DNA of 64,000 nt from a virus. Each line of letters opens with the position of its first letter. Within the stretch, counting starts at the first letter, position 1. Shown piece by piece: positions 1 through 64,000 of the stretch. The notes beneath the pieces are model-generated. The model was not told where the DNA came from, searched no databases, and saw only the letters and a list, made by a program, of their open reading frames with translations. The translations under genes and the position numbers were made by a program. The stretch covers positions 32,001 through 96,000 of IMG/VR virus record IMGVR_UViG_3300027887_000007; one strand, written 5' to 3'.

Positions 1-35
1 AAGCTGATCAACAGGAACACTCGCAGCAACCACAT
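1..35 (-). CDS. Probable o-spanin (Rz1-like), 5' end only, embedded out of frame in the i-spanin gene
   Basis: Not in the ORF track. Reads ATG TGG TTG CTG CGA GTG TTC CTG TTG ATC AGC (MWLLRVFLLIS), a signal-peptide-like start, with AGGGAG upstream. The lipobox would lie beyond the window edge. Confidence 0.5.
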   Translation of the reverse strand, partial: MWLLRVFLLIS

Positions 36-387
36 CGCACTGCTCCCTCGAGGTTTGTGTCTGGGCAATGATCTTGTTCAGGGAATCTTTGATCGCCGAA
101 CGGGCCCGGGTGAGCTCTACGGCTTGCAGCTGGAGGGTGTCCCTCTGCTTTGCGAGATCCTCCTGCTTCAGCTGGATCGCCTTCTCCTGTGCCTTCCATG
201 TCTCCTGCATCTTCTTTTCCATGTCCTTCGCGCCGGCGACCCGGCCTTCCGAGACTCCCTGCTCGAAGGCCCGGTTGCTGTACCACCGAAGGAGGAGGAG
301 AACGAGGAGGGCAATCCCGACGTATCCGATGATCTTCTTCACCGGCGCCGGTAGGCCTTTCCAGAATCCAAGGACCCACGTAATCAT
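1..387 (-). CDS. Probable i-spanin (Rz-like), runs off the window
   Basis: Not in the ORF track; translated by hand as MITWVLGFWKGLPAPVKKIIGYVGIALLVLLLLRWYSNRAFEQG...KQEDLAKQRDTLQLQAVELTRARSAIK. One N-terminal TM helix plus coiled coil, downstream of the endolysin. Confidence 0.7.
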   Translation of the reverse strand, partial: MITWVLGFWKGLPAPVKKIIGYVGIALLVLLLLRWYSNRAFEQGVSEGRVAGAKDMEKKMQETWKAQEKAIQLKQEDLAKQRDTLQLQAVELTRARSAIKDSLNKIIAQTQTSREQCDVVAASVPVDQL

Positions 388-392
388 GGCGC

Positions 393-767
393 TTAATCCC
401 CGAACGGAAACTTGCTGACGATCCACTTGACGGCCGCGGGGGCGATCAGTTCCATGAGCGAACCTAGCAGGAAGGCGATCCCGTAGTCTAGCGGAATTGA
501 CTGCAGGTAGTCACCGAAGAGCCACTCGATCCGGGTGATGTAGGCGCTGCCGAACACCCACACCACTCCGATCGTGGTCACCCAGCTGACGCCGTTGGCG
601 ATCGACCCCTCAAAGAACCACTCAACGGTTGCGTCCTTCCATTCCCACGGATGCCCGGCACTGGTTGTTCCGGTTTTGTTCCCGTCGTATAAGTACTTTG
701 CGTACTTGAAACCAAGGGTCAGGATCGCTCCCAAGATGTAGGAGAACCAGATGATCCCCTTAGACAT
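393..767 (-). CDS. Holin-like membrane protein
   Basis: Start MSKGIIWFSYILG overlaps the endolysin stop. About three hydrophobic segments; lies between endolysin and spanin. Confidence 0.55.
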   Translation of the reverse strand: MSKGIIWFSYILGAILTLGFKYAKYLYDGNKTGTTSAGHPWEWKDATVEWFFEGSIANGVSWVTTIGVVWVFGSAYITRIEWLFGDYLQSIPLDYGIAFLLGSLMELIAPAAVKWIVSKFPFGD

Positions 768-1179
768 CGGCCCCTCCCGGTTCCCCACTGATAACGAGGA
801 AAACCTTCCCGATCGAGAGCGCGGCTGCCAACTTAGCGTACAGGTCGCCAAACGCTAAGCGGCTCTCTCGAATCTCGTCTTTGCCCTTGGTCCTGCCGAC
901 GAGGATACAACCTTCGGTGTCCGCAGCGGTGTTGCCGGAGTGGATCCGGATCCCGTCGAAGCACGGGACATTAAGAAGGAGCGGCATGAGGCGCTGGAAT
1001 CGGTCGGACCAGTTGATGACCACCTCGTACCGCCCCCGGGGAATGGCGGTCTCGCCGTAGACCTTTGGCCCGAACCTGACAACGTCTTCGAGCGTGAAGC
1101 ACTCGAACTGGCCGGCAATCGTTAGCTCGCCGATTGTACTTCGTTCTGTAAACTCTTTACGGCTTAGGTTTAGTTCCAC
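760..1179 (-). CDS. DUF5675-family putative endolysin (L,D-transpeptidase-like His/Cys motif)
   Basis: TIGEL..FECFTLED, GETAIPRGRYEV, and IRIHSGNTAADTEGCILVG are typical of DUF5675; lysis-cassette position. Confidence 0.8.
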   Translation of the reverse strand: MELNLSRKEFTERSTIGELTIAGQFECFTLEDVVRFGPKVYGETAIPRGRYEVVINWSDRFQRLMPLLLNVPCFDGIRIHSGNTAADTEGCILVGRTKGKDEIRESRLAFGDLYAKLAAALSIGKVFLVISGEPGGADV

Positions 1180-1507
1180 TCCTTATCGCTCCCGTCGACT
1201 GCTTCAGGATCCCGTGCATGATCTCGTTGTTCTGGTGCATCAGGGCGATCAGTTCTCCGTGTTGCTGTGTCATCTGACCGAGGATACCATTCACTTGCCT
1301 AACGATCTCCGTGTTCGACCTGATGAGCTCCGCGTTGATTTGAACCTGCGCTTGGATCTCGTAGACACGACCGGCGCTTATCCTGTCGTGAGCGATCCCC
1401 AGAATTTGCAGGACAGCCATGATGACGAAGCCAACGATGATCGCCGACCTCCACCGCACGACGTTCAGGTACTCTCTAGCTTCTGGACTCAGTTTGGCTT
1501 CCACCAT
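1157..1507 (-). CDS. Membrane-anchored coiled-coil protein (holin/antiholin-like)
   Basis: Start MVEAKLSP is coupled (TAATG) to the upstream stop. TM segment AIIVGFVIMAVLQILGI, then heptad-like region. Confidence 0.5.
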   Translation of the reverse strand: MVEAKLSPEAREYLNVVRWRSAIIVGFVIMAVLQILGIAHDRISAGRVYEIQAQVQINAELIRSNTEIVRQVNGILGQMTQQHGELIALMHQNNEIMHGILKQSTGAIRSGTKPKP

Positions 1508-1755
1508 TAGCGCCTCCGGAGATACTCTATACCTATCACCGTAACGGTAGTAGCAATACCTGAGATCGCCCCCCAAAACCCAGACTTTAGCTTGGAAACG
1601 GCAAGCTCCAGCCGGAGTTCGTCGATCTGAGCGGACATCTTCTCATTGTGTTCCTGTAAGCTTTCCAGTTGCTTCAGGACGTACCGCGACCACTCCCTCC
1701 AACCGTTGTCGGTCCCGGTCATGATCGGCGAACTGATTCTGTCATCGTTCGGCAT
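1507..1755 (-). CDS. Small coiled-coil plus C-terminal TM protein (XhlA/holin-like)
   Basis: MPNDDR...WREWSRYVLKQLESL coiled coil, then GFWGAISGIATTVTVIGI TM; GGAGG RBS. Confidence 0.55.
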   Translation of the reverse strand: MPNDDRISSPIMTGTDNGWREWSRYVLKQLESLQEHNEKMSAQIDELRLELAVSKLKSGFWGAISGIATTVTVIGIEYLRRR

Positions 1756-2305
1756 CGAGCCTCCTCCAATGCTCAAGCTTTGGGCAGTCCAAGCAAGGCA
1801 TCGTGTGTACTCTCATCAGTCGTAGTACCAACCTGATCTCGTCGGCGGTTGCTGGCTTGTCTAGGACTATGAAAATCCCAAGCGTCTTGAGCTCAGAGAG
1901 AAGCTCCGCGTCTGGCCGCAGTTCTGTAGCGACAACGACCGGGGTGTGTGGATGATACCTTCTTATGAGTCTAGCGACGTCGACTCCCTCGCTGTCGTGA
2001 AGCGTCAGGTCCGTCCAGATGAAATCGAGCGGCCCGGACAACATGGGGATTGCATCCTTCGAGGTGCCGGCGACGTATGTGTCAGCCTCAACTAGATCCG
2101 TTATCGTCCTTGCGGACCTTCGCGCATGGGCCTCGTTCCGCTCCAGCAGTAAGACCCGAACCCGGTGTACCAAAGCGTTATAGATGTGCCGGAGCCTTAT
2201 TAGGTTCTCCCGGGTCTCGCCGAAGTCTATTTTCATAGAGCTTAACCTCATGGAGAGCGGCAGAAGGGCCCGGACAGTTGAGCCGTGTCCTGACAATTCC
2301 CCCAT
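1742..2305 (-). CDS. Stand-alone response regulator receiver (CheY-like) domain protein
   Basis: VRVLLLE (beta1), FIWTDLTL (phospho-Asp), PVVVAT (conserved Thr), LDKP (conserved Lys-Pro); C-terminal CLDC. Confidence 0.75.
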   Translation of the reverse strand: MGELSGHGSTVRALLPLSMRLSSMKIDFGETRENLIRLRHIYNALVHRVRVLLLERNEAHARRSARTITDLVEADTYVAGTSKDAIPMLSGPLDFIWTDLTLHDSEGVDVARLIRRYHPHTPVVVATELRPDAELLSELKTLGIFIVLDKPATADEIRLVLRLMRVHTMPCLDCPKLEHWRRLDAER

Positions 2306-2319
2306 TTTTGCCCCCCTTT

Positions 2320-5300
2320 CTACATTGGAGGGGGAGAAGGCAGTGCGTTCTCTTGGCTGGCCGGGACAGCTTCATCTTCCGGCCATTTCAGGGAAGGCGC
2401 AAGCCTGAGTTCTTCCTCTTTCAGCTTTTCGAGTTCATGTCCTATCTGATCCTGCGTGAGCCCCTTGGCGCGGCCCGCCTTTATGGCGTCTGCTGCCTTC
2501 AAGGCCGATCGGGCCATGGCCAGCATGGACAGATAATAGGCGTCGATGTCCTTCCGCTTCCGCTCGGGCGTAGCCTCCGGCCTCCTAGAGTTGATAACCA
2601 TCCTCACTTGGCCATGGTACAGGCGGATGATTTCTCCTGCCGCTTTCAGGGTAGCGTACTCTGCCCACTCGTCGTCAGTAAGTTGTGGAGCGGACACGCT
2701 GCCGGGATTCTTTATGCCCTCACGGAAGCTCTGGTACCTCATCTCGAGGCGCTGTAACCGCTTCTGTAGCTTCTGTAGACTGACCAGTCCCCCGCTGGGG
2801 TACCTTACTCCAAAAGTGCGGGCAAGGCTAACGTCTACCATCTTGGGCGTGGGATCGGTTGGCCCTGAGTCGGGAATGAGGCGGTCGACCACCTCTCGCG
2901 TCACGATGCGGCCGGCCCCCGCCGTGTAACCGAACATGAGGTTTTCCAGCTTCACCGGACTGACCCGGAAGTCGAAGATATCCTCACCGAAGACCTTCGT
3001 CATCTCATGGTATATCTTGGCGATCGCTTTCGACGTCGTGACGGCAGCCTTCGACGTGTACCATTCAGCGCGATCCTCCGGCTCAAGGAGCTGCATGTGC
3101 GGAGTTTCAATCATCCGACCGGTAAAGAAGCTGTGGTTGAAGTAGTTCTCGAGTAGCGGCATGATGCCCGTCGCCTGGGCGAACGGGACGGCCGGTAGGA
3201 CCTGAGTAAATGTATTAGTGAGGAACTCGTCAATCGCGCTTTTGTCCCGACGGTGGATCCACTCGCACATGCGCTCTGCGGTGTTGCAGAAGACATAGCC
3301 CCATAGGAACGGCTTTGGAATCGGAACGTACGGCGTTACTTTGTACAGGCTCGTTCCCTTGGTGGGAAAGAGCCAGCACGAATCCTTCAGCCACCACGGC
3401 AGCTCTTGGTACTTTTCGTCGTCCTTATTTACCGACCATAACAGGACTGAGATAAGGGCCAGCGCAGAGCCTTTGATGGCAGACTCATATGGCCGCTCCT
3501 TGATGGTTCGTCCGAACTTGTCAATGTCCTGTACCGCGGCATTCCAGAACGCATGGGTCATGGAAATCGAGAGCATCTTAGCTCCCATGCGACTGTAGTC
3601 TAAGGTCGCCTCGCGTGACTCAAGGGCGGCTTCCCTTATTGGCATACCCTTGTCCCTAGCCAGCTTGTACACCGCGACTCTGGTCATTTCCTCAGAAAGC
3701 TCGGAGAGAACCCGTAAGGAATCAATCCACTTTCTCGGCTTTATCGCCGTAAGGATGGGGTGGGTCACTAGGTCGGTCAACTGCTGCCTGATGTGATCCC
3801 TGTCTAGAGAAATCATGGCGGCGTGAGCCCCACCGCCACGGATCCATTCATGATACAGATCATCACGCTTGAAGACGTGCCACAGCCCCATCAGGGAGTG
3901 CCATCCCGGGACAAATCCAAGGGGATGCTTTTTGGAGTAAAGACTGGTCTGCATGAATGCAGTCGCGGCGTCCCGAAGTATGTTCTTCGGCGTGAACTCC
4001 GGGTTGATTCCGGTCGCTCCCAGTCGAAGGATCTTCGCCGGAACAGCGAGGACCCTCATAAGGACGTTCACCTCTTCAACGTCTAGACCTTGCACAGCGT
4101 TGTACAGCTCCGGGTTAAGCTGAAGCAACTTAACCTTTCCTCGTACGTGGACCGTTATGATGTTCTCTTTTGGAGAGGGCGCCTTGATCGGCCTGAAGAC
4201 GGTCGCAATCGCATCGAGGTCAATGTCCGGATCGGACAGGTTAAACCCAGCCGCCTCGAGGGCGCCGCGTATCTCCGAGAGCGTGAACGAGGTTGGGCGC
4301 ATGTCAGGCGGAACCGGCTCCGCAACCCAGCCGGCACCATCCAGTTGAGACAGACTGTAGAGTGCTTGGGCTACTCTGTTCCGGTCTGCGAGGTTGATCA
4401 TCGTGTACGTGTTCTTGATGATCGTCTCAAGCGGATCGAGAATTGGAAGCCAAGATCCAGTAAACTTTTTCAAGCTTCCCGGTTGCCACAAGTTCCCGAC
4501 CCCTTCTCCGGCCATCCCCTTTGAGCCACCGGATTTTTCCCCGATGCCGGCCTCGTAGAGCCGATGGAACGGAACGTAGAACTTGTTCATCTTCTTGATC
4601 TTCTCGTACGGACCGGGATGATTCGGGTCATAGCTTCTCTCAAGCATCCCGCTATCTGCGTAGTACCTGAGCAGGCGATCCTGATAGTCGTACATCCCTT
4701 GGAGGGCGTTCCATATCATCGCCGCCTCAGGAGTAATCGGCTGTAGCGTTCTGGGATCAAAGCCCTGAAGCTGAAGACTAGACCTAGCTTCATCCAGCGT
4801 GATGCCGACTTCTCTCCCTTGCAGTCCCTTTTTCTCTAACGTGCGAAGGGCGATGGCACAAATGCGAAGGTCGTCCAGCCTGTCTCGGACAGGCTCCAGA
4901 ATAGCCCGGAATCCGTCGCCGGTAGGTGATAGGTTTATGGGATCAAATGTGTCTACGTTGAGGAACTGGTCGGCTTTTGCTACCCAGCCAGCCCGCAGCC
5001 TAGCCAGAAGGTGGGGATCCTCTACCTTTAGGTCTGCCAGTTTTTTACCGGCCTCCTTCTCGATTCTCTTAACTACCTTGTTTAGCGGATTGAGATGATT
5101 GATAACCTTCGTGTACAGTCCGCTCCACCAGTTGGTCTCGTAGATAGGGGCATCGAAAGAGATGTGGGCGAGGATTTTAGCCGACGCCGGCTGCGCTGCC
5201 CAGCGAATGAAATCGTCTCGCGCCGTGGTAAGAGCCTTCTTTACATCTGGATTTAGGTCGAGCGTCCGCTCAAAGAACTGAGTGAAGGATGGCGCCGAGG

Positions 5301-8300
5301 CCCTCGCCACTGGATTCTGTGTCACCCACAGCCTAACGTACTCGGCAAACCCTTCGGGAATCTTGGATCCGCCGGCGCGTGGCTTGGTCGCCAGCGGCTC
5401 CAGCTCGGTTGCGAAGGGTGCGAGCGCGGAGTAGTTCAAGTCCCCCTTGGAGAGACCCCACAATAGCTTGTTGATGTGATGCCCGGCCTCATGGAAGGCG
5501 ACGTTCAGGGGTCCGAGGTCTCCCGGCTTTTCACCGACGCCGCCAAGTTTCTTCCGCAGGCGTATGACCTCGGCGCGTGGCTTGTAGATCCCCAGCGCCT
5601 TCATCCTGAATCGGCCGAACCTCATTGGTACGTTCAGTGCCTTAGTCAGGTCCTTGAGGATCTTGTGCTTCGTCACAAGGTCCTTGCGGCTTAGCTTCTG
5701 CGGGTTGGGACCCGGCTGGAAGGCAGTCGAGCCAGCGACGGGCGGCAGGACCGGTGGAGTCGACGCCATCGCCGAGGGCGGCGGCAGTAGTGGGACGGTC
5801 GTCGCCCCGCTCACGGGACCTTCCTCGAGCGAGAGCGTCGGGCCGTTCGGGTCGCTGATTCCCTCTTTGCCCGTGATCTGGTCAAGCTCCTGCTGCATCC
5901 TTAATAGATGCGGCATGTATGCGTTCGCTTCGATCTTGGCCTGCACCTCGTCGTACTTCCGGCTCTCAAGGATGTGGTTCTTTACCTCTGTGGTCACATC
6001 CAGAACCGTGTTTCCCTCTAGGAGCCACTGGTCGAGATCGTTGGTCTGGATCCAGTTGAGTAGGCGTTGGGCCATGATCGGCGCCTTGTGAACCATGCGC
6101 TGATCTGACACGTCTCCTATTCCGTCGATGATCCGCTTCGCCGACTCCATGGCCTGCTCGACCCAGAACTGGGCGCCCTTGGCAGCCTGGAAGTTATCCG
6201 TCGGCGGCTCCATTTCAAGGCCGAGGTCGATGCTCTTCTTGCCGTCTCCTTGGTCGTACGGCATCAGTGGGGACGGACCGCTACCGCCCCCAGCTGATCC
6301 CGGCGGGGTCGTGGGATCGGCCGTACCAGTCGAGATGACCCTGTCCGCTGGGTACTTCTCGATGATCTTGTCCAAGAGCTTCGGGCCGTCGTTCTCGTCG
6401 AGTGGGATGAAAGCCCGGGGCCGCATAGATCCTCCGGGGGTCTTGATAACCTCGACGATGGCGCCCCACTCGCGCAGCTGCGCCACCAGAGATTCCTTGT
6501 AGGCGCGGCTCATGTTGATCTCCATCCGTCGTTCGCCGTGGATGGGATCACACATGTAAATCTGCCAGTTATTCGTGAGCTGGACGTTCGCGCCGGAGCG
6601 GATCATGTGGAAGAGAGAAGTGCCGGTCTCGGCCTTCAGCTCTGTCCCAAGGCCTAGCCTCTGCTTGAGAGCGGTGATCTCGTTGGCCTGTACTTGGAAC
6701 CCGATTATTCCACTACCGTCCTTCAGGATCGCCCGAACAACCCGCACATGACGGAGTCCGTTATCTCCCATGATCTTGTCATAGACCGGGAAGATGGCGC
6801 CTGTGACCATGTAGATAGGCGCCCGGAACGTCTTAGGGATTGAGGCGAGCTCCATGTTCCAAAGTGTCCGCGCCCGCTCGATGCCCCACAGTGGGACCGT
6901 GATCCTGCCAAGCAACGGCGGCGCCTCGCCCTCCATCCTCTCCACCGCTTCTCGCTCTTCAAGCGAACGAGGGGGTTTGGGCAAGCCCTGAGCGGCCCGC
7001 TTCTCTTCGTGTTCGATGATCTCGTAATACCGAGTTTCATCCTTGGGATTAGACCAACGGATCGGTGCTTTCTGGTTGGGCGCATTCGGATCCTGCGCCA
7101 CTCTCAATGCGCCCGGCGCCGGCTCGATGTCCTCCTTGGCATAGTTCTTTTGGAACTCTTCCAGCGGGACCCGTTCCCTGCGGAACTTCACGCTACGAAG
7201 ATCGACATAGCGAGACCCGTCCTGAGGATCAATCCAAGTGTAGGCTGCGTAAATCATGCCGCTGCGCTTGTTGGTGTAGAACCCCAACATGCCAGCTGAC
7301 CGCGGGAGATCCTCGAACTGCTGTCTGGGCGACTCGAAACTTCCCTCCATTTCGACGAGCTGAGTCTCCGCTCCGGAGCGAGGGTCGGTGTAAAGATGCT
7401 CTGCCCCTTTAATGTCGATCTCGGTGGCGCGGATCTTGGATACGCCCTCGTCGAACCGTCCAGCTTCCTTTGCTGCCTGCACTAGGCGGGTGTAGGTGGC
7501 GTAGAAGTAATCGAACACCGCGTTTTGGACGGTGACCGGAAGGACCATGATCCGGTTAAGGAAGTTCTCCGGGTTTCTCCCGGCGGTCGGACGAAGGTGA
7601 AGTTTGCCCTGCTTGTCCTTTCGGACATAACCCAGCTTCGTCAGAATCTCCTGACCGCTCATGTCGGGATGGTAGAAATTCCCCGCCATGAGGTCGGCTA
7701 CCGTGTGCATACAGGCAGCCTTGCCGTAAGCATCCGTGAAATCTTCGATGTTGAAGAGTGACCCGGCCAAAGCCTCGCGGTGTCCTTGGGTGAAGGCGCC
7801 GAGGCTCGCCAGCCTTCTTGATACGGCATTGATCAGCCGCTCTTGCCCGCGAACATTCGTCCGCACAAGATAGATCATCGGTGCAGACGCTTGGTTGGAT
7901 CGGTGGGCGCGGCCGAAGAACTGCATCTGTTGATCGGCGGACCACGACAGTTGGGCGCAGAACATGACGCGGCGTTTCTTGTTCACTGCCGCCCTTGATG
8001 CGTGAGCGCTGATCCCTGCGTTCCCAGCCGCAGTGATGACCAGTACGTCTGTCTCGCCCTTCTGGAAGCGGCGCAGCTCCCAGTTGTTCTTCGTGTCGCC
8101 CTTCGTCAGCTTCAGTCCGTCCGGTTTGACCGATACGTGCTGCCCGTTCTCAAGCCTATGTTCTCTCCCCGAGATTTCCGAGATGCGCGACCATCCGCCG
8201 AAGTGCTGGCCGATCAGGTCGATTGGATTGTCGGGGAGAACGAGGCTATCGCAGAGAGCGAGAAGCTCTTGCTGCTTTTCCACGTTAGCCTGGTTCTGCT

Positions 8301-11300
8301 CGCCGGTCGGGATGTGTTCGAGTTTACCGGTCATCGGATCCCGCGAGACGTCGAACTCCTCCGTCGGGAAGTACTCCTCGATGAAACGCCTGACCATCTG
8401 CCGCGGGCCAAGGTCGATGTCGTCTAGGCTCTTTCCCGCAGCCTTTCTCTCAGTAACGATTTCCTCCATGAGTGTTTCGTTGGTGCTGAGGATGTTGATG
8501 ATCGGAGCCATCCCCTGTGCGAGACACTCATCTACCTTCTCGAACATGGATCCGATCTGGTAGGTAGTCATCAGCTGGAGGAAAAAGCGCTGCTGCATAC
8601 TGTAGTACACGCTGAAGCGAGTCTGATCGTGCCTTTGGTGGGCATTCTTCTCGGCCCATTCCATTGCCTGAACAAGCTCTGAGAAGAGCGATGCCGCATT
8701 GTTGTACTGCTCTACCTGGAACTCATTCAGCTGGTGATCGACGTAGCCATACTCCACCTTCTCCCAAGGCTCGGCGTCTGGACCTCCGTAGCTTAGGGAC
8801 CGGCTGATGAAGAGACCTACCGCTTTGAGGTCACGCGCAAGCATCTCCATGGACTGGAGACCGCCGGCCCGCATTGCTTCGGTGAAGTCGTCAAAAGTCT
8901 TGAACGGAGATCCCTCGGCTCCCCACAGCATGAGGCGATCCATGTAGCCCATGTTCGACGGCTTTGTCGCACCGGTCGCTGAGACGTAGACGATCCTCGC
9001 CTTGGGGAACACCTTCGATAGTTCCCCGCCCATCTTCCCGGCATTGGTGCCGCCCGTCGACCCGGAGTGGCTTCCATCGTCGGGGATGGCATTCTTCATC
9101 TTGTGGCTTTCGTCAAAGACGATCACGCCGTCGAAGTCTTTGGGGTCTCCCTTTACTTCCACTTCCTTGCCGACCATCGAAGACGGGATCCGCTCGCTCA
9201 GGCCGGTCTCCGGGTTTGTCCAGAAGTCTCCAGCTTCGAGGATCTTCTTTGTCCTCGGCGTGAGGAAGTCGACTATCTGCCGGAATCTCTTTGGATCCGA
9301 ACCCCACCCGATCGAGGCGGTACTGTACTGCGTGAACAGGATCCCGTCGTCTGTGACCGGAGCCTCATCGGCATAACGCGGATCGTTGAGGTGGATCGTC
9401 TTCATCGGCACCATGACTCTGTTGATGTCGCGTTGGGCCGATTCGAGGAGCTGAGATGTTGCGGTTAGCCAGAGGGCCCGCTTGTTTCCCGTCTCCCGCA
9501 GGTAGTGATAAATGATGCCGGCGATCTCGCGCCCCTTGCCGACACCGGTCCCGTCACCAATCCAGAACCCATAATGCCGACCATCCTTGGTCAGATCGTT
9601 CAGGGCTTGGACTGCAAACGTGACGCACTCGAGCTGGGCATCACTAAGGCCGAGCGGCTCTTCTCCCTCGGGAACCGGGGGCGGATGGAAGACATCCTCG
9701 GGGAGGTTTAGCTTTACCTTAACGTCTGGGAAGTCGACCGACGCTTGCGGTCCGCTCTCAATCAGCGGCGCCGGATGGGGGGTTACCCCCTCGTACAGTG
9801 CCTTCCGAACTTGGTAACGGACGTAGACGGCCGATTCCTCCTCGCCCATCTTCCTGTCCGTCGTGACTATCTTTATGTCGGCGGGAGGAGGTTGAGGTTC
9901 GACAGGAGGTTCGTTGCCACCTCGAGGCCCCACACCTTCAGTGTCCTCGGGTCCGGGTTCACCGGGACCGGGAGGTCTGGGAGGAGCCGGAGGATTTCCC
10001 TCTCCACGAGTTCCGGGCGCGTGAACGCCACCTCCCCCACCGCCTGAAGCCCCTCCTCGCCCCCCAGGTCGTCCGCCTCGAGAAGTACCTCCTCGCCCTC
10101 CTCCACCTCCAGAGCCGCCACCAGTGCCTTCACCAGTGGGTGGTTCCCCGGGGGGAGTTGGAGGTGTTGGAGGAGGAGGGAGGCTTGGCGGTTGGCTTCG
10201 CTCAGTTGTACGGCCATAGATGTCATCCTCGGCTATCTTCGCCAGAAGGACAGCCGCCTCTGACGGAGAACATTCCTCTCCTGTTACGATCTCGGCGCCC
10301 TTGGGTAGCGGACCGATCTTGTCGATTACGAGAAGCCTCTGCGGGAAGGAGGTCCCCATCTTCTGGTAGAACTTCCCCGCGAGTCCAATATCTGCACGGA
10401 CGGTGTACTTCTGGTCGACCTCGCCCCACCATCCGACAAACTTGTCTTTCCCCCGGGCCATCCCCTCGCCGATGATCGCCACGAGGCGACCGCCGGGGGA
10501 TAGCTTCTGGAGGGCCTGCATGATGTGGCGGGCCCCGTGAGCAGTATTCTTACCGGTCGGACCGGCAGAGAACGGGGGGTTCATCAGGACGAGGTTCGGC
10601 CGGAGATCAGATACAGCCGTTCCCGTAGTGTTGATGTGCAGGGCATCGACGTCCGTGGTCGTGAAGCCACGGATCTGTAGCATCTGCAGCCGGCGCTCGT
10701 CGATCTCGTTGGCCGTTACCTGAGCCCCGCGGATCCGGAGCATGGTCGCAAGCATCCCCGTCCCGGCGCTCGGCTCCAAGGCGCTCATCGGACCTGACGC
10801 TATTCCTAGGGCGTAGGCAGCTACGAAGGCCTGAGCCGGCGGCGTCGAGAACTGCTGGAGGTCGATCTGCTCCATGGTCCGATCGGACTGAACGGCCAGC
10901 CTCGACTGGAGCTCCATGAGCGCCATGAGGGTTTCAATCGGGTTGCCGAAGTCGACGATGTTCGACATCTCGATCGCCGCGGAGACCCCGGCCTCGAAGG
11001 CGTCGTACATGTCGCGGAGCTCGTACTTACCCTCGCCACGCTGCCCGCCGAACACTTCGTTGGCCATCGCCTGAAGCTTGCGGTTGTTGAATGACTCGCC
11101 GGCAAGGATCGCAGCGCGGACCTTGGCTACTAGATTCCTGTACTGCTCCTGCTTGGTCTGGGTCTCGGGCGGCGGCGGGGGCGGCGCCTCAGGTCGACGG
11201 AAACCCATGATCCGGGCGTAGTTCTCGACCATCTGGTAAACCTGATCGAGATACGGCCGTACCCATTCGGCGCTGTTGGCGATCACGGCTTCCGCCCACT

Positions 11301-14300
11301 CTTCCTTGACGGAATGCTCTCTGTAGAAATGGGCTCCAAGCAGAACGAGGTTTTTCCTCGTAGCCGGATCAAGACTGCTTATGTGACCGGGTCGACTTCC
11401 TCCCATGTCGGCAATGGAGGCCAATCCGGATGAGTCTCCTCCCTGTACTCCCGTATCCATTCCCAGTACTGCTTCGGGTCCTCCCCCTGATCTTTCATCC
11501 ATTGCAGAAAGGACTTCAGGTCTGGCATGTACCAGGCGGGGGACCCCGTCAGATGACCCAATCTTGCCAAGCAGATCGCCCGTCGCTCCCCGCGGGGCAG
11601 AGAGGAGATCGAAATATCGTCGAAACGCTGTGGTGGCCGCATATCCGTTAGCCTTGAAGTGTGCGGTTAAGATGCCTCTCCACTTGGTCTCTTCTGGAAC
11701 CAAGGATGTCCGAATGTCCTGCATGAATGCGGCAAAATCCTTTTCGTGATTCCAGTGTACCGTGTGGACAAGCTCATGTTCGATTAAGGTAGAAAGGATC
11801 CTAGTGCAGTGGACGGTGATCGCCTCGTCGCGGGACAGCAGTCCACTCTTTTCAAAATGGGTGCCGGCATGAACTAGGTTGTGCAGGTTAAGCAATATGA
11901 GGTATGGCTTGGACGGATCGTGATCTTCCCCAAAAGCCTTTAGGTCGCCATGGAATATGATCCCGTTGTAACTCGATCCCAGACCGTATCCGTGGAACTT
12001 GGCCTTCATGATCCTGTCGGCATGATCCGGATGCAGGACGGCCGTTCGCTTCTGAAGCTCCTCGAAACAAGCGGCCGTCAACTCGATTGTCTTTTGCACA
12101 ATCGGATCGCTGGATATCGCCTTCACTACATCGGGCGGCAGCTGATCCTCGTTTGAGTCGACTACCTTGAACCGGGTTGACCCGACGTTGTAACCCTTGT
12201 AGACGATGTCGTCAGTCTTTTGCCGTTCCGCTGCGGCGGCTTTGACGATGAGTGTATTTTTTATCCACTCGAAGACCAGAGCATCCGTCGACTTTGAGAA
12301 GTCGTTCCGGTTCATCGCCAGCGGATAGACCAGATCCTTATGGGCCGGATCCGCTTTTGGGTGAATGTCGATGACAAGTTCTGGAGGAAGGTCTAGGTCC
12401 TCGTCAAGGCGGTAAGTTTTCTCGAACGTAGAGAACCCGTTAACCAGAGTATGGACGTTAACGTACCCGACCTTTTTGTGTACGCCGGGTTGGTAGTATA
12501 TGTCTCCAGAAAAGTTGCGGTCCCCGATCTCTGAAAGCTTAGTCCACTCTCCGAATTCCGCAGGGATTACCGGAGACTCGTTGAATAAAAAGTTGATGTC
12601 GAACTCTGGCAGCCGATTTCTGCCAAGCCAGTCTTTACACCATTGCTTCAGCAGGGCCGGGTAGGGAGACGGTTTGTTTAGTGTAATCTCGATCTCTGTC
12701 CCTGCCTTACGCTTGGTTGTGGGGACAACCGAATTCAGAAGGAATCCCTTAGTCTGGAAATCATCCCCTGTTCCCTCGAACCAAGTCTCTTCCCACCGTC
12801 TCGTCTCGGGATTGAAGTTGACGCTTGAAACCCGAATCGTATCTGCGGATCCGTAGATGGCGACTTTGGCAATTCCGAATCCTCCAGAACTATTCTCGAG
12901 GACTTCTCCGTTTTCATCGAACTTCAGGGACGCGAAAGGCTCTACAAAGAACGTACCCATCGTCGCCTTCGACATGCCAATGCCGTTGTCGACTATTTTT
13001 ATCGTTGGTTTCTGTCCTCTTTCGGCTTTGACAGTTACCCCTATCGTTCCCTTTCTTCCATCCCTGATGCCCCTAAGAGCGTCGACGGAGTTCTGGAGCA
13101 TCTCGCGCAACGCGATCTCGGTAAGGTCTGACCCCTCGTAGGTTTTGACTCCTAGGATGTACTGGGCTCTGCCGTCCATCTTCTGGACTGCCCACTCCCG
13201 GCCCTGAGCATCCTTGACGATCTCCATCGTCGCTCTGGGCGGGAGGTAGCCTTGGTCGCGCATCCACTCGAATGCGTCCTTGACAGCCTTGGCGTCTGGT
13301 AGGGCGCCGGGCGGTTTTGTGCCGAATGCCCCTTTCAGTTTGGCGAGGTCGTCGCTTCCGAGCCCGCCAGTGAGTACCTTCTTCAGGTCCTCGCCCTTTA
13401 CCTCCTCGGTCGGAGGAGTGGTAGGCGGCGGCGTAATCTCCGGGCCTTTCTTCTCCTCCGTCGGTGGAGGTGGAGTTATCGTTGTCTTTTTCCGCTTCTT
13501 CAGGATCGGGCCGCGGTTCTTCTTTACGATCTCCGAGTCCTGAAGATTGAAATGGGCGATGTGTTTTTCGATAAGCTCGTCGGCCCCTTGGTGCAGCTTC
13601 CAGTCCTTTTTGTTGTCATACTGCTTGCTTTTGTCGTACAAGGCCTGAAGGAGAATCTCGGCCTCGTGTCCGGACGCGACAAAGTAGTGGCCTTTCTCTA
13701 AGTCCACCTCGAAGGTGTCGAGGAAGGTCGGTCTATCTGGGTCCTCGTTCTCCTCCCGAATGGCCAAGAGGACTTCTTCCTGCTCGGTAGACTCGTACTC
13801 AATTTCCTCTGTCGGGCCCTCGGGGGTGGTCGTTTCCGGCGGCTTCGTCCCGACGCCGGCCTGTCCGAGGATTTCGTTCAGCGTCTCCTGTAGGCTTTCC
13901 CTGACCTCGTCGGCCTCCTTCGGTGTCGAGAATGGTCCCGCGGATTCGACGCCACTGGAATCGTAGACCCTGAAGTTTGCTTCGTTGTCTTCGTGGACCG
14001 TGTACAGCGAGATGTTTCCGATTTCCGTGCTGGGCTGAGCCACAATCTCTCCCGCAGCAAAGTCGTAAGCTTGCTGCGGCGTCATCATGTGGATCTGGGC
14101 TTCCGTGAAACCCAGAACCCTCAGACGGTTCTGGACGGCCCAAGAGTTGTGCAGTTCCTCCGGGGCATCGGGGAGGTCTGGGAGCGGATGGCCCGGCTTT
14201 GGCTTGGTGTTAACAGGGGTGGTCGGGCGCTGCTCACCCTCCGGCTTTGACTCTCGGTAGGCGTCGAGAACCTTCTTCAGTTTTCTCGGAGAGATCCCGT

Positions 14301-17300
14301 ATGAAGAAAACACGTTGCTCAGGAACTCGAATAGGGAACTCCCCGTCGGTTCGTGTCCGTGCCATGGGTTTGCGACGTACTGCTCCCATGCTTCCTGCTG
14401 TGCCTTAGGAAATCGCTTTGCTGCAAATTGAGCCAGCTCCTCGAATCCAAGTGGAAGGTCAAAGCCTAGGAAATTGCCGTCCCTCAGTATCGGGTACTCA
14501 TCTAGCACCTGCTGTGGAACCTCGCGCCCGATGCTGAGAGCCTCTTCCACAGCCTTGAAGTGGTGGTCGTCGTAGAGCTCGTTGTGAAACTGAGCCTCTT
14601 CAACCGCAAGGGCGAAGTTCCTGACGGCCTGATGGGCGACGTCCTTCGTCAGCGCGAGCTCGTCCGGGCTAATGTCACGCTCGTCAATGGCCGGATCGTT
14701 GAAGAGCTGATCGACCTTGTTGTGCCACAGCTCGAACCACTCGGCGAGCTCGATTTCGCTATCAAGCAGGCCTTCTCTTACCCAACCTCCCAGCAGGTGC
14801 ATCTCATCTTCCATGCTGGTGATCGTGTTACGGTACTTGAACGTGTAGAGACCGCGATTCTCCGGCCGCAGGAACTTCGGAGCGACCTGGTGGACTAGCG
14901 TCATGCGAAGATCGTCGAGCCCACGCTCGAGGACAGTGGGATCCTCGTGCTGCGGGTAGTCGCTCGCGTCGTACTGCTCCCTAGTCATCTGGTGAGGCTC
15001 TAGCTTCTGACTGGGCGGGGCGTTCTCGGACTCAGGCGGCGGTCCCGGCAGACCTCCCTGCGCCGCCTCCGAAACCATTGCGGCTATCTCTTCGGCGGTT
15101 CCTACGTGGATCCTGATCGGTGTGAGCGGTTTCCCCTCTTTCGCGTTGAACTCGTTACGGAATGCTTGGACCTGACGCGGGACGTCCCACCTCGGAACGA
15201 CCGCATGGCCGGCTACGGTCATCGTCCCGTCAGGATTGACCGCCCATACGATTACGCCTGCGTCGGCGTCGGCGTCCTTGGGGGCAACGATTCCGAGGAG
15301 CTCATAGAGCTTCCCGGCGTCAAGCATCGAACTAATGTCGTCCTCGCTGTACGAGTCCGATCGGTAGACGAGGAATCCGTCCTCGACTTTCGGATGGTCG
15401 GAGATATCAACCAACCGAAGCGGGGGCATGATGTTCCACAGCTCCAGAGAATCCTTCTCCTCGTCGGTTAGCTTCGCCATCGTGGATGCCGCGATAAACA
15501 CGGCATTGCGGCTGCCGTTGGCAAGGTTAGCCAACTGCAGTTTGATGGTGTCGGGATCCTCGGGCAACGTCGGCTGAGTAGCCGTCGGCGGCGCCTCCGT
15601 CGTTTCGGGCGGCGGCGGCTCCCCAACCGGAGCGCCCTCGATTGGCTTGCGAACTATCTTCGACTTGGCGGCTAGGTACCCAAGGTTGTCGTTCGCCTGG
15701 AATACATACTTCGCCTCTCCGGTTGTTGGGTCGTAGATCAGCTCGCCGTTCTGGTCGTGATCGTATCCATAGATAGCGCCGGCGAAGGCTCCGATCTTTC
15801 CGTTCTCCAGAACGTGATAGAGCGACTGACCGACTCTCTGGTATTTCAGCCCATCTGTTGTAACGAGCTGGTCGCCTTCTTCCATGACCGCAAGGATCGT
15901 ATGACCCTGAGCGACGATCTCTCCCTCTGCCTGCATCCGGGCCGACTCGTCACCGGCTAGTGGCTGGGCTTCCATGATCTCTGTCATGCGACGATCCAGC
16001 CACGCCTGTACTTCCATTTCATCAAGACCGTGAAGCATCCCGACTAGGACAGAATCAGCCGGCGTTGCCGCCTCTCTAGTCTCTGGCGGCTTGGTTAAGC
16101 CGGGTTCCTGCGGAGCAACCGTTTTAGGAAGGAGTCCCCGCTCTAGCCTCTCTACCTCAGAAAGCTCCAGCTGCGAGAATTCCTTGCCGAATAGCCGGCG
16201 CGAGATTCGATCCGGGTCGAGTCCAAGGCGACCCATGATCTCGCTGACTCTGGCTACGGCAGCGGTCATTACCGCATCGCCCGGGTACGGTGTATTCGCC
16301 GAAGTCGGAGGAACGAAGGTTCCGTAGATCGCCCGGTAGGAACGCTCGATAGCCAAGAGAGCGCTCTCCGGCAATGTGCTGGAGTCTATCGAGGCCAGAA
16401 CCTCGGCCGGGATCGGGTTTCCTGTCTCGTCGAGGTGTGTCCCAATCTCCTGCGCGATCGTCAGTCTCAGGTTGGGATCCTTGTTGTCCCACCATTCAGC
16501 CGCAGCCTTGATCTGCTCATCGGAAGGACCACCGACCGGTTCATTCGGCTCGAGCTGCCTGCGGATCCAGTCGGAAGGACCGGCCGCATCCATTAGGTCA
16601 AGGACCTCCTGCGGAACCGGGGAGACAGGATTGTCCCTGTACTGCGACAAGGTGTCGGAGGCTTGGCCAAGCCATTCGATCTGTGATTCGACGCGGCTGC
16701 GCTCCGAGGCTCTGTCAATGTTTAAGATCAGGTCCTCGCGTTCCCGGCCGATGCGAGCCACGGCGAAGTCGATCTGATTCGGCGTTGGAACTGGGGGCGC
16801 CGGCTCAGGCGGAACACCCTCTACTGGGGGGACGCCGCCTTCTACTGGGGGGACGCCGCCTTCTACTGGAGGGACGCCGCCTTCTACTGGAGGAACACCG
16901 CCTTCTACTGGAGGAACACCGCCTTCTACTGGAGGAACACCGCCTTCAGGCGCAGCCGGAGGGGGAGTTTCGGCGGGAGGTGTCGGAGCCGGTACAGTAG
17001 GGAGAACTCCCTTGTGCTTGTCGAGTACCCCGACCAGCACTTGCCGCAGCTCGAGGATGTTCCACTGCGCGATCTCTTCATCCTTGAAGCCGGAGTACCG
17101 GAGGACCCGCATCACCTCGTCCGTCACTCCATGAGGGTTGCCAGTCTCCGCTTTGGCCGGGGCCCGGCGCATCCCACGTTCGAGTGCGTATATGGCGCCC
17201 TTTACCGCAGTCGGAACCGAGAACGCCGCGATCTCCTGTCCGAACTGATACAGGAAGTCGTCGATCGCTTCTGCTTTGGCAGACATGGGATCCGTGAAGA

Positions 17301-20178
17301 TCCGGATCATGGGAGGAGCCTTGTCCCCCTCGCGCAGCTGCCCAATGAGTGGGAGGTTGATCTCCCGCAGGACATCCCCCATCCGCTCTTCAAACCACTC
17401 ACCGATCAGCCCGTGCCAAGCCATCTTCTGCTTGAACTTGTTGAAGAAATCGTCGAGCGTCCTAGTGGGGTCGCGTTTGAGCCAGTCGTAGACGATGGCT
17501 GACTTCAACGCGCCAAGCTTGTTGATCAGGGGCAGCTTGGCGAACTGCTTTACCCAAGGCTCGATGGCTTCTTTGAGTGCCTTCTGAGCGTATTCACCGG
17601 GAAGGCCCATGCGCTCAGTCCAGTTCTCAATGACTTGCTGAGGTAGAGCCTTTACGAGGGCCGGCATGAAGTCGTCGTCCCATCGCTCCAACTGGTCGCG
17701 CAATCTCTGAAGGTTGCTGGGGTCGCCTATTTGGGTGGGCAGTTGGTTCTCAAGAGTCTGCTGGAGTAGCCTCTGCGGCATGACAAGCGTATGCACGGTA
17801 GCCGCCGCAGCGGAAGTAACGGCGGTTCTCGCGGCCTTCATCGCCGCTTTCCCTGTGACCTTCTCGCCGAGTATCGTTGCTTCCTTCTTGGCTAGATTCT
17901 CAACCGCTCTCCCGGCTACCTTCTTGGCAACCCTCTCCATGGCCTGGTCGAGCAGAAGCTTCGTCCCCGTGTACGCCCCCCCGGTAGTAGCGAACTCCAG
18001 CGCGTAAGCAGGCATGTTGGCCGCAATCTCAGCGGCGCCATAGAGGAAGGTCGTGTCTCTTCGGCCCTCCTCCTGTTCCTGTAGAAATCCTTCTATGACT
18101 TGAATGTCATGCGGGGTCTCCCGGTTGTCTCTGATCGCACGGGCGGCCTCGAGGATTTCCAGAGAGTGTGCGGCATCGAAGAGGGGTCCGACAAACGGGG
18201 TCAGCGTCAATGCCTTGCGGGACGGCTCGAACCTGCTCAGGTTCTCGTTGTACTCGAACATCTCCGCTGCGAATGTCTTCAGATCCTTCGGCCCGGTCCC
18301 CTTAGCTTCAGCGTGAGCCCTTTTAATCGCAGCGTCGATACGGCTCTGCCTTCTAGCTTCCGACTCGAACTGCTTTGGATCCATGTCCCCCAGAAGGTTC
18401 TCGATCTGGACGCGATCCCGATTGGCAGTCAACACCGCATCTTCGGGTTTCTGCGTCAGGTCCATCTGTACCGTCTTACCCGGCACAACCCGCTGCGGGG
18501 CTTTCATGGCTTCGGCTAGGATGTCCCTGACGTTCCCCTGCTGAGCCCGCATCATAATTGGGATCATGCGGGGATCCGTAGAAGAAGCCAGCTGTATCCC
18601 TTGCGTGGCGCCGAATGCCTGTAGGTCGTCGATCTCCTTCTTCTTCTGCCGAGCCCGATCCGACACTTCTTTGAGGTCCGCCACGAGGGCGCTGTACCTC
18701 TTCATTTCAGAATCGTTGGTCTGATCCGGACCGTCTGGAAACTCCTTGGCGAGCTGTTCGTCTGACAGCTTCATCTCGTCGACTATTGCCGTGAGCTCCT
18801 GATAGGTGGAAATCAGCTGGCCTGCCAGATCGGTCTCAAGCGTCGGCGGTCCAAGAATGGACTTCCCGGTAAGAATCTCTGCCGGTTTCGAGATGTCGAT
18901 CTTCCCGCCCTCGAACCACGGCTCCCCGGGCTTTACCGGGGCGACGGGAGCCCTGCCCGGAGGTGCCATGTCAGAGGCAAGGGGGGGCTGCTGCGTCATG
19001 TCTACGGCCGGTGGTTGGACCTCCGGCGCGGTCTGTGGGGCCGGCGGCGCTGCTGGAGGAGTACCCGCGGCGACTTGCGGTGGCGCGAAAGGAGTCGGGG
19101 GCTGCGCCAGTCCGGGCTGCGGGACTGGAGGAGGCTCTGTCTTTGCGAGAGACCCGCCCTCAGCTGCCGTTCCGGGGCCAGCGATGCTGTACTCCGGAAG
19201 CTTTCCGCCCTTCATGACGTAGTTCCAGGCGTTCGTGTACGCCCTGCCGCCCTCCACGGGGTCGTGGACCTGTCCCTTGCGCCCGATGTACAGCAAAAGC
19301 TCTAGGCCCTCGAGGCCGAGCTTCTTCCCCTTTTCGTACCAAGGCTTCAGATACTTCAGTGACTTCGGGATGACGTAGTCAGGATCGAACTGCAGGTCGA
19401 TGGGCTCGCCCGTCCCCATGCCACCCGGTTCGTTCCACTGGAAAAGACCGCGGCTAGTTCGACCTTTCCCGCCGTCGTTCTGTCTGACCGCTTTCGGGTT
19501 TCCACCAGACTCGCCCATGATGATTGCTCTGGTGATCTCCCTCGGGATTCCGTACTGATCCGAGTATCGGTCGGCCTTTTCCCAGACCGTCTCTTCCTTG
19601 GGCTGCGTTACTGCGCCGGGGATCTTCTGCCTCTGAACCGACGGTACGAACGGTACCGGCGCCCCGAGCTGAGGCGGCGGCGTAAGGGAAGGCTCTTCCT
19701 GCGGTTTAGCGGCAGGAGCCGGCTTTGGAAGAGCTTCCTTGGGTGTCTCTGTGGTTGGGGATCCCAGCGGCCCTGTGACGTCTGGCAACTTGGATTCGAT
19801 CCACTGCCCCCACCCCTTGATCCGCTCGCCAAGGCTCTTTTCGGGCGGTGCCTTTGGCTTGTGTTCCTCGTCCCACTTGGCGTAATACTCTTTCCACGAG
19901 TTGTAGTCTCTGCCAAGTACGTCGTCCTGCACGTCCTTGGGAGCCTTGGCGAACCGCTCAGGTTCGATGATATTTAGCAGGTGCCGCCTAGCCCCCGGCG
20001 TCAACCGATGGAACTCCTCGTTCAGCAGGAGATCCCTTCCCCGCTTGTACTTCTCACGGAAAAGCCTGTTAGCCTCCTCTCGAGATTCCTGTGGCTTTAC
20101 CGACTGGACGCCGCTGGAGAACGTACTGTCTTCCTGCGAGGGATCTAGCTCCTGCGGGTCAACCGGCTGCGTAGCCAT
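2320..20178 (-). CDS. Giant (5952 aa) polyvalent ejected/internal virion protein, DarB-like: SLT transglycosylase, GHKL ATPase, zincin, N6-adenine DNA methyltransferase, strawberry-notch SF2 helicase, second zincin, LPD38-like C-terminus
   Basis: IMGESGGNP..SRGLFQ (~19500); REMLQNSVDA/DNGIGM/GGFGIAK (~13100-12870); HELVH (~11770); QQFSTPP/LEPSAGTG/NPPF (~10850-10570); GDGTGVGKGR/DESH/SATG/QFFGRAHRSNQ (~9550-7890); HEAGH..EGFAEY (~5490-5345); C-terminal YQELPWWLKD..PIPKPF..LLENYFNHSFFTGR. Follows the ejection-protein genes. Confidence 0.88.
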   Translation of the reverse strand: MATQPVDPQELDPSQEDSTFSSGVQSVKPQESREEANRLFREKYKRGRDLLLNEEFHRLTPGARRHLLNIIEPERFAKAPKDVQDDVLGRDYNSWKEYYAKWDEEHKPKAPPEKSLGERIKGWGQWIESKLPDVTGPLGSPTTETPKEALPKPAPAAKPQEEPSLTPPPQLGAPVPFVPSVQRQKIPGAVTQPKEETVWEKADRYSDQYGIPREITRAIIMGESGGNPKAVRQNDGGKGRTSRGLFQWNEPGGMGTGEPIDLQFDPDYVIPKSLKYLKPWYEKGKKLGLEGLELLLYIGRKGQVHDPVEGGRAYTNAWNYVMKGGKLPEYSIAGPGTAAEGGSLAKTEPPPVPQPGLAQPPTPFAPPQVAAGTPPAAPPAPQTAPEVQPPAVDMTQQPPLASDMAPPGRAPVAPVKPGEPWFEGGKIDISKPAEILTGKSILGPPTLETDLAGQLISTYQELTAIVDEMKLSDEQLAKEFPDGPDQTNDSEMKRYSALVADLKEVSDRARQKKKEIDDLQAFGATQGIQLASSTDPRMIPIMMRAQQGNVRDILAEAMKAPQRVVPGKTVQMDLTQKPEDAVLTANRDRVQIENLLGDMDPKQFESEARRQSRIDAAIKRAHAEAKGTGPKDLKTFAAEMFEYNENLSRFEPSRKALTLTPFVGPLFDAAHSLEILEAARAIRDNRETPHDIQVIEGFLQEQEEGRRDTTFLYGAAEIAANMPAYALEFATTGGAYTGTKLLLDQAMERVAKKVAGRAVENLAKKEATILGEKVTGKAAMKAARTAVTSAAAATVHTLVMPQRLLQQTLENQLPTQIGDPSNLQRLRDQLERWDDDFMPALVKALPQQVIENWTERMGLPGEYAQKALKEAIEPWVKQFAKLPLINKLGALKSAIVYDWLKRDPTRTLDDFFNKFKQKMAWHGLIGEWFEERMGDVLREINLPLIGQLREGDKAPPMIRIFTDPMSAKAEAIDDFLYQFGQEIAAFSVPTAVKGAIYALERGMRRAPAKAETGNPHGVTDEVMRVLRYSGFKDEEIAQWNILELRQVLVGVLDKHKGVLPTVPAPTPPAETPPPAAPEGGVPPVEGGVPPVEGGVPPVEGGVPPVEGGVPPVEGGVPPVEGVPPEPAPPVPTPNQIDFAVARIGREREDLILNIDRASERSRVESQIEWLGQASDTLSQYRDNPVSPVPQEVLDLMDAAGPSDWIRRQLEPNEPVGGPSDEQIKAAAEWWDNKDPNLRLTIAQEIGTHLDETGNPIPAEVLASIDSSTLPESALLAIERSYRAIYGTFVPPTSANTPYPGDAVMTAAVARVSEIMGRLGLDPDRISRRLFGKEFSQLELSEVERLERGLLPKTVAPQEPGLTKPPETREAATPADSVLVGMLHGLDEMEVQAWLDRRMTEIMEAQPLAGDESARMQAEGEIVAQGHTILAVMEEGDQLVTTDGLKYQRVGQSLYHVLENGKIGAFAGAIYGYDHDQNGELIYDPTTGEAKYVFQANDNLGYLAAKSKIVRKPIEGAPVGEPPPPETTEAPPTATQPTLPEDPDTIKLQLANLANGSRNAVFIAASTMAKLTDEEKDSLELWNIMPPLRLVDISDHPKVEDGFLVYRSDSYSEDDISSMLDAGKLYELLGIVAPKDADADAGVIVWAVNPDGTMTVAGHAVVPRWDVPRQVQAFRNEFNAKEGKPLTPIRIHVGTAEEIAAMVSEAAQGGLPGPPPESENAPPSQKLEPHQMTREQYDASDYPQHEDPTVLERGLDDLRMTLVHQVAPKFLRPENRGLYTFKYRNTITSMEDEMHLLGGWVREGLLDSEIELAEWFELWHNKVDQLFNDPAIDERDISPDELALTKDVAHQAVRNFALAVEEAQFHNELYDDHHFKAVEEALSIGREVPQQVLDEYPILRDGNFLGFDLPLGFEELAQFAAKRFPKAQQEAWEQYVANPWHGHEPTGSSLFEFLSNVFSSYGISPRKLKKVLDAYRESKPEGEQRPTTPVNTKPKPGHPLPDLPDAPEELHNSWAVQNRLRVLGFTEAQIHMMTPQQAYDFAAGEIVAQPSTEIGNISLYTVHEDNEANFRVYDSSGVESAGPFSTPKEADEVRESLQETLNEILGQAGVGTKPPETTTPEGPTEEIEYESTEQEEVLLAIREENEDPDRPTFLDTFEVDLEKGHYFVASGHEAEILLQALYDKSKQYDNKKDWKLHQGADELIEKHIAHFNLQDSEIVKKNRGPILKKRKKTTITPPPPTEEKKGPEITPPPTTPPTEEVKGEDLKKVLTGGLGSDDLAKLKGAFGTKPPGALPDAKAVKDAFEWMRDQGYLPPRATMEIVKDAQGREWAVQKMDGRAQYILGVKTYEGSDLTEIALREMLQNSVDALRGIRDGRKGTIGVTVKAERGQKPTIKIVDNGIGMSKATMGTFFVEPFASLKFDENGEVLENSSGGFGIAKVAIYGSADTIRVSSVNFNPETRRWEETWFEGTGDDFQTKGFLLNSVVPTTKRKAGTEIEITLNKPSPYPALLKQWCKDWLGRNRLPEFDINFLFNESPVIPAEFGEWTKLSEIGDRNFSGDIYYQPGVHKKVGYVNVHTLVNGFSTFEKTYRLDEDLDLPPELVIDIHPKADPAHKDLVYPLAMNRNDFSKSTDALVFEWIKNTLIVKAAAAERQKTDDIVYKGYNVGSTRFKVVDSNEDQLPPDVVKAISSDPIVQKTIELTAACFEELQKRTAVLHPDHADRIMKAKFHGYGLGSSYNGIIFHGDLKAFGEDHDPSKPYLILLNLHNLVHAGTHFEKSGLLSRDEAITVHCTRILSTLIEHELVHTVHWNHEKDFAAFMQDIRTSLVPEETKWRGILTAHFKANGYAATTAFRRYFDLLSAPRGATGDLLGKIGSSDGVPRLVHARPEVLSAMDERSGGGPEAVLGMDTGVQGGDSSGLASIADMGGSRPGHISSLDPATRKNLVLLGAHFYREHSVKEEWAEAVIANSAEWVRPYLDQVYQMVENYARIMGFRRPEAPPPPPPETQTKQEQYRNLVAKVRAAILAGESFNNRKLQAMANEVFGGQRGEGKYELRDMYDAFEAGVSAAIEMSNIVDFGNPIETLMALMELQSRLAVQSDRTMEQIDLQQFSTPPAQAFVAAYALGIASGPMSALEPSAGTGMLATMLRIRGAQVTANEIDERRLQMLQIRGFTTTDVDALHINTTGTAVSDLRPNLVLMNPPFSAGPTGKNTAHGARHIMQALQKLSPGGRLVAIIGEGMARGKDKFVGWWGEVDQKYTVRADIGLAGKFYQKMGTSFPQRLLVIDKIGPLPKGAEIVTGEECSPSEAAVLLAKIAEDDIYGRTTERSQPPSLPPPPTPPTPPGEPPTGEGTGGGSGGGGGRGGTSRGGRPGGRGGASGGGGGGVHAPGTRGEGNPPAPPRPPGPGEPGPEDTEGVGPRGGNEPPVEPQPPPADIKIVTTDRKMGEEESAVYVRYQVRKALYEGVTPHPAPLIESGPQASVDFPDVKVKLNLPEDVFHPPPVPEGEEPLGLSDAQLECVTFAVQALNDLTKDGRHYGFWIGDGTGVGKGREIAGIIYHYLRETGNKRALWLTATSQLLESAQRDINRVMVPMKTIHLNDPRYADEAPVTDDGILFTQYSTASIGWGSDPKRFRQIVDFLTPRTKKILEAGDFWTNPETGLSERIPSSMVGKEVEVKGDPKDFDGVIVFDESHKMKNAIPDDGSHSGSTGGTNAGKMGGELSKVFPKARIVYVSATGATKPSNMGYMDRLMLWGAEGSPFKTFDDFTEAMRAGGLQSMEMLARDLKAVGLFISRSLSYGGPDAEPWEKVEYGYVDHQLNEFQVEQYNNAASLFSELVQAMEWAEKNAHQRHDQTRFSVYYSMQQRFFLQLMTTYQIGSMFEKVDECLAQGMAPIINILSTNETLMEEIVTERKAAGKSLDDIDLGPRQMVRRFIEEYFPTEEFDVSRDPMTGKLEHIPTGEQNQANVEKQQELLALCDSLVLPDNPIDLIGQHFGGWSRISEISGREHRLENGQHVSVKPDGLKLTKGDTKNNWELRRFQKGETDVLVITAAGNAGISAHASRAAVNKKRRVMFCAQLSWSADQQMQFFGRAHRSNQASAPMIYLVRTNVRGQERLINAVSRRLASLGAFTQGHREALAGSLFNIEDFTDAYGKAACMHTVADLMAGNFYHPDMSGQEILTKLGYVRKDKQGKLHLRPTAGRNPENFLNRIMVLPVTVQNAVFDYFYATYTRLVQAAKEAGRFDEGVSKIRATEIDIKGAEHLYTDPRSGAETQLVEMEGSFESPRQQFEDLPRSAGMLGFYTNKRSGMIYAAYTWIDPQDGSRYVDLRSVKFRRERVPLEEFQKNYAKEDIEPAPGALRVAQDPNAPNQKAPIRWSNPKDETRYYEIIEHEEKRAAQGLPKPPRSLEEREAVERMEGEAPPLLGRITVPLWGIERARTLWNMELASIPKTFRAPIYMVTGAIFPVYDKIMGDNGLRHVRVVRAILKDGSGIIGFQVQANEITALKQRLGLGTELKAETGTSLFHMIRSGANVQLTNNWQIYMCDPIHGERRMEINMSRAYKESLVAQLREWGAIVEVIKTPGGSMRPRAFIPLDENDGPKLLDKIIEKYPADRVISTGTADPTTPPGSAGGGSGPSPLMPYDQGDGKKSIDLGLEMEPPTDNFQAAKGAQFWVEQAMESAKRIIDGIGDVSDQRMVHKAPIMAQRLLNWIQTNDLDQWLLEGNTVLDVTTEVKNHILESRKYDEVQAKIEANAYMPHLLRMQQELDQITGKEGISDPNGPTLSLEEGPVSGATTVPLLPPPSAMASTPPVLPPVAGSTAFQPGPNPQKLSRKDLVTKHKILKDLTKALNVPMRFGRFRMKALGIYKPRAEVIRLRKKLGGVGEKPGDLGPLNVAFHEAGHHINKLLWGLSKGDLNYSALAPFATELEPLATKPRAGGSKIPEGFAEYVRLWVTQNPVARASAPSFTQFFERTLDLNPDVKKALTTARDDFIRWAAQPASAKILAHISFDAPIYETNWWSGLYTKVINHLNPLNKVVKRIEKEAGKKLADLKVEDPHLLARLRAGWVAKADQFLNVDTFDPINLSPTGDGFRAILEPVRDRLDDLRICAIALRTLEKKGLQGREVGITLDEARSSLQLQGFDPRTLQPITPEAAMIWNALQGMYDYQDRLLRYYADSGMLERSYDPNHPGPYEKIKKMNKFYVPFHRLYEAGIGEKSGGSKGMAGEGVGNLWQPGSLKKFTGSWLPILDPLETIIKNTYTMINLADRNRVAQALYSLSQLDGAGWVAEPVPPDMRPTSFTLSEIRGALEAAGFNLSDPDIDLDAIATVFRPIKAPSPKENIITVHVRGKVKLLQLNPELYNAVQGLDVEEVNVLMRVLAVPAKILRLGATGINPEFTPKNILRDAATAFMQTSLYSKKHPLGFVPGWHSLMGLWHVFKRDDLYHEWIRGGGAHAAMISLDRDHIRQQLTDLVTHPILTAIKPRKWIDSLRVLSELSEEMTRVAVYKLARDKGMPIREAALESREATLDYSRMGAKMLSISMTHAFWNAAVQDIDKFGRTIKERPYESAIKGSALALISVLLWSVNKDDEKYQELPWWLKDSCWLFPTKGTSLYKVTPYVPIPKPFLWGYVFCNTAERMCEWIHRRDKSAIDEFLTNTFTQVLPAVPFAQATGIMPLLENYFNHSFFTGRMIETPHMQLLEPEDRAEWYTSKAAVTTSKAIAKIYHEMTKVFGEDIFDFRVSPVKLENLMFGYTAGAGRIVTREVVDRLIPDSGPTDPTPKMVDVSLARTFGVRYPSGGLVSLQKLQKRLQRLEMRYQSFREGIKNPGSVSAPQLTDDEWAEYATLKAAGEIIRLYHGQVRMVINSRRPEATPERKRKDIDAYYLSMLAMARSALKAADAIKAGRAKGLTQDQIGHELEKLKEEELRLAPSLKWPEDEAVPASQENALPSPPPM
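9873..10217 (-). CDS. Candidate nested gene (114 aa, +1 frame) inside the methyltransferase-helicase linker of the giant protein
   Basis: GAGGA RBS then ATG GCC GTA CAA CTG. Globular-looking Leu/Glu-rich sequence with genome-like codons (CTC/CTG/GAG/GTG), while the main frame is low-complexity Pro/Gly with A/T-ending codons. Confidence 0.65.
   Translation of the reverse strand: MAVQLSEANRQASLLLQHLQLPPGNHPLVKALVAALEVEEGEEVLLEADDLGGEEGLQAVGEVAFTRPELVEREILRLLPDLPVPVNPDPRTLKVWGLEVATNLLSNLNLLPPT
11379..11528 (-). CDS. Candidate nested gene (49 aa, +1 frame) inside the zincin-methyltransferase linker of the giant protein
   Basis: MPDLKSFLQWMKDQGEDPKQYWEWIREYREETHPDWPPLPTWEEVDPVT. Hand count: G/C third positions about 34/49 in this frame versus about 19/49 in the main frame. 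Weak RBS. Confidence 0.5.
   Translation of the reverse strand: MPDLKSFLQWMKDQGEDPKQYWEWIREYREETHPDWPPLPTWEEVDPVT
16811..16947 (-). repeat. 21-nt coding tandem repeat encoding (GGVPPVE)x6
   Basis: Repeated ccttctactggaggaacaccg / ccttctactggggggacgccg units on the + strand, with no spacers. Confidence 0.9.
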
Positions 20179-20191
20179 CTATCAGGCTCTC

Positions 20192-21967
20192 CTACTGAAG
20201 ATCAGCTTTGGGGGTAACGGGCTTCTGAGCGCCACCCTTGGTTTCTTTGTCGACAAACTTGTTTGCTTTTTCCTCGTCAGTTGGGGCGGGTTTCCCCTCC
20301 TGCATGGCCATCAACGTATCCAAGTCTGGGAAATTGTTGTCTTGCAGGAACTTGTCGACCCCCTTCCTGACCTCACGCTCGAGTCCCGCTGGATCCGTGG
20401 CGGCAAGTCGCATGAGCTGGAGCGGACCAAGCTGCTCATACGCATTAGCGTGAGCTGCCCGTATGACCGAAAGCCGCTGCGCGAGCGTGATCCTCTTGCC
20501 ATTCAGGATCTCGTTCTTTATGGTCTGAGCTTCGTTCATGAGCTTGGTTCTCTCGTTGCGGAGAGAGGCGTAGGTAAGGTCTAGCTCCTGCTTCCCGACC
20601 TTCGCTTTGATACCGCGGAATCGCTGGTCGGCCAGCTGGTGTCGCGCCTCTTCAACGGATACTCCGTAGTTCGCAGCGTATTGAGCCGCGTCCGCATTCT
20701 CTTTCTGGAACTGAGTTTGGGTTGCGGTCGTAAGTGATGCCGGGTAAGGATCTCCTACGTTTTCTCCGGCTGCAGTTGTGGGTTGAAACATCACAACGCC
20801 GCTTGTCGGATCGAGGTACGTTTTGCCCTTGCCCGGACGGTCCCACGGATCGTAGCTGGTACCGGCTAGTGAGAAGCCTTTTCCGGTCATGATGTTGGCT
20901 GTGATTTGCGCCCTCTGTTGCTCTGAGAGCTTGTTCCATCCGTCGCCCATCTCCTTCTTTAGGTCCTCGAGGTCTTGGCGGGCGTACTTCCGCTGTATCT
21001 CGCGGGCGGCGTCTGCCTTATCGGTGGCATCCTGCATTTCCAGTCGTGTCTTCGTCCAGTTCCACTGACTCGGGTACCATTCTGGCTTTGGCGGCATGGC
21101 CGCTGCCAGCCGGGTAATGCTTGCCTTCTGTTCCTGTCCTGCCGGCGTCTGCCCACCGGCTTGTCCCGCAGGCGGTTGTCCCGTGGGCGCTCCCGGCGGC
21201 TGACCCTGTCCTTCCCGCGGGGGCGCTGTCATCTGTGTCGGGACGGTCTGCGACTCAACCTGTCCCATGGTCGTCGGCTGGCCGTAAGCAGGCCCGCCCT
21301 CGCGGGCCATCGGACCTTCGCCCGCGAATCCTTGGGTCGTCCTTCCGCCGCGGAGCGCGGTATCCACTCCTCCGGTAGGACCCATGGTCGTTGGTCGACC
21401 ATAGATCGGAGGTTGCGACTGCCCCCGGCCGGCCAGCGGCCCGGCATTCGTAAACCCCGTGGTCATCACTGGAGTTGATGGACCAGCTCCGGGTTCCATC
21501 GACGCCATACCCGGAGTCATGCTCTGCTCTGGCGGCGGCGTGTTAATGCTTTCCGGACGCCCCTCCGGCTTGGCCGGCTCTTCGGGCGGCTTTGATAGCC
21601 CGGTCCCCGGCTGCCCGGCCATTTGTGTCACAGCGCCGGCCCTGTCTTGAGGAGAGGATGCGCCCTTCCCCTTGCTACCCCCCCTACCGATTCCGAGAAG
21701 AAGCCCGACCTTCGCCAGCCCGCCGACCTTCTGATTGATCGCTTTCTCGGCGTCAAATGCGGCCTGATGTGCTTGCGCCTCTAGTTCTCTGGCCAGATCG
21801 TCGTTAGCCATCGGGCCTTTGGCGCGTTCCATCTGGGCGTGTTTCATGTAGTCGTCAGACGCCCGCATGAGCGTGTCAAACTGACGCTGCCGTTCCTGAT
21901 GGCGTTGGGCGATGGTATCCTGATAGCCCTTCATGAATCCGCCGAAAGCTTCTCCCCATCCGGGCAT
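20192..21967 (-). CDS. Ejection/internal virion protein (591 aa)
   Basis: N-terminal GEAFGGFMKGYQ amphipathic segment, disordered Pro/Gly/Gln middle, helical C-terminus; directly upstream of the giant protein. Confidence 0.6.
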   Translation of the reverse strand: MPGWGEAFGGFMKGYQDTIAQRHQERQRQFDTLMRASDDYMKHAQMERAKGPMANDDLARELEAQAHQAAFDAEKAINQKVGGLAKVGLLLGIGRGGSKGKGASSPQDRAGAVTQMAGQPGTGLSKPPEEPAKPEGRPESINTPPPEQSMTPGMASMEPGAGPSTPVMTTGFTNAGPLAGRGQSQPPIYGRPTTMGPTGGVDTALRGGRTTQGFAGEGPMAREGGPAYGQPTTMGQVESQTVPTQMTAPPREGQGQPPGAPTGQPPAGQAGGQTPAGQEQKASITRLAAAMPPKPEWYPSQWNWTKTRLEMQDATDKADAAREIQRKYARQDLEDLKKEMGDGWNKLSEQQRAQITANIMTGKGFSLAGTSYDPWDRPGKGKTYLDPTSGVVMFQPTTAAGENVGDPYPASLTTATQTQFQKENADAAQYAANYGVSVEEARHQLADQRFRGIKAKVGKQELDLTYASLRNERTKLMNEAQTIKNEILNGKRITLAQRLSVIRAAHANAYEQLGPLQLMRLAATDPAGLEREVRKGVDKFLQDNNFPDLDTLMAMQEGKPAPTDEEKANKFVDKETKGGAQKPVTPKADLQ

Positions 21968-21969
21968 AA

Positions 21970-22314
21970 CTACCTCCTGCTGGCCTTCCGGCTCGGCTTA
22001 CGGGCTTTTGTCAGGCGTTGGACCTTTGAGACGATTTCGGACGGGATAACAACCTCTCCCTTGTGCAGCTTGTACGCCCCGGTCTTGTTGATGCGTCCGC
22101 CCTTGCGTTTTTCTGGGAGAGGTTCCCGAACCACCCGAGAAGGAATCACGGGACCCTCTTGACCCTCCGGCAAGGGCTCCATGGCTTCCTGAGAGTATCT
22201 ACTACCACCCTTGCCGATAGCCTTTTTGAAGCGATCGACGAGGCTCCCGCCCTTTTCTTTTGCCGCGAGACCGGCCGCGGCGCCGCCGGCTAGTCCACCG
22301 AGAAATGCGCCCAT
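21970..22314 (-). CDS. Small ejection-region protein with glycine zipper and KGG..TG..LHKGE.V motif
   Basis: MGAFLGGLAGGAAAG; RKGGRINKTGAYKLHKGEVVIP; basic tail; paralogous to 44041-44376. Confidence 0.65.
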   Translation of the reverse strand: MGAFLGGLAGGAAAGLAAKEKGGSLVDRFKKAIGKGGSRYSQEAMEPLPEGQEGPVIPSRVVREPLPEKRKGGRINKTGAYKLHKGEVVIPSEIVSKVQRLTKARKPSRKASRR

Positions 22315-22332
22315 AACGCCTCCGATATTGGA

Positions 22333-22848
22333 CTACATCATTGCCACAAGGGAACCGACACCCTGGCCGATACCGGCCGCGTTCTGGGCCCCGAGCTGGG
22401 CGAGGTTGGTGTACATGCCGCCCGCACCTTGGAACTGATTGCCGGCTCCTCCCATCGCCCCGATTCCAGACTGGGTTCCGAACTGGGAGAAGGCGCCAAG
22501 GCGTGTCAGGGCGTCGGACCAAGCTGCATTTGCCATACCGGTTTTGGCTCCGGCCTCAGACAGCCTCATGTCTCGCATACTGATATCGCGCAGACCACCC
22601 GGCGGGAGCTCGTTTTTGATCTTGTTGTAGCCGACACCGAACTGGCCTGTCGCCTGATTCATGGCGGGGGCCATCGCCCGCTGCATACTCTGTCCGCCCT
22701 TTACGATGTCGGACCACGTTCCGCCGGCAAGCTTCCGATAGGGCGAGGTCTCACCCCAGAGCTCCTTCGCCATCCCGGTCATTTCCTTGCCGATGTTGGC
22801 AACGCTCTCGGCCTGAATCCGGGCCGCGCCCATATCCCCTTTACCCAT
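22333..22848 (-). CDS. Small ejection protein (P22 gp7-like position)
   Basis: Starts MGKG; Gly/Ala/Gln/Met-rich; C-terminal glycine zipper; follows the GNAT gene. Confidence 0.6.
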   Translation of the reverse strand: MGKGDMGAARIQAESVANIGKEMTGMAKELWGETSPYRKLAGGTWSDIVKGGQSMQRAMAPAMNQATGQFGVGYNKIKNELPPGGLRDISMRDMRLSEAGAKTGMANAAWSDALTRLGAFSQFGTQSGIGAMGGAGNQFQGAGGMYTNLAQLGAQNAAGIGQGVGSLVAMM

Positions 22849-22850
22849 GG

Positions 22851-23456
22851 CTAGCTCCTAAGCCCGGAGAAGTAGTCTTCAGACGTAAGCTGGGAGACTA
22901 CCCCGGCACATACCTTGCCCTCGTACGTGGTGTAGCGAGGGATCCGGCAGATTTCCTTGAGGCCAAGCCTCTTTACGAAGAGCAAAGCCGCACGGTTAGG
23001 CTCCGGCGTAAGCCCAACCAGCGTGTGCAACCCCAGAAGGTTGAACCAGTAGTCGAACAGGATTTCGTGGCACGGATCGGTGTAGGCCGGCTTCTGGTAG
23101 TTCTTGAAGAACAGGAACGATCCGATCGCCTTGTTGAGCGTCCCGCCGCAGCAGTTCTGTGTCTCTGACAGCCACGCCATTCCAACGACGTCAACTACGC
23201 TGTCCGTCTGCTCGTCCATCAGCGCAAAAACGCTGAGGAAGGTTCTGGGGCTGGACATGAAGTTCATGAACTGCAGGAGAGTCATCTCCGGGTTCTCGTG
23301 AAACACGATCTCCTGCAGACCGTCTTGGTGAATTCTGAAGTACAGATCGACTAGGCCCTGCTGCGATGTCGACCCGTCATCTACCCTGTACGGGACCAAC
23401 GTGAAGTGGCCCCGTCTGAACTGAAAATCCATCTTCTCGGCAACGGCTCCTTGCAT
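22851..23456 (-). CDS. GNAT-family acetyltransferase-like protein
   Basis: LHTLVGLTPEPNRAALLFVKRLGLKEICRIP is a RimJ/RimL-like C-terminal motif; usual position before ejection genes; start MQGAV after GGAGGGGAG. Confidence 0.7.
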   Translation of the reverse strand: MQGAVAEKMDFQFRRGHFTLVPYRVDDGSTSQQGLVDLYFRIHQDGLQEIVFHENPEMTLLQFMNFMSSPRTFLSVFALMDEQTDSVVDVVGMAWLSETQNCCGGTLNKAIGSFLFFKNYQKPAYTDPCHEILFDYWFNLLGLHTLVGLTPEPNRAALLFVKRLGLKEICRIPRYTTYEGKVCAGVVSQLTSEDYFSGLRS

Positions 23457-23484
23457 ATCTCCCCTCCGGCAAAATCCCGTCACT

Positions 23485-23505
23485 ACCGTAACATATTGAA
23501 GTCAA
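23485..23505 (-). promoter_or_regulatory. Putative promoter motif TTGACT-N9-TACGGT
   Basis: AT-rich intergenic gap upstream of the GNAT/ejection genes; same architecture at 44014 and 62809. Confidence 0.4.
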
Positions 23506-23705
23506 TCTACTATCTCGAACAGACCGCTGCTCAAATAGGTCTGGACGTCCTCCCGCTTGACCCTCACCCTCTCACCGTAAGTGCCGAACATCCGGCCCGG
23601 CCGGTCGGGCTGTGGGGAGAAGCTGAAAGGACGAAAGGCCTTGTAAGCCATCGTCACGATGTCAGGAAGGTCTGTAAGCCTCTTCTTCTTTCCGCAGCAT
23701 CCCAT
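23502..23705 (-). CDS. Hypothetical protein (67 aa)
   Basis: MGCCGKKKR start; fills the gap in the operon. Confidence 0.6.
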   Translation of the reverse strand: MGCCGKKKRLTDLPDIVTMAYKAFRPFSFSPQPDRPGRMFGTYGERVRVKREDVQTYLSSGLFEIVD

Positions 23706-23711
23706 GTCGTT

Positions 23712-24023
23712 CTATGGCGTTGGCGTCGGGAGAGGGGCTTTTCCGCCCTTCATGAGGTTGTCCCTGATAGCCTCTGCCGCCTCCTTGCTCTTGATGTATT
23801 CCTTCGTGACGAATTCGGTTGACGCCGCGGTCTGCTGGTTCGCCGGCCCGTTCAGGATCTTGTGACCCCCCATGTCCATGTTGTTGTGCTGGACGACCGG
23901 TCCGTTCATCGAGTCTATCTTCTCGATTGCCTCGAAGATCCTCTTCAGAATGAAGTTGAGCCTCTCCCATTTGATCCCGTCGGAACCCTTGGGGTCGTAG
24001 GATATCTGGTAGTACTCTGACAT
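23712..24023 (-). CDS. Small tail/fibre-associated protein
   Basis: MDMGGHKILN...EFVTKEY resembles the phage fibre M-x-x-x-x-I-x-N..ATK.YV knob; follows the nozzle gene; GAGG RBS. Confidence 0.55.
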   Translation of the reverse strand: MSEYYQISYDPKGSDGIKWERLNFILKRIFEAIEKIDSMNGPVVQHNNMDMGGHKILNGPANQQTAASTEFVTKEYIKSKEAAEAIRDNLMKGGKAPLPTPTP

Positions 24024-24030
24024 AACCCTC

Positions 24031-27000
24031 CTAGTACGTCTGCGGCGGCATCATCTTTTCCTTCCGGTAGCCGTCCTCTGTGTTGACGTCTTTCAGCTCG
24101 ATGTCGCTCTTCTCCCAGTGCAGCTCGAAGGCGAACGGAGACGTGAACACGAACCGGAATAGTCGCCCCTTCAGGCCCGCTTTGAAGTCAAGCCGGCGCT
24201 TGGTGAACGACCGCACGAAGACTTGCTCCATGGGAATCGTCAGGTTCATCCTAAGTTCGTTGTCCACGTACACATCGAGGTTAACGTCCCCATCCGGGTT
24301 GAGCATGGCGACCCACAGGCGCCGAAGAACCTTGAGCCTGTCGAAGCTCATTACCTGTTCCCACGAATCGGATATCGTGGTGTCAGGAACCATTTGGTCA
24401 GTGGCGAACGACTCCCCGTAGTACCTGAAACACAGTGGCAGGCAGCACTCCGGATCCAGAAACGACTCATCCACCGTCAGGCGCCCGAGCTTCCCGAACA
24501 GGTCCCGGTCAAACGACTGCAGGAACCGCAGCCGCTTCTCTGTCCGTACGGTGAATTCCTGCACGATCACGCCGTCGAGCCAGAAGTAGAACTGAACCGG
24601 CCGGTTCTCCGTGTCGATGTCGATCTGGACGTGTTTCCAGAGCTTACGGAACGGGAAGCCGTTGTCCTGCCAAGGCAACTGCAGGGTATTGATGCAGGGC
24701 GGCTCTGGGATGACCTGAAATTCGTAGTCGTAGACCTTGACCTCGTTGTCCGCAAACGGGACCACCTTGAGCCGGGCCAGCGTCCCCCGGATGTCCGGGT
24801 GCAGGCCGTAGTAGATTTTCGTCTGTCCGTCCGCATTGAGTCCCTGAGTCAAGACCTGGGCGACTGCCTGGTCGATCTGAACCTCGATTGATTCTAGGTC
24901 CAGCCCGAACGTGTCCATCTCGATCCACAGTTCGCGGAAGAACTTAGGACCCGGTTTCCCTTGATCCGACCAGTCCGTGACGAAGGTCTTGTGCCGAGGC
25001 GGCTCGATGAAGAATCTGTGGACTACCTTGTAGAGCCGTATCGAAGAAGTGGCGTCGACGGCCTGTCTCGCTAGGATCCTGATCGAGGCGCGGGTGGCAA
25101 GCTTGCTGTCACCTTCTCCCAGCAAGATCGGCAGAACCGTACGCTCGCGCCCATTCGTCCTGCAGATCCCAATCGGCTCGTGGGCGGCAGTCTTCGCCTC
25201 TTCCCCGGTCAGGTCGAAGCCCATCTGCACTGTGATCGGGGTGCCTTGCGTGTCGGCATCGACGACTATGTCGATGAAGCGCTTTTCCTGATCCGGCATC
25301 CCGAGGTCGTACTCACGGGTATCTAGGGCCCAGAAGATCCCGCGGTTTCCGACCGGCTCGCTGAGCTGGTCAACGTACCCGTCCTCTAGGTGGAGCGGCC
25401 AGATACCGCCGTAAGCCGCATTGTATGGACGGTTATCGACTATTCCCTCCCATTCGTACAGCTCGCCTCCTACGAGGAAGTTGTTCTCCGGCTCGGTGAA
25501 CAGGCAGGAGCAACCGTACAGGTACCAGTGCCACCTTTCGTAGATCGTATCCCAGACGAGGGTGCAGTCCGGGGTGGTCGACGGGTCTGAGGTCGAGCAG
25601 TAGCTAAAGTACAGCTTGTTGTCCCAGAACCCCATGCACCCCTCTGACTCCCTTCCCGGGTAGATCGGGGGGATTTCGTTGGTCGTTTTGACCAACGGCT
25701 GCGGGGGGGCGGGGACAATGCTCAGGTCGATCTCGCCGAAGAATATCTGGTTGATCGGCTCGCTGATCTTGCGGCCGGATGGGAACTCATAGATCCCATC
25801 GTAGGCCTGCATGAACAGAGCCCGAGTTCCCTTGGCCAGCCCAAAGGGATTCTTCAGGCCTTGGTTGACCGCGGTTGAAACCGCACGGTAGTTTCCAGCA
25901 GATCCAACTACCCGGTAGACTTGAGTCAGGGTGAAAACGAGCAACTCTCCGTCATGTTCCTTGACGCGCTGGATCTTCTCCGACCCGGTCCCAACGTAGA
26001 TGTAGTTCGCGGCCGGGAAATGCTCCACATCGACGTTCTTTGAAAAACGCAGCCGGTTGGGCGGCTCCGGAATCTCAACCGGGTATCCGTCCAGCCCGGT
26101 AGCTATCATCGACCCGCCCCACGTCCAAAGGCGGTTATCAAACAGTTCGACCCCGCGAACCTCGTCTGGGGGCAGCTGGTTGTCGAGATCGGCAAGGTCT
26201 CCGAGCAGGCTGTCCGGAATGTTGTCGTCGTAGGGGTCCGGAATGGTTGTATCGCCTAGGGTCCCTACATACGGAATGCTGTCGACGAGCTGGAACTGCT
26301 GAACCGTCCCCCCCATGCGATACAACCGGATGTAGTCCGGTGCGGCTGCGGGAGCGTCAGTGGCAGCCGTTTGGGGGAAGACTATCTGAAACTGGGCGTA
26401 TTCTGCCGGCGCGTTGTAGGGAGTCGCGGCTACCGGGGACAGGTCACTCTCTGTGTTTGTCGCCGAGTTGTAATAGGTGTAGGCCCAGATCAGATTCTCT
26501 CCGAACAGCTTCCCGGTCGTCAGGACAGAGCAATCGTCGAGGTACACCGTCCCATCTGCTGAGGGCGAGTCTACAAGCCGCACAGTGACTCGCATCGCCG
26601 TCACTGTGTCCCAGTTGAGCTCCGGGTGATCGGCTTCCTTGGTCCCTACCCGGCCGAAGTCATCCTTTCGGATCCGGTACCCCTGCCACACACCGACGCC
26701 AGCCTGCATCGTTTTTGGCTGGCCAAGGGAGTAATCGTTGAAAGCATCCTGATTGGTCTCGGGATAGCTTTCAGCGTAAGCCGAGTCTGAGTAATCTGGG
26801 GAGCGGTACTTTGACTGAGTGTAACCGTAGGTAGTCTGAGCTCCGTCGACCGAGTCAACGTAGCCAGTGTCGCTTGACGGCTGAGCCGCGGCCGTCAACG
26901 CGCTGGTAGCTACTGCCTTCTCATAGCAGGTGGAAAATGAATCGTCACCCGCAACTAGACTCAACCCGAACGAGATGACGATTTCTTTGACATTGAGCGC

Positions 27001-27789
27001 ATCCGCCTCGGTGGGAAACTGGAACCAGAACTCGATGGCTTCGGATCTGTCGTTGTTCCCCAACTCCATGACGTATTCATTGGGGTAGTTGTTCGGGTCG
27101 ATCATTGTGATCGTGGCGTACCCGACCTTTGTCCCAGATGCGATTGTGAACGACACTCCCTGACTGTCATCTCTGATGCCATTTGCCACCGCGTCTAGGG
27201 TGGCATCATTAGCCGTCCACGCATCGTGATCCTCGAAGTCAGCAATCCGGGTGTAGGCATTCGCTAATGTCAGTACGGTGACCGCCTCTGTTGGTGCGGG
27301 TATTCCGATCCTTCTGCCGGCGGCTTTACCGCCCGGATGCTTCAGGAACTTCTTCCCGTCCGCCATGAAGACATAGGGCTTGCTCTCAAACCCAGAGAGC
27401 GTGTAGTTTGCGAAGAATGCCCGGGGATCCGTGTCGTCCGACAGTGAGCCGCCACCCGGTATCTCGGAGAAGTCGGTCCCGAGCGCCACCGGCCATACGT
27501 CTTCGTCGTTAGGGTCGATGACGGGGGCAACCCACCACTCCCTGTTGGCGATTGCGTAGCGCCACTGGCGACCGTCTCCATCTCTCAGGAAAAACAACGA
27601 GTGGGGGCCAGTGGAGAGACCACCGTTTAGGCGGGAGAATCCCTTGCGGACCGAGATCGAGTTCTCCCGATCGGTTACGACGTTGACCAAGGCCTTGTAG
27701 CCGGTCAGGGGAAGTTCGTCCGGAATGTTGCGTAGGACAATCCCGGTGTTACCAAAGGTGATTGGTACCTGCTTCATCTCCTGTGGCAT
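24031..27789 (-). CDS. Tail nozzle / DNA stabilization protein (P22 gp10 / tubular protein B-like, 1252 aa)
   Basis: N-terminal LVNVVTDRENSISVRKGFS; beta-propeller-like NRLRFSK..EHFP..NYI and GELLVFT..VYRVVG; repeated C-terminal beta domains (DLGMPDQEKRF, DQGKPGPKFFRELW, DNGFPFRKLWK); follows the adaptors. Confidence 0.7.
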   Translation of the reverse strand: MPQEMKQVPITFGNTGIVLRNIPDELPLTGYKALVNVVTDRENSISVRKGFSRLNGGLSTGPHSLFFLRDGDGRQWRYAIANREWWVAPVIDPNDEDVWPVALGTDFSEIPGGGSLSDDTDPRAFFANYTLSGFESKPYVFMADGKKFLKHPGGKAAGRRIGIPAPTEAVTVLTLANAYTRIADFEDHDAWTANDATLDAVANGIRDDSQGVSFTIASGTKVGYATITMIDPNNYPNEYVMELGNNDRSEAIEFWFQFPTEADALNVKEIVISFGLSLVAGDDSFSTCYEKAVATSALTAAAQPSSDTGYVDSVDGAQTTYGYTQSKYRSPDYSDSAYAESYPETNQDAFNDYSLGQPKTMQAGVGVWQGYRIRKDDFGRVGTKEADHPELNWDTVTAMRVTVRLVDSPSADGTVYLDDCSVLTTGKLFGENLIWAYTYYNSATNTESDLSPVAATPYNAPAEYAQFQIVFPQTAATDAPAAAPDYIRLYRMGGTVQQFQLVDSIPYVGTLGDTTIPDPYDDNIPDSLLGDLADLDNQLPPDEVRGVELFDNRLWTWGGSMIATGLDGYPVEIPEPPNRLRFSKNVDVEHFPAANYIYVGTGSEKIQRVKEHDGELLVFTLTQVYRVVGSAGNYRAVSTAVNQGLKNPFGLAKGTRALFMQAYDGIYEFPSGRKISEPINQIFFGEIDLSIVPAPPQPLVKTTNEIPPIYPGRESEGCMGFWDNKLYFSYCSTSDPSTTPDCTLVWDTIYERWHWYLYGCSCLFTEPENNFLVGGELYEWEGIVDNRPYNAAYGGIWPLHLEDGYVDQLSEPVGNRGIFWALDTREYDLGMPDQEKRFIDIVVDADTQGTPITVQMGFDLTGEEAKTAAHEPIGICRTNGRERTVLPILLGEGDSKLATRASIRILARQAVDATSSIRLYKVVHRFFIEPPRHKTFVTDWSDQGKPGPKFFRELWIEMDTFGLDLESIEVQIDQAVAQVLTQGLNADGQTKIYYGLHPDIRGTLARLKVVPFADNEVKVYDYEFQVIPEPPCINTLQLPWQDNGFPFRKLWKHVQIDIDTENRPVQFYFWLDGVIVQEFTVRTEKRLRFLQSFDRDLFGKLGRLTVDESFLDPECCLPLCFRYYGESFATDQMVPDTTISDSWEQVMSFDRLKVLRRLWVAMLNPDGDVNLDVYVDNELRMNLTIPMEQVFVRSFTKRRLDFKAGLKGRLFRFVFTSPFAFELHWEKSDIELKDVNTEDGYRKEKMMPPQTY

Positions 27790-27790
27790 C

Positions 27791-28432
27791 TTACGCTCCC
27801 GGGAAGTCCGTTACCGGAGTGCCGTAGATCAGGCGCTTCGCCAGCTGCACCCCGACGATATACCTCGCATGGGCGTACGCGGCTCTGGCGAGGTCTTGGT
27901 TGTCTCCGTCCCTTGCCAGCGCCAATGCTATCACCTCCCATCGGATGTACGGTTCCCAAGGGTCGGCCACAGCGATCAGTTCGTTGAGGTCGTGGCTATG
28001 CTCGTCTGGGATCAGATCGTAGAAGACTCTGTAGGTGCCTCCTGCTGCCGGGATCTTGTCGAATTCCCATTGCACGATCGGCAGATGGTCCTCGTGGTAG
28101 TACCGCGGGTGACCGACTGTGTTGCTCCTCCAGTCGGGATCCTCTCGCTCGAGATCCCATGACGTTACCCGACGGAGACGCTTGCGGTCGAACGAAAGCC
28201 TCTCGATATCACCCATTTGCGCCGTCTTCGTGACCAGAGGGGAACTTCCACCCGGGAGTACAACCGTATCATCCTCTTTGATGATGCCGGTCTGCCGCAA
28301 GAAATCCCGTTCGGCATGGGTGACGTACTCGATCATCTCCTGCTGTGTCCAGACTCCGGCCCCGAAGTTCTCGTCCTCCTCTTGGAGATCGAGAGCAACC
28401 CGCTGCAGCAATTCCCTGACCGTGGTCGCCAT
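27791..28432 (-). CDS. Head-tail adaptor protein (DUF6682-like)
   Basis: MATTVRELLQRVALDLQE..WTQQEMIEYV helical N-terminus, GHPRYY, C-terminal helices. Confidence 0.7.
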   Translation of the reverse strand: MATTVRELLQRVALDLQEEDENFGAGVWTQQEMIEYVTHAERDFLRQTGIIKEDDTVVLPGGSSPLVTKTAQMGDIERLSFDRKRLRRVTSWDLEREDPDWRSNTVGHPRYYHEDHLPIVQWEFDKIPAAGGTYRVFYDLIPDEHSHDLNELIAVADPWEPYIRWEVIALALARDGDNQDLARAAYAHARYIVGVQLAKRLIYGTPVTDFPGA

Positions 28433-29113
28433 TTACTGTTTCGTCCCCTCTTGCGCCCCGCGCCTCAGGGTAGACTCCGAGGTTACGGCCTCCCTGACAT
28501 CCCACGATGGGAAGCTCCTCAGCACGTTGCGGCCGGAGAGCTGCTGGACAACTTCAATGAACCGGATGTAGAAGGAACCGCCTTGCTGAAACTCCGCACC
28601 GCCCTCTTTGAACATCGCCCGAGATACGATGTAGTCCTCCAAGGCCCTTTCGTACTCAGGCCGGCACGGGAGGGGAAGCCCATCGTCATACACGCGATCG
28701 TACTCTGCCAGACCCTCGACGTAGACAGTCCCGGCCAGTAGCGGGCGCGGGTAGATCAGAATCTTGTTCAAGCCCAACGATGACCAACTGCGGATGTCCC
28801 TCCTCACCTCGTTCGCAGCTTCCCAGTCGGCTTCGTTGTCCATTGCGTCGACCGGCTGGCGGTGCAGGTAGTGGCTTCCGTGGCGGGCTGATACCGGGGA
28901 GATGATTCCTTCCGGAAGATCGTAGACGTTCTCTGCGTTGGTTACGTCAACCTCGAAAGTATCCTGACTGTCGAAGGCGATCAGGTTGAGTTCGTTCAGG
29001 GCGTCGTTGAGGAATACGACAAGCTCGTCCCTCGTCCATCGGACCGGGGCTTCTGGTAGAAGTTCGTTAAGGCGCCGGAGCGCCTGGTCGATCAGCTCTC
29101 TCGATGTCGCCAT
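28433..29113 (-). CDS. Head-tail adaptor protein (paralog of 27791-28432)
   Basis: WTRDELVVFLNDALNEL, YDLPE, ILIYPRP, ALEDYIVSRAMFKE. Confidence 0.7.
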   Translation of the reverse strand: MATSRELIDQALRRLNELLPEAPVRWTRDELVVFLNDALNELNLIAFDSQDTFEVDVTNAENVYDLPEGIISPVSARHGSHYLHRQPVDAMDNEADWEAANEVRRDIRSWSSLGLNKILIYPRPLLAGTVYVEGLAEYDRVYDDGLPLPCRPEYERALEDYIVSRAMFKEGGAEFQQGGSFYIRFIEVVQQLSGRNVLRSFPSWDVREAVTSESTLRRGAQEGTKQ

Positions 29114-29119
29114 GATCCA

Positions 29120-29479
29120 CTAGCTCGTCCTCAGCGTGACGTCCGGGTAAACGACTAGGTATCCAGACGCGAGCGTGTAAATGCTTCCCTGTGAGGTGAC
29201 CATCTGGCAATCCCATAGAAGCTGGTGCTTCCCGTTCGTCAGACTGGAGGTATCCGTGGGGGATATCGTCACTGTGAAACGCCCGTTGACCGCAGACGTC
29301 ACCGATATTCCGCTGCCGATCGACTTCTGGAACACCGCGGAGCCGTCTTCGTCGGTGTAGTTCCACTTGGCGGTGAAGTAGATGGCTGCCCCCGTGATGT
29401 CGTAGACCGCCCCGTTGGCGACGACCGAAGCCAGAAGGCTGACCGTGTCTCCGCGATACATCGTAAACGTATTGGACAT
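29120..29479 (-). CDS. BppU-N-like Ig-fold virion protein
   Basis: MYRGDTVSL..YDITGA.IYFTAK..NGRFTVTISPTDT..WDCQMV..G.L.V.PDVT. Confidence 0.65.
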   Translation of the reverse strand: MSNTFTMYRGDTVSLLASVVANGAVYDITGAAIYFTAKWNYTDEDGSAVFQKSIGSGISVTSAVNGRFTVTISPTDTSSLTNGKHQLLWDCQMVTSQGSIYTLASGYLVVYPDVTLRTS

Positions 29480-29483
29480 TTCT

Positions 29484-29966
29484 TCACCTTAGCTGAAATC
29501 TGATCGTAGCGGTTGGCGGCGACTCCTTCGTGAATGTGGCTGTCGGCACACCGAATCCCGTGTCAAACGGAACGCATACGGCATCTCCCCCTCCGGGCTC
29601 ACCGGGCTCCGGAGGCTCTTCCCCGGTCGGCTGGACCGTCGCGGAGGTTTCGGGGACCACCCTTACCTGAAAGACGCTCGTCACTACCAGTGTCGTCGGC
29701 GGCTCTGTGGTACCCCAGATGATGACCCCCGCCGTCTGCGAGACGAGCATCAGCGGGTTGTCGCCCTGCACCGCAGCTACTCCGGCCTGTGAGATAAATT
29801 TAGTCGGGTCGTCGCCGTGGATTACTGACGCGCCCAATACCGTATTCCTGACGACTGGGTCATCTCCCTGAATGAGGGAGAGACCGTCCGTCGTGAATCT
29901 TGCTACGGCATTGCCGCCGGAGAGGAAGATCGCGCCGGCTTTGAGGATCCGATTTATCTCGGCCAT
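29484..29966 (-). CDS. Beta-strand repeat protein (putative appendage scaffold)
   Basis: About five ~17-aa repeats ending IQGDDP/IHGDDP/VQGDNP with ISQ/VSQ motifs; Pro/Glu linker. Confidence 0.55.
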   Translation of the reverse strand: MAEINRILKAGAIFLSGGNAVARFTTDGLSLIQGDDPVVRNTVLGASVIHGDDPTKFISQAGVAAVQGDNPLMLVSQTAGVIIWGTTEPPTTLVVTSVFQVRVVPETSATVQPTGEEPPEPGEPGGGDAVCVPFDTGFGVPTATFTKESPPTATIRFQLR

Positions 29967-29968
29967 AG

Positions 29969-31081
29969 TCAGCTTGCCAACTGGTACCCAAGCTCAACAT
30001 CGTTGGCTTGAGCAACCGTAAAGGGCGATCCCGTTACTGGATCGACGTATAGGAACGACTGGCGCCACAAGAATTCGACGTCGTAAGCGCTCTCGTTGTC
30101 GCCATAGGAGTCCGTTGCAGACCTACGGGCGACAACCTTCAATCCGTGCGGGAGAGAATCCAGCTTTTTCCCCTCAACGCTGATGCCAAGGGCCCTGACG
30201 CTGGTCAAAGCATTCGTGATCACGGCCCCGCCATAGGTGAACGTATCCTTGTTGCCTACGGTATCTGCCGAGTTGTATGAGTTGCTTCCTCCGGTCGACC
30301 AGTCAACCGGGCTCTCGTTGACCATCGCGTAATTGTCCGTACCCTCGAACGGCGTAAAATCGGAGTAGAATCCGTCCGCCACCGGAGCGACCTCGAGGAC
30401 CTTGAGGTCCCCTATGAAGCTCTTCATGTAGGTTCCGGTGGCATCCATGATCACGACGTCGTCAAGAAGGTGGTAGTCGACCGCAGTCGGCCAGCCCATC
30501 GAAATCGGCCCGGTGAAGGTCCCGCCGAACCTAATCTCGTCGATGATCGCACTGGTCCCGGGAACGGCTGAAATGAAGTTTCCCGTTCCAGACCAGTGTA
30601 TTACTCCGTCTATCCGACACTCCAACCAACCGGTGCCGGATCCTCCAACCGTGAAGTCGACTTCGACCCAATGCCAAGTCTGCTCTGAAAACTCGTGTGT
30701 GCCGTGACCGACTAGAACATTGCCGCCGTCGTAGATAAGGATGTTCTTGTTGACAACGTGGACTCCGGCGTGACGGTTGTTGTAGTTCCAGAAGTCGACG
30801 AGCGCCATCTCTCCGGTGCCGTCGGTTTTGATCCACCGTCCGCATCCGACGATAACCCTCGGTAATCCTCCGAATCCGGCGAGTTCAAGACACCCGCTGC
30901 CTGTCATCTTCAGGCAGCTTCCGATGCCATGCCGAGCGTAGTCTGCCCCTTCGACACTGAAGTTGCCGGAGGAAACCCAGTAGTAGCCGTTATAGAAGCG
31001 AGCGTACAGACCCCACGAGGCGGTGGCACCAAGATCGTTATCGTCAGTCAACTCAAAGCCGACAGCCCGAACGACAGCCAT
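29969..31081 (-). CDS. Virion appendage protein: concanavalin/LamG-like domain plus conserved C-terminal jelly-roll (paralog 4 of 4)
   Basis: TWHWVEVDF, LLDDVVIMDATG..FIGDLKV...PVADG.YSDF..NYAMVNE, DPVTGSPFT..NDVELGY. Confidence 0.7.
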   Translation of the reverse strand: MAVVRAVGFELTDDNDLGATASWGLYARFYNGYYWVSSGNFSVEGADYARHGIGSCLKMTGSGCLELAGFGGLPRVIVGCGRWIKTDGTGEMALVDFWNYNNRHAGVHVVNKNILIYDGGNVLVGHGTHEFSEQTWHWVEVDFTVGGSGTGWLECRIDGVIHWSGTGNFISAVPGTSAIIDEIRFGGTFTGPISMGWPTAVDYHLLDDVVIMDATGTYMKSFIGDLKVLEVAPVADGFYSDFTPFEGTDNYAMVNESPVDWSTGGSNSYNSADTVGNKDTFTYGGAVITNALTSVRALGISVEGKKLDSLPHGLKVVARRSATDSYGDNESAYDVEFLWRQSFLYVDPVTGSPFTVAQANDVELGYQLAS

Positions 31082-31089
31082 GGTTCCCC

Positions 31090-32175
31090 CTACGAGTTGA
31101 TCTTGTAGCCGAACTCCGCGGCATTCACCGCTGAGCGGGTAAACGGATATCCCGTATTCGGATCAACGTAGATGAGAGATTCGAGCCAGTTATAGGAGCT
31201 CGGCACTGGAACGACTGACCCGACTCCGTCGACTCCGGAAGACCGGCAGATGCCGACGAAGGTGTGACCACCACCGTCGATACAGCGAGCGTAGGCGGTG
31301 CAGCCAACCGCCGCGATCGTGGTGTTCGGGTTGGTGAGCGGGGTTCCGAATGTGAAGGTATCCTTGTCTCCGACGGTCTGCGAAGAGTTGTAGGTTGTGT
31401 CGTCGTCCGGAGGGACCTCATTGACCATCTCGAAATGGTCGGTCCCAGAGAGCGGGGTGAACTGCGTGTAGTATCCGTCCGCGGTTGGGGAGAACTCACT
31501 GACCTTCCGGTCGCCGATGAAGTCGTTACAGTAAGTTCCCGTCGTGTCCATCACGATCAGGTCATCCCACTGTTGCAGCGTGACGCCTACGGGATTGGCG
31601 TCGGATAGGGCGCCATTCCTCTGACCGCCGATCGCCCATCCGTCCGCGCCCGCCGTCGTCGACGTGATCGTGTTGATACCGGTCAGCGAAAGAATAACCT
31701 GCTCGTCGACTCGCATGACGATTGAGCCGGTCGTTCCATGGAAAACGACCTTGATCTCAATCCAATGCCAAGTCGACTGGCTGACCTCGGTACTCGCCGT
31801 TCCCAGCAGGGTCCCGTTGCCACGGTAGGCTTTCACTGTACGGTTCAGAACCCGGATGTAGCACTGGATCGTCGTGCCGTCGAAGAACTCCGCAATGTTG
31901 ACGTCGGTTACCGTGTTGTCGGTCAGGTAGTAGCCGAAAGACAGAATCATCGTCCCAAGGCTTGCGCCAATCCCGTCGCGGATCTCGCACCCACCGCCCG
32001 TGTCCAAAAGACACTTTCCCAGAGCATTCCTCGGGTTGACGTCCGATACGGTGACCATCGACGGAGCTAGGCTGATGGCCCCGAAGCCGTTCCTACGGCA
32101 GACCGTGAAAAGTTTGCTGTTCTTCGCAGCGGTACTGTCCATCAACTCAAAGCCACAATACTTTCGGATAGCCAT
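31090..32175 (-). CDS. Virion appendage protein, LamG-like (paralog 3 of 4)
   Basis: TWHWIEIKV, WDDLIVMDTTG..FIGDRKV..PTADG, VNEVPPDDDTTYN, DPNTGYPFT..NAAEFGYK. Confidence 0.7.
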   Translation of the reverse strand: MAIRKYCGFELMDSTAAKNSKLFTVCRRNGFGAISLAPSMVTVSDVNPRNALGKCLLDTGGGCEIRDGIGASLGTMILSFGYYLTDNTVTDVNIAEFFDGTTIQCYIRVLNRTVKAYRGNGTLLGTASTEVSQSTWHWIEIKVVFHGTTGSIVMRVDEQVILSLTGINTITSTTAGADGWAIGGQRNGALSDANPVGVTLQQWDDLIVMDTTGTYCNDFIGDRKVSEFSPTADGYYTQFTPLSGTDHFEMVNEVPPDDDTTYNSSQTVGDKDTFTFGTPLTNPNTTIAAVGCTAYARCIDGGGHTFVGICRSSGVDGVGSVVPVPSSYNWLESLIYVDPNTGYPFTRSAVNAAEFGYKINS

Positions 32176-32186
32176 CGTTCACTCCC

Positions 32187-32561
32187 CTACCTGATGAACT
32201 GAATCTTCAAAACGAAGCTGATAACCTGCCCGAGGGCGACTGCGTGACCCGGAGAAATGGTCTCGTGGAGAATCAGATTTCCACCGACTAGCGCGTCATA
32301 GAGTCCCCATTCCGTGATGGTTTTGGCCGCATTTGCCGCCAAACTGCCGGAGACTTGGTAGGTGTCACCGGTAACCGAGATCGTGGTGATCTGGCTAACT
32401 CCGGCCACTCGCGCCTCTGAGGCCTCGGTAAAAAGGGCTAGGTCGTTGGCGCCGGCGGTCCCCGCCCCGGTTCCCCACGCGATGTAAAGCGGCTCGGTGC
32501 CGTTCCCCTTGACTCGGGCAGCGACGATCGCAAGTCCGACGTTGGTAACGATCTTGGCCAT
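32187..32561 (-). CDS. Tail-fibre base/collar-like protein
   Basis: IVTNVGL..YIAWGTG..DLALFTE..TITEWGLYDALVGGNL; related to 36462-37112. Confidence 0.6.
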   Translation of the reverse strand: MAKIVTNVGLAIVAARVKGNGTEPLYIAWGTGAGTAGANDLALFTEASEARVAGVSQITTISVTGDTYQVSGSLAANAAKTITEWGLYDALVGGNLILHETISPGHAVALGQVISFVLKIQFIR

Positions 32562-32564
32562 AAC

Positions 32565-32864
32565 CTACCTCTCCAGTACGTTGCTCCAGCGAACCTTGAA
32601 GTGCATCTCGCCTGCCGCCTTGCCGTTCCCGGTAGACCAGAACCGGTAGTAGTAGTCCCCCGACAGTTCCACGTCCCTTGAGATTTCGTAGACCCCGACT
32701 CCGGTCTTTTGAACCTCAGGATCGGTTCCATAGACCTTGGTCACCTTCGACCGGTTCGGCAGCCTCATCTCAAATGATACGGTATCCGGGTCAACTGGCT
32801 CCCCGTCCGCATCGACGAAAGTCGCGGAGCAGACGATCCTGTCACCGATGTCGTACGTGTTCAT
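32565..32864 (-). CDS. Ig-like virion protein
   Basis: YDIGD.IV...F.D.DGEPVDP..V....P...GVGVY......SG.Y.YR beta-sandwich pattern. Confidence 0.6.
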   Translation of the reverse strand: MNTYDIGDRIVCSATFVDADGEPVDPDTVSFEMRLPNRSKVTKVYGTDPEVQKTGVGVYEISRDVELSGDYYYRFWSTGNGKAAGEMHFKVRWSNVLER

Positions 32865-33388
32865 GGCATCTTCCTATCCGACAGGCGGGCGTCAACCGCC
32901 GTATCTCTAACTAGGGCCTCCCCGCTTCTAATGCTCACCTGCGCCCTCCACGTTCGCGCAACCTCGCTCGCAGCCCTGTAAACGAGGGTCTCGAGCTCGT
33001 AGTCGCCCAGCTTAGCATCCCACTCCGGGTGATCCCTCAGGATCAAGGTTGCGATCTTCTTAATAACCTCTATGAAGAATCGCTGGAGCGTCTCGATGTC
33101 GAACTCGAGAGCGACTTGAAAGTCGGCCATCGCCCTCGGCGAGAACTCAACCTCGATCGGAAACGCGATCGTAGGATTGGTTATCATCGTTGCCGAGATA
33201 GACTCATCAACAATCAGGGCAAAGGCGATCTCCCGGGAAGCGTCAAGTGTTACTGATACCGCGTCCTCTGCCTCGAGGCCTAGGGCGACATCCACATTGA
33301 AGATCAGCTGCCCGGGCCAGTAGTTGGTCTCCCAGTAATCGAGATCCCAGAACCCTGACGCGAAGTATCCAACTCCACCTTCAGACAC
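32861..33388 (-). CDS. Hypothetical structural protein
   Basis: GTG start with GGAG RBS; N-terminal YFASGFWDLDYWETNYWP aromatic motif; beta-rich. Confidence 0.55.
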   Translation of the reverse strand: MSEGGVGYFASGFWDLDYWETNYWPGQLIFNVDVALGLEAEDAVSVTLDASREIAFALIVDESISATMITNPTIAFPIEVEFSPRAMADFQVALEFDIETLQRFFIEVIKKIATLILRDHPEWDAKLGDYELETLVYRAASEVARTWRAQVSIRSGEALVRDTAVDARLSDRKMP

Positions 33389-33396
33389 TCTAACTC

Positions 33397-34032
33397 CTAC
33401 GGTGTCAGCGTCATCGAGGTACGGTTATTGTTGGCATCCGTCACCACCACAGCCCTTGTAGCAACCCCGTTCGGCGTCTTGAACGTCTTTCCGGCATTCG
33501 CCGTGACGCCAGATAGTACCGACAGCAGAATCGAAAGGATCTGGTCGTAAGTGTAGTTCCCCTGTGATTCTGCAATTCGAGCGCCAAGCGCCGCCGCGAT
33601 CGTACTTTCCGTCACCACCTGAAGGTCGAATGCCGTAAGCTGGATTTCCTTCATATTCGGCCCGATGTTCAGTGCCGTGGTCGTGGCCTCGTAAATGTTG
33701 ATCTGGACCTTTGCGGAGGCGTCGGCAGCTCCGAAGATCGTTGCCGAATCGTGGAACTGGATCTCGTACATCCCCGGGAAGTTGGTCGCGTCAACCGCCT
33801 TGAACCTGCAGTACGTCGAGCCCGTGGGCGCCTGGTAGGTCCCGGGAGTCGTGATGTCCTCGATGTTGGCCCCCGTGTAGGTCACGGTTGCCCCCTGCTC
33901 CCTCCGGTAGGCAATCACGAGGTTCGTACTGGCGTTGGTCAGGCCGGTCTTTCCCGCACCTGTCGTACTCGAGTTGTCGGGGATGAAAACCCGAACCATC
34001 TGAGATGTGGCTCCGCGGGTTCTGATGTCCAC
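33397..34032 (-). CDS. Hypothetical structural protein
   Basis: Ig-like N-terminus (GKTGLT, VDATNFPGMYE); C-terminal TYDQILSILLSVLSG..TDANNNRTSMTL. Confidence 0.6.
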   Translation of the reverse strand: MDIRTRGATSQMVRVFIPDNSSTTGAGKTGLTNASTNLVIAYRREQGATVTYTGANIEDITTPGTYQAPTGSTYCRFKAVDATNFPGMYEIQFHDSATIFGAADASAKVQINIYEATTTALNIGPNMKEIQLTAFDLQVVTESTIAAALGARIAESQGNYTYDQILSILLSVLSGVTANAGKTFKTPNGVATRAVVVTDANNNRTSMTLTP

Positions 34033-34404
34033 CTAAAAGCCCCCTCTCATGGCGCTGAATCCACCGTAGAAGTCCGGGTTGATCAGTAATCCACCGGTTT
34101 CCTTGACGATGACCTCAAGTACAAACTGCGACACTCTTGGACCCGCGTCTGAGTAGAACACCGTCTCAGTGGCGAACTGTGAGACTCTCGGCGGGTCATC
34201 GCTTCCATAGATCGTTTCTACCGCTAACTGGCTGACCTTGTTGACCGAATTTTCTAGGACCGAGTACAGCAGAGCCTTTGTGATGTCTATGCCGGCAGGC
34301 GGCTCTATGACTGACTCTAGTACTCCCTTCGCTACGCCAAGCCCGGTTGTCGGCTCGAGGACCGAGTAAAGTACAGATTTACTGACCTCTACACCTTCAG
34401 CCAT
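34033..34404 (-). CDS. Beta-strand repeat protein (putative appendage scaffold, 3+3 repeats)
   Basis: VSKSVLYSVLE/VAKGVLESVIE/ITKALLYSVLE, then KVSQLAVETI/RVSQFATETV/RVSQFVLEVI. Confidence 0.6.
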   Translation of the reverse strand: MAEGVEVSKSVLYSVLEPTTGLGVAKGVLESVIEPPAGIDITKALLYSVLENSVNKVSQLAVETIYGSDDPPRVSQFATETVFYSDAGPRVSQFVLEVIVKETGGLLINPDFYGGFSAMRGGF

Positions 34405-34422
34405 CTAACATCCCCTCGGACT

Positions 34423-35406
34423 CTACGTGGCAGACCTGAAATTGATCTGGGCAGCGTCCAGAAGAGTCGGGGTTATCGCCGCCGCGTTCCACTGCGTCAT
34501 GTAGCGTTCGTAGGTTTGCCATCCAGAGGCAAGGGCTTGCCCCGCGTCGACGTCAACCGTCCCGCCGGACTTTACCCCAAGCTTCAGTGTGCCGACTGTT
34601 GCCGAAGACGTCTTCAATGCTCTGGCGGCAATCTTCGTAGCTATCACGTTCACCGAAGAAGACGGCAGGTTCGACAGCCCAAACTGGGCATCCTGAGCGT
34701 CTGAGTCGACGACGATCAGATCGGCATCGCTGATCGTCGTTTCGTCGATATCCGTGTACGCTCCGGTCCAAGCATTCGCATCCCCGGCGCCGTTGGGGTA
34801 GTGCGTTACCAGTGACATAGCCCGCGTGTCAGTGGTAGCCACGATCATCTCGGAGAAGTACTCCGTTCCCGAACCGGACAGGTGGGTGTAGATGACTACG
34901 ATGTCGAAATCGGATACACCCGAGATCGACGAGTCTCCGGTGAAGGTGAGGGCCAAGACGCCATCGACGTAGACCCTTATTGTGGAAGAGCCCCCGTAGC
35001 TCGACAGCTGCATGTCGATCTTCTGAAGCGTGTTGTTGATAAGCACCGTACTCGCCGATGCCGCAAGCTCAGTTCTCGTGGATCCGTCCCATGTTGCGAC
35101 ACTGACCTTTCCACCGGAGCTTGTTGCGGGACCAAGGAATATCCCTTTGTCCGTTCCCAGCTTGCCGATCCCTATCTTCATCCGGCCGGCGTTGGCTGTG
35201 TCTATCTTCCACCAGACAGACAGCCAGCAGGACGTTACACCACCGCCAGAGAAGGTCGTCGACTTGTAGTAAACGTAGGGGGAGGCTGTAAACCTCACCG
35301 AGCATCTGCCGTACCCGGAACGGAATGTCGTCGAACCGGTCTCCACCGGAATTGTGCTAGCGTTTGGAAAGTCGATGTCCTCTCCACCGCACCATAGGAT
35401 CGACAT
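34423..35406 (-). CDS. Virion appendage protein, LamG-like (divergent paralog 2 of 4)
   Basis: IRVYVDGVLALTFTGD, FSEMIVA..DTR..L....PNGAGD..AWTG.YTDIDE; ends LDAAQINFRSAT. Confidence 0.65.
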   Translation of the reverse strand: MSILWCGGEDIDFPNASTIPVETGSTTFRSGYGRCSVRFTASPYVYYKSTTFSGGGVTSCWLSVWWKIDTANAGRMKIGIGKLGTDKGIFLGPATSSGGKVSVATWDGSTRTELAASASTVLINNTLQKIDMQLSSYGGSSTIRVYVDGVLALTFTGDSSISGVSDFDIVVIYTHLSGSGTEYFSEMIVATTDTRAMSLVTHYPNGAGDANAWTGAYTDIDETTISDADLIVVDSDAQDAQFGLSNLPSSSVNVIATKIAARALKTSSATVGTLKLGVKSGGTVDVDAGQALASGWQTYERYMTQWNAAAITPTLLDAAQINFRSAT

Positions 35407-36458
35407 TACGTTTCCCTCTTGTAGCCGAACTCGGCAGCATTAAAGCCGGCCTTGGTGAATGGATATCCCGTAGTCGGATCCACATAGACTGGACTCTGCA
35501 GCCAGTTGTAACTCCCGGCGACTGCCTTTTCCGGGCCCAAGCCGTCGGTTGTGCCGGTTCGAGCAACCCCCTTCACGGAAGCGCCGCCCTCAACCTTGGT
35601 GTAGATGCTGCAAACCACTGCAGAAATCGCAGACGCCGCGGCTAGTTGTGTGACGGAGAAGGTGTCAATCTCTCCGACTGTTTCCGTGTAGTTGTAGGTT
35701 GTGTCGTCGTCTGGGGGGACTTCGTCTACGTTGGCGTAGTTGTCTGATCCGGCACTGCGATCCCATTGCTTGTAGGATCCGTCGGCAGTAGGAACGCACA
35801 CTTGAACGATGCGTGGGCCGAGGAGGGCATTGCAGTACGAACCGGTGGTGTCCATGATGATGATGTCGGACCATCTGGCCGTATTGGCGTCCCAGTCCCC
35901 TTCCGTTCCGGTCCCGTATCCGAATCTGATTTTGTTGCAGTAGGCGTTTGCGGTGTACTGGGTGTCCTGACCGGTGAGATTCAGAACCGTTTGATTGTCG
36001 ACCTTTACCAGAACTGCTCCGACCGAGTTGTCGATCGTTACGTCCACCTCTATCTGGTGCCAAGCGTTTGCCGGCACCGACGCGCCAGACTCTTCACCGA
36101 TTTTTGTTCCGACCCCACTGCTGGCACGGTAGGCAGATATCTTCCCATTAGCACAACCTATGGATAGCTGGGCGCCGTACCGCGCATCTCCGTCCGAGAA
36201 GGTGACAAGGGCCGGGATCCCGGGGCCCCACCACTGCGAAGCGTAGAATCCGAATTGAACCAGAATCCGCTGGTAGTTTGCCGGGAGAGCTTTCACGAAG
36301 TACTGCCCGCCGCATTGCGGGTGAATCAAGTACCTCGCGTTTGCGGTCCTGCCCGATCCCGTGCCGATCGAAGGACTGTAGCCCACACCAAACGAGTCGT
36401 ACCGTTTGGTGATCAGCGAGATGTCGTATGGGAATCCGTCGACGAACAGGAGGGCCAT
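35406..36458 (-). CDS. Virion appendage protein, LamG-like (paralog 1 of 4)
   Basis: MALLFVDGF, AWHQIEVDV, WSDIIIMDTTG, PTADG, VDEVPPDDDTTYN, DPTTGYPFT..NAAEFGYK. Confidence 0.7.
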   Translation of the reverse strand: MALLFVDGFPYDISLITKRYDSFGVGYSPSIGTGSGRTANARYLIHPQCGGQYFVKALPANYQRILVQFGFYASQWWGPGIPALVTFSDGDARYGAQLSIGCANGKISAYRASSGVGTKIGEESGASVPANAWHQIEVDVTIDNSVGAVLVKVDNQTVLNLTGQDTQYTANAYCNKIRFGYGTGTEGDWDANTARWSDIIIMDTTGSYCNALLGPRIVQVCVPTADGSYKQWDRSAGSDNYANVDEVPPDDDTTYNYTETVGEIDTFSVTQLAAASAISAVVCSIYTKVEGGASVKGVARTGTTDGLGPEKAVAGSYNWLQSPVYVDPTTGYPFTKAGFNAAEFGYKRET

Positions 36459-36461
36459 GGC

Positions 36462-37112
36462 TTAGACGCTCGTCATCGTAATCGTTACCATCACGTTGAC
36501 CGTGTCACCGGATCCAACAATCTTCACCCCACCGGTAAAGTCGCCTTCACCGAGCAGGGTTCCGGTGCTGTCTGCCTTGACTGGATTGTCTACGAGACCG
36601 CCGCCGCGGACGGTCATGTCGGCATTGATGTTGAAAACCGCCTTGGACCCGGAGTTGCTGACGGCCCCGCCAGAGATGGTTCCCGGCGTGAATGCCGGCC
36701 GGGTCGCGTTGCTGTAGGGTTGACCCTCCACCCATCCGCCGTGGGTTGCGAAGGTGTCGGCTGCGCTATAGCCGGTAGTGAACCCCGCGTTGTTGACGAG
36801 GAAGACGTACCAGGCCGGAACCGCAAGCCCGGTCTTCAAGGTGGCATCGAGGTAGGCGTTCAACCCCACGGTCGGGACAAGATTCTCGATCTTGTCGTAC
36901 CAGATCCGCTCGCTGCGATGCGGCAGCGGACATTGATCATGAGGGGTGGTGCAGCGGGCCCCATCTTCGTGATAGTGCCGGAAGCACTCGAAGTCGTAAG
37001 TCTGCGAGACTCGGATGTTCTGTCCAGCTCTCATCCGGCCGAGTTCCTTTGCGACAGCCTCGCGGACCTTCGACAGGGACACCCTAATGGTTCCGTGTAC
37101 GGCTTCGTCCAT
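36462..37112 (-). CDS. Tail-fibre base-like structural protein
   Basis: ENLVPTVGLNAYLD, YSNATRPAF..GTISGG, F.INAD.TVRG, VGSGDTVNV. Carries a small Cys/His insert (CFRHYH..CTTPHDQC). Confidence 0.6.
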   Translation of the reverse strand: MDEAVHGTIRVSLSKVREAVAKELGRMRAGQNIRVSQTYDFECFRHYHEDGARCTTPHDQCPLPHRSERIWYDKIENLVPTVGLNAYLDATLKTGLAVPAWYVFLVNNAGFTTGYSAADTFATHGGWVEGQPYSNATRPAFTPGTISGGAVSNSGSKAVFNINADMTVRGGGLVDNPVKADSTGTLLGEGDFTGGVKIVGSGDTVNVMVTITMTSV

Positions 37113-37127
37113 GACACCCCCCAAACG

Positions 37128-37433
37128 TCAGAATTCTTCGTACATGACGTTGGCGATATCTCCGTCCGCAGACGCCAGAACGTAGATCGCGCTCAGGTCG
37201 AGACCGTTCTGCGGCCCGCCGTCAATGTGGAGGATATGCGAATGAGCAGAGGCCACCGGCTTGATGAGTTCGATGCCGTCTAGCTGGGAGATCGTGTCGT
37301 CTCCGACCATCAGGTATCCGTCGTTGTCCCTCTTGGCCTGAATCCAGACCTGTCGGCACTTGATGGACGTCGGCCAGATCGGGTAGGCGACTTCTTTCGC
37401 GGTACAGGTGACATACACTGATTTGATTGCCAT
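37128..37433 (-). CDS. Small beta-sandwich virion protein (paralog of 44391-44717)
   Basis: VWIQAKRDNDGYLMVG...LDLSAIYVLA..DGD. Confidence 0.6.
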   Translation of the reverse strand: MAIKSVYVTCTAKEVAYPIWPTSIKCRQVWIQAKRDNDGYLMVGDDTISQLDGIELIKPVASAHSHILHIDGGPQNGLDLSAIYVLASADGDIANVMYEEF

Positions 37434-37442
37434 CGCCCCTCC

Positions 37443-37667
37443 CTAGAAGCCCTGACGGTTGCGCCCGCAACCCTCGGACGGAAGGTCGTCCTCGTCGAGA
37501 ACGAACGGTGTGCTGAACTGCCCCCCGGACTTCACCCCGCAGTCAGGCACCTTGAAGGCCATGGCGGGATCGTCGGCCGATCTGCCGTCTGGGATCTTGT
37601 GGCCGGTAGGCGCCTGATTGAACGTGGGATCCGGACGACACTCGTCCCTTGGTATCTCTTTTCTCAT
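37443..37667 (-). CDS. Hypothetical protein (74 aa)
   Basis: GGAGG RBS; fills the operon gap. Confidence 0.55.
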   Translation of the reverse strand: MRKEIPRDECRPDPTFNQAPTGHKIPDGRSADDPAMAFKVPDCGVKSGGQFSTPFVLDEDDLPSEGCGRNRQGF

Positions 37668-37685
37668 ACGTCCTCCACCGACAGT

Positions 37686-38327
37686 TTACTGTTTCTCTGT
37701 CAACACCCGGTTGAAGTCCTTAGACCCCACCGGTTTTGGCACACCCATCTGGTTGACCTCAAACGATGTATCGCAGTGGATCTTGATCCCGGCTGCCGTG
37801 GCAGACTGGCAGAAGTTGAGGTCGGCAGTGAACTTCTCTTCCTTGTCGTACCAGAACCAAGGCTCCCTCATCTGCCAGAGTATCTCGGTCCGGATCATGA
37901 TCACACCGGTCCCTACCCCGTCGCACTCAACGAGTGCGTTTTTGGGGTAGTCCAATATCGGATTCATGCTGCCGTCCGGGGCCCTTTTGAAGAGCAGGGG
38001 GGCATGGTCGCCACCGGACCTGAAGAACAGCGGTGCGACGATGTCCACGTTCCGCTCGAGCAGACGGTCGAACACATCGGCCGTTGGAAGCATGTCATCG
38101 TCGATCATGGCGACGTGACTGAGACCGTTGTTCTTGGCGATACTGCAGGCTATGTTTCTGGCCTTGGTGATCTTCATCTTGGGGCCGGCAACCATCCACC
38201 TGACGAGGAATCGCCCTTCGGCTTCCGCCCGTCCGCAGGCTCCAGCAAGAACCAGAAAGTGAGAGAATGGTGTTGGTTGGACTCCCCAGTAGGAGGGGAC
38301 TAGGGCAAGGATTTTCGCATCTGGCAT
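37686..38327 (-). CDS. GT-A fold glycosyltransferase-like protein
   Basis: ITKARN, HVAMIDDDM (DxD), DIVAPLFF, GVGTGVIMIR, PWF, ADLNFC...AGIKIHCDTS. Confidence 0.75.
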   Translation of the reverse strand: MPDAKILALVPSYWGVQPTPFSHFLVLAGACGRAEAEGRFLVRWMVAGPKMKITKARNIACSIAKNNGLSHVAMIDDDMLPTADVFDRLLERNVDIVAPLFFRSGGDHAPLLFKRAPDGSMNPILDYPKNALVECDGVGTGVIMIRTEILWQMREPWFWYDKEEKFTADLNFCQSATAAGIKIHCDTSFEVNQMGVPKPVGSKDFNRVLTEKQ

Positions 38328-38333
38328 GACACC

Positions 38334-39557
38334 TCAGACATAGCCGTAAACCGAGTCGACGTCGTGGCTCTGCCAGTAGTTCGCACCATGCTGCGTGAAC
38401 GGATAGCGAGAGTACGCCCACTGAAGGTTCTGCATGTAGATCGAATCGTCCGCCAACGCCGCGGCTGCATAGTCAGCCTCGAACTGCATCTGGAAGTCCC
38501 TCGCCGTCCCGGGGTCGTAGTAAGGGCTCTTGGGATTGTACTTCAGAACGTCCGCAATCGCACCATTTACTAGGACATGGCTCGGCATTGCCGGTGGCGC
38601 CGTATCCGTATCATCGACGAGGTTGGGGACGGTCCGGTAGGCGAGGTACGGGAACCCCTGCTCCATGGACGGAGCCGGGTAGAGCTCGTACTGAAACCGG
38701 CCGATCTCGTCTGGGATGTAGTCGACCATCATGTAGCAGAAGCCGGTCGTCTGCCGCCAAGTGTCGTAGGTATTGACCACCTCCTGAGGCATGTTGAGCC
38801 GGAGGCGCCAACCCTGCTTGTTGTTCACCACGGACCAGACCATCCGCAGGTTTTGTTCCAAGGAGACGTAGGCCTTCATGATCTGGTAGGCGGATCCGGG
38901 TCCGAATGTAGCATGGCCCCAAACCAGATCGAGGGTAAGGTACTGACCGGTCACAGCGGGTCCGTGTACCCCTTTGATTCCGTAGAAGGACGTCGTCGTG
39001 CCGATTCTAAACTGCCGGCGGGCTAGCGAGCTCTTCCAGATCGTCTCCCCGGCCGCGTGTGCCTTTGCGGGGATCGCCTTGAAGCTGGTCGCACCAACGC
39101 TGATGACCAGCATGAACTCCCGCTGAGTCCCTCCGGTCGGGTCGCCTATGGTGTCGCCGCCATCGAACGTCAGCCAGTCCCCGGCCTCAATTCCAGACAT
39201 GCTGGCCGGGTAGACGTCCTGCAACTCGTTGACGATCGTGATTGCTGTGCCGAGGGTTGTATTGACGAGGTCGTTGCGGGGCCAAGACGTGGCGACCCCT
39301 GTGACGAGGGCGGACCCCTGCGTAGCTGTGACCGTACCGGTAGTGTAGGCTGCCGGGACTACGATCTGGCCGCGGACTAGCAGGCCGCCCCACATTCGGC
39401 GGTCCTGTAGTTGACGCAGACGGGTATTGATTCGCCGCTTCGCCAGTTGCGGGGGACAGTCCGGGTTGTAGGTCAACACATGGTCGACCATCTGCCGGAA
39501 GTTCTCTTGAACCGCCCCGCCGCCGGCGTAGGGCTGCATCGGGCCGACGACGGCCAT
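38334..39557 (-). CDS. Head-tail adaptor/neck protein with inserted beta domains
   Basis: Helical N-terminus (AKRRIN..LRQL), insert beginning GTVTATQGSALVTG, then YELYPAPS and HVLVNGAIAD, typical of adaptors; follows the capsid genes. Confidence 0.6.
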   Translation of the reverse strand: MAVVGPMQPYAGGGAVQENFRQMVDHVLTYNPDCPPQLAKRRINTRLRQLQDRRMWGGLLVRGQIVVPAAYTTGTVTATQGSALVTGVATSWPRNDLVNTTLGTAITIVNELQDVYPASMSGIEAGDWLTFDGGDTIGDPTGGTQREFMLVISVGATSFKAIPAKAHAAGETIWKSSLARRQFRIGTTTSFYGIKGVHGPAVTGQYLTLDLVWGHATFGPGSAYQIMKAYVSLEQNLRMVWSVVNNKQGWRLRLNMPQEVVNTYDTWRQTTGFCYMMVDYIPDEIGRFQYELYPAPSMEQGFPYLAYRTVPNLVDDTDTAPPAMPSHVLVNGAIADVLKYNPKSPYYDPGTARDFQMQFEADYAAAALADDSIYMQNLQWAYSRYPFTQHGANYWQSHDVDSVYGYV

Positions 39558-39580
39558 AGCACACCCTTTCCGTAGGCTCA

Positions 39581-39604
39581 CCCCGGGCGGGCGCCCGCCC
39601 GGGG
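39581..39604. terminator. Perfect 24-bp GC palindrome (hairpin) after the capsid/decoration genes
   Basis: CCCCGGGCGGGC|GCCCGCCCGGGG in an intergenic gap. No U-tract, so it may be a stabilising or attenuating hairpin. Confidence 0.5.
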
Positions 39605-39610
39605 CTTACC

Positions 39611-39859
39611 TCATGCGTGTCCGATCGCCAGAACTAGAGCGTTCGTCAGACCACCGCTGCAAGCGAAGGTCACTCGTCCACCGCTGTACGTTGCCCCGGT
39701 TGTCACACCAGAGGTTCCGTTTTCGATGAAGCAGGCCTCCACCTTACCGAGACCAGTGTCCCAGTAATCGGTTGCACCGGCAGACGAGAACGTCGCCAGA
39801 ACTGCCATCCGGTTGCCGAGGTTGAGCTGGATCTTGCTGGCTTCTGTTGCCGCAGCCAT
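39611..39859 (-). CDS. Small capsid-associated protein
   Basis: 82 aa, beta-rich; GGAGG RBS; follows the decoration gene. Confidence 0.55.
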   Translation of the reverse strand: MAAATEASKIQLNLGNRMAVLATFSSAGATDYWDTGLGKVEACFIENGTSGVTTGATYSGGRVTFACSGGLTNALVLAIGHA

Positions 39860-39870
39860 CCCTTACCTCC

Positions 39871-40407
39871 TTACCAGATCAAGTTCTGGAGAAGAACCGT
39901 GTTTGTGCCGGCCGTGCCGTTGCGAGCTGAAAGCGCAAGGGCATAGACGCAGTCGGTGACGGTTTGCGCTTCGGCGATCCGCGCAAAGATCCCGTCGTTG
40001 GTCGAACCGGTACACATATCGCCAGCCACGGTCGAAGCCGCGGTCTTGGCTGTGCAGGTTCCACCAACCTGAATCCATGTGTAGTAGCCGTCGGTGACAA
40101 CGCCACCGAAGATGCCGGCGACCGCATTCTTGCCGCCGAGTGTGTCGGTCCAGTCCATCGTGACCGTGAAAACGCCGTCGGTGGTAGCCGTCGGCATCGT
40201 CAAAGTCTTCCAAACCGCCACGCCGTACGCAACGCTGGCGACGTTTCCGGATCCGTTGTCAAACTTGACGTACCGGTAAACTTTGCCGTTCCACCGCAGC
40301 AATGCGCCCAAGGGCGCCTTGGCCACAGCGTCGTTTGCTGCACCGGGACCGCTCGCTGGAACCTCGACGGTCTCCAGTGTCCCGTAAGTGAAAAGACCCT
40401 CACCCAT
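39871..40407 (-). CDS. Capsid decoration/cement protein
   Basis: PLG..LRWNGKVYRYVK and DGYYTWIQVGG motifs; immediately after the MCP; AGGAG RBS. Confidence 0.7.
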   Translation of the reverse strand: MGEGLFTYGTLETVEVPASGPGAANDAVAKAPLGALLRWNGKVYRYVKFDNGSGNVASVAYGVAVWKTLTMPTATTDGVFTVTMDWTDTLGGKNAVAGIFGGVVTDGYYTWIQVGGTCTAKTAASTVAGDMCTGSTNDGIFARIAEAQTVTDCVYALALSARNGTAGTNTVLLQNLIW

Positions 40408-40427
40408 GACACTTTCTCCTTTCGAGG

Positions 40428-41402
40428 TTACAGGGAAGTTACCCCAGACAGAACGAAGTTGAGACGCGGGGCCGGGAACAGGAGGTTGCCGGAGAAGAGA
40501 TACTGACCGGCGACGTCATCCGTGTTCTGCGCTTCCTTGAACCCGGTGAACCCGAACTGGTACTTCGGCAACGTGCTGATCCAGAACTGGATGTACTTCG
40601 TGTTGAGACCGAAGATGTATCCAGACGGAGCGTACTGGTCGACGGTGATGCTGGCGCCGTTCCAGCGCAAGCTCTGGAATCCGATCTTCGCCACGTCCGA
40701 GGATTCCTCAAGGAACCTCTGCTGCGGCTGGACCTTGTTCCAGACCATGTCCCAGATGGACTGAGACGTGACGATGAGGTCGATGTGTTCGTTGCCGAAC
40801 CATGACGCACCGTACGCGGTCTGAAGTCCAAGCATCGTGAACGGCTGGAGGGTGTTGACGTAACCGTTGATGCCCTGGTTGTTGGTGCCGTTGGCAACGC
40901 CCAGATCGGAGCGCGTGATGCCCCCGTACGAAGCGTAGGTGTTGCCGTTGTCGAGGGCCTGAAGCATCCCATCGAGGTTGATCGTTGCTGAGTTGACGCC
41001 CGTCCCGTCAAGGAAGAGGTCGGTGCCGAGGAGCTTTGCCATCTTGCCGCTGGCGTTGACCATCTTCGACTCGACGTAGTTCATCGCCGCGTCTGGACCC
41101 CGAGCGATCACGTTGTCAGTGCCGAACAGCGTGACATTGACGTAGTAGTACTTGGGGTTAACCTCGATCGCGGTGTCGGTCTGGACGTAGGTGATGTTGA
41201 AGGTGCCGCCCCTCTGAAATGCGCCGCCGTTGAGTTCCGCGTACGCGATCGGGTGCCTGATCGTCGTACCACCCTCAAACCGCTCTGCATTTCTGGTTCG
41301 GAGGCGGGTGAAGACTGGCGAGGATTTGTAGACGTTGTCTACCAACCGGGGGACAATGTGCTTATTGACCTTCCCGGTTATGTCGTCCCATGTTAGGGCC
41401 AT
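40428..41402 (-). CDS. Major capsid protein (HK97 fold)
   Basis: LVDNVYKSSPVF, GGTTIRHPI, YVESKMVNA..MAKLLGTDLF.DGTG, YGGITRS, GFQSLRWNGA.I.VD, NL....PR; follows the scaffold. Confidence 0.9.
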   Translation of the reverse strand: MALTWDDITGKVNKHIVPRLVDNVYKSSPVFTRLRTRNAERFEGGTTIRHPIAYAELNGGAFQRGGTFNITYVQTDTAIEVNPKYYYVNVTLFGTDNVIARGPDAAMNYVESKMVNASGKMAKLLGTDLFLDGTGVNSATINLDGMLQALDNGNTYASYGGITRSDLGVANGTNNQGINGYVNTLQPFTMLGLQTAYGASWFGNEHIDLIVTSQSIWDMVWNKVQPQQRFLEESSDVAKIGFQSLRWNGASITVDQYAPSGYIFGLNTKYIQFWISTLPKYQFGFTGFKEAQNTDDVAGQYLFSGNLLFPAPRLNFVLSGVTSL

Positions 41403-41620
41403 CTCACTGACTCCATTGAAGTTAGGTTACAAGCCGTCCGCTAATGCGGATACTCCGACCGGAACATTACCGATCGGCTGATCTGCACTCGCCTCTGCCT
41501 TGTCGCCTTCCTTCTATGGCTCCCCGCGAGATAGCGGTTCCATTTCGGGCTCGGGCGCTGGCACTTGGGGTCAAGTGCTGCGCGGCCGGCCGGGAACGCC
41601 CCGACCGGCCAGCAGGAGGT
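41403..41620 (-). other. Highly structured intergenic region / 5' leader of the major capsid gene
   Basis: Minus-strand hairpins GGCCGGTCGGG..CCCGGCCGGCC, GCACTTG-ACCC-CAAGTGC, CCGATCGG..CCGGTCGG, TCCGC-ATTA-GCGGA. Confidence 0.55.
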
Positions 41621-42442
41621 CTAGAATTTCCCCTCTTGCCTGAGCTCCTGAGCGACCAGATTGGCAAGTCGGCCGGAGCCGTCCGCCATGACGTCCTCAG
41701 GAATATTTCCCGTTTCCTTCTTCTGCAACCGGACTTGGAGCGGTCCCAGATTGGGCTCCCCGCCCCCCTGATCCAGAGGAAGGTTAGAGGTTTTGATTCT
41801 TTCAGCGTACTTCTTCTCGTACTCGGCCTCGATTTCCTGCCGGATCTTCGCTTCTTTGAAGTCCTTGGTCAGGTACTCGTAGGCCCCTTGGAGGTCTCCG
41901 TTGCGCTTCTGCGCTTCCGAGATGAGTTGGTTGCGGTCAAGCCTCTTGCCGTAGGTCTCGAAGCATTCGGTCTGCTTGTCGATCACGTCGAAAATCGCCG
42001 CACCGAGCCCGTCGCCACGCTTGACGAGCTCCTCTTCCATCTTGTCGGCCGTGACGAGCTTACCCTGCTCAAGCATCTGGTCGAACTGGGTAATCCTCGT
42101 CTTCGCTTCTGCCAGTTCAGCCCGTGCTTCCCGCAGTGCTTTGTTCAAAGCCTCGTCCTCGACTCCCGTAAGGTCATCGCCCTTTTTTGCTTCTTCGAGC
42201 AGACTCACCCGGTTCTTGAGGTCGTCGCGCTCCTTGATCGCCGCCTTGAATTCGGCGTCGGCCTTCTGGTGCCACGACTGCCACTCTTTTTGTTTCGCAG
42301 TGAGCTCGTTCATCCTGCGGCTGTAATCAGACTGCCGCAGGCCGTTCTCGGAGTTCTCCAAGAGCTGCTTCCGTGTTGCTTCTCGCTTCGTTGGATCGGT
42401 AATGAGGCCGACCAACGCCTCGAGTTCCGCTGACAACGGCAT
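41621..42442 (-). CDS. Capsid scaffolding protein
   Basis: LRQSDYSRRMNEL motif, acidic coiled coil, directly upstream of the MCP. Confidence 0.8.
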   Translation of the reverse strand: MPLSAELEALVGLITDPTKREATRKQLLENSENGLRQSDYSRRMNELTAKQKEWQSWHQKADAEFKAAIKERDDLKNRVSLLEEAKKGDDLTGVEDEALNKALREARAELAEAKTRITQFDQMLEQGKLVTADKMEEELVKRGDGLGAAIFDVIDKQTECFETYGKRLDRNQLISEAQKRNGDLQGAYEYLTKDFKEAKIRQEIEAEYEKKYAERIKTSNLPLDQGGGEPNLGPLQVRLQKKETGNIPEDVMADGSGRLANLVAQELRQEGKF

Positions 42443-42510
42443 AACATTCCTTCGCTTCTACCCCTTGGCAAACCCCCAAGTCTGCAAGCGGTAGACCAGC
42501 GTTGGACTAC

Positions 42511-42894
42511 CTAGCCCATCGGGGGCATCTGCCCGGGTCCGCCCGGAGGCGGTGGTGTTCCGGGCATACCCGGAGGTCCGGTTTCACCCGGGCCACCTGG
42601 CCCCTTCGGGGCTCCTCTTACAGCCGCCACTCCACTGTCGAGAATCGCGGTTGCCCGCGCAGCGAAAGGCGCCATTATCGGTTCTGTCGAAGCCATCTGC
42701 TCAAGTACCTTCTTTACCGCCTCTACCTGAGCGACGATTGCTCCGTTGGCGTCAGGAGCTCCCGGTGCCGGAGGACCGCCACCGGGTCGCCGAGCCGCCA
42801 GAGCGCCAAGCCCCGGTGGGGGCTCGGGCGGTGTCCCCATCTGACTAGCGACGTCAGGCGGGGGTGCGGGTGGTCGATCCAGTCCCATAGGCAT
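42511..42894 (-). CDS. Pro/Gly-rich small protein
   Basis: Central helical hairpin flanked by Pro-rich tails; upstream of the scaffold. Confidence 0.6.
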   Translation of the reverse strand: MPMGLDRPPAPPPDVASQMGTPPEPPPGLGALAARRPGGGPPAPGAPDANGAIVAQVEAVKKVLEQMASTEPIMAPFAARATAILDSGVAAVRGAPKGPGGPGETGPPGMPGTPPPPGGPGQMPPMG

Positions 42895-42897
42895 GGG

Positions 42898-43059
42898 TTA
42901 CCCCACCTTTCCCTTTTTCCCCGATTCAGACTTCTGGTTGGCCGACGTGGGCTCAGTCGCCAGAGGCACGAACGTACCCGGGCTCTGGATCCCTGCCGGC
43001 TGTGTGTTGTCGCCGTGGCCCTCGAACTTGCCCCCGGCTTCTTTCTTTTCCTCGGCCAT
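42898..43059 (-). CDS. Small hypothetical protein
   Basis: MAEEKKEAGG start after an AGGAG RBS. Confidence 0.55.
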   Translation of the reverse strand: MAEEKKEAGGKFEGHGDNTQPAGIQSPGTFVPLATEPTSANQKSESGKKGKVG

Positions 43060-43115
43060 GTTGAATCTCCTTTTGCTGGCTTTAGGTGATGTGCAACTCC
43101 CGAATTCCGGCGCCA

Positions 43116-43283
43116 TCAACGCCGGGAACCCTTTCGCCCATTCAGCTTGCGATAGTGTCGCAGCTCTCTGGACTGTTTCTTGGCCTCTTTGTCTAGCTTG
43201 TCCGTATCCCCGTGCCGCAAAACCTTGACGAGATGCTCATGCTCTCGAACGGCTTCCTTCTTCGGGATACGGACTTCGGCCAT
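43116..43283 (-). CDS. Small basic protein
   Basis: MAEVRIPKKEAVREHEHLVKVL...RKLNGRKGSRR; starts 1 nt after the upstream stop. Confidence 0.6.
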   Translation of the reverse strand: MAEVRIPKKEAVREHEHLVKVLRHGDTDKLDKEAKKQSRELRHYRKLNGRKGSRR

Positions 43284-43284
43284 T

Positions 43285-43443
43285 TTACTTCCGGCCAAAA
43301 CCCCTGCCGGCCTTTCGGACCTTCTTGCGACCCTTGCCCCGGGATTTTGCCTCGGCCTTTTCCTCAGCCGCGGATTCCTTGCCACCAAACGGCGGCGCCC
43401 CGGCGACCGGGGCAGCTGCACCCTTGACGAACGGAGGTTTCAT
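43285..43443 (-). CDS. Small basic protein (52 aa, not in ORF track)
   Basis: MKPPFVKGAAAPVAGAPPFGGKESAAEEKAEAKSRGKGRKKVRKAGRGFGRK; ATGA-coupled to the upstream stop; GAGG RBS. Confidence 0.65.
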   Translation of the reverse strand: MKPPFVKGAAAPVAGAPPFGGKESAAEEKAEAKSRGKGRKKVRKAGRGFGRK

Positions 43444-43658
43444 CTTCCTCTCCCTCTGGATGATTTTCGTGCTGATTTGCGTCCCTTGCGAGATTGCCCG
43501 GATACGCTAAGTCCGATGGCGATCGCCTGATCTCGGTCCTTTACGATCGGACCCTCGTCTGACCCGGAGTGGAGTGTTCCGGCCTTGAACTTGTGCATCT
43601 CCTCGCCCATTGCAGCCCGTTTCTGCTTCTTCGATGCGGAAGGCGGTAGCTTAGGCAC
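43440..43658 (-). CDS. DUF6496-like small basic protein
   Basis: EMHKFKAGTLHSGS..GPIVKDRDQAIAIGLS matches the family pattern; GTG start with GAGGAG RBS. Confidence 0.75.
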   Translation of the reverse strand: MPKLPPSASKKQKRAAMGEEMHKFKAGTLHSGSDEGPIVKDRDQAIAIGLSVSGQSRKGRKSARKSSRGRGR

Positions 43659-43926
43659 GGGACGCTCCTCGTGAGGCCTTTCGGTTCGGCTTGCGCTTCG
43701 AGGCCCTTCCCTCGTCAGCCTCATATCCGGAAAGCGCTGAAGCTGCGCTCCTCAGGAGTTCGGCCGCCCGGGCTAGGCGCTTGGGATCCTTGCGGATCTC
43801 GGCATGGCGAATCATGTCGTGGGCATCCTCGCGGGCGCGGAACTCATCGTCCATGCCCAGCGCCGCAGACGGGGTCGGCGGGCTCGGAATCTTTGCAAGG
43901 CTGGCCTTCTTCCCTTTGGTCGCCAT
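43651..43926 (-). CDS. Small basic protein
   Basis: FRAREDAHDMIRHAEIRKDPKRLARA helix; basic tail; GAGAGG RBS. Confidence 0.65.
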   Translation of the reverse strand: MATKGKKASLAKIPSPPTPSAALGMDDEFRAREDAHDMIRHAEIRKDPKRLARAAELLRSAASALSGYEADEGRASKRKPNRKASRGASRA

Positions 43927-44013
43927 ATTCGCCTCTCGGGGCGGCCTCGGTTCGAGGAGGGTAGATGTTACCTCTTGCCAAGACCGCCACTTCGGGAGTT
44001 TGCCGTCAGAGAT

Positions 44014-44034
44014 AGGCTACTAAACCCTTGTCAA
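44014..44034 (-). promoter_or_regulatory. Putative promoter motif TTGACA-N9-TAGCCT followed by a structured leader
   Basis: Intergenic; downstream stem GGCGGTCTTGG/CCGAGGCCGCC (43940-43988). Confidence 0.45.
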
Positions 44035-44040
44035 GCCCCC

Positions 44041-44376
44041 CTATCTCCCTCGGCCTCTGGACCTTTTGCGGTTGCCCTTGCGGACGACCATTTCCCCCTT
44101 GTGGAGGACCGCGAGGCCGGTATTTTTTACCCGTCCGCCCTTTCGGTACTTCGGCAGCTTCTTGAGCTGCTCCGGATCCGCCTGTCCTCCAGCTCGGCGC
44201 TTGGCGAGGTCTACCACAGCCGAAACGCCCTTCTCGCGGATCGTGTCCGCTGCGGTCCGGGCGGGGGCCGCGGTTTTCTTTGCCGGGCCGACCCAACTGT
44301 CAACCTTCTCTTGGATCTTCCGGCCGGCTGACTTCACCGCCTCGGTGGCTTTGCTCAGTATGCCTTCATCCGGCAT
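44041..44376 (-). CDS. Small basic protein with KGG..TG..LHKGE.V motif
   Basis: PKYRKGGRVKNTGLAVLHKGEMVV; paralog of 21970-22314. Confidence 0.7.
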   Translation of the reverse strand: MPDEGILSKATEAVKSAGRKIQEKVDSWVGPAKKTAAPARTAADTIREKGVSAVVDLAKRRAGGQADPEQLKKLPKYRKGGRVKNTGLAVLHKGEMVVRKGNRKRSRGRGR

Positions 44377-44390
44377 CTCGCCTCTCCTTG

Positions 44391-44717
44391 CTAGGACACC
44401 ATGCAGATGCAGGTGACCCCATCCCCCGCGGTGTCCGCGTCGATGTAGATCACCGACATGTTGGTCCCGTTCACCTCGATACCTATCCCTGCACTAAATG
44501 ATGGCTGAGTCCTGTCAAGCCTCGCCATGATGTACCGCAGGTTTATTCGGTCGTCGGAGGATGAGAGAGTAACGTAGACGTCGCCAGCATTCGACTTGAG
44601 ACGCTGGATCGCAAAACCATGGACGTTTACGGCCAAGGATGGGTCGAGGAGGTTGTTGGTGATCCTCTTCGGGACCCCGGGCGTGTCGATTACGATCTTG
44701 CCGAGTGGTAGAAACAT
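44391..44717 (-). CDS. Small beta-sandwich virion protein
   Basis: MFLPLGKIV..PGVP; IQRLKSNAGDVYV; NMSVIYIDADTAGDG; GAGG RBS; paralog of 37128-37433. Confidence 0.6.
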   Translation of the reverse strand: MFLPLGKIVIDTPGVPKRITNNLLDPSLAVNVHGFAIQRLKSNAGDVYVTLSSSDDRINLRYIMARLDRTQPSFSAGIGIEVNGTNMSVIYIDADTAGDGVTCICMVS

Positions 44718-44893
44718 TTGAGTTTCCTCGTGGCGATGATGTACCGCCGCCTGACACTTCCCAACCACCATTCATAGATGGCGGCGAGAACCTTGCTCCT
44801 AGGACCAACGTAGTCGATCTGAAAGATCGCAGCCCGTTGTTCCACGGCACGGGACGTGAAATCCTCAGGACCCAAGTGATACGCGAACTTCAT
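44690..44893 (-). CDS. Hypothetical protein (67 aa)
   Basis: ATGA-coupled to the upstream gene. Confidence 0.45.
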   Translation of the reverse strand: MKFAYHLGPEDFTSRAVEQRAAIFQIDYVGPRSKVLAAIYEWWLGSVRRRYIIATRKLKCFYHSARS

Positions 44894-46884
44894 GACGGCA
44901 CCTCAAGTACTCCAATGCCCATCGAGGGCCCCGGGCATCCGGGGTACTCGCCCGGGTCGAAAAACTCGTGGTGGACGAATCTCCCCTTTATTTCCTCCCA
45001 CAGCCGGCTGACGAAAACCCCAAGGCTGCGGTGATAGTCGCTGTCGAGAATGTCATGGAAGACGATCAGACCGCCTGGTCGAACAGACGGACTGTAGGCC
45101 TCGAAATCCTGTCTGACACCCTCATAGGTGTGGTCCCCGTCGATAAACAGAACGTCGACCTGTCCAGCCATTTCGGTAGCCCGGTGGATGATCGCCCAGT
45201 CGTGGCTGTCCCCCTCGATCTCGGTAACATGCTTTGCGAGCGGGGTCTCGTCGTACACCTGCCGGGGATAGTAGTGGGCGAGCTCGGTAAACCCGCCCCA
45301 GTCGAATCTCTGGTCAACCGCATAGACCATGCCATCGTGAGGGGCGACCATCTTGGCCCAAAACATGGCGCTTCCACCCCTGTACACGCCTATCTCAAGT
45401 ACCTTCTTGATCTTCCGTGCCGACAGTAGCTTCTGCAACGCCATGAGCTCGCCCGGCTTTTGGGCGCAAGGCCAGTCGATCTTGATGCCGGCGAACCCGT
45501 ACCGCTCTCGGATGATCGCCCGGCAGCGCTCGAAATGCTCCGGCGTCATCCAAGAGGCGTGATTCTCTTGGTGAAAGATCGGGAAGTTTCCGATCATCAG
45601 GCTTCCGTTGTTCGGGAGCGGCCCTTCTTTCGGGACCTGAATGGTCTGGTACCCGGCGTCCTGAACCTTGAAGCAGAAGTCCATGTCCTCAAATCCGCCG
45701 GGATTGAAAGTCTCATCGAACAGACCGACCTTATCGAACATGTCCCGGCGAACGGCGGCGCAGAAAAACATGACGAACCAGCGGTCCACGTCCGATGCGT
45801 ACCCCTTCAGTGGGCCGGTAACGCCGAAGCGCTTGGTCCTCAGAGGCTCAATCAGTGTCGGCAGCCATAGTCGCGCCGCTTCGGGATTGTTGTTTAGGAT
45901 CACCGCATCATCATTGATGAAGACGATGTACTCTCCACGGGAAGCCCGCACCCCCTCGTTGAGCGCTCTGGTAGCTCCGATCCTCTCTGGGAACCATACC
46001 AACCTGAATGGATCCCCCAATGTCTGGGCGAAGTAGCGAGCATCCTCCTCCGCTCCATTTGCCACAATGACCACCTCACCGTTGGTCAGATCGGTGGCTG
46101 CAACGATGCTCGACACGCAGGCCTGCAGATTCCTCGCCGAGCAAGTAGGGATGACTATCGAGAACTCGGCAGTCTTCTCCTTGAATCCGTACCGCTCGCG
46201 GAGGATGTTGAAGTTCCGGGCGAAGGTCTCCTGCCACTTCTCGGCCACCCCTTCGAGGGAATGCACTGTACCTTCGGCCGCATGGTAGATCGGGAACTCC
46301 CCCGACCAGAACTTCGGGTTAATGTTCCCATCCAGCTTATCGTGGGGAACCTGAACGATGCCGTACCCCTTCTGCTTCGCCTTCATGGCGAAGTCCATGT
46401 CTTCCCCGGCGCCCGGGTTGAAGCACTCGTCCAGCAGGCCGATCTCGTAGAACAGGGTGTGCCGGATCATGGCACAGAAGAAGAGGATGAACTCGCAGTT
46501 GGTTGCCGGGCTGCGCGTCTTGAGTGGTCCGGTGATGGCCACTTTCGGGTTCGAGAAAGGCGCCATCATCATGTCGATCCACTGGTTTTTGGACTGCGGG
46601 AGCAGGATTACGTCGTCGTTCAGCAGGACGATGTACTCTCCGCGGCAGACCTTGATCCCCTCGTTGAGGGCCCGTGTGGCCCCGATCGGCTTGTCATAGT
46701 GAAGGTACTCTACCGGAACGCCGACCTCGGTAAGTCCCTTGGCGAACCGGCGCGTTTCTTCCCCGGCGCCGTTTGCGACCACAACAATCTCGGTGTCAGT
46801 GAGATTGGTGTACTCAGCAATAGACGCCAGACATTGTTTCAACAGAGATAGGGTACACGTCGGTATGACGATGCTTAACTTCAT
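44890..46884 (-). CDS. Tandem GT2 glycosyltransferase domains fused to a class I SAM methyltransferase (Methyltransf_24-like)
   Basis: Two copies of SIVIPTC..IGATRALNEG..GEYIV.LNDD..FFCA..GL.DE.FNPG..EDMDF; then VLEIGVYRGGS, LFIDGDHTYEGVRQDF, GGLIVFHD. Confidence 0.9.
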   Translation of the reverse strand: MKLSIVIPTCTLSLLKQCLASIAEYTNLTDTEIVVVANGAGEETRRFAKGLTEVGVPVEYLHYDKPIGATRALNEGIKVCRGEYIVLLNDDVILLPQSKNQWIDMMMAPFSNPKVAITGPLKTRSPATNCEFILFFCAMIRHTLFYEIGLLDECFNPGAGEDMDFAMKAKQKGYGIVQVPHDKLDGNINPKFWSGEFPIYHAAEGTVHSLEGVAEKWQETFARNFNILRERYGFKEKTAEFSIVIPTCSARNLQACVSSIVAATDLTNGEVVIVANGAEEDARYFAQTLGDPFRLVWFPERIGATRALNEGVRASRGEYIVFINDDAVILNNNPEAARLWLPTLIEPLRTKRFGVTGPLKGYASDVDRWFVMFFCAAVRRDMFDKVGLFDETFNPGGFEDMDFCFKVQDAGYQTIQVPKEGPLPNNGSLMIGNFPIFHQENHASWMTPEHFERCRAIIRERYGFAGIKIDWPCAQKPGELMALQKLLSARKIKKVLEIGVYRGGSAMFWAKMVAPHDGMVYAVDQRFDWGGFTELAHYYPRQVYDETPLAKHVTEIEGDSHDWAIIHRATEMAGQVDVLFIDGDHTYEGVRQDFEAYSPSVRPGGLIVFHDILDSDYHRSLGVFVSRLWEEIKGRFVHHEFFDPGEYPGCPGPSMGIGVLEVPS

Positions 46885-48154
46885 GCTTGGCAGGCTCCCG
46901 TTCCATCTTCTTTTCGTAGTCTAACAGACACCCGCGCCGCGGCTTGTTCTCCTTCAGCCAAGTGCGGAAGGCGACCTCTAGGATCCTAAATTCCGCCCGC
47001 GACAACCAGAGAGTATCTACCGTCAGCCCTCCGGTCCCATCCTTGCCAACCTGATAGTACTGATCGAAGTCGCGTGACATCCAAGTGATCCCATACTTCT
47101 CCGGGTTGTCCCACACGGGGGTCCCGGGGTAGGGGACGAAATTGGAGACGAAGTACTGGTCCGGATCGGCGTCGACGATGAACTTCCTCGTCTCCTCGAG
47201 CGTATCGGCGGTCTCGCCCGGGAATCCGATGACGAAGAAGGCCCGGGAGACGATCCCGTATTTCTTCGCCCATTCGATGACGTTGTAGTTGTCCTTGATC
47301 TTCGCTCCCTTGATCATCCGGTCAAGGATGTAGGGCGACCCGGATTCGATGCCCCATGCAACCTGTCGGCATCCGGCGTCGGCCAGCCGGCGGTAGACTT
47401 CTTCCGTATCCGGCCCGGCCTTCCCAAGGCAGCGGAACGTGATACCAAGCGGCCCGATCAAGTCCAATATCGGAAAAAGTCGCTTCTTGTTCAGGGTGAA
47501 GATGTCGTCTTGGAAGTTGAACGCCCGGATCCCGTACTCGTCGATAACCCGCTTGATCATGTCGCGGACTTGCTCGGGCGTGGCGATTTTCTTGTTTCCG
47601 TCCAGCTTGTGCATCATGTCGAGCCCGCAGAATGCACAGTGGTAGGGACATCCGCGGGCTGTGAGCAGAGGGACCGACTTCTCCCCGTCGACAACCCGGT
47701 GGTAGGAGAAGACGTCCACGAGGTCGAACGCGGGGTAGATACCAGCGTCAACCTTCCCGTCCGACTTGATGATCCTGTGAAACTGCTTCCCGGTCGCAAG
47801 CTCAGCCATTGGGGTTTCGCCGGCCCCGATCACTACATGATCGGCAAACAGGTATCCCTCCGGCATGGCCGATGGATTAGCTCCCCCGACAACGATCTTG
47901 GCCTTGGGTGAAACCCTGCGGATCTCCCGACACAAAGGCTCGACAAAGTTCATCGAGGTGCAATAGCTGGTGATCCCGTAGAGGTCGGCCTTCCCGATCG
48001 TAAAGCTGGTCAAACCAGACATGTCGTTCACACGCACATCGACATCCGGAACTGCCTTGCGAAGATGCGCGGCAATCATGAGAAGACCCAGAGGCGGGTC
48101 CAGCCTGTCATCTGTGGAGTTTGGGTGCGGCGGATGGATCAGCTCAACCTTCAT
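46814..48154 (-). CDS. Cobalamin-binding radical SAM protein
   Basis: PPLGLLMIAA and IVVGGANPS (B12-binding), TARGCPYHCAFC (CxxxCxxC), FQDDIF, GIESGS, IGFPGET, PYPGT. Confidence 0.92.
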   Translation of the reverse strand: MKVELIHPPHPNSTDDRLDPPLGLLMIAAHLRKAVPDVDVRVNDMSGLTSFTIGKADLYGITSYCTSMNFVEPLCREIRRVSPKAKIVVGGANPSAMPEGYLFADHVVIGAGETPMAELATGKQFHRIIKSDGKVDAGIYPAFDLVDVFSYHRVVDGEKSVPLLTARGCPYHCAFCGLDMMHKLDGNKKIATPEQVRDMIKRVIDEYGIRAFNFQDDIFTLNKKRLFPILDLIGPLGITFRCLGKAGPDTEEVYRRLADAGCRQVAWGIESGSPYILDRMIKGAKIKDNYNVIEWAKKYGIVSRAFFVIGFPGETADTLEETRKFIVDADPDQYFVSNFVPYPGTPVWDNPEKYGITWMSRDFDQYYQVGKDGTGGLTVDTLWLSRAEFRILEVAFRTWLKENKPRRGCLLDYEKKMEREPAKHEVKHRHTDVYPISVETMSGVYC

Positions 48155-48624
48155 TACCCCCCCTTTGCGACCGTGTCGATCGCGGTGGCTACGGTTTCGG
48201 CGTCAACCCAACAGTCCTCACGGTACTGTGCGTTGTCCCACCATTCCCAGATATTAGGGCGGATGTACCTGACTCCTTTGAGCAGGTTTACGTTGGCGGG
48301 ATGACCAAACACGTAGGGGTCTTGCTGACCGAATACCACAACTCCGCGTTTTCCCTCGTAGGTTGCGAAGTGCTGGAAAAAGTTGTCGACCGACGCCCAT
48401 GTCGCGCATTCCTGCAGGGCTTTCGCAATGAGCTTCAGGCGCAGCCCCCAGCAGAATCCTTGGACGTTAGGAAACCGGTACTCGCCGGCCGCGCCGACCT
48501 GAATGACATGGTACCCCATGGCGACCAACAGTGAGATCACCGCCTCCCAGTGCGGGTAGTCCTTCGGGTTTTTCGCCCCGCTGCGGAGCGTCCTCGAGAA
48601 CGGCGAGACCATGATCTTCTGCAT
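48154..48624 (-). CDS. GT9 (heptosyltransferase-like, GT-B) C-terminal domain
   Basis: KDYPHW, VIQVG, SVDNFFQHFA...GVVVFG..DPYVFGH. Confidence 0.75.
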   Translation of the reverse strand: MQKIMVSPFSRTLRSGAKNPKDYPHWEAVISLLVAMGYHVIQVGAAGEYRFPNVQGFCWGLRLKLIAKALQECATWASVDNFFQHFATYEGKRGVVVFGQQDPYVFGHPANVNLLKGVRYIRPNIWEWWDNAQYREDCWVDAETVATAIDTVAKGG

Positions 48625-49670
48625 CAGGCAACTCCGTACAGCCGCTTGAACCCTTCAGCGATCGGGATCCTGAGATTCTTGTCACCACAGTACTTGTAGA
48701 CGTCATAGTTCTCAAGGTTCCAAATCATCTGGCCTTCGGCAATCGAGATTTCCACGAAGTCCTTCGGTTCGTCCTCGAAGACCTCCGGGTAGCAGTCGGC
48801 CATGACGATCTTCTTCCCGGTGGCTTTCTCGCGGACCAGCGGCCAGACCTCGTTTTTGAAGATGATGTGGTCGCCGAGGCCGCAGTTCAAGACGATCGGG
48901 ACAATTTCAGTGGGATTGACGCCCCAGCGGAGCATACGCTCGACGAACTTCCGCTCGTCCGATGCCCAGTGGGACCCGTCCGTGTAGGACCGGATTCCGC
49001 CCTCCGGGTTGCGAAGGTGCCAAGTCTTGCAGACTGGCTGTATGAGGATCTTCCAGCCGGCGAGCTTCATCTCGTAGGTGAAGATAGTCTCCTCCCGATG
49101 GCCGACCGGACTCAGGTCGGTCGGGTAGTTCGGGGCAGCTTCCTTGCGAAACACAAACGAGCTGTAGAGGTGGTCAACCTCGTACGGCTGCTCGACCGTA
49201 CTAGGGAACCACTGCTCGTTCATGCCGATGTAGATGTCCTCGATCTTGTTCGAGGCGATCTTCGGCTTCCTCGGGATGTAGTTGAGTGGGTCGATGATCA
49301 GCCCACCGACAGCCCCGACCTCCGGCCTCGGGCGAATCACCCGCAGGAGGCACTCGAGGACGTTCGGCTCGGGCGCCTGGTCGTCGTCCAAACGCCAGAT
49401 GAAGTCAGTCTTCGCCATGCCGAGGGCCCGCTGGTGGTTGGCGACTTGGCCGATCCGGGCCCCGAAGCTAACCTCCCACTCGATGCCCTTGATGCTCAGC
49501 AGTGAGAATAGCCCCTTGTAAAGGCCGTTCTCGCGTAGGTCCCTCTGCTCTCCGTCATCGAAGATGATGAGTTTCTTCGGAAGGATGGTCTGGTTGCAGA
49601 CCGCGGAGATCATGAGCGGAAGGGTGGTGAAGTACCGGTCCTTCGTGGAAACGGTTGCGGTTACTTGCAT
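48624..49670 (-). CDS. GT2 glycosyltransferase fused to a GT9 N-terminal lobe
   Basis: TKDR, IIFDDG, WRLDDD (DxD), HREET; C-terminal LNCGLGDHIIF..YPEVF. Confidence 0.8.
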   Translation of the reverse strand: MQVTATVSTKDRYFTTLPLMISAVCNQTILPKKLIIFDDGEQRDLRENGLYKGLFSLLSIKGIEWEVSFGARIGQVANHQRALGMAKTDFIWRLDDDQAPEPNVLECLLRVIRPRPEVGAVGGLIIDPLNYIPRKPKIASNKIEDIYIGMNEQWFPSTVEQPYEVDHLYSSFVFRKEAAPNYPTDLSPVGHREETIFTYEMKLAGWKILIQPVCKTWHLRNPEGGIRSYTDGSHWASDERKFVERMLRWGVNPTEIVPIVLNCGLGDHIIFKNEVWPLVREKATGKKIVMADCYPEVFEDEPKDFVEISIAEGQMIWNLENYDVYKYCGDKNLRIPIAEGFKRLYGVA

Positions 49671-49906
49671 CAGACAGGCACCCCCAGCTCCGTGAGGATC
49701 GCCTCGATTCCGCCGACCTCCTTCAGGAGCTCAGCCCGCCTGTCCTGAAGCTCTTTGGGGTTGACCTTCTGCCGCTCCGGCATCTGGAGTTCTTCCCCGC
49801 TCTCCGGGTCGAATCGCTTGAAGACCAGCTCGTAGCCCTCCGGTCCGAACTGAATCTTCGCAAGTCCCTTCTCACGCACTCGGTTGAACCGTTTGATGTC
49901 GATCAT
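49670..49906 (-). CDS. Hypothetical protein (78 aa)
   Basis: KRFDPESGEEL beta hairpin plus C-terminal coiled coil; GGAGGGAG RBS; TGATG coupling. Confidence 0.6.
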   Translation of the reverse strand: MIDIKRFNRVREKGLAKIQFGPEGYELVFKRFDPESGEELQMPERQKVNPKELQDRRAELLKEVGGIEAILTELGVPV

Positions 49907-50375
49907 AAAATCTCCCTCCCGGTATCGCTATCCACCGACCGACATTTGCCGGCCAGATCCAATCGTTCTGCACTTGCGCCATATCCCACTTCTTCTTCTC
50001 TGCCTCAATCTCGTTCTTGATTGACTCTACACTGACGCAGTCACCAGCGGGAAGCTCCCTCACGAAGCGGCAGGATGCGGAAACGCCCCCTTGAACGTAG
50101 ATCGCCGGAAACGATCTGCAGACGAGCGGGCGCTTGTTGTAGACCAAGCAGGCTCCATCGCCGTAGTTCGGGCAAGGCCTAGTCACCATTTGGTACGCGG
50201 TAGTCACAACAGGAAAGCCGACACCGAAGAGAGGTTTTACGCTTTCTGGGGGAAACTGCAGTGTTTCGTCCGGGCTGAGGTAGAGTCCAAACTCCCATCC
50301 GAACCTCGGCTCGACAAGATTCTGCTCCCGGCAGCAATCCCCGCAGTTGGTACACTTGAAGTCAACGGCTACCAT
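49872..50375 (-). CDS. YkgJ family (CxxCxxCC) Fe-S/Zn-chelating protein
   Basis: FKCTNCGDCC; CPNY...CLVYNKRPLVCRSFP. Confidence 0.85.
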   Translation of the reverse strand: MVAVDFKCTNCGDCCREQNLVEPRFGWEFGLYLSPDETLQFPPESVKPLFGVGFPVVTTAYQMVTRPCPNYGDGACLVYNKRPLVCRSFPAIYVQGGVSASCRFVRELPAGDCVSVESIKNEIEAEKKKWDMAQVQNDWIWPANVGRWIAIPGGRFYDRHQTVQPSA

Positions 50376-53300
50376 TCAACGCCCCGATCACTGATTCTAC
50401 AGATTCTTTCAGTGAGGCGTCCATCTGTTTTACAGCGTTGACCAAAATGAAGACCATCGGGGCGTAGTCGAAGATCAGTACGTCAGTCGGTTCTCCCTCG
50501 GCGTAGAGCTGGGCGTTCTCTATGCGCCAGATCGTCCGCGGGGCGACCGGCTCTACTTCCTGCGCGATGATGCCGACGCGGTCGATGTTGTCGTATCCCG
50601 GCTCCCAAAGCTGGTTGTACTTGAAAAATACGGGGTTGATCTTCTCTACAACCTCGATCCCGTCGGTAAACCGCTCGATCTCACGCTTCAGGCGGATATC
50701 GGACGACTTTTTGAACCCCGACAGACCACTGTAACCGGAGAACCCAGAACCAGAGTAGCCGCTGTCACCCGAGTAGCCTGACCCGGACGAGTACCCAGAG
50801 TAGCCCGAGTGACCGCAGTACCCGGACATTCCGGAGTAGCCGCTGTAGCCGCTCTGCGGTGAGGAGTAGCCGCTCCGTCCTGAGACCCCGGAAATCCCCG
50901 AGTGACCGCAGTACCCGGATTTGCCTGGGAAGCCTGAGTACCCGCTATCCGTCGAGGAGTACCCGGATGTACCAGAGAAACCGGAATAGCCTGAGTAACC
51001 TGACGTTCCAAGACCAGCGCTTCCATACCCGGAGTAGGAGCTGTAGCCAGAGTACCCCGACACGGCGCTGTAGCCCGAGATCCCCGAATACCCTGATTCC
51101 CCGCTGTAGCCGGAGTAGCCAGACGCCTGACCTCCACCACCACCGCCAGATGTGACGAACCAACTTCTGGGAGATGGCGGGAGGAGACGAGGCGGGTCTT
51201 GCTGACTGCCGAAGTACGACTGGTACAGGCGCCAGACCTCATCGGCTGACAGCGCCCGATTCCAGAACTGTAGGTCTGATGCTCGGCACTCGTTCCACTC
51301 GAATGAGCCATAGTCTCTCGGGAGCCCGACACCGTAGCTCCAAGCTCTTTCACTGGCAAACGCAGTAGCCGAGCCGTGCGTCTGGGAATCCCAAAGCTTG
51401 CCGTCCACGTAGACGTCTAGGTACCCATTGTCAGACGCGCTCCTGACCACCCAAGTAACTAGGACCCACCTGTTTGTCGGACACGGAGTACCGCCACAGA
51501 CCATCGTGTGATCTTCTGTGACATACCCAAAGAAGTAGCCTTCGGTTGAAATTCCGACCACGGCATTTGTGTAGCCACCGGCCGGACCATCAAGAACATC
51601 GAACAATGAGTTCCATTGAGTGGTCCCAAGATTCAGCACCCAGGCCGATACCGTGTACGCCCCATCCACCGCAATCGGAGTCCGTACGGTGTGAACCGGG
51701 GTATAGAAGTAGTACTGATTGGTGTAGCTGAAGGTGCCACCGAGCTGCGGCCCACGGGCGCCAACCGACCAGTAATCCGGTCCAGCCGGAGCCACGAAAA
51801 TCTCCGGACCTGCTACGTTGTGGAGATAGTTGCCAGATCCCTCGTTGAGAAGCAACCACACCCCAAGCCCTTGGTTGAGCGGGTGGTCTGGATTAGCTTT
51901 CCATCCAGCCCCGACCGGCTTGGTCGGAGGTTCTGATGGTATTGACAGCTTACGGGTGACCGCTTGACTGCCGGATGAAACGAACCACTTGCGCGGCGAC
52001 GACGGGAGAAGGCGCGGATTGTCAGGTGTCCCCCACGGGTGCCGCTGTAGGTACAGCATCTCGTCGATGGACAAGATACGGTTCCAGATGGCGGTTTGAA
52101 TGACCGGAGCGCTGTAATTGCCAACTCCGTTTGCCTTCCCACCTGCGATGTTGAACATGTCCGCGTCGTAGTCGTTGCGATAGTAGATCGGACCCAGTCC
52201 AGTCCCTATATTCGCACTACGTCCAACGGCATAGATGTTGACATCCCCAGCGGCATTCCATGTTTGAAATGCAACAAACCCCATGCGTTGCTCAAACTCA
52301 GTCATGGTGAGGTCGGGACCATCCAGAGTGTGGTTGTTAGCCCCCCCATTTGAGTAGTAATCGCATGTCAGCCCATGAAGCGAACCTGTCCAACAGACCA
52401 GGCCGTATGACGCCGATAGGCTCCCGGCGCCCCTAAATCCGCCAATCGCCACGTTCTGCTCGACAGATCCATAAAACACAAACTCCGTCATGCTCGTTCC
52501 TTCTGGAACGTCCGAGAGCTGTCGCATCGACGTAGTATGTGGCCCGAAGCCCGTCGATTGTACGGCGTGGATCCCGCATCCTCTCCGCGTCTGGGCCCAC
52601 CTAACATTCATCCCGGTGTCAGGAGCATTAGGAATGCCGTAAAACAAAGTCATCCCAGTGCAATACTCCTTCAGTGACGCCCCGACTCCCTCCAAGAGCG
52701 GGTACCACAACGTCATTCCATCGTGAACTGGGTGTTCCCTGTTTACCTGAAATTCGCTTCCAACCGGCTTTGTGAGCGTTTCATCGGGGATGATGAATGC
52801 CCTAGTAAGCCCGGAGTCTCCTCCTCCTGCCGAGTATCCGGACGACCCACTCAGTCCAGATCCACCCGAGTACCCAGATGGCGCCGTGTCGCCCGAATAC
52901 CCAGAAATGCCGGAGTACCCCGAGAACCCGCTGTCTCCGAACCCACGGTACCCGGAGAATCCAGAAGGCGCAGCGCCCGAGTAACCAGAAGACCCGTACC
53001 CCGAGTACCCGGATGCTCCAGAGCATCCCTCCATACCGAACTGGAACACCCAGTTCTGCTCTGGACCTTCCTGAGCGGGGGCGAACCAAACCTCCGGCTG
53101 CGCTGGGACAAAACGAGGATTTTCTGGGGTGCCAAACGGGTGAGAGTAGAGCTCTAGCCACTCCTCCGAGCTCAGTTCCCTGTCCCAGATTTGAATCCAG
53201 TAGATGTTAGCGCCAACCGTTCTGGTTAGCTGGGCTGCTGAGGCGTCGTTGCCAGCGATGACAAACCTACCCGTGCCACCTGTGTCGTAGTCTATCGTCC

Positions 53301-53952
53301 CGGCTGTCTCTGCGGTGGACTTGACGTTCCTGCCGTTAACCCAGAGACGAACAGACCCGCCATCACCCCATGAACCGCCGACTTGCGTTGGAACCGTAAG
53401 ATCGCCACAGTCGTAGGCGTCAGTTTCGTAGATACCAGCACAGTTGACGGCGAAGCTGACGTAGTTCTGCCCAGCGTACGCTGGATTCACGTTTAGGCAG
53501 TACGACGTGTATGGGAACGCGCCATTGTTGTAGGTCTTATCGAGGATCTTTCCAAGCCAGATGTCGCTCGTGGTCCTGCGGAAGTAAGTGGCGACCGAGA
53601 TGCCTTTAGTTGGCTCGCACCAGTTTCCACGCTCGATCCATGTCGCCTGATCCTCGACGGTCGTTCCGGGGTATGCCCGACCCCCACCACGCTCACCAGT
53701 CCAGCGCGGTACAGCCCTAGCCCCCGCACCTCCGATTGTATTGAGCGGGAGCCTGTTGATGAGGCCAATGCCCTCCCCCGCTCCTTCCGTGAAAAGGAAG
53801 ACCTCTCTCAGGCCACGATTTAGCGGGTGATCCCAGTTGACACCAACAGCAGAGTGCGGCTTGAAGGTATAGGCCTGAGGAGCCCGCATCCTGACCGGAA
53901 CCACCGCGGTGAGAGGCCAGTAGAACGGCAGCAGGTTTGGCCCGAATCCCAT
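50362..53952 (-). CDS. Fibre protein: three LamG-like domains, Gly-Tyr-Ser repeats, C-terminal peptidase S74 intramolecular chaperone
   Basis: Three units framed by KP..VN..HP...G and W.R.LS..E...LY..P.G.P..PR; two SGYSG tracts; SSDIRLKREI..GIIAQEV..LVNAVKQ. Confidence 0.85.
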   Translation of the reverse strand: MGFGPNLLPFYWPLTAVVPVRMRAPQAYTFKPHSAVGVNWDHPLNRGLREVFLFTEGAGEGIGLINRLPLNTIGGAGARAVPRWTGERGGGRAYPGTTVEDQATWIERGNWCEPTKGISVATYFRRTTSDIWLGKILDKTYNNGAFPYTSYCLNVNPAYAGQNYVSFAVNCAGIYETDAYDCGDLTVPTQVGGSWGDGGSVRLWVNGRNVKSTAETAGTIDYDTGGTGRFVIAGNDASAAQLTRTVGANIYWIQIWDRELSSEEWLELYSHPFGTPENPRFVPAQPEVWFAPAQEGPEQNWVFQFGMEGCSGASGYSGYGSSGYSGAAPSGFSGYRGFGDSGFSGYSGISGYSGDTAPSGYSGGSGLSGSSGYSAGGGDSGLTRAFIIPDETLTKPVGSEFQVNREHPVHDGMTLWYPLLEGVGASLKEYCTGMTLFYGIPNAPDTGMNVRWAQTRRGCGIHAVQSTGFGPHTTSMRQLSDVPEGTSMTEFVFYGSVEQNVAIGGFRGAGSLSASYGLVCWTGSLHGLTCDYYSNGGANNHTLDGPDLTMTEFEQRMGFVAFQTWNAAGDVNIYAVGRSANIGTGLGPIYYRNDYDADMFNIAGGKANGVGNYSAPVIQTAIWNRILSIDEMLYLQRHPWGTPDNPRLLPSSPRKWFVSSGSQAVTRKLSIPSEPPTKPVGAGWKANPDHPLNQGLGVWLLLNEGSGNYLHNVAGPEIFVAPAGPDYWSVGARGPQLGGTFSYTNQYYFYTPVHTVRTPIAVDGAYTVSAWVLNLGTTQWNSLFDVLDGPAGGYTNAVVGISTEGYFFGYVTEDHTMVCGGTPCPTNRWVLVTWVVRSASDNGYLDVYVDGKLWDSQTHGSATAFASERAWSYGVGLPRDYGSFEWNECRASDLQFWNRALSADEVWRLYQSYFGSQQDPPRLLPPSPRSWFVTSGGGGGGQASGYSGYSGESGYSGISGYSAVSGYSGYSSYSGYGSAGLGTSGYSGYSGFSGTSGYSSTDSGYSGFPGKSGYCGHSGISGVSGRSGYSSPQSGYSGYSGMSGYCGHSGYSGYSSGSGYSGDSGYSGSGFSGYSGLSGFKKSSDIRLKREIERFTDGIEVVEKINPVFFKYNQLWEPGYDNIDRVGIIAQEVEPVAPRTIWRIENAQLYAEGEPTDVLIFDYAPMVFILVNAVKQMDASLKESVESVIGALNGSR

Positions 53953-54743
53953 CAGACGAACCTCGGAACTGTCGGAGTTCCATAGGGGAAGAGGCTGAAT
54001 TGCCTGACTTCATCGTCGGTCAGGCACCTGTTCCAGAGGCAGAAGTACTCGAAGATTCCGTCCCAGACACTATTATTGGTCTGAGTGCCGATCGCCAATG
54101 TTCCGGCTGGGTAGGCTATCGGGTAAGCAGTGGTGTTGACCGTGTTTATGAATACCCCGTCTTTGTAGAACGACGCAAATCCAGTCGTCGTTATGTTCCG
54201 CCACGTACCACCGAGCGTCACCCACGGGTTGCCACCACCGGGAATGCTGATGAGAGAGACGGAGCTCAGGTACCACCCGTGGATACCATAGTCTGTGCCA
54301 CAGTAGGCAAAGCCCAGCTTCCCAGTATCGCCAGGGACAGTGGTTCCCCTGATACCCCATTCATAGAATCCTAAACCTATTATAGTATCCGGAGACCCGA
54401 TCAGCATCCTCGATCCACTTCCGCTGTGGGTATCCAGTTTAACCTTTGCGATTATGGTGTGGTTTTGCACCCGGAGTGGAGAGTTTGCGTTTGCACTGGA
54501 CGGGAGTGCGATGTAATCTCCAGCGCTGCCCGCCTTCAGCTCTAGGAAGTAACCCCACCACGCAGTCCCACCAGGCAGAACGCCTTCTATCCCATACGGC
54601 GCAGAGTGGAGGGTGGATCCCCCACCCTCATTCATCGCCCAGAACGCAACTATGCCATTCGACAGAGGATCTGCCGGATTGAGGGATGGACTGCGGTAGG
54701 TAGGCTTCCGCAGTCCGCCATGAGATTGCAAAGCCCAAGGCAT
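53952..54743 (-). CDS. Single LamG-like (concanavalin A) domain protein
   Basis: DPLSNGIVAFWAMNEGGG, FYKDGV, WDG.FE....WNRCLTDDEV. Confidence 0.8.
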   Translation of the reverse strand: MPWALQSHGGLRKPTYRSPSLNPADPLSNGIVAFWAMNEGGGSTLHSAPYGIEGVLPGGTAWWGYFLELKAGSAGDYIALPSSANANSPLRVQNHTIIAKVKLDTHSGSGSRMLIGSPDTIIGLGFYEWGIRGTTVPGDTGKLGFAYCGTDYGIHGWYLSSVSLISIPGGGNPWVTLGGTWRNITTTGFASFYKDGVFINTVNTTAYPIAYPAGTLAIGTQTNNSVWDGIFEYFCLWNRCLTDDEVRQFSLFPYGTPTVPRFV

Positions 54744-54755
54744 TGCCCACCCCCG

Positions 54756-55199
54756 CTAGGCGGCAGGCGCGTATGTCTTCGGCCTCGCCTTGAGTACCCA
54801 TCCAGCGGATAGGTTCTGATTGGTCCCGTTCTCGATGCTGAACTTGCACGTTTGCGAGATCGGCACGTTCGGCAGTGGGTAGGACGCAGATGCGCTCTGA
54901 CCGCTCGGGATCACGAATGCCCCGACGAACAGGTACTTGTAGGTTGTTGCCGGGGCCGGCGCGTCCTCCGTCCCTCCGACGATGTCGAAATCTTGGCGAT
55001 AGAGATTGACCGTGTAGTTGGCTCCCACGGCGGCGCCGAAGTCGCATGTCAGGACCAGATCAGCCAACGGGTAGTCCGAGGCGTTTGCCACCGCAAGCGA
55101 GGTGTCGTCGGCCGCGACGAATGCGTTTGACGCGGCCGATGCCCCGTTGGCCTCGAGAGTAACAGCTGAAGCGTATGTGTACTTTACCTCGTTTGCCAT
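54756..55199 (-). CDS. Small jelly-roll structural protein (147 aa)
   Basis: True start MANEVKY after GGGGAG; FVGAFVI, CKFSIENGTNQNL; precedes the LamG genes. Confidence 0.6.
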   Translation of the reverse strand: MANEVKYTYASAVTLEANGASAASNAFVAADDTSLAVANASDYPLADLVLTCDFGAAVGANYTVNLYRQDFDIVGGTEDAPAPATTYKYLFVGAFVIPSGQSASASYPLPNVPISQTCKFSIENGTNQNLSAGWVLKARPKTYAPAA

Positions 55200-55207
55200 T
55201 TCTCCCC

Positions 55208-55504
55208 CTAGACAGCGAACGTGTTGACCGCGTTGGTGACGGCAGTGATGATCTGTCCGTCGGTACAACCAGTCGGATTGGCGAGTACGTTCGCATCGGC
55301 GATGACGGCCCACATGATCTTGTCCGTTGCGGATTCCGTATTGATCAGAGCATCCTTCGCCCATGTGAGCCGGGCAGCGTGATTTGCGGTCCCCGGATCC
55401 TCCGCGAGGATGTCGATCGAACACTTCGCTACCGCCGCGATCGTCCGACTCCGAAGCGTCTGGTTGGTGACTTTCGTGTTGTAGGCCTCAAGCAGCGTTG
55501 CCAT
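55208..55504 (-). CDS. Small helical hypothetical protein
   Basis: LRSRTIAAVAK...EDPGTANHAARLTWAK...TDGQI..AV; GAGGAG RBS. Confidence 0.65.
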   Translation of the reverse strand: MATLLEAYNTKVTNQTLRSRTIAAVAKCSIDILAEDPGTANHAARLTWAKDALINTESATDKIMWAVIADANVLANPTGCTDGQIITAVTNAVNTFAV

Positions 55505-56171
55505 TTTGTTTCTCCTCTAGCGCCTCATCTCTGAGGGCGTCTTTGTAAGTGTAGTCGTATGACCCGACGTGGATCATGAGCTTAGACAGATCGTGATCCA
55601 CGTAGAGCTTGAAACCGGAGTCCATGGCTCGTTGAGAAAAGTAGTAGTCCTGATAGACGTACCGCCGATTCTGCTCGCTGTACCCCATGAGGAACCACGG
55701 GTGAGCCATCTTCTCGTACACCTCCCGGGCCACCAGCGTTAACCCCTGCGGGAGCAACTTGACCTCCTCAAGCCCGGTTGACGTCTCCTTCGTGATAATC
55801 CTTTTGTCCTTCCCGGCCGCGGTGAACCTCTGACGCTTTCCTTTGTTGGTCGAGTAGTTCGCCCCAACGATCGGAAGCCGATGCCGGGCGAGACGGTGTA
55901 TGGCGTCTGGAGGGAACCCCATGTCATCCTCGACGCTGCAAAAGTGCGTCCACCTCACCTGCTTGTCCTCCAAGTACTTTTCGACCAGGCGCTCGTAGTT
56001 CTCCGCAATCCCGCTTCCTTCTGTCCCGTCGGGGACGAAGTACTGGGTGTCGCAATCCTCAAACACCCTAACGTGCGAGAAGTACATCGCCATTCTGGCG
56101 AGGCACATCGCATACTTCAGCCGGCACAGACCAGTCGACGGCGTCAAAACGGCAACGGCGAAATCTCCCAT
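55488..56171 (-). CDS. GT-A fold glycosyltransferase-like protein (paralog of 37686-38327)
   Basis: THFCSVEDDMGFPPD, PIVGANY, GLTLVAREVY, HPWF, QDYYFS...GFKLYVDHDLS...HVG. Confidence 0.75.
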   Translation of the reverse strand: MGDFAVAVLTPSTGLCRLKYAMCLARMAMYFSHVRVFEDCDTQYFVPDGTEGSGIAENYERLVEKYLEDKQVRWTHFCSVEDDMGFPPDAIHRLARHRLPIVGANYSTNKGKRQRFTAAGKDKRIITKETSTGLEEVKLLPQGLTLVAREVYEKMAHPWFLMGYSEQNRRYVYQDYYFSQRAMDSGFKLYVDHDLSKLMIHVGSYDYTYKDALRDEALEEKQNGNAA

Positions 56172-56179
56172 ATTCCACC

Positions 56180-57202
56180 TCAAAGCTGAGCGATCGAAGC
56201 GAGGAACCGTTCTTTGTCTCCCGTAGACTCGAACTCCTCGGATAGACGCTTCAGCTCGAGTATCTTACCGTTCAACTCCTTGATAGCGTTAGTGAGAAGA
56301 AAGACCAGTGGCGCTACGTCGAACAGGATGATCTCGGTCTCCTCGCCCTCTTCGATAAGCTTGCCGGTGACCTTCCGGATGGTGTACGGAGCTAGAGCCT
56401 CGATCTCCTGACCGACGATCCCAACTTGGAGTACGTCGTCGTTCTTGGTCTCCCACAGGCCGTTCCACTTGAACGTGATCGGGTTGATCTTCCTCAGAAC
56501 CTCTAGGCCGTCCTTGAATGCGCGGATGTCGCGCTTGAGTCGAATATCGGACGATGCCCCCGAGTATCCCGATCGGCCCGAATAGCCAGAAACTCCTGAA
56601 AATCCGCTTCGGCCCGAATAGCCAGAATAGCCTGAAGTCCCGCAGTACCCCGAAACTCCCGAATAGCCCGAGTAGCCTGAGCTGGAGTATCCCGAGATGC
56701 CAGAGTATCCCGAGTAGCCTGAGCTGGAGTAACCCGACACCCCGCTGTACCCAGAAAAGCCTGACGTCCCGCAATAGCCGCTGACGCCTGAGAATCCGCT
56801 GTAGCCCGAGCTGGAGTAGCCACTTGTCCCCGAGAAACCAGATCCGCCACTACCGCCCGAGTACCCACTTTCGCCCGAGAAGCCGCTGACCCCGCTAAAC
56901 CCCGAAACCGCCGAGTACCCCGAGATCCCCGAATAACCCGAAGTTCCAGAAAATCCAGAAGTGGCCGCACCTGAGATCCCAGAGTACCCCGAGTATCCTG
57001 ACGGACCAGAGTAGCCACTGTCGGTCGAACCCGGTCCGCTATAGCCTGATGGGCCACTGTAGCCGGAATCGCCCCCGCCGCCAGAGTAGCCCGAAATCCC
57101 TGAGTAGCCAGATGTCGACGAGTAGCCCGAATAGCCTGAAACCCCGGAGTACCCGGAGATCCCAGAATAACCACTCATCGACGCAATCTTGTCCCAGCCC
57201 AT
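56180..57202 (-). CDS. Gly-Tyr-Ser repeat fibre protein with C-terminal peptidase S74 chaperone
   Basis: About 200 aa of G-X-S triplets, then SSDIRLKRDI..GIVGQEIE..LTNAIKEL. Confidence 0.85.
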   Translation of the reverse strand: MGWDKIASMSGYSGISGYSGVSGYSGYSSTSGYSGISGYSGGGGDSGYSGPSGYSGPGSTDSGYSGPSGYSGYSGISGAATSGFSGTSGYSGISGYSAVSGFSGVSGFSGESGYSGGSGGSGFSGTSGYSSSGYSGFSGVSGYCGTSGFSGYSGVSGYSSSGYSGYSGISGYSSSGYSGYSGVSGYCGTSGYSGYSGRSGFSGVSGYSGRSGYSGASSDIRLKRDIRAFKDGLEVLRKINPITFKWNGLWETKNDDVLQVGIVGQEIEALAPYTIRKVTGKLIEEGEETEIILFDVAPLVFLLTNAIKELNGKILELKRLSEEFESTGDKERFLASIAQL

Positions 57203-57203
57203 A

Positions 57204-57680
57204 TCAACTCAGAAGGTAGACGTCACAGGTGTCAGTGTCTAGGTACAGGTCTCCAGCGACGGCGCCTGGGATCGACCCCGGAGCTCCAGATCCGGTGAAC
57301 CACTGCGTTCCCCGAGCGCCCGAGTAGGCGCTGATCCCAGAGTACCCACTGTAGCCCGAGGTCCCCGGACTGGAGTAACCAGAAATCCCACTGTAGCCCG
57401 AGGGCGAGGAGTAGCCTGAGATTCCCGAATAGCCCGACGTCCCAGAGTATCCCGACGATGACGAGTACCCAGAAATCCCTGAGAATCCAGACAGGCTAGA
57501 GTATCCCGAAATCCCCGAATACCCAGAAGGCGACGAATAGCCACTAATTCCCGAGTAGCCCGAACTGGACGAGTATCCGCTGATCCCCGAATAGCCCGAT
57601 ACGCCGGAGTAGCCGGAGTAACCCGATCGGCCCGAGTAGCCTGAGTATCCGCTGATGTTGCTCTGCTTTGTCCAGCTCAT
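57204..57680 (-). CDS. Gly-Tyr-Ser repeat fibre extender with C-terminal knob
   Basis: MSWTKQSNISG, G-X-S triplets, GTQWFTGSGAP..GDLYLDTDTCDVY. Confidence 0.8.
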   Translation of the reverse strand: MSWTKQSNISGYSGYSGRSGYSGYSGVSGYSGISGYSSSSGYSGISGYSSPSGYSGISGYSSLSGFSGISGYSSSSGYSGTSGYSGISGYSSPSGYSGISGYSSPGTSGYSGYSGISAYSGARGTQWFTGSGAPGSIPGAVAGDLYLDTDTCDVYLLS

Positions 57681-60352
57681 GCGTACTGGCCTCCGGTCGC
57701 TGACGTTCCAGACGAGTCTCCTGGGAAGTAGTTAGCGCCGCCGCCGTTTGTGTTGATCACGCCGTTCAGGGTTACTTGGTACCGGGAACCGGTTGCTGAC
57801 CCGCTGTAGGTTGATGATGTGTCCTGAACCACTCCGGCCAAAGATGCGTATGCAAAGGCCGTAAACGCTGGAGTCCCAGTAATCGTCACTGTGTGGGCGG
57901 AAGTCTTGTTCACCCTGCCCTGGCTTGTTGCTACATGGGAGGTCGCACCGCCGCTGATTGCGTAGCTTCCTACGCAAGAGATTATCCCGTTGAATCCAGC
58001 ATCGAGGTGGTAGACGGAGCAAGCGCCGAAATCGATGTTCTGGAACTTTATTGATGCAGCTTGAGCCCTTAAACCACCAAGCCCACCAGAGTTCGTGATC
58101 TTGAGATCCTTGATGAACACAGGATTTACGGTTGGGCAACCAACAACCGCTATGTTGTACGCAGCCGTTGTGTTGATCACGACGTTTGCTGGCGTTGAGG
58201 CGTTCCCCTGAACCGTTAGAGTGGCAGTTCCAAGCCCATGAAGCAGGCCGATCTGCATCCCAGCCGTGTAGGTTCCATCTCCGATTTGTACTGTGACGTT
58301 ATACCCGGCGATGTCCAGCTGCATGATCGAGTCAGCAGCCTTCTGCAGAGTGAGGAACGCACCACCGGCCGAGTCTGTCAGCCCATCGTTGCTGTCGTTC
58401 CCATCGGCGCGGACGTAGTAGGTCCGGTCTGCCGTTAGCCTAGTCCTGACGTTCAGCGGGTTGCTCGCCCCGGCCCCCTGCTGGTAAACGTCTCCAGTGT
58501 TGAGATCGAGGTAGAGGTCCCCTGTGGCCTCGCCACTAATCGTGCCTGGCGCTCCATCCCCCGTGTACCAGAATGACCCCCGGACTCCGGATCCTCCCGA
58601 GTAGGCGCTGATCCCAGAATATCCAGATGGGCCGCTGTAGCCAGATGGGCCCGAGTAGCCTGAAAATCCCGAAACTCCCGAATACCCCGAAATCCCCGAG
58701 TAGCCCGATCGCCCGGAATACCCCGAGTAGCCTGAGTCGGAACTGTAGCCGGAAATGCCCGAGTAGCCAGATCGTCCCGAATAGCCCGAGTAGCCCGAAT
58801 CTGAGCTGTAGCCAGATCTTCCCGAGTAGCCAGAATATCCCGAGTCAGAACTGTAGCCGGAGATTCCCGAGTACCCCGACCGGCCAGAATAGCCCGAGTA
58901 GCCGCTGTCGGAAGAGTACCCAGAAATCCCGCTGTAGCCGGAAATTCCCGAGTAAGCCGAAATCCCTGAGTAGCCTGATCGCCCAGAATAGCCCGAGTAG
59001 CCTGAATCTGAACTGTAGCCCGAAATCCCTGAGTAGCCCGACGTGCCAGAATATCCGGAGGGCGACGAATAGCCGGAGATCCCAGAGTACCCAGAATCAG
59101 ACGAGTAGCCTGAGATGCCGCTGAACCCGGAAATCCCAGAAAATCCTGAGTAGCCCGACCGGCCCGAATACCCACTGTAGCCCGAGGCTCCTTTGGCTCC
59201 CTGCATGGCGAACACAAGCATGTCCGCCTTGTTTAGGCCCGGAGTGGCCGCTCCGGACGCCCTGCGGAATCTCAGCTTGACCGTGTAGGTCCCTGCCGGG
59301 AGCTCGGCAGTCCTGTGGGTGATCGCCCCGATTCCGTAGTCGTTCGTTCCGGAGAGGTACCGCTGGTACTCGTCGTAGTCTACCCCGTCGATCTGTATTG
59401 CGATCCCGATGGTAGATGGAGCGCCGCCGCTCTGCGTCCCGATCTCGAAACTTGCCAGCGCGGCAATCTCGACCGCCTCTTCGGTCGTGATTGTCGTCGA
59501 CATCCCGCTGACGTCCTCTAGCGTAGCGGACGTAGTGCCAACGGGACTGTCCAGCTCGACGTAAGAACTCGGGAGTTTTCCAGCAACGGCATCCGCGCCG
59601 GGAAGCCCTGAGTAGCCCGAGATCCCAGAGTAGGCGCTAATGCCTGAAAACCCCGAAACGGACGAGTAACCCGAGAGTCCCGAGTAACCCGAGTATCCAC
59701 TGTCTCCCGGCCCCGAAAACCCTGAGTACCCAGACTGCCCAGCTCCCGAGTATCCAGAGTACCCTGAAAACCCGGATCCGCCCCCGGGGTCTCCCTTTTC
59801 TCCGGAGTAACCAGAGTATCCCGACGTTCCGGGGCTGGAGTACCCAGAGAATCCAGACTCCCCGCCGGCCGGGCCGGAAAAGCCACTGTAACCGGATGTG
59901 CCGGGGCTGGAGAAACCAGAAGTTCCGCTGTATCCGGAGTAACCCGATGTGCCGGGGCTTGAGTAGCCAGAGAATCCCGAGACCGAGATTCCCGAGTACC
60001 CTGAGATGCCCGAGTCTCCGCTATAGCCAGAAGTGCCGGGGCTTGAGTACCCAGAAGGGCCGCTGTAACCCGATGGGCCTGAGTATCCGGAGGTCGATTC
60101 TCCCGAGTACCCGGATGGGCCGGAGTAGCCAGAGGTCGAGACCCCCGAGTATCCGGAGTAACCAGAAATGCCGTAACCGGAGTACCCGGAGGTCCCGAAA
60201 GTGTACGGAAGGGCGTTCCAGTTCTGAATGCCGTCGCCGAGCTTGATCTTGCCAGTGTCAAGCTCAACACCAACTTCGCCTTCAGCCAGAAGTGGATTCG
60301 CTGCGGTCCACTCTGCTGCGAGGCCGCGGCGAAGCTGGATGTGGACAGCCAT
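57677..60352 (-). CDS. Fibre protein: Mtd_N/hyaluronidase-N domain, Gly-Tyr-Ser repeats, C1q/BclA-like module, knob, C-terminal beta-helix
   Basis: IQLRRG.AAEWTAANPLLAEGEVGVELDTGKIKLGDG...WNALPY; two GYS tracts; TYYVRADGNDSNDGL....AFLTLQKA..GTY. Confidence 0.85.
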   Translation of the reverse strand: MAVHIQLRRGLAAEWTAANPLLAEGEVGVELDTGKIKLGDGIQNWNALPYTFGTSGYSGYGISGYSGYSGVSTSGYSGPSGYSGESTSGYSGPSGYSGPSGYSSPGTSGYSGDSGISGYSGISVSGFSGYSSPGTSGYSGYSGTSGFSSPGTSGYSGFSGPAGGESGFSGYSSPGTSGYSGYSGEKGDPGGGSGFSGYSGYSGAGQSGYSGFSGPGDSGYSGYSGLSGYSSVSGFSGISAYSGISGYSGLPGADAVAGKLPSSYVELDSPVGTTSATLEDVSGMSTTITTEEAVEIAALASFEIGTQSGGAPSTIGIAIQIDGVDYDEYQRYLSGTNDYGIGAITHRTAELPAGTYTVKLRFRRASGAATPGLNKADMLVFAMQGAKGASGYSGYSGRSGYSGFSGISGFSGISGYSSDSGYSGISGYSSPSGYSGTSGYSGISGYSSDSGYSGYSGRSGYSGISAYSGISGYSGISGYSSDSGYSGYSGRSGYSGISGYSSDSGYSGYSGRSGYSSDSGYSGYSGRSGYSGISGYSSDSGYSGYSGRSGYSGISGYSGVSGFSGYSGPSGYSGPSGYSGISAYSGGSGVRGSFWYTGDGAPGTISGEATGDLYLDLNTGDVYQQGAGASNPLNVRTRLTADRTYYVRADGNDSNDGLTDSAGGAFLTLQKAADSIMQLDIAGYNVTVQIGDGTYTAGMQIGLLHGLGTATLTVQGNASTPANVVINTTAAYNIAVVGCPTVNPVFIKDLKITNSGGLGGLRAQAASIKFQNIDFGACSVYHLDAGFNGIISCVGSYAISGGATSHVATSQGRVNKTSAHTVTITGTPAFTAFAYASLAGVVQDTSSTYSGSATGSRYQVTLNGVINTNGGGANYFPGDSSGTSATGGQYA

Positions 60353-60486
60353 TACACGCCCCCACCATCAATCGGGTCGATTCCGCCGTAGACGGAGGTT
60401 GGAGTACCGCCGTCGACGTCTCCAAAGTTCTCAGACGTCCCCTCGCCGCCGCCGCCACCGATGATGATGCAGCTCTCTATCTCCAT
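60352..60486 (-). CDS. Small acidic DGG-motif protein (not in ORF track)
   Basis: MEIESCIIIGGGGEGTSENFGDVDGGTPTSVYGGIDPIDGGGV; TAATG-coupled to the fibre gene. Confidence 0.55.
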   Translation of the reverse strand: MEIESCIIIGGGGGEGTSENFGDVDGGTPTSVYGGIDPIDGGGV

Positions 60487-60488
60487 CG

Positions 60489-60893
60489 TCAGAGCGCCTG
60501 TCCGTGCGGCCCGACTAGGCCACCGGGACTATCGGGTTTGACCATTGGAGGAATCAGGTCAATCGGCTTTGCGACTTCGATTTCCCGATAGCACCGGTTA
60601 CACTTGAATGAAACCTGTCCGTCCGTCGTTGCCCCCTTTACGTCGTACATCGACCGCTTGTTGCGGGCTCCGCAGCCGGGACACTCAAAGACGACGTAGT
60701 CGGTCCCGGGTACGCGCTGGTTACTCCGGAGGTACCGCTTGATCGACTTTTTCAGCCTCAATCCTAGCTTTACGGCTTCCTTTGCGAGCTCGCCATCCGG
60801 ATCAGGAAGTGGCTCTCGAACGGTCTTTGTCTTATGTCCTCCACCCTTGTTCACTACCTTGACGGCGGTAGTTCTCAGAATAACTCCCGGCAT
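60489..60893 (-). CDS. Zinc-ribbon protein (134 aa)
   Basis: True start MPGVILR after the portal stop; CPGC...CNRC. Confidence 0.65.
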   Translation of the reverse strand: MPGVILRTTAVKVVNKGGGHKTKTVREPLPDPDGELAKEAVKLGLRLKKSIKRYLRSNQRVPGTDYVVFECPGCGARNKRSMYDVKGATTDGQVSFKCNRCYREIEVAKPIDLIPPMVKPDSPGGLVGPHGQAL

Positions 60894-60901
60894 GTTTCCC
60901 C

Positions 60902-62791
60902 CTATTGGATTTGACCTGTTTGCGTTGCAGATGGGCCAGTGGCATTGCTGATTTTCTCCATGGCACCCGGCAACATTCCTCCACCGCCGGCAGCTCCCGC
61001 CTGCTTCTGCCGGATGGCTTGGATGAGGATGTTGGCACCCTCTTCCTCGAGGTTTTTCTTGATCGAGTCGTACAGGCCTCCCAGATCGAGAGACTCCAGC
61101 ATGTTCTTCATATCCATGTCGCCCATTCGCCGCAGGTTGAGCATGAGCGCTTGCTGCGGCATTCGGGCCGACTTGAGCAGGGATCCGGGGACCATCATGA
61201 ACGTAAACGCCTTCCAATGCTCCTCGGCAGGCGTCCCGTACGGGACCATCGTCCCGGGGTCCCAGTCGAAGTCCTCCCACGTCAATCCCTCGGACCCTAG
61301 AAGCTGCATCCTCCGTTTCAGCGTGTAGAACTGGAAGGCGTTGGGGACCCACTGCTGGCCCATCTGTTTCATGAAGTCTTCGATGTACCGTACCTTGAGC
61401 CTGACAAGGGTCTGTTGCCCCTCCTTCAGTTGCTCCAGAGTGTCTCCTGCCGGGACGATACCCCTGCGAGAGATGCTCCCCATGTCCAGAAAACCGCTCT
61501 GGCTGTCTAGTTCCTGCTGGGCGTACAGCATCGTCTGGAAGACGAAGCTGGGCAGGACAGGCGCCGGCCCCCACGTCGGAGCCTGAATCGAAGCCGGGGA
61601 GTAGAAAATCTTCGCATTCGGCATGTTCGGGTCGAGATTCTTCTTCACCGAAGCGCCGAAGGCGTTGTCCGGAGCAAGGAGTTGCGGGTTGACCGCCTTC
61701 TTGACCGCGTCAAGGATCCCTGCGAGGACGTTGTTCATGACATCCTGCAGCGGGATCTGGTTGCGGAACTCGGACAGTCCCGGGAACTGCCACGGGACCC
61801 GGTTCAACCGGAGGCACTGGAACGGGAACTGACCGTGGTAGTGCGGATTTGGACCGTCGTAAAGGACAACCGGGCCGCCGAGGATCATTAGCCGGCCGCG
61901 AGGATAAAGCTTCTGGCCAGGCTGGACGGCGTATCCGTACTCCCTCTGCTGATCCCCGACCCAAACTGTTGCGTTTGACGTATTTCTCTGGCTGTCCCTG
62001 ATCCAGAACTCCCGGTAGAGAGCCATCGGTATTGCGGAGTCTCGGGCTTGGCTTGTGGTTTGGCCAAACACTCGGCGCATCTGGGGGGATAGCACCTGCC
62101 AAGCCCGTCCCCACATCCCCGTGCCGGCCTGAGACGGGCCACCAAGGTACTGCGAATACTCCTTGTCGACAGGGACTTTGTAGCCTTTGAGGGGGTACTT
62201 CTCCTTGAACCATGAGATCGGCTTGGGGGCGCGGTAGATGACTCCAAGAGACCGCTGTAGCGTATGGGACGGCCTGATCGGAATCAGGTCCATCGCGCCA
62301 AGGGCTGTCAGCTCCATCTCGCCTTCGCCGTTCTTCAGGTCTGGATTCCAGATCAAACGGCCGTAACCGATCGTGAGAGCCGCGTGGACGATGATCATGG
62401 CAAGGGTCATGTCGATGTCCTCGTTCATGAACCAAGCCCGGACCATCTTGTTGAGGACCTTCGCGTGTTCGTCGTACAGCTTGTTGTTCGCTTTGATCTC
62501 GAACGAAGGCCGGATGTCCGTGAGGTAGGAAATCAGCTGAACTAGGTTAGTCCACAGCCGGTTGGCGACCGGTGCGGCCTTGTAGCTAGGCCGGCGCTCG
62601 ACCCACTGCTTCCCCATCAGGTAGTTGATGGCGCGGTCGATCTGGACTACGTCGTCGTTCCGCTCGAGGTCGTCCTTCGCCTCTTCAAAGACGGCCTCAC
62701 ACCACCGGCTGACCAAGAGATCGTGTGCAGTCTCGTCTAGCGGCCATTGGGTAGCGCTCGGGTCGTACGAGTACCAACCGGGTAAATCCAT
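60902..62791 (-). CDS. Portal protein (P22-like)
   Basis: YLMGKQW, P..NRL, ALTIGYG.L.W, YDGPNP..HGQFPF, LQDVMN, size 629 aa; downstream of terminase. Confidence 0.88.
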   Translation of the reverse strand: MDLPGWYSYDPSATQWPLDETAHDLLVSRWCEAVFEEAKDDLERNDDVVQIDRAINYLMGKQWVERRPSYKAAPVANRLWTNLVQLISYLTDIRPSFEIKANNKLYDEHAKVLNKMVRAWFMNEDIDMTLAMIIVHAALTIGYGRLIWNPDLKNGEGEMELTALGAMDLIPIRPSHTLQRSLGVIYRAPKPISWFKEKYPLKGYKVPVDKEYSQYLGGPSQAGTGMWGRAWQVLSPQMRRVFGQTTSQARDSAIPMALYREFWIRDSQRNTSNATVWVGDQQREYGYAVQPGQKLYPRGRLMILGGPVVLYDGPNPHYHGQFPFQCLRLNRVPWQFPGLSEFRNQIPLQDVMNNVLAGILDAVKKAVNPQLLAPDNAFGASVKKNLDPNMPNAKIFYSPASIQAPTWGPAPVLPSFVFQTMLYAQQELDSQSGFLDMGSISRRGIVPAGDTLEQLKEGQQTLVRLKVRYIEDFMKQMGQQWVPNAFQFYTLKRRMQLLGSEGLTWEDFDWDPGTMVPYGTPAEEHWKAFTFMMVPGSLLKSARMPQQALMLNLRRMGDMDMKNMLESLDLGGLYDSIKKNLEEEGANILIQAIRQKQAGAAGGGGMLPGAMEKISNATGPSATQTGQIQ

Positions 62792-62806
62792 GGACCCCTC
62801 CGATGC

Positions 62807-63127
62807 TCAGTCTACTAGGGTTGTGTCAATCCCCGGCTGGGGGGCTCTTTTCTTGGGCGGGGCATCCTTGGGATCCGGGCAGTGAACCACTCCGTACTCG
62901 TTGCAGTACCGGGAAAGGTCCTTCTGGCGCCCGACGTGGATTTCTCTGCCATCCGGGTCAAGGTTTCTGGTGTTGAAGGCGGCGAAAACCTTGGGGGAGT
63001 ACCGGCTGAAGAGACGCTCTCCGGGTCCCCCGCACTTTGGGCAGGTACCGCTGCAATCGGTAACGTGGGGTGAGTACCACTCCCAGATGTGGTCGCACTC
63101 GAAGCACTGGTCCTCGTAGACTGGCAT
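62807..63127 (-). CDS. FmdB-family zinc ribbon protein
   Basis: MPVYEDQCFECDH..E...CPKCGG..ERLFS; GGAGG RBS. Confidence 0.8.
   Translation of the reverse strand: MPVYEDQCFECDHIWEWYSPHVTDCSGTCPKCGGPGERLFSRYSPKVFAAFNTRNLDPDGREIHVGRQKDLSRYCNEYGVVHCPDPKDAPPKKRAPQPGIDTTLVD
62809..62829 (-). promoter_or_regulatory. Putative promoter motif TTGACA-N9-TAGACT upstream of the portal
   Basis: Ends just ahead of the GGAGGGG RBS of the portal gene. Confidence 0.4.
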
Positions 63128-63137
63128 GATCGCCTCC

Positions 63138-63701
63138 TCAGTAGAACCAGAGGTTGTCGAGACCGTCCTCAACCCGGGAGTTCATGTAGCGCTCAAGCGA
63201 CATTTGCCCTGACTTGGCTACGTCTTCGAGCGGCTGGACGTGCCTCTCTGGGATCATCAGGGTAATCGGAACATCTCCACCGATCTTCCTGATCTGGCCA
63301 GACAGGACTCTGGCCTCTGCCCTCTCGACCCTCTCACGCATGTCCTTCATTTGCTCGTTCATGGCAAAAACGGCTCCGAACAGCGACGAGGAGTCGGTGA
63401 ATTTTCCGAGGACGCTCTCGAGGCGAAGGCGGTCGACCTCCTCAATCCTCATTCTCGTATCAGGAGGCGCCGAGGCTTCCTCTTTCGGCGGCTCCGGAAC
63501 TGGCGGCGGGGCCGCGGCTCTTCTCGTCCTACCCATCTCGAGCAATGCCGCGGCGAGGACATCGCGGTCCTCCCACTGGTGACCGGCGGTGCAAAAGTGG
63601 CTAAACTTAGCTCCCGGCCTGTAAATTAGGTCGTTTTCGACTCCACCCTTGTAACACTCCGGACACAACTCTCTAGGCTTTGGTTTGTTGGCGACGGCCA
63701 T
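63138..63701 (-). CDS. Hypothetical protein with N-terminal Zn finger and C-terminal ribbon-helix-helix-like segment
   Basis: CPEC...CTAGH; ITLMIPERHVQPLEDVAKSGQMSLERYM. Confidence 0.6.
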   Translation of the reverse strand: MAVANKPKPRELCPECYKGGVENDLIYRPGAKFSHFCTAGHQWEDRDVLAAALLEMGRTRRAAAPPPVPEPPKEEASAPPDTRMRIEEVDRLRLESVLGKFTDSSSLFGAVFAMNEQMKDMRERVERAEARVLSGQIRKIGGDVPITLMIPERHVQPLEDVAKSGQMSLERYMNSRVEDGLDNLWFY

Positions 63702-63709
63702 CTCCGCTC

Positions 63710-64000
63710 CTATAGCATGTAAAAGTCAGGAATTCCCGTCCGATCCTGAGCAATGTTGTCCTTGTCGTAAAGCAATGAGTAATCCGTGTTTTGGAAGTCC
63801 TGATTGGCTGGAATCTTCTCTTCTTCTAACTTGGAGTCCATTCTTGGACGCAACTGGGTGGCGCAGTAGTAGGTGATCATGGCCGACATGATCCCGTCAT
63901 CGTGCTGGCCGGCTCTGGCCTCGTACCTCTCGGTCCCCTCCTCTACTTCCACGAAGTCGAACATCTCGTCGATGTCTGCCTCGGCCCGGATGATGACGGT
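63710..64000 (-). CDS. terL: Terminase large subunit, C-terminal nuclease end (partial)
   Basis: Frame open to the window edge; IDEMFDF..YEARAGQHDDGIMSAMI matches the TerL C-terminal HDD motif; upstream of the portal. Confidence 0.85.
   Translation of the reverse strand, partial: TVIIRAEADIDEMFDFVEVEEGTERYEARAGQHDDGIMSAMITYYCATQLRPRMDSKLEEEKIPANQDFQNTDYSLLYDKDNIAQDRTGIPDFYML

What the first reader, a model, noticed from the sequence alone, without database searches (positions are those of the whole stretch)
57170..58590. Fibre knob motif split across gene boundaries: daisy-chained subunits or +1 frameshift
Seen: the 891-aa and 158-aa proteins carry G..W.TG.GAP....GDLYLD..T.DVY without the W-x-x-x-x-N-I-x-G strand that, from memory, follows it in collagen-like phage fibres. 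The next genes begin with exactly that strand (MSWTKQSNISG; MGWDKIASMSG). The 158/340 junction reads GTC TAC CTT CTG AGT TGA T ATG GGC TGG. Inference: each subunit plugs its N-terminal strand into the previous knob (891 to 158 to 340), giving a branched, extendable fibre in which the 158-aa unit, having both plug and socket, could polymerise. A +1 shift at AGT-TGA fusing the two is an alternative.
Basis: inference. Interest (0 to 1): 0.72.

Follow-up and report, generated by a model that had tools for sequence, protein, structure and literature searches.

The report
Plug-and-socket joints in phage collagen fibre
In this uncultured 110-kb phage, a small knob domain that normally sits between collagen-like fibre segments is cut just before its last strand at a gene boundary, and the next gene starts with that strand. 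The separately made fibre proteins therefore most likely click together end to end, a joint that recurs in many phages and that I did not find described in the literature.

Summary
The 158-aa protein ends 3 residues after ...GDLYLDTDTCDVY, and the 340-aa protein starts MGWDKIASMSG after TGA-T-ATG. The 158-aa protein starts MSWTKQSNISG, overlapping the 891-aa stop (ATGA). One correction: the motif in the 891-aa protein is internal, about 265 residues before its stop.

The motif is a ~45-aa inter-collagen module with no Pfam or PDB sequence match. In 513 instances from 150 metagenomic proteins, about 70% carry the W-strand in cis.

In viral contigs, 36 of 45 distinct truncated "sockets" are followed (gap -1 to +84 nt, all three frames, often with a Shine-Dalgarno site) by a gene starting M-[A/P/G]-W-x4-[N/S]-[I/L]-x-G. 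Nocardia phage NBR1 gp16/17/18 and Corynebacterium phage EmiRose gp24/25/26 show the same initiator/extender/cap layout. A frameshift or a pseudogene is therefore very unlikely.

AlphaFold2 models, though indirect, are consistent with the strand belonging to the fold.

- **158 to 340 joint:** well supported by comparison.
- **891 to 158 branch joint:** uncertain.
- **Polymerisation of the 158-aa unit:** untested.

Binding has not been shown. The scan has noted the same split module in other genomes.

The parts
57677..60352 (-). 891-aa fibre protein. Layout: Mtd_N-type N-terminal anchor domain (aa 5-41), Gly-Tyr-Ser collagen-like segments, a middle non-collagen region, more collagen, a knob module without a recognisable W-strand, then a C-terminal right-handed beta-helix-like receptor-binding cassette. 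Candidate initiator of the chain.
   Evidence: Pfam Mtd_N 52.4 bits and Collagen 102 bits. The N-terminus matches phage hyaluronidase structures 6x3m and 2c3f. The C-terminal cassette is shared at 29-45% identity with 18 viral contigs behind unrelated shafts.
58469..58585 (-). Knob module inside the 891-aa protein (aa ~590-628). It matches the module profile only up to ...GDVYQQGAG and is followed by ASNPLNV and then the cassette start RTRLTADRTYYV. It is either an open socket or a module closed by a degenerate strand in cis.
   Evidence: Profile match at positions 6-48 of 61, 41.8-47.0 bits. Appending the N-terminus of the 158-aa protein raises the score to 55.6 bits.
57690..57694 (-). GGAGG Shine-Dalgarno sequence 9 nt upstream of the ATG of the 158-aa gene, which overlaps the stop of the 891-aa gene as ATGA.
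   Evidence: Read from the sequence.
57204..57680 (-). 158-aa extender: an N-terminal plug, about 108 residues of Gly-Tyr-Ser collagen-like repeat, and a C-terminal socket.
   Evidence: Same layout as NBR1 gp17, EmiRose gp25 and the 63-211-aa extenders in viral contigs.
57648..57680 (-). Plug of the 158-aa protein: MSWTKQSNISG.
   Evidence: Aligns to profile positions 49-61, the W-strand of uninterrupted modules.
57207..57323 (-). Socket of the 158-aa protein (aa 120-158). The module is truncated 3 residues after the conserved Tyr (…DVYLLS, then TGA).
   Evidence: Profile match at positions 9-43, 48.9 bits. Forty-five distinct truncated modules in viral contigs stop at the same point.
57200..57209 (-). 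158/340 junction: AGT TGA T ATG. One base lies between the stop and the start, which fits translational coupling and is not a slippery site.
56180..57202 (-). 340-aa cap: plug MGWDKIASMSG (nt 57170-57202), about 205 residues of collagen-like repeat, and a C-terminal Peptidase_S74 intramolecular chaperone domain (from aa 218, SDIRLK).
   Evidence: Pfam Collagen 68.3 bits and Peptidase_S74 40.3 bits against a cut-off of 22. The plug completes the module of the 158-aa protein in the profile alignment.

Best explanation
The three consecutive genes encode segments of one trimeric, collagen-like virion fibre. The segments are joined without covalent bonds by a split domain.

**The uninterrupted module.** A ~45-residue knob (W..G.G.P / GD.YLD / TGDVY / W....NI.G) sits between two collagen triple helices.

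**The split form here.** The chain is nicked in the loop before the last strand.
- The 158-aa protein ends as a 'socket': the knob minus its last strand.
- The 340-aa protein begins as a 'plug': the missing strand, running straight into its own collagen helix.
- Three plugs of one trimer complete the three sockets of the previous trimer. This rebuilds the geometry of the uninterrupted module, so the triple helix continues along the same axis.

**Roles of the three proteins.**
- The 158-aa protein has both plug and socket, so it is an extender.
- The 340-aa protein is a cap. Its C-terminal S74 chaperone domain probably nucleates trimerisation and then cleaves itself off.
- The 891-aa protein has the Mtd_N anchor and the only other strand-less knob in the genome. 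It is the likely initiator, which would make the joint a side branch next to its own beta-helix receptor-binding domain.

**Shown:** the sequence layout, its conservation, and its equivalence to the uninterrupted module.

**Inferred:** physical docking, the order 891-158-340, the stoichiometry, and the role of the S74 domain.
For: 1. The junction sequences are as described.
2. The module is abundant: 736 representative proteins at E<=1e-3. It normally carries the W-strand in cis, in about 70% of 513 instances.
3. A profile of 349 uninterrupted modules aligns gaplessly across 158|340. The score rises from 48.9 to 57.1 bits with X at the break and to 61.7 bits joined directly.
4. Of 45 distinct truncated modules in IMG/VR contigs, 36 are followed by a plug-starting gene. 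The loop length summed across the nick is 5-7 residues, the same range as in uninterrupted modules.
5. The portal-related contigs L009 and L020 carry mini-chains of 58+69+63 aa, with a Gp10_C-like tip on the third gene.
6. Cultured phages NBR1 (gp16/17/18) and EmiRose (gp24/25/26) each have two sockets and two plugs in the complete genome. This genome also has exactly two of each.
7. AlphaFold2 of a natural uninterrupted module gives pLDDT 87.5 with the W-strand region ordered.
8. AlphaFold2 of a natural 75-aa extender gives a confident beta-strand for the plug (residues 3-8, pLDDT ~81) and a confident socket (74-87), while the linker is below 50. The socket is the only available partner for that strand.
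9. The best, though weak, structural matches of both models are the collagen XVIII and XV trimerisation domains. The socket covers their first two thirds.
Against: - No binding, multimer model or virion data exist. I could not inspect model coordinates, so plug-socket pairing is deduced only from secondary structure and confidence.
- Structural matches are below the level the tool calls meaningful (Z<5).
- For the 891-aa protein, the knob is internal and its tail (VYQQGAG...) looks like that of uninterrupted modules. The following ASNPLNVRT has the right length to be a degenerate strand in cis. A coaxial 158-aa trimer might also clash with the beta-helix domain of the 891-aa protein. No other locus in my sample shows a socket followed by a large domain and then a plug gene.
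- Nine of 45 sockets have no recognisable plug gene directly downstream.
Confidence: 0.68

Rival explanations
1. Programmed +1 frameshift (or stop read-through) at AGT-TGA-T fuses the 158-aa and 340-aa products into one chain with an uninterrupted knob.
For: A +1 shift would give ...DVYLLS-D-MGWDK..., with W six residues after Tyr, the commonest loop length in uninterrupted modules. One-base spacers recur: in L009 twice, and in L041, L052 and L054.
Against: - Homologous junctions have gaps of -1, 1, 2, 3, 4, 6-10, 12, 13, 15, 16, 18 and 84 nt, in all three frames, with TAA, TAG or TGA stops. Many have GGAG or AGGAG before their own ATG.
- Every plug gene keeps its own start codon and a small second residue.
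- AGU cannot re-pair on GUU, and no stimulatory Shine-Dalgarno sequence sits just upstream.
- In L021-L025 the extender's socket is followed by a GC-rich hairpin, not a plug gene.
Confidence: 0.04
2. A recent mutation or assembly error broke a single gene, so the 158/340 pair is a pseudogene or an artefact.
For: A single nucleotide change could create the stop.
Against: The same cut occurs at the same loop in at least 45 distinct sequences, including two finished isolate genomes. All have intact downstream ATG starts, conserved socket ends (Y-x-[L/M]-[S/A/T]) and conserved plug starts.
Confidence: 0.02
3. The genes are truly separate, but the two ends do not dock. The truncated knob is a self-sufficient C-terminal cap, and M-A-W....I.G is only a common leader for a collagen helix, so the proteins are independent fibres or attach elsewhere on the virion.
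For: - Docking has not been shown.
- Nine of 45 sockets lack a downstream plug gene.
- Initiators show that a fibre can start without a plug.
- The knob of the 891-aa protein continues into another domain without a W-strand.
Against: - The cut falls exactly between two parts of one conserved module.
- The two halves co-occur next to each other far above chance: 80% against a background below 1% per start.
- Sockets and plugs are equal in number in three complete genomes.
- The AlphaFold2 model orders the plug as a strand although only the socket can pair with it.
Confidence: 0.14
4. A variant of the main reading. The knob of the 891-aa protein is closed in cis and is not a socket. The 158-aa units instead polymerise head to tail (plug into the socket of another 158-aa trimer), are capped by the 340-aa protein, and are anchored by something else.
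For: - The tail of the 891-aa module resembles uninterrupted modules (alignment).
- The plugs of the 158-aa and 340-aa proteins are similar, and both sockets in the window are of the same flavour, so nothing obvious prevents self-association.
- F-ENA spore fibres use exactly such an anchor, polymerising unit and cap (PMC12357932).
Against: - No alternative initiator exists in the 110-kb genome.
- The gene for the 158-aa protein is translationally coupled to that of the 891-aa protein (ATGA overlap).
- In profile terms, the plug of the 158-aa protein completes the module of the 891-aa protein better than that protein's own continuation does (55.6 against 47.0 bits).
Confidence: 0.12

Closest known systems
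The uninterrupted inter-collagen knob module of phage and prophage collagen-like fibre and minor tail proteins (unnamed, no Pfam model)
   Same: Same conserved sequence (W..G.G.P....GD.YLD..TGDVY), same position between Gly-X-Y repeats, and the same loop length once the two halves are summed.
   Different: Here the chain is nicked before the last strand, and the two parts lie in different genes.
F-ENA endospore appendages of Bacillus: F-Anchor, F-ENA and F-BclA (PMC12357932, read)
   Same: Both are trimeric and axially stacked, with an anchor, an extender and a cap. Collagen-like proteins sit at both ends. Subunits interlock when an N-terminal hook peptide inserts into the preceding unit.
   Different: F-ENA uses a DUF4183 head-neck domain, for which no Pfam match was found here. 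F-ENA is a bacterial spore fibre whose extender is known to polymerise. Here the joint is a split collagen-linker module in a phage, and polymerisation is unknown.
Donor-strand complementation in chaperone-usher pili (my own knowledge)
   Same: A subunit that lacks its last beta-strand is completed by the N-terminal strand of the next subunit, giving a non-covalent fibre.
   Different: Pilins are monomeric Ig-like domains that need a chaperone and an usher. Here the proposed joint is three-fold, between trimers, cytoplasmic, and derived from a domain that also exists unbroken.
Multi-protein phage fibres joined end to end, such as the T4 long tail fibre gp34-gp35-gp36-gp37 (PMC5537660 abstract)
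   Same: One fibre is built from consecutive gene products in gene order.
   Different: The T4 joints are not known to be halves of a domain that occurs uninterrupted elsewhere. No sequence relation was found.
Collagen XV/XVIII (multiplexin) trimerisation domains, PDB 3n3f and 9bnb
   Same: They are the best structural matches of both AlphaFold2 models. Each is a small (~55 aa) beta-rich trimerisation unit directly next to a collagen helix. The socket aligns to their first ~37 residues.
   Different: Z is only 2.2-4.9 with 9-15% identity. That is too weak to claim a shared fold or common ancestry.
Pf2 (Phage_fiber_2, PF03406), the globular repeat between two collagen domains in E. coli prophage EPclB (PMC3368898)
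   Same: It is a globular knob separating two collagen segments of a phage fibre protein.
   Different: There was no match to PF03406 even at E<=10, so it is a different module. It has not been reported as split.

Membership tests
Inter-collagen knob module (unnamed) | Conserved core W..G.G.P...(G)GD.Y[LI][DN]..[TS]G.[VI]Y | tested here: met
   The 158-aa protein scores 48.9 bits and the 891-aa protein 41.8 bits against a profile of 349 modules. A phmmer search found 736 representative proteins at E<=1e-3.
Inter-collagen knob module (unnamed) | Flanked by Gly-X-Y collagen-like repeats | tested here: met
   Pfam Collagen matches in the 891-, 158- and 340-aa proteins.
Inter-collagen knob module (unnamed) | Closing W-x(3-7)-[ILVM]-x-G strand in the same chain, 5-7 residues after the Tyr | tested here: not met
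   It is absent in cis from the 158-aa protein, where a stop follows 3 residues later, and is not recognisable in the 891-aa protein. It is present at the N-termini of the 158- and 340-aa proteins.
Mtd_N (PF18454), for the 891-aa protein | Match above Pfam's gathering score at the N-terminus | tested here: met
   52.4 bits against a cut-off of 26.3 at aa 5-41. It also matches the N-termini of phage hyaluronidase structures 6x3m and 2c3f.
Peptidase_S74 intramolecular chaperone (PF13884), for the 340-aa protein | Match above the gathering score, plus the Ser...Lys motif at the cleavage site | tested here: met
   40.3 bits against a cut-off of 22 at aa 218-272. The sequence reads S-D-I-R-L-K. Self-cleavage itself was not tested.
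Programmed +1 frameshift site (prfB type) | A P-site codon that can re-pair in the +1 frame, an upstream Shine-Dalgarno-like stimulator, and a frame offset conserved among homologues | tested here: not met
   AGU to GUU cannot re-pair, and there is no stimulator. Offsets among 36 homologous junctions cover all three frames.
F-ENA / DUF4183 fibres | DUF4183 head-neck domain | tested here: not met
   No such Pfam match in any of the fibre proteins. The resemblance lies in assembly logic only.
Phage_fiber_2 (PF03406) | Pfam match in the knob region | tested here: not met
   No family matched at E<=10 for the junction read-through or for the socket alone.
Multiplexin collagen trimerisation domain fold | Structural superposition over the whole domain with a significant score | tested here: inconclusive
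   Z 4.9 and 4.6 over 53 and 50 residues for the uninterrupted module, and Z 2.5 and 2.2 for the socket. These are below the level the tool calls meaningful.
Donor-strand complementation (chaperone-usher pili) | An Ig-like pilin fold with a missing G strand, a periplasmic chaperone and an usher | not tested
   No pilin, chaperone or usher family appeared in the Pfam scans of the genes examined, but this was not searched for specifically. The analogy is mechanistic only.

The most novel reading that the evidence does not exclude
The plug-and-socket cut is a general, so far undescribed connector for collagen-like virion fibres, and in this phage it would do more than join pieces.

- **Templated assembly from C to N.** The S74 chaperone domain of the 340-aa cap trimerises first and presents three plugs in register. 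These template the fold of the 158-aa socket, which has no trimerisation domain of its own. The plugs of the 158-aa protein then dock onto the 891-aa protein.
- **Possible polymerisation.** Because the extender carries both ends, it could polymerise, as in F-ENA. That would give fibres of variable length and a branch beside the beta-helix receptor-binding domain of the 891-aa protein.
Probability: 0.2. Interest if true: 0.8.

Novelty: new variant of a known kind. Interest (0 to 1): 0.62.

Why it matters
If the halves dock as proposed, three things follow.

- **Modular exchange.** Phages could build and re-equip collagen-like fibres from separately encoded cassettes (anchor, spacer, tip) without needing in-frame recombination. 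That would help explain the rapid turnover of this locus. Close relatives of this phage carry entirely different or no fibre genes at the same slot, and the caps carry many unrelated tip domains.
- **Annotation.** It gives a rule for many tiny 'hypothetical' collagen-like genes of 60-200 aa.
- **Engineering.** It offers a compact, natural, trimer-to-trimer connector of about 11 plus 40 residues that could be tested for use with phage receptor-binding proteins or collagen-like materials.

The idea is directly testable by co-expressing short fragments.

Tried and rejected
- **Pfam on the knob.** A scan of the junction read-through, the socket alone and the L009 mini-chain at E<=10 found no family for the knob. 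It found only Collagen, plus Gp10_C for the L009 tip.
- **PDB by sequence.** Single-sequence and profile searches gave only spurious light-harvesting-protein and collagen-peptide matches.
- **Fold searches.** Nothing was significant. The best Foldseek hit was E 0.26, to the iridovirus protein VP88, which turned out to be a membrane anchor protein of no help here. The VIA aligner gave Z<5.
- **Relation to Mtd_N.** I suspected the knob is related to the Mtd_N / hyaluronidase N-terminal domain. Only weak structural hints appeared (Mtd 1yu0 Z 2.5; 2c3f in the Foldseek tail), and the module profile did not match the N-terminus of the 891-aa protein. This is left open and not claimed.
- **Two socket flavours.** I looked for distinct initiator and extender sockets using Pro before GD. 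The split was 13/22 against 8/22, not clean enough to claim.
- **Homologues of the 891-aa layout.** I looked for other cases of a strand-less knob, then a large domain, then a plug gene. None turned up among about 70 modules or among 18 relatives of the beta-helix cassette.
- The genomic context of the ten socket-ending metagenomic proteins could not be fetched, so viral contigs and GenBank phages were used instead.
- **Literature.** Six full-text searches found no description of the split module. This does not prove that none exists.
- **AlphaFold2 on the window's own junction.** I did not submit the read-through of the window's junction, because four-letter-word translations are mostly not accepted there. 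Natural sequences were used instead.

Full report
**What is in the window**

The window lies in a 110,207-bp single-contig phage genome. Its genes are almost all on the minus strand, and it has no close cultured relative: the best portal match is about 25% identity.

Directly downstream of the portal gene (60902-62791; SU10/P22-type portal) lie three consecutive fibre genes.

- **891-aa protein (57677-60352).** It carries an Mtd_N-type N-terminal domain (52.4 bits). That domain also matches the N-termini of solved phage hyaluronidase tail fibres (6x3m, 2c3f). It continues with long Gly-Tyr-Ser collagen-like stretches, one copy of the knob motif at aa ~590-628, and a C-terminal beta-helix-like domain.
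- **158-aa protein (57204-57680).** It reads MSWTKQSNISG, then collagen-like repeat, then ...GDLYLDTDTCDVYLLS and a stop.
- **340-aa protein (56180-57202).** It reads MGWDKIASMSG, then collagen-like repeat, then a Peptidase_S74 intramolecular chaperone domain (40.3 bits).

The junctions are ATGA (891/158, with GGAGG 9 nt upstream) and AGT TGA T ATG (158/340).

**What the motif is**

A search with the last 50 residues of the 158-aa protein against 1.84 billion representative proteins found 736 at E<=1e-3. Many carry several copies, up to 20 in one protein.

In the best 150 proteins I counted 513 instances. About 70% are followed in the same chain by W-x(3-7)-[ILVM]-x-G, with the Trp 5-7 residues after the conserved Tyr, and the chain then runs straight back into Gly-X-Y repeats. 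Ten instances instead sit at the very C-terminus, ending 2-3 residues after the Tyr. Several of those proteins begin M-A-W....I.G.

The motif is therefore a ~45-residue module between collagen segments whose last element is the W-strand. It has no Pfam model: nothing matched at E<=10, including Phage_fiber_2. It also has no relative of known structure by sequence.

**Is the split real and conserved?**

Contigs related through the portal gene carry miniature versions.

- L009 encodes 58-, 69- and 63-aa proteins in a row. The first ends ...GKVYKLTWS. The second reads MAWNEVMNIKG...GDVYVMS. The third reads MAWTWKGILKG followed by a Gp10_C-like tip.
- L020 has the same chain.

A scan of IMG/VR with the socket pattern gave 72 more loci. 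Over all loci I found 45 distinct modules truncated by a stop within 8 codons. Of these, 36 are followed by a gene that begins with the plug pattern. That pattern fits only 0.8% of all ATG-started open windows in the same DNA.

The distance from stop to start takes the values -1, 1, 2, 3, 4, 6-10, 12, 13, 15, 16, 18 and 84 nt. All three frame offsets therefore occur, often with GGAG or AGGAG in the gap. The residues between Tyr and Trp, summed across the nick, number 5 (31 cases), 6 (3) or 7 (4), within the range seen in uninterrupted modules.

Two finished genomes of cultured phages show the same layout.

- **Nocardia phage NBR1:** gp16 has its own N-terminus and ends in a socket. gp17 has a plug and a socket, ending ...GDVYLLS as here. 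gp18 starts MAWDKVAAL... and carries a globular tip.
- **Corynebacterium phage EmiRose:** gp24, gp25 and gp26 follow the same pattern.

Each of these genomes holds two sockets and two plugs. The genome of this window also holds exactly two strand-less modules and two plug starts.

Plug-bearing genes are of two kinds. Extenders (60-211 aa) end in another socket. Caps (63-465 aa) carry many unrelated C-terminal domains.

In the family L021-L025 the gene order is initiator, cap, extender, and the extender's socket is followed by a hairpin rather than a plug gene. Adjacency is therefore usual but not obligatory.

**Equivalence to the uninterrupted module**

A profile built from 349 uninterrupted modules aligns across the 158/340 boundary without a gap. 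The score rises from 48.9 bits (158-aa protein alone) to 57.1 bits with X at the break, or 61.7 bits joined directly.

AlphaFold2 on a natural uninterrupted module (55-row alignment A2) gave mean pLDDT 87.5. It showed three strands and an ordered W-strand segment forming beta-bridges.

AlphaFold2 on a natural 75-aa extender (alignment A3) gave three parts:
- a confident strand for the plug (residues 3-8, pLDDT ~81);
- a confident socket (pLDDT 74-87);
- a linker below 50.

Only the socket is available as a partner for that strand, so the model evidently folds the plug back onto the socket. I could not inspect coordinates, so this is an indirect reading.

For both models the best structural matches are the collagen XVIII and XV trimerisation domains. 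Z was 4.9 and 4.6 for the whole module and 2.5 and 2.2 for the socket, which covers their first two thirds. These scores are too low to claim a shared fold. The match is at least sensible for a small trimerising unit next to a collagen helix.

**Mechanism proposed**

A collagen-like fibre is a trimer, so a socket end offers three incomplete subdomains and the next trimer offers three N-terminal strands. Docking restores the uninterrupted geometry, and the helix continues on the same axis.

Position 2 of the plug is nearly always Ala, Pro, Gly or Ser. The initiator Met is therefore probably removed, and the nick lies in the loop after the third strand.

The tight or overlapping gene junctions fit translational coupling and equal dosage.

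The 340-aa cap ends in an S74 chaperone domain. In known fibres and spikes this domain drives trimerisation and then cleaves itself off (my own knowledge of the family). The 158-aa protein has no trimerisation element other than its half-knob. I therefore suggest, as inference, that assembly runs from the cap backwards.

At 0.286 nm per residue, the collagen parts of the 158- and 340-aa proteins would add roughly 30 nm and 60 nm of rod.

**The uncertain link to the 891-aa protein**

For a joint between the 891-aa and 158-aa proteins:
- It is the only other strand-less module in the genome.
- The genes overlap (ATGA).
- The plug of the 158-aa protein completes the module of the 891-aa protein better than its own continuation does (55.6 against 47.0 bits).

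Against it:
- The module is internal.
- Its tail (VYQQGAG) resembles uninterrupted modules rather than sockets, which end Y-x-[L/M]-[S/A/T].
- The next residues (ASNPLNVRT) have the right length for a degenerate strand in cis.
- The beta-helix cassette begins only 12 residues after the Tyr. This cassette (start R..LTA[DN]RTYYV) is found behind many unrelated shafts in other phages. The 891-aa protein thus looks like a recombinant in which a receptor-binding cassette was grafted at or near the module's break point.
- No second example of this layout turned up.

I rate the 891-158 joint at roughly even odds.

**Rivals**

- A +1 frameshift is not supported. Frame offsets among homologues are unconstrained, the plug genes have their own start signals, the site is not slippery, and sockets exist without a downstream plug gene.
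- A pseudogene or sequencing error is excluded by the conservation.
- The main remaining rival is that the two ends do not bind each other. Only an experiment or a multimer model can settle this.

**Comparison with what is known**

The closest mechanistic parallel I could read is F-ENA of Bacillus spores. It has a collagen-like anchor ending in the fibre domain, trimeric units that stack axially and interlock through N-terminal hook peptides, and a collagen-like cap that starts with the same hook (PMC12357932). The domains are unrelated: no DUF4183 match was found here.

Donor-strand complementation in pili is the classical analogue. The T4 long tail fibre is the classical multi-protein phage fibre.

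Six full-text searches found no description of this split module.

Earlier notes of this scan report the same kind of split in several other genomes: methanogen viruses, a giant virus and freshwater phages. They also include a second reading of this same stretch. Those notes are unchecked AI notes and were consulted after my own analysis. They agree with it but are not independent evidence.

**Verdict**

The finding is a real and recurrent gene architecture, and it most likely encodes a non-covalent plug-and-socket joint between collagen-like fibre segments. The 158/340 joint is well supported by comparison. The branch at the 891-aa protein and polymerisation of the extender remain open. I class it as a new variant of a known kind of assembly, namely strand complementation between fibre subunits.

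Noticed in passing
window 2320-20178 (-): A single 5952-aa ORF. It matches a Strawberry-notch/SNF2-type helicase (AAA_34 254 bits, Helicase_C_4 203 bits), LPD38, a methyltransferase, HATPase_c and a weak SLT domain. This is a 'large polyvalent protein' in a phage genome.
   Followed up: partly
window 44890-48154 (-) and 55488-56183 (-): The block between the fibre and capsid genes holds a GT2 glycosyltransferase fused to a methyltransferase (664 aa) and a B12-binding radical SAM protein (446 aa). A 231-aa phrog_1574 protein overlaps the end of the 340-aa gene. These are candidate modifiers of the Ser/Tyr-rich fibres.
   Followed up: no
window 50362-60352 compared with L005, L007, L008, L009, L020: The slot between the portal / zinc-ribbon genes and the scaffold / capsid genes is hypervariable. 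Relatives at 79-82% portal identity carry no fibre genes there (L007, L008) or one unrelated collagen-like gene (L005). L009 and L020 carry the three-gene mini-chain. This position next to the head genes leaves open whether these are tail, neck or head fibres.
   Followed up: partly
window 57680-58440 (-); loci L097-L114: The C-terminal beta-helix cassette of the 891-aa protein (start R..LTADRTYYV.DG.D.N.GL) recurs at 29-45% identity on 18 viral contigs behind unrelated N-terminal parts. In many of them it is followed by a small gene starting with a ...DWYW... motif, which is absent here.
   Followed up: partly
window 50362-53952 (-) and 53952-54743 (-): The 1196-aa protein has Laminin_G_3 (concanavalin-like) domains, two Gly-Tyr-Ser collagen stretches and its own S74 chaperone domain, but neither plug nor socket. 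A 263-aa Laminin_G_3 protein is encoded just upstream.
   Followed up: no
loci L021-L025 (about 1997-3240): The gene order is initiator, cap, extender. The extender's socket (…GDVYVLS) is followed by a GC-rich hairpin and no plug gene. Here either a socket stays open or pairing does not follow gene order.
   Followed up: no
window 56180-60352 (-): The collagen-like repeat is almost purely Gly-Tyr-Ser / Gly-[IVF]-Ser with no proline. This is unusual for a triple helix. The scan has a separate note on it (e1-5983113).
   Followed up: no
proteins P0114, P0125, P0069; L093 2039-2602: Extenders in actinophage-like sequences carry a second, different inter-collagen module (…DAGDGYLV..DG.LYIW.G..F…G..F.G). 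It was not seen split in the few cases I looked at.
   Followed up: no
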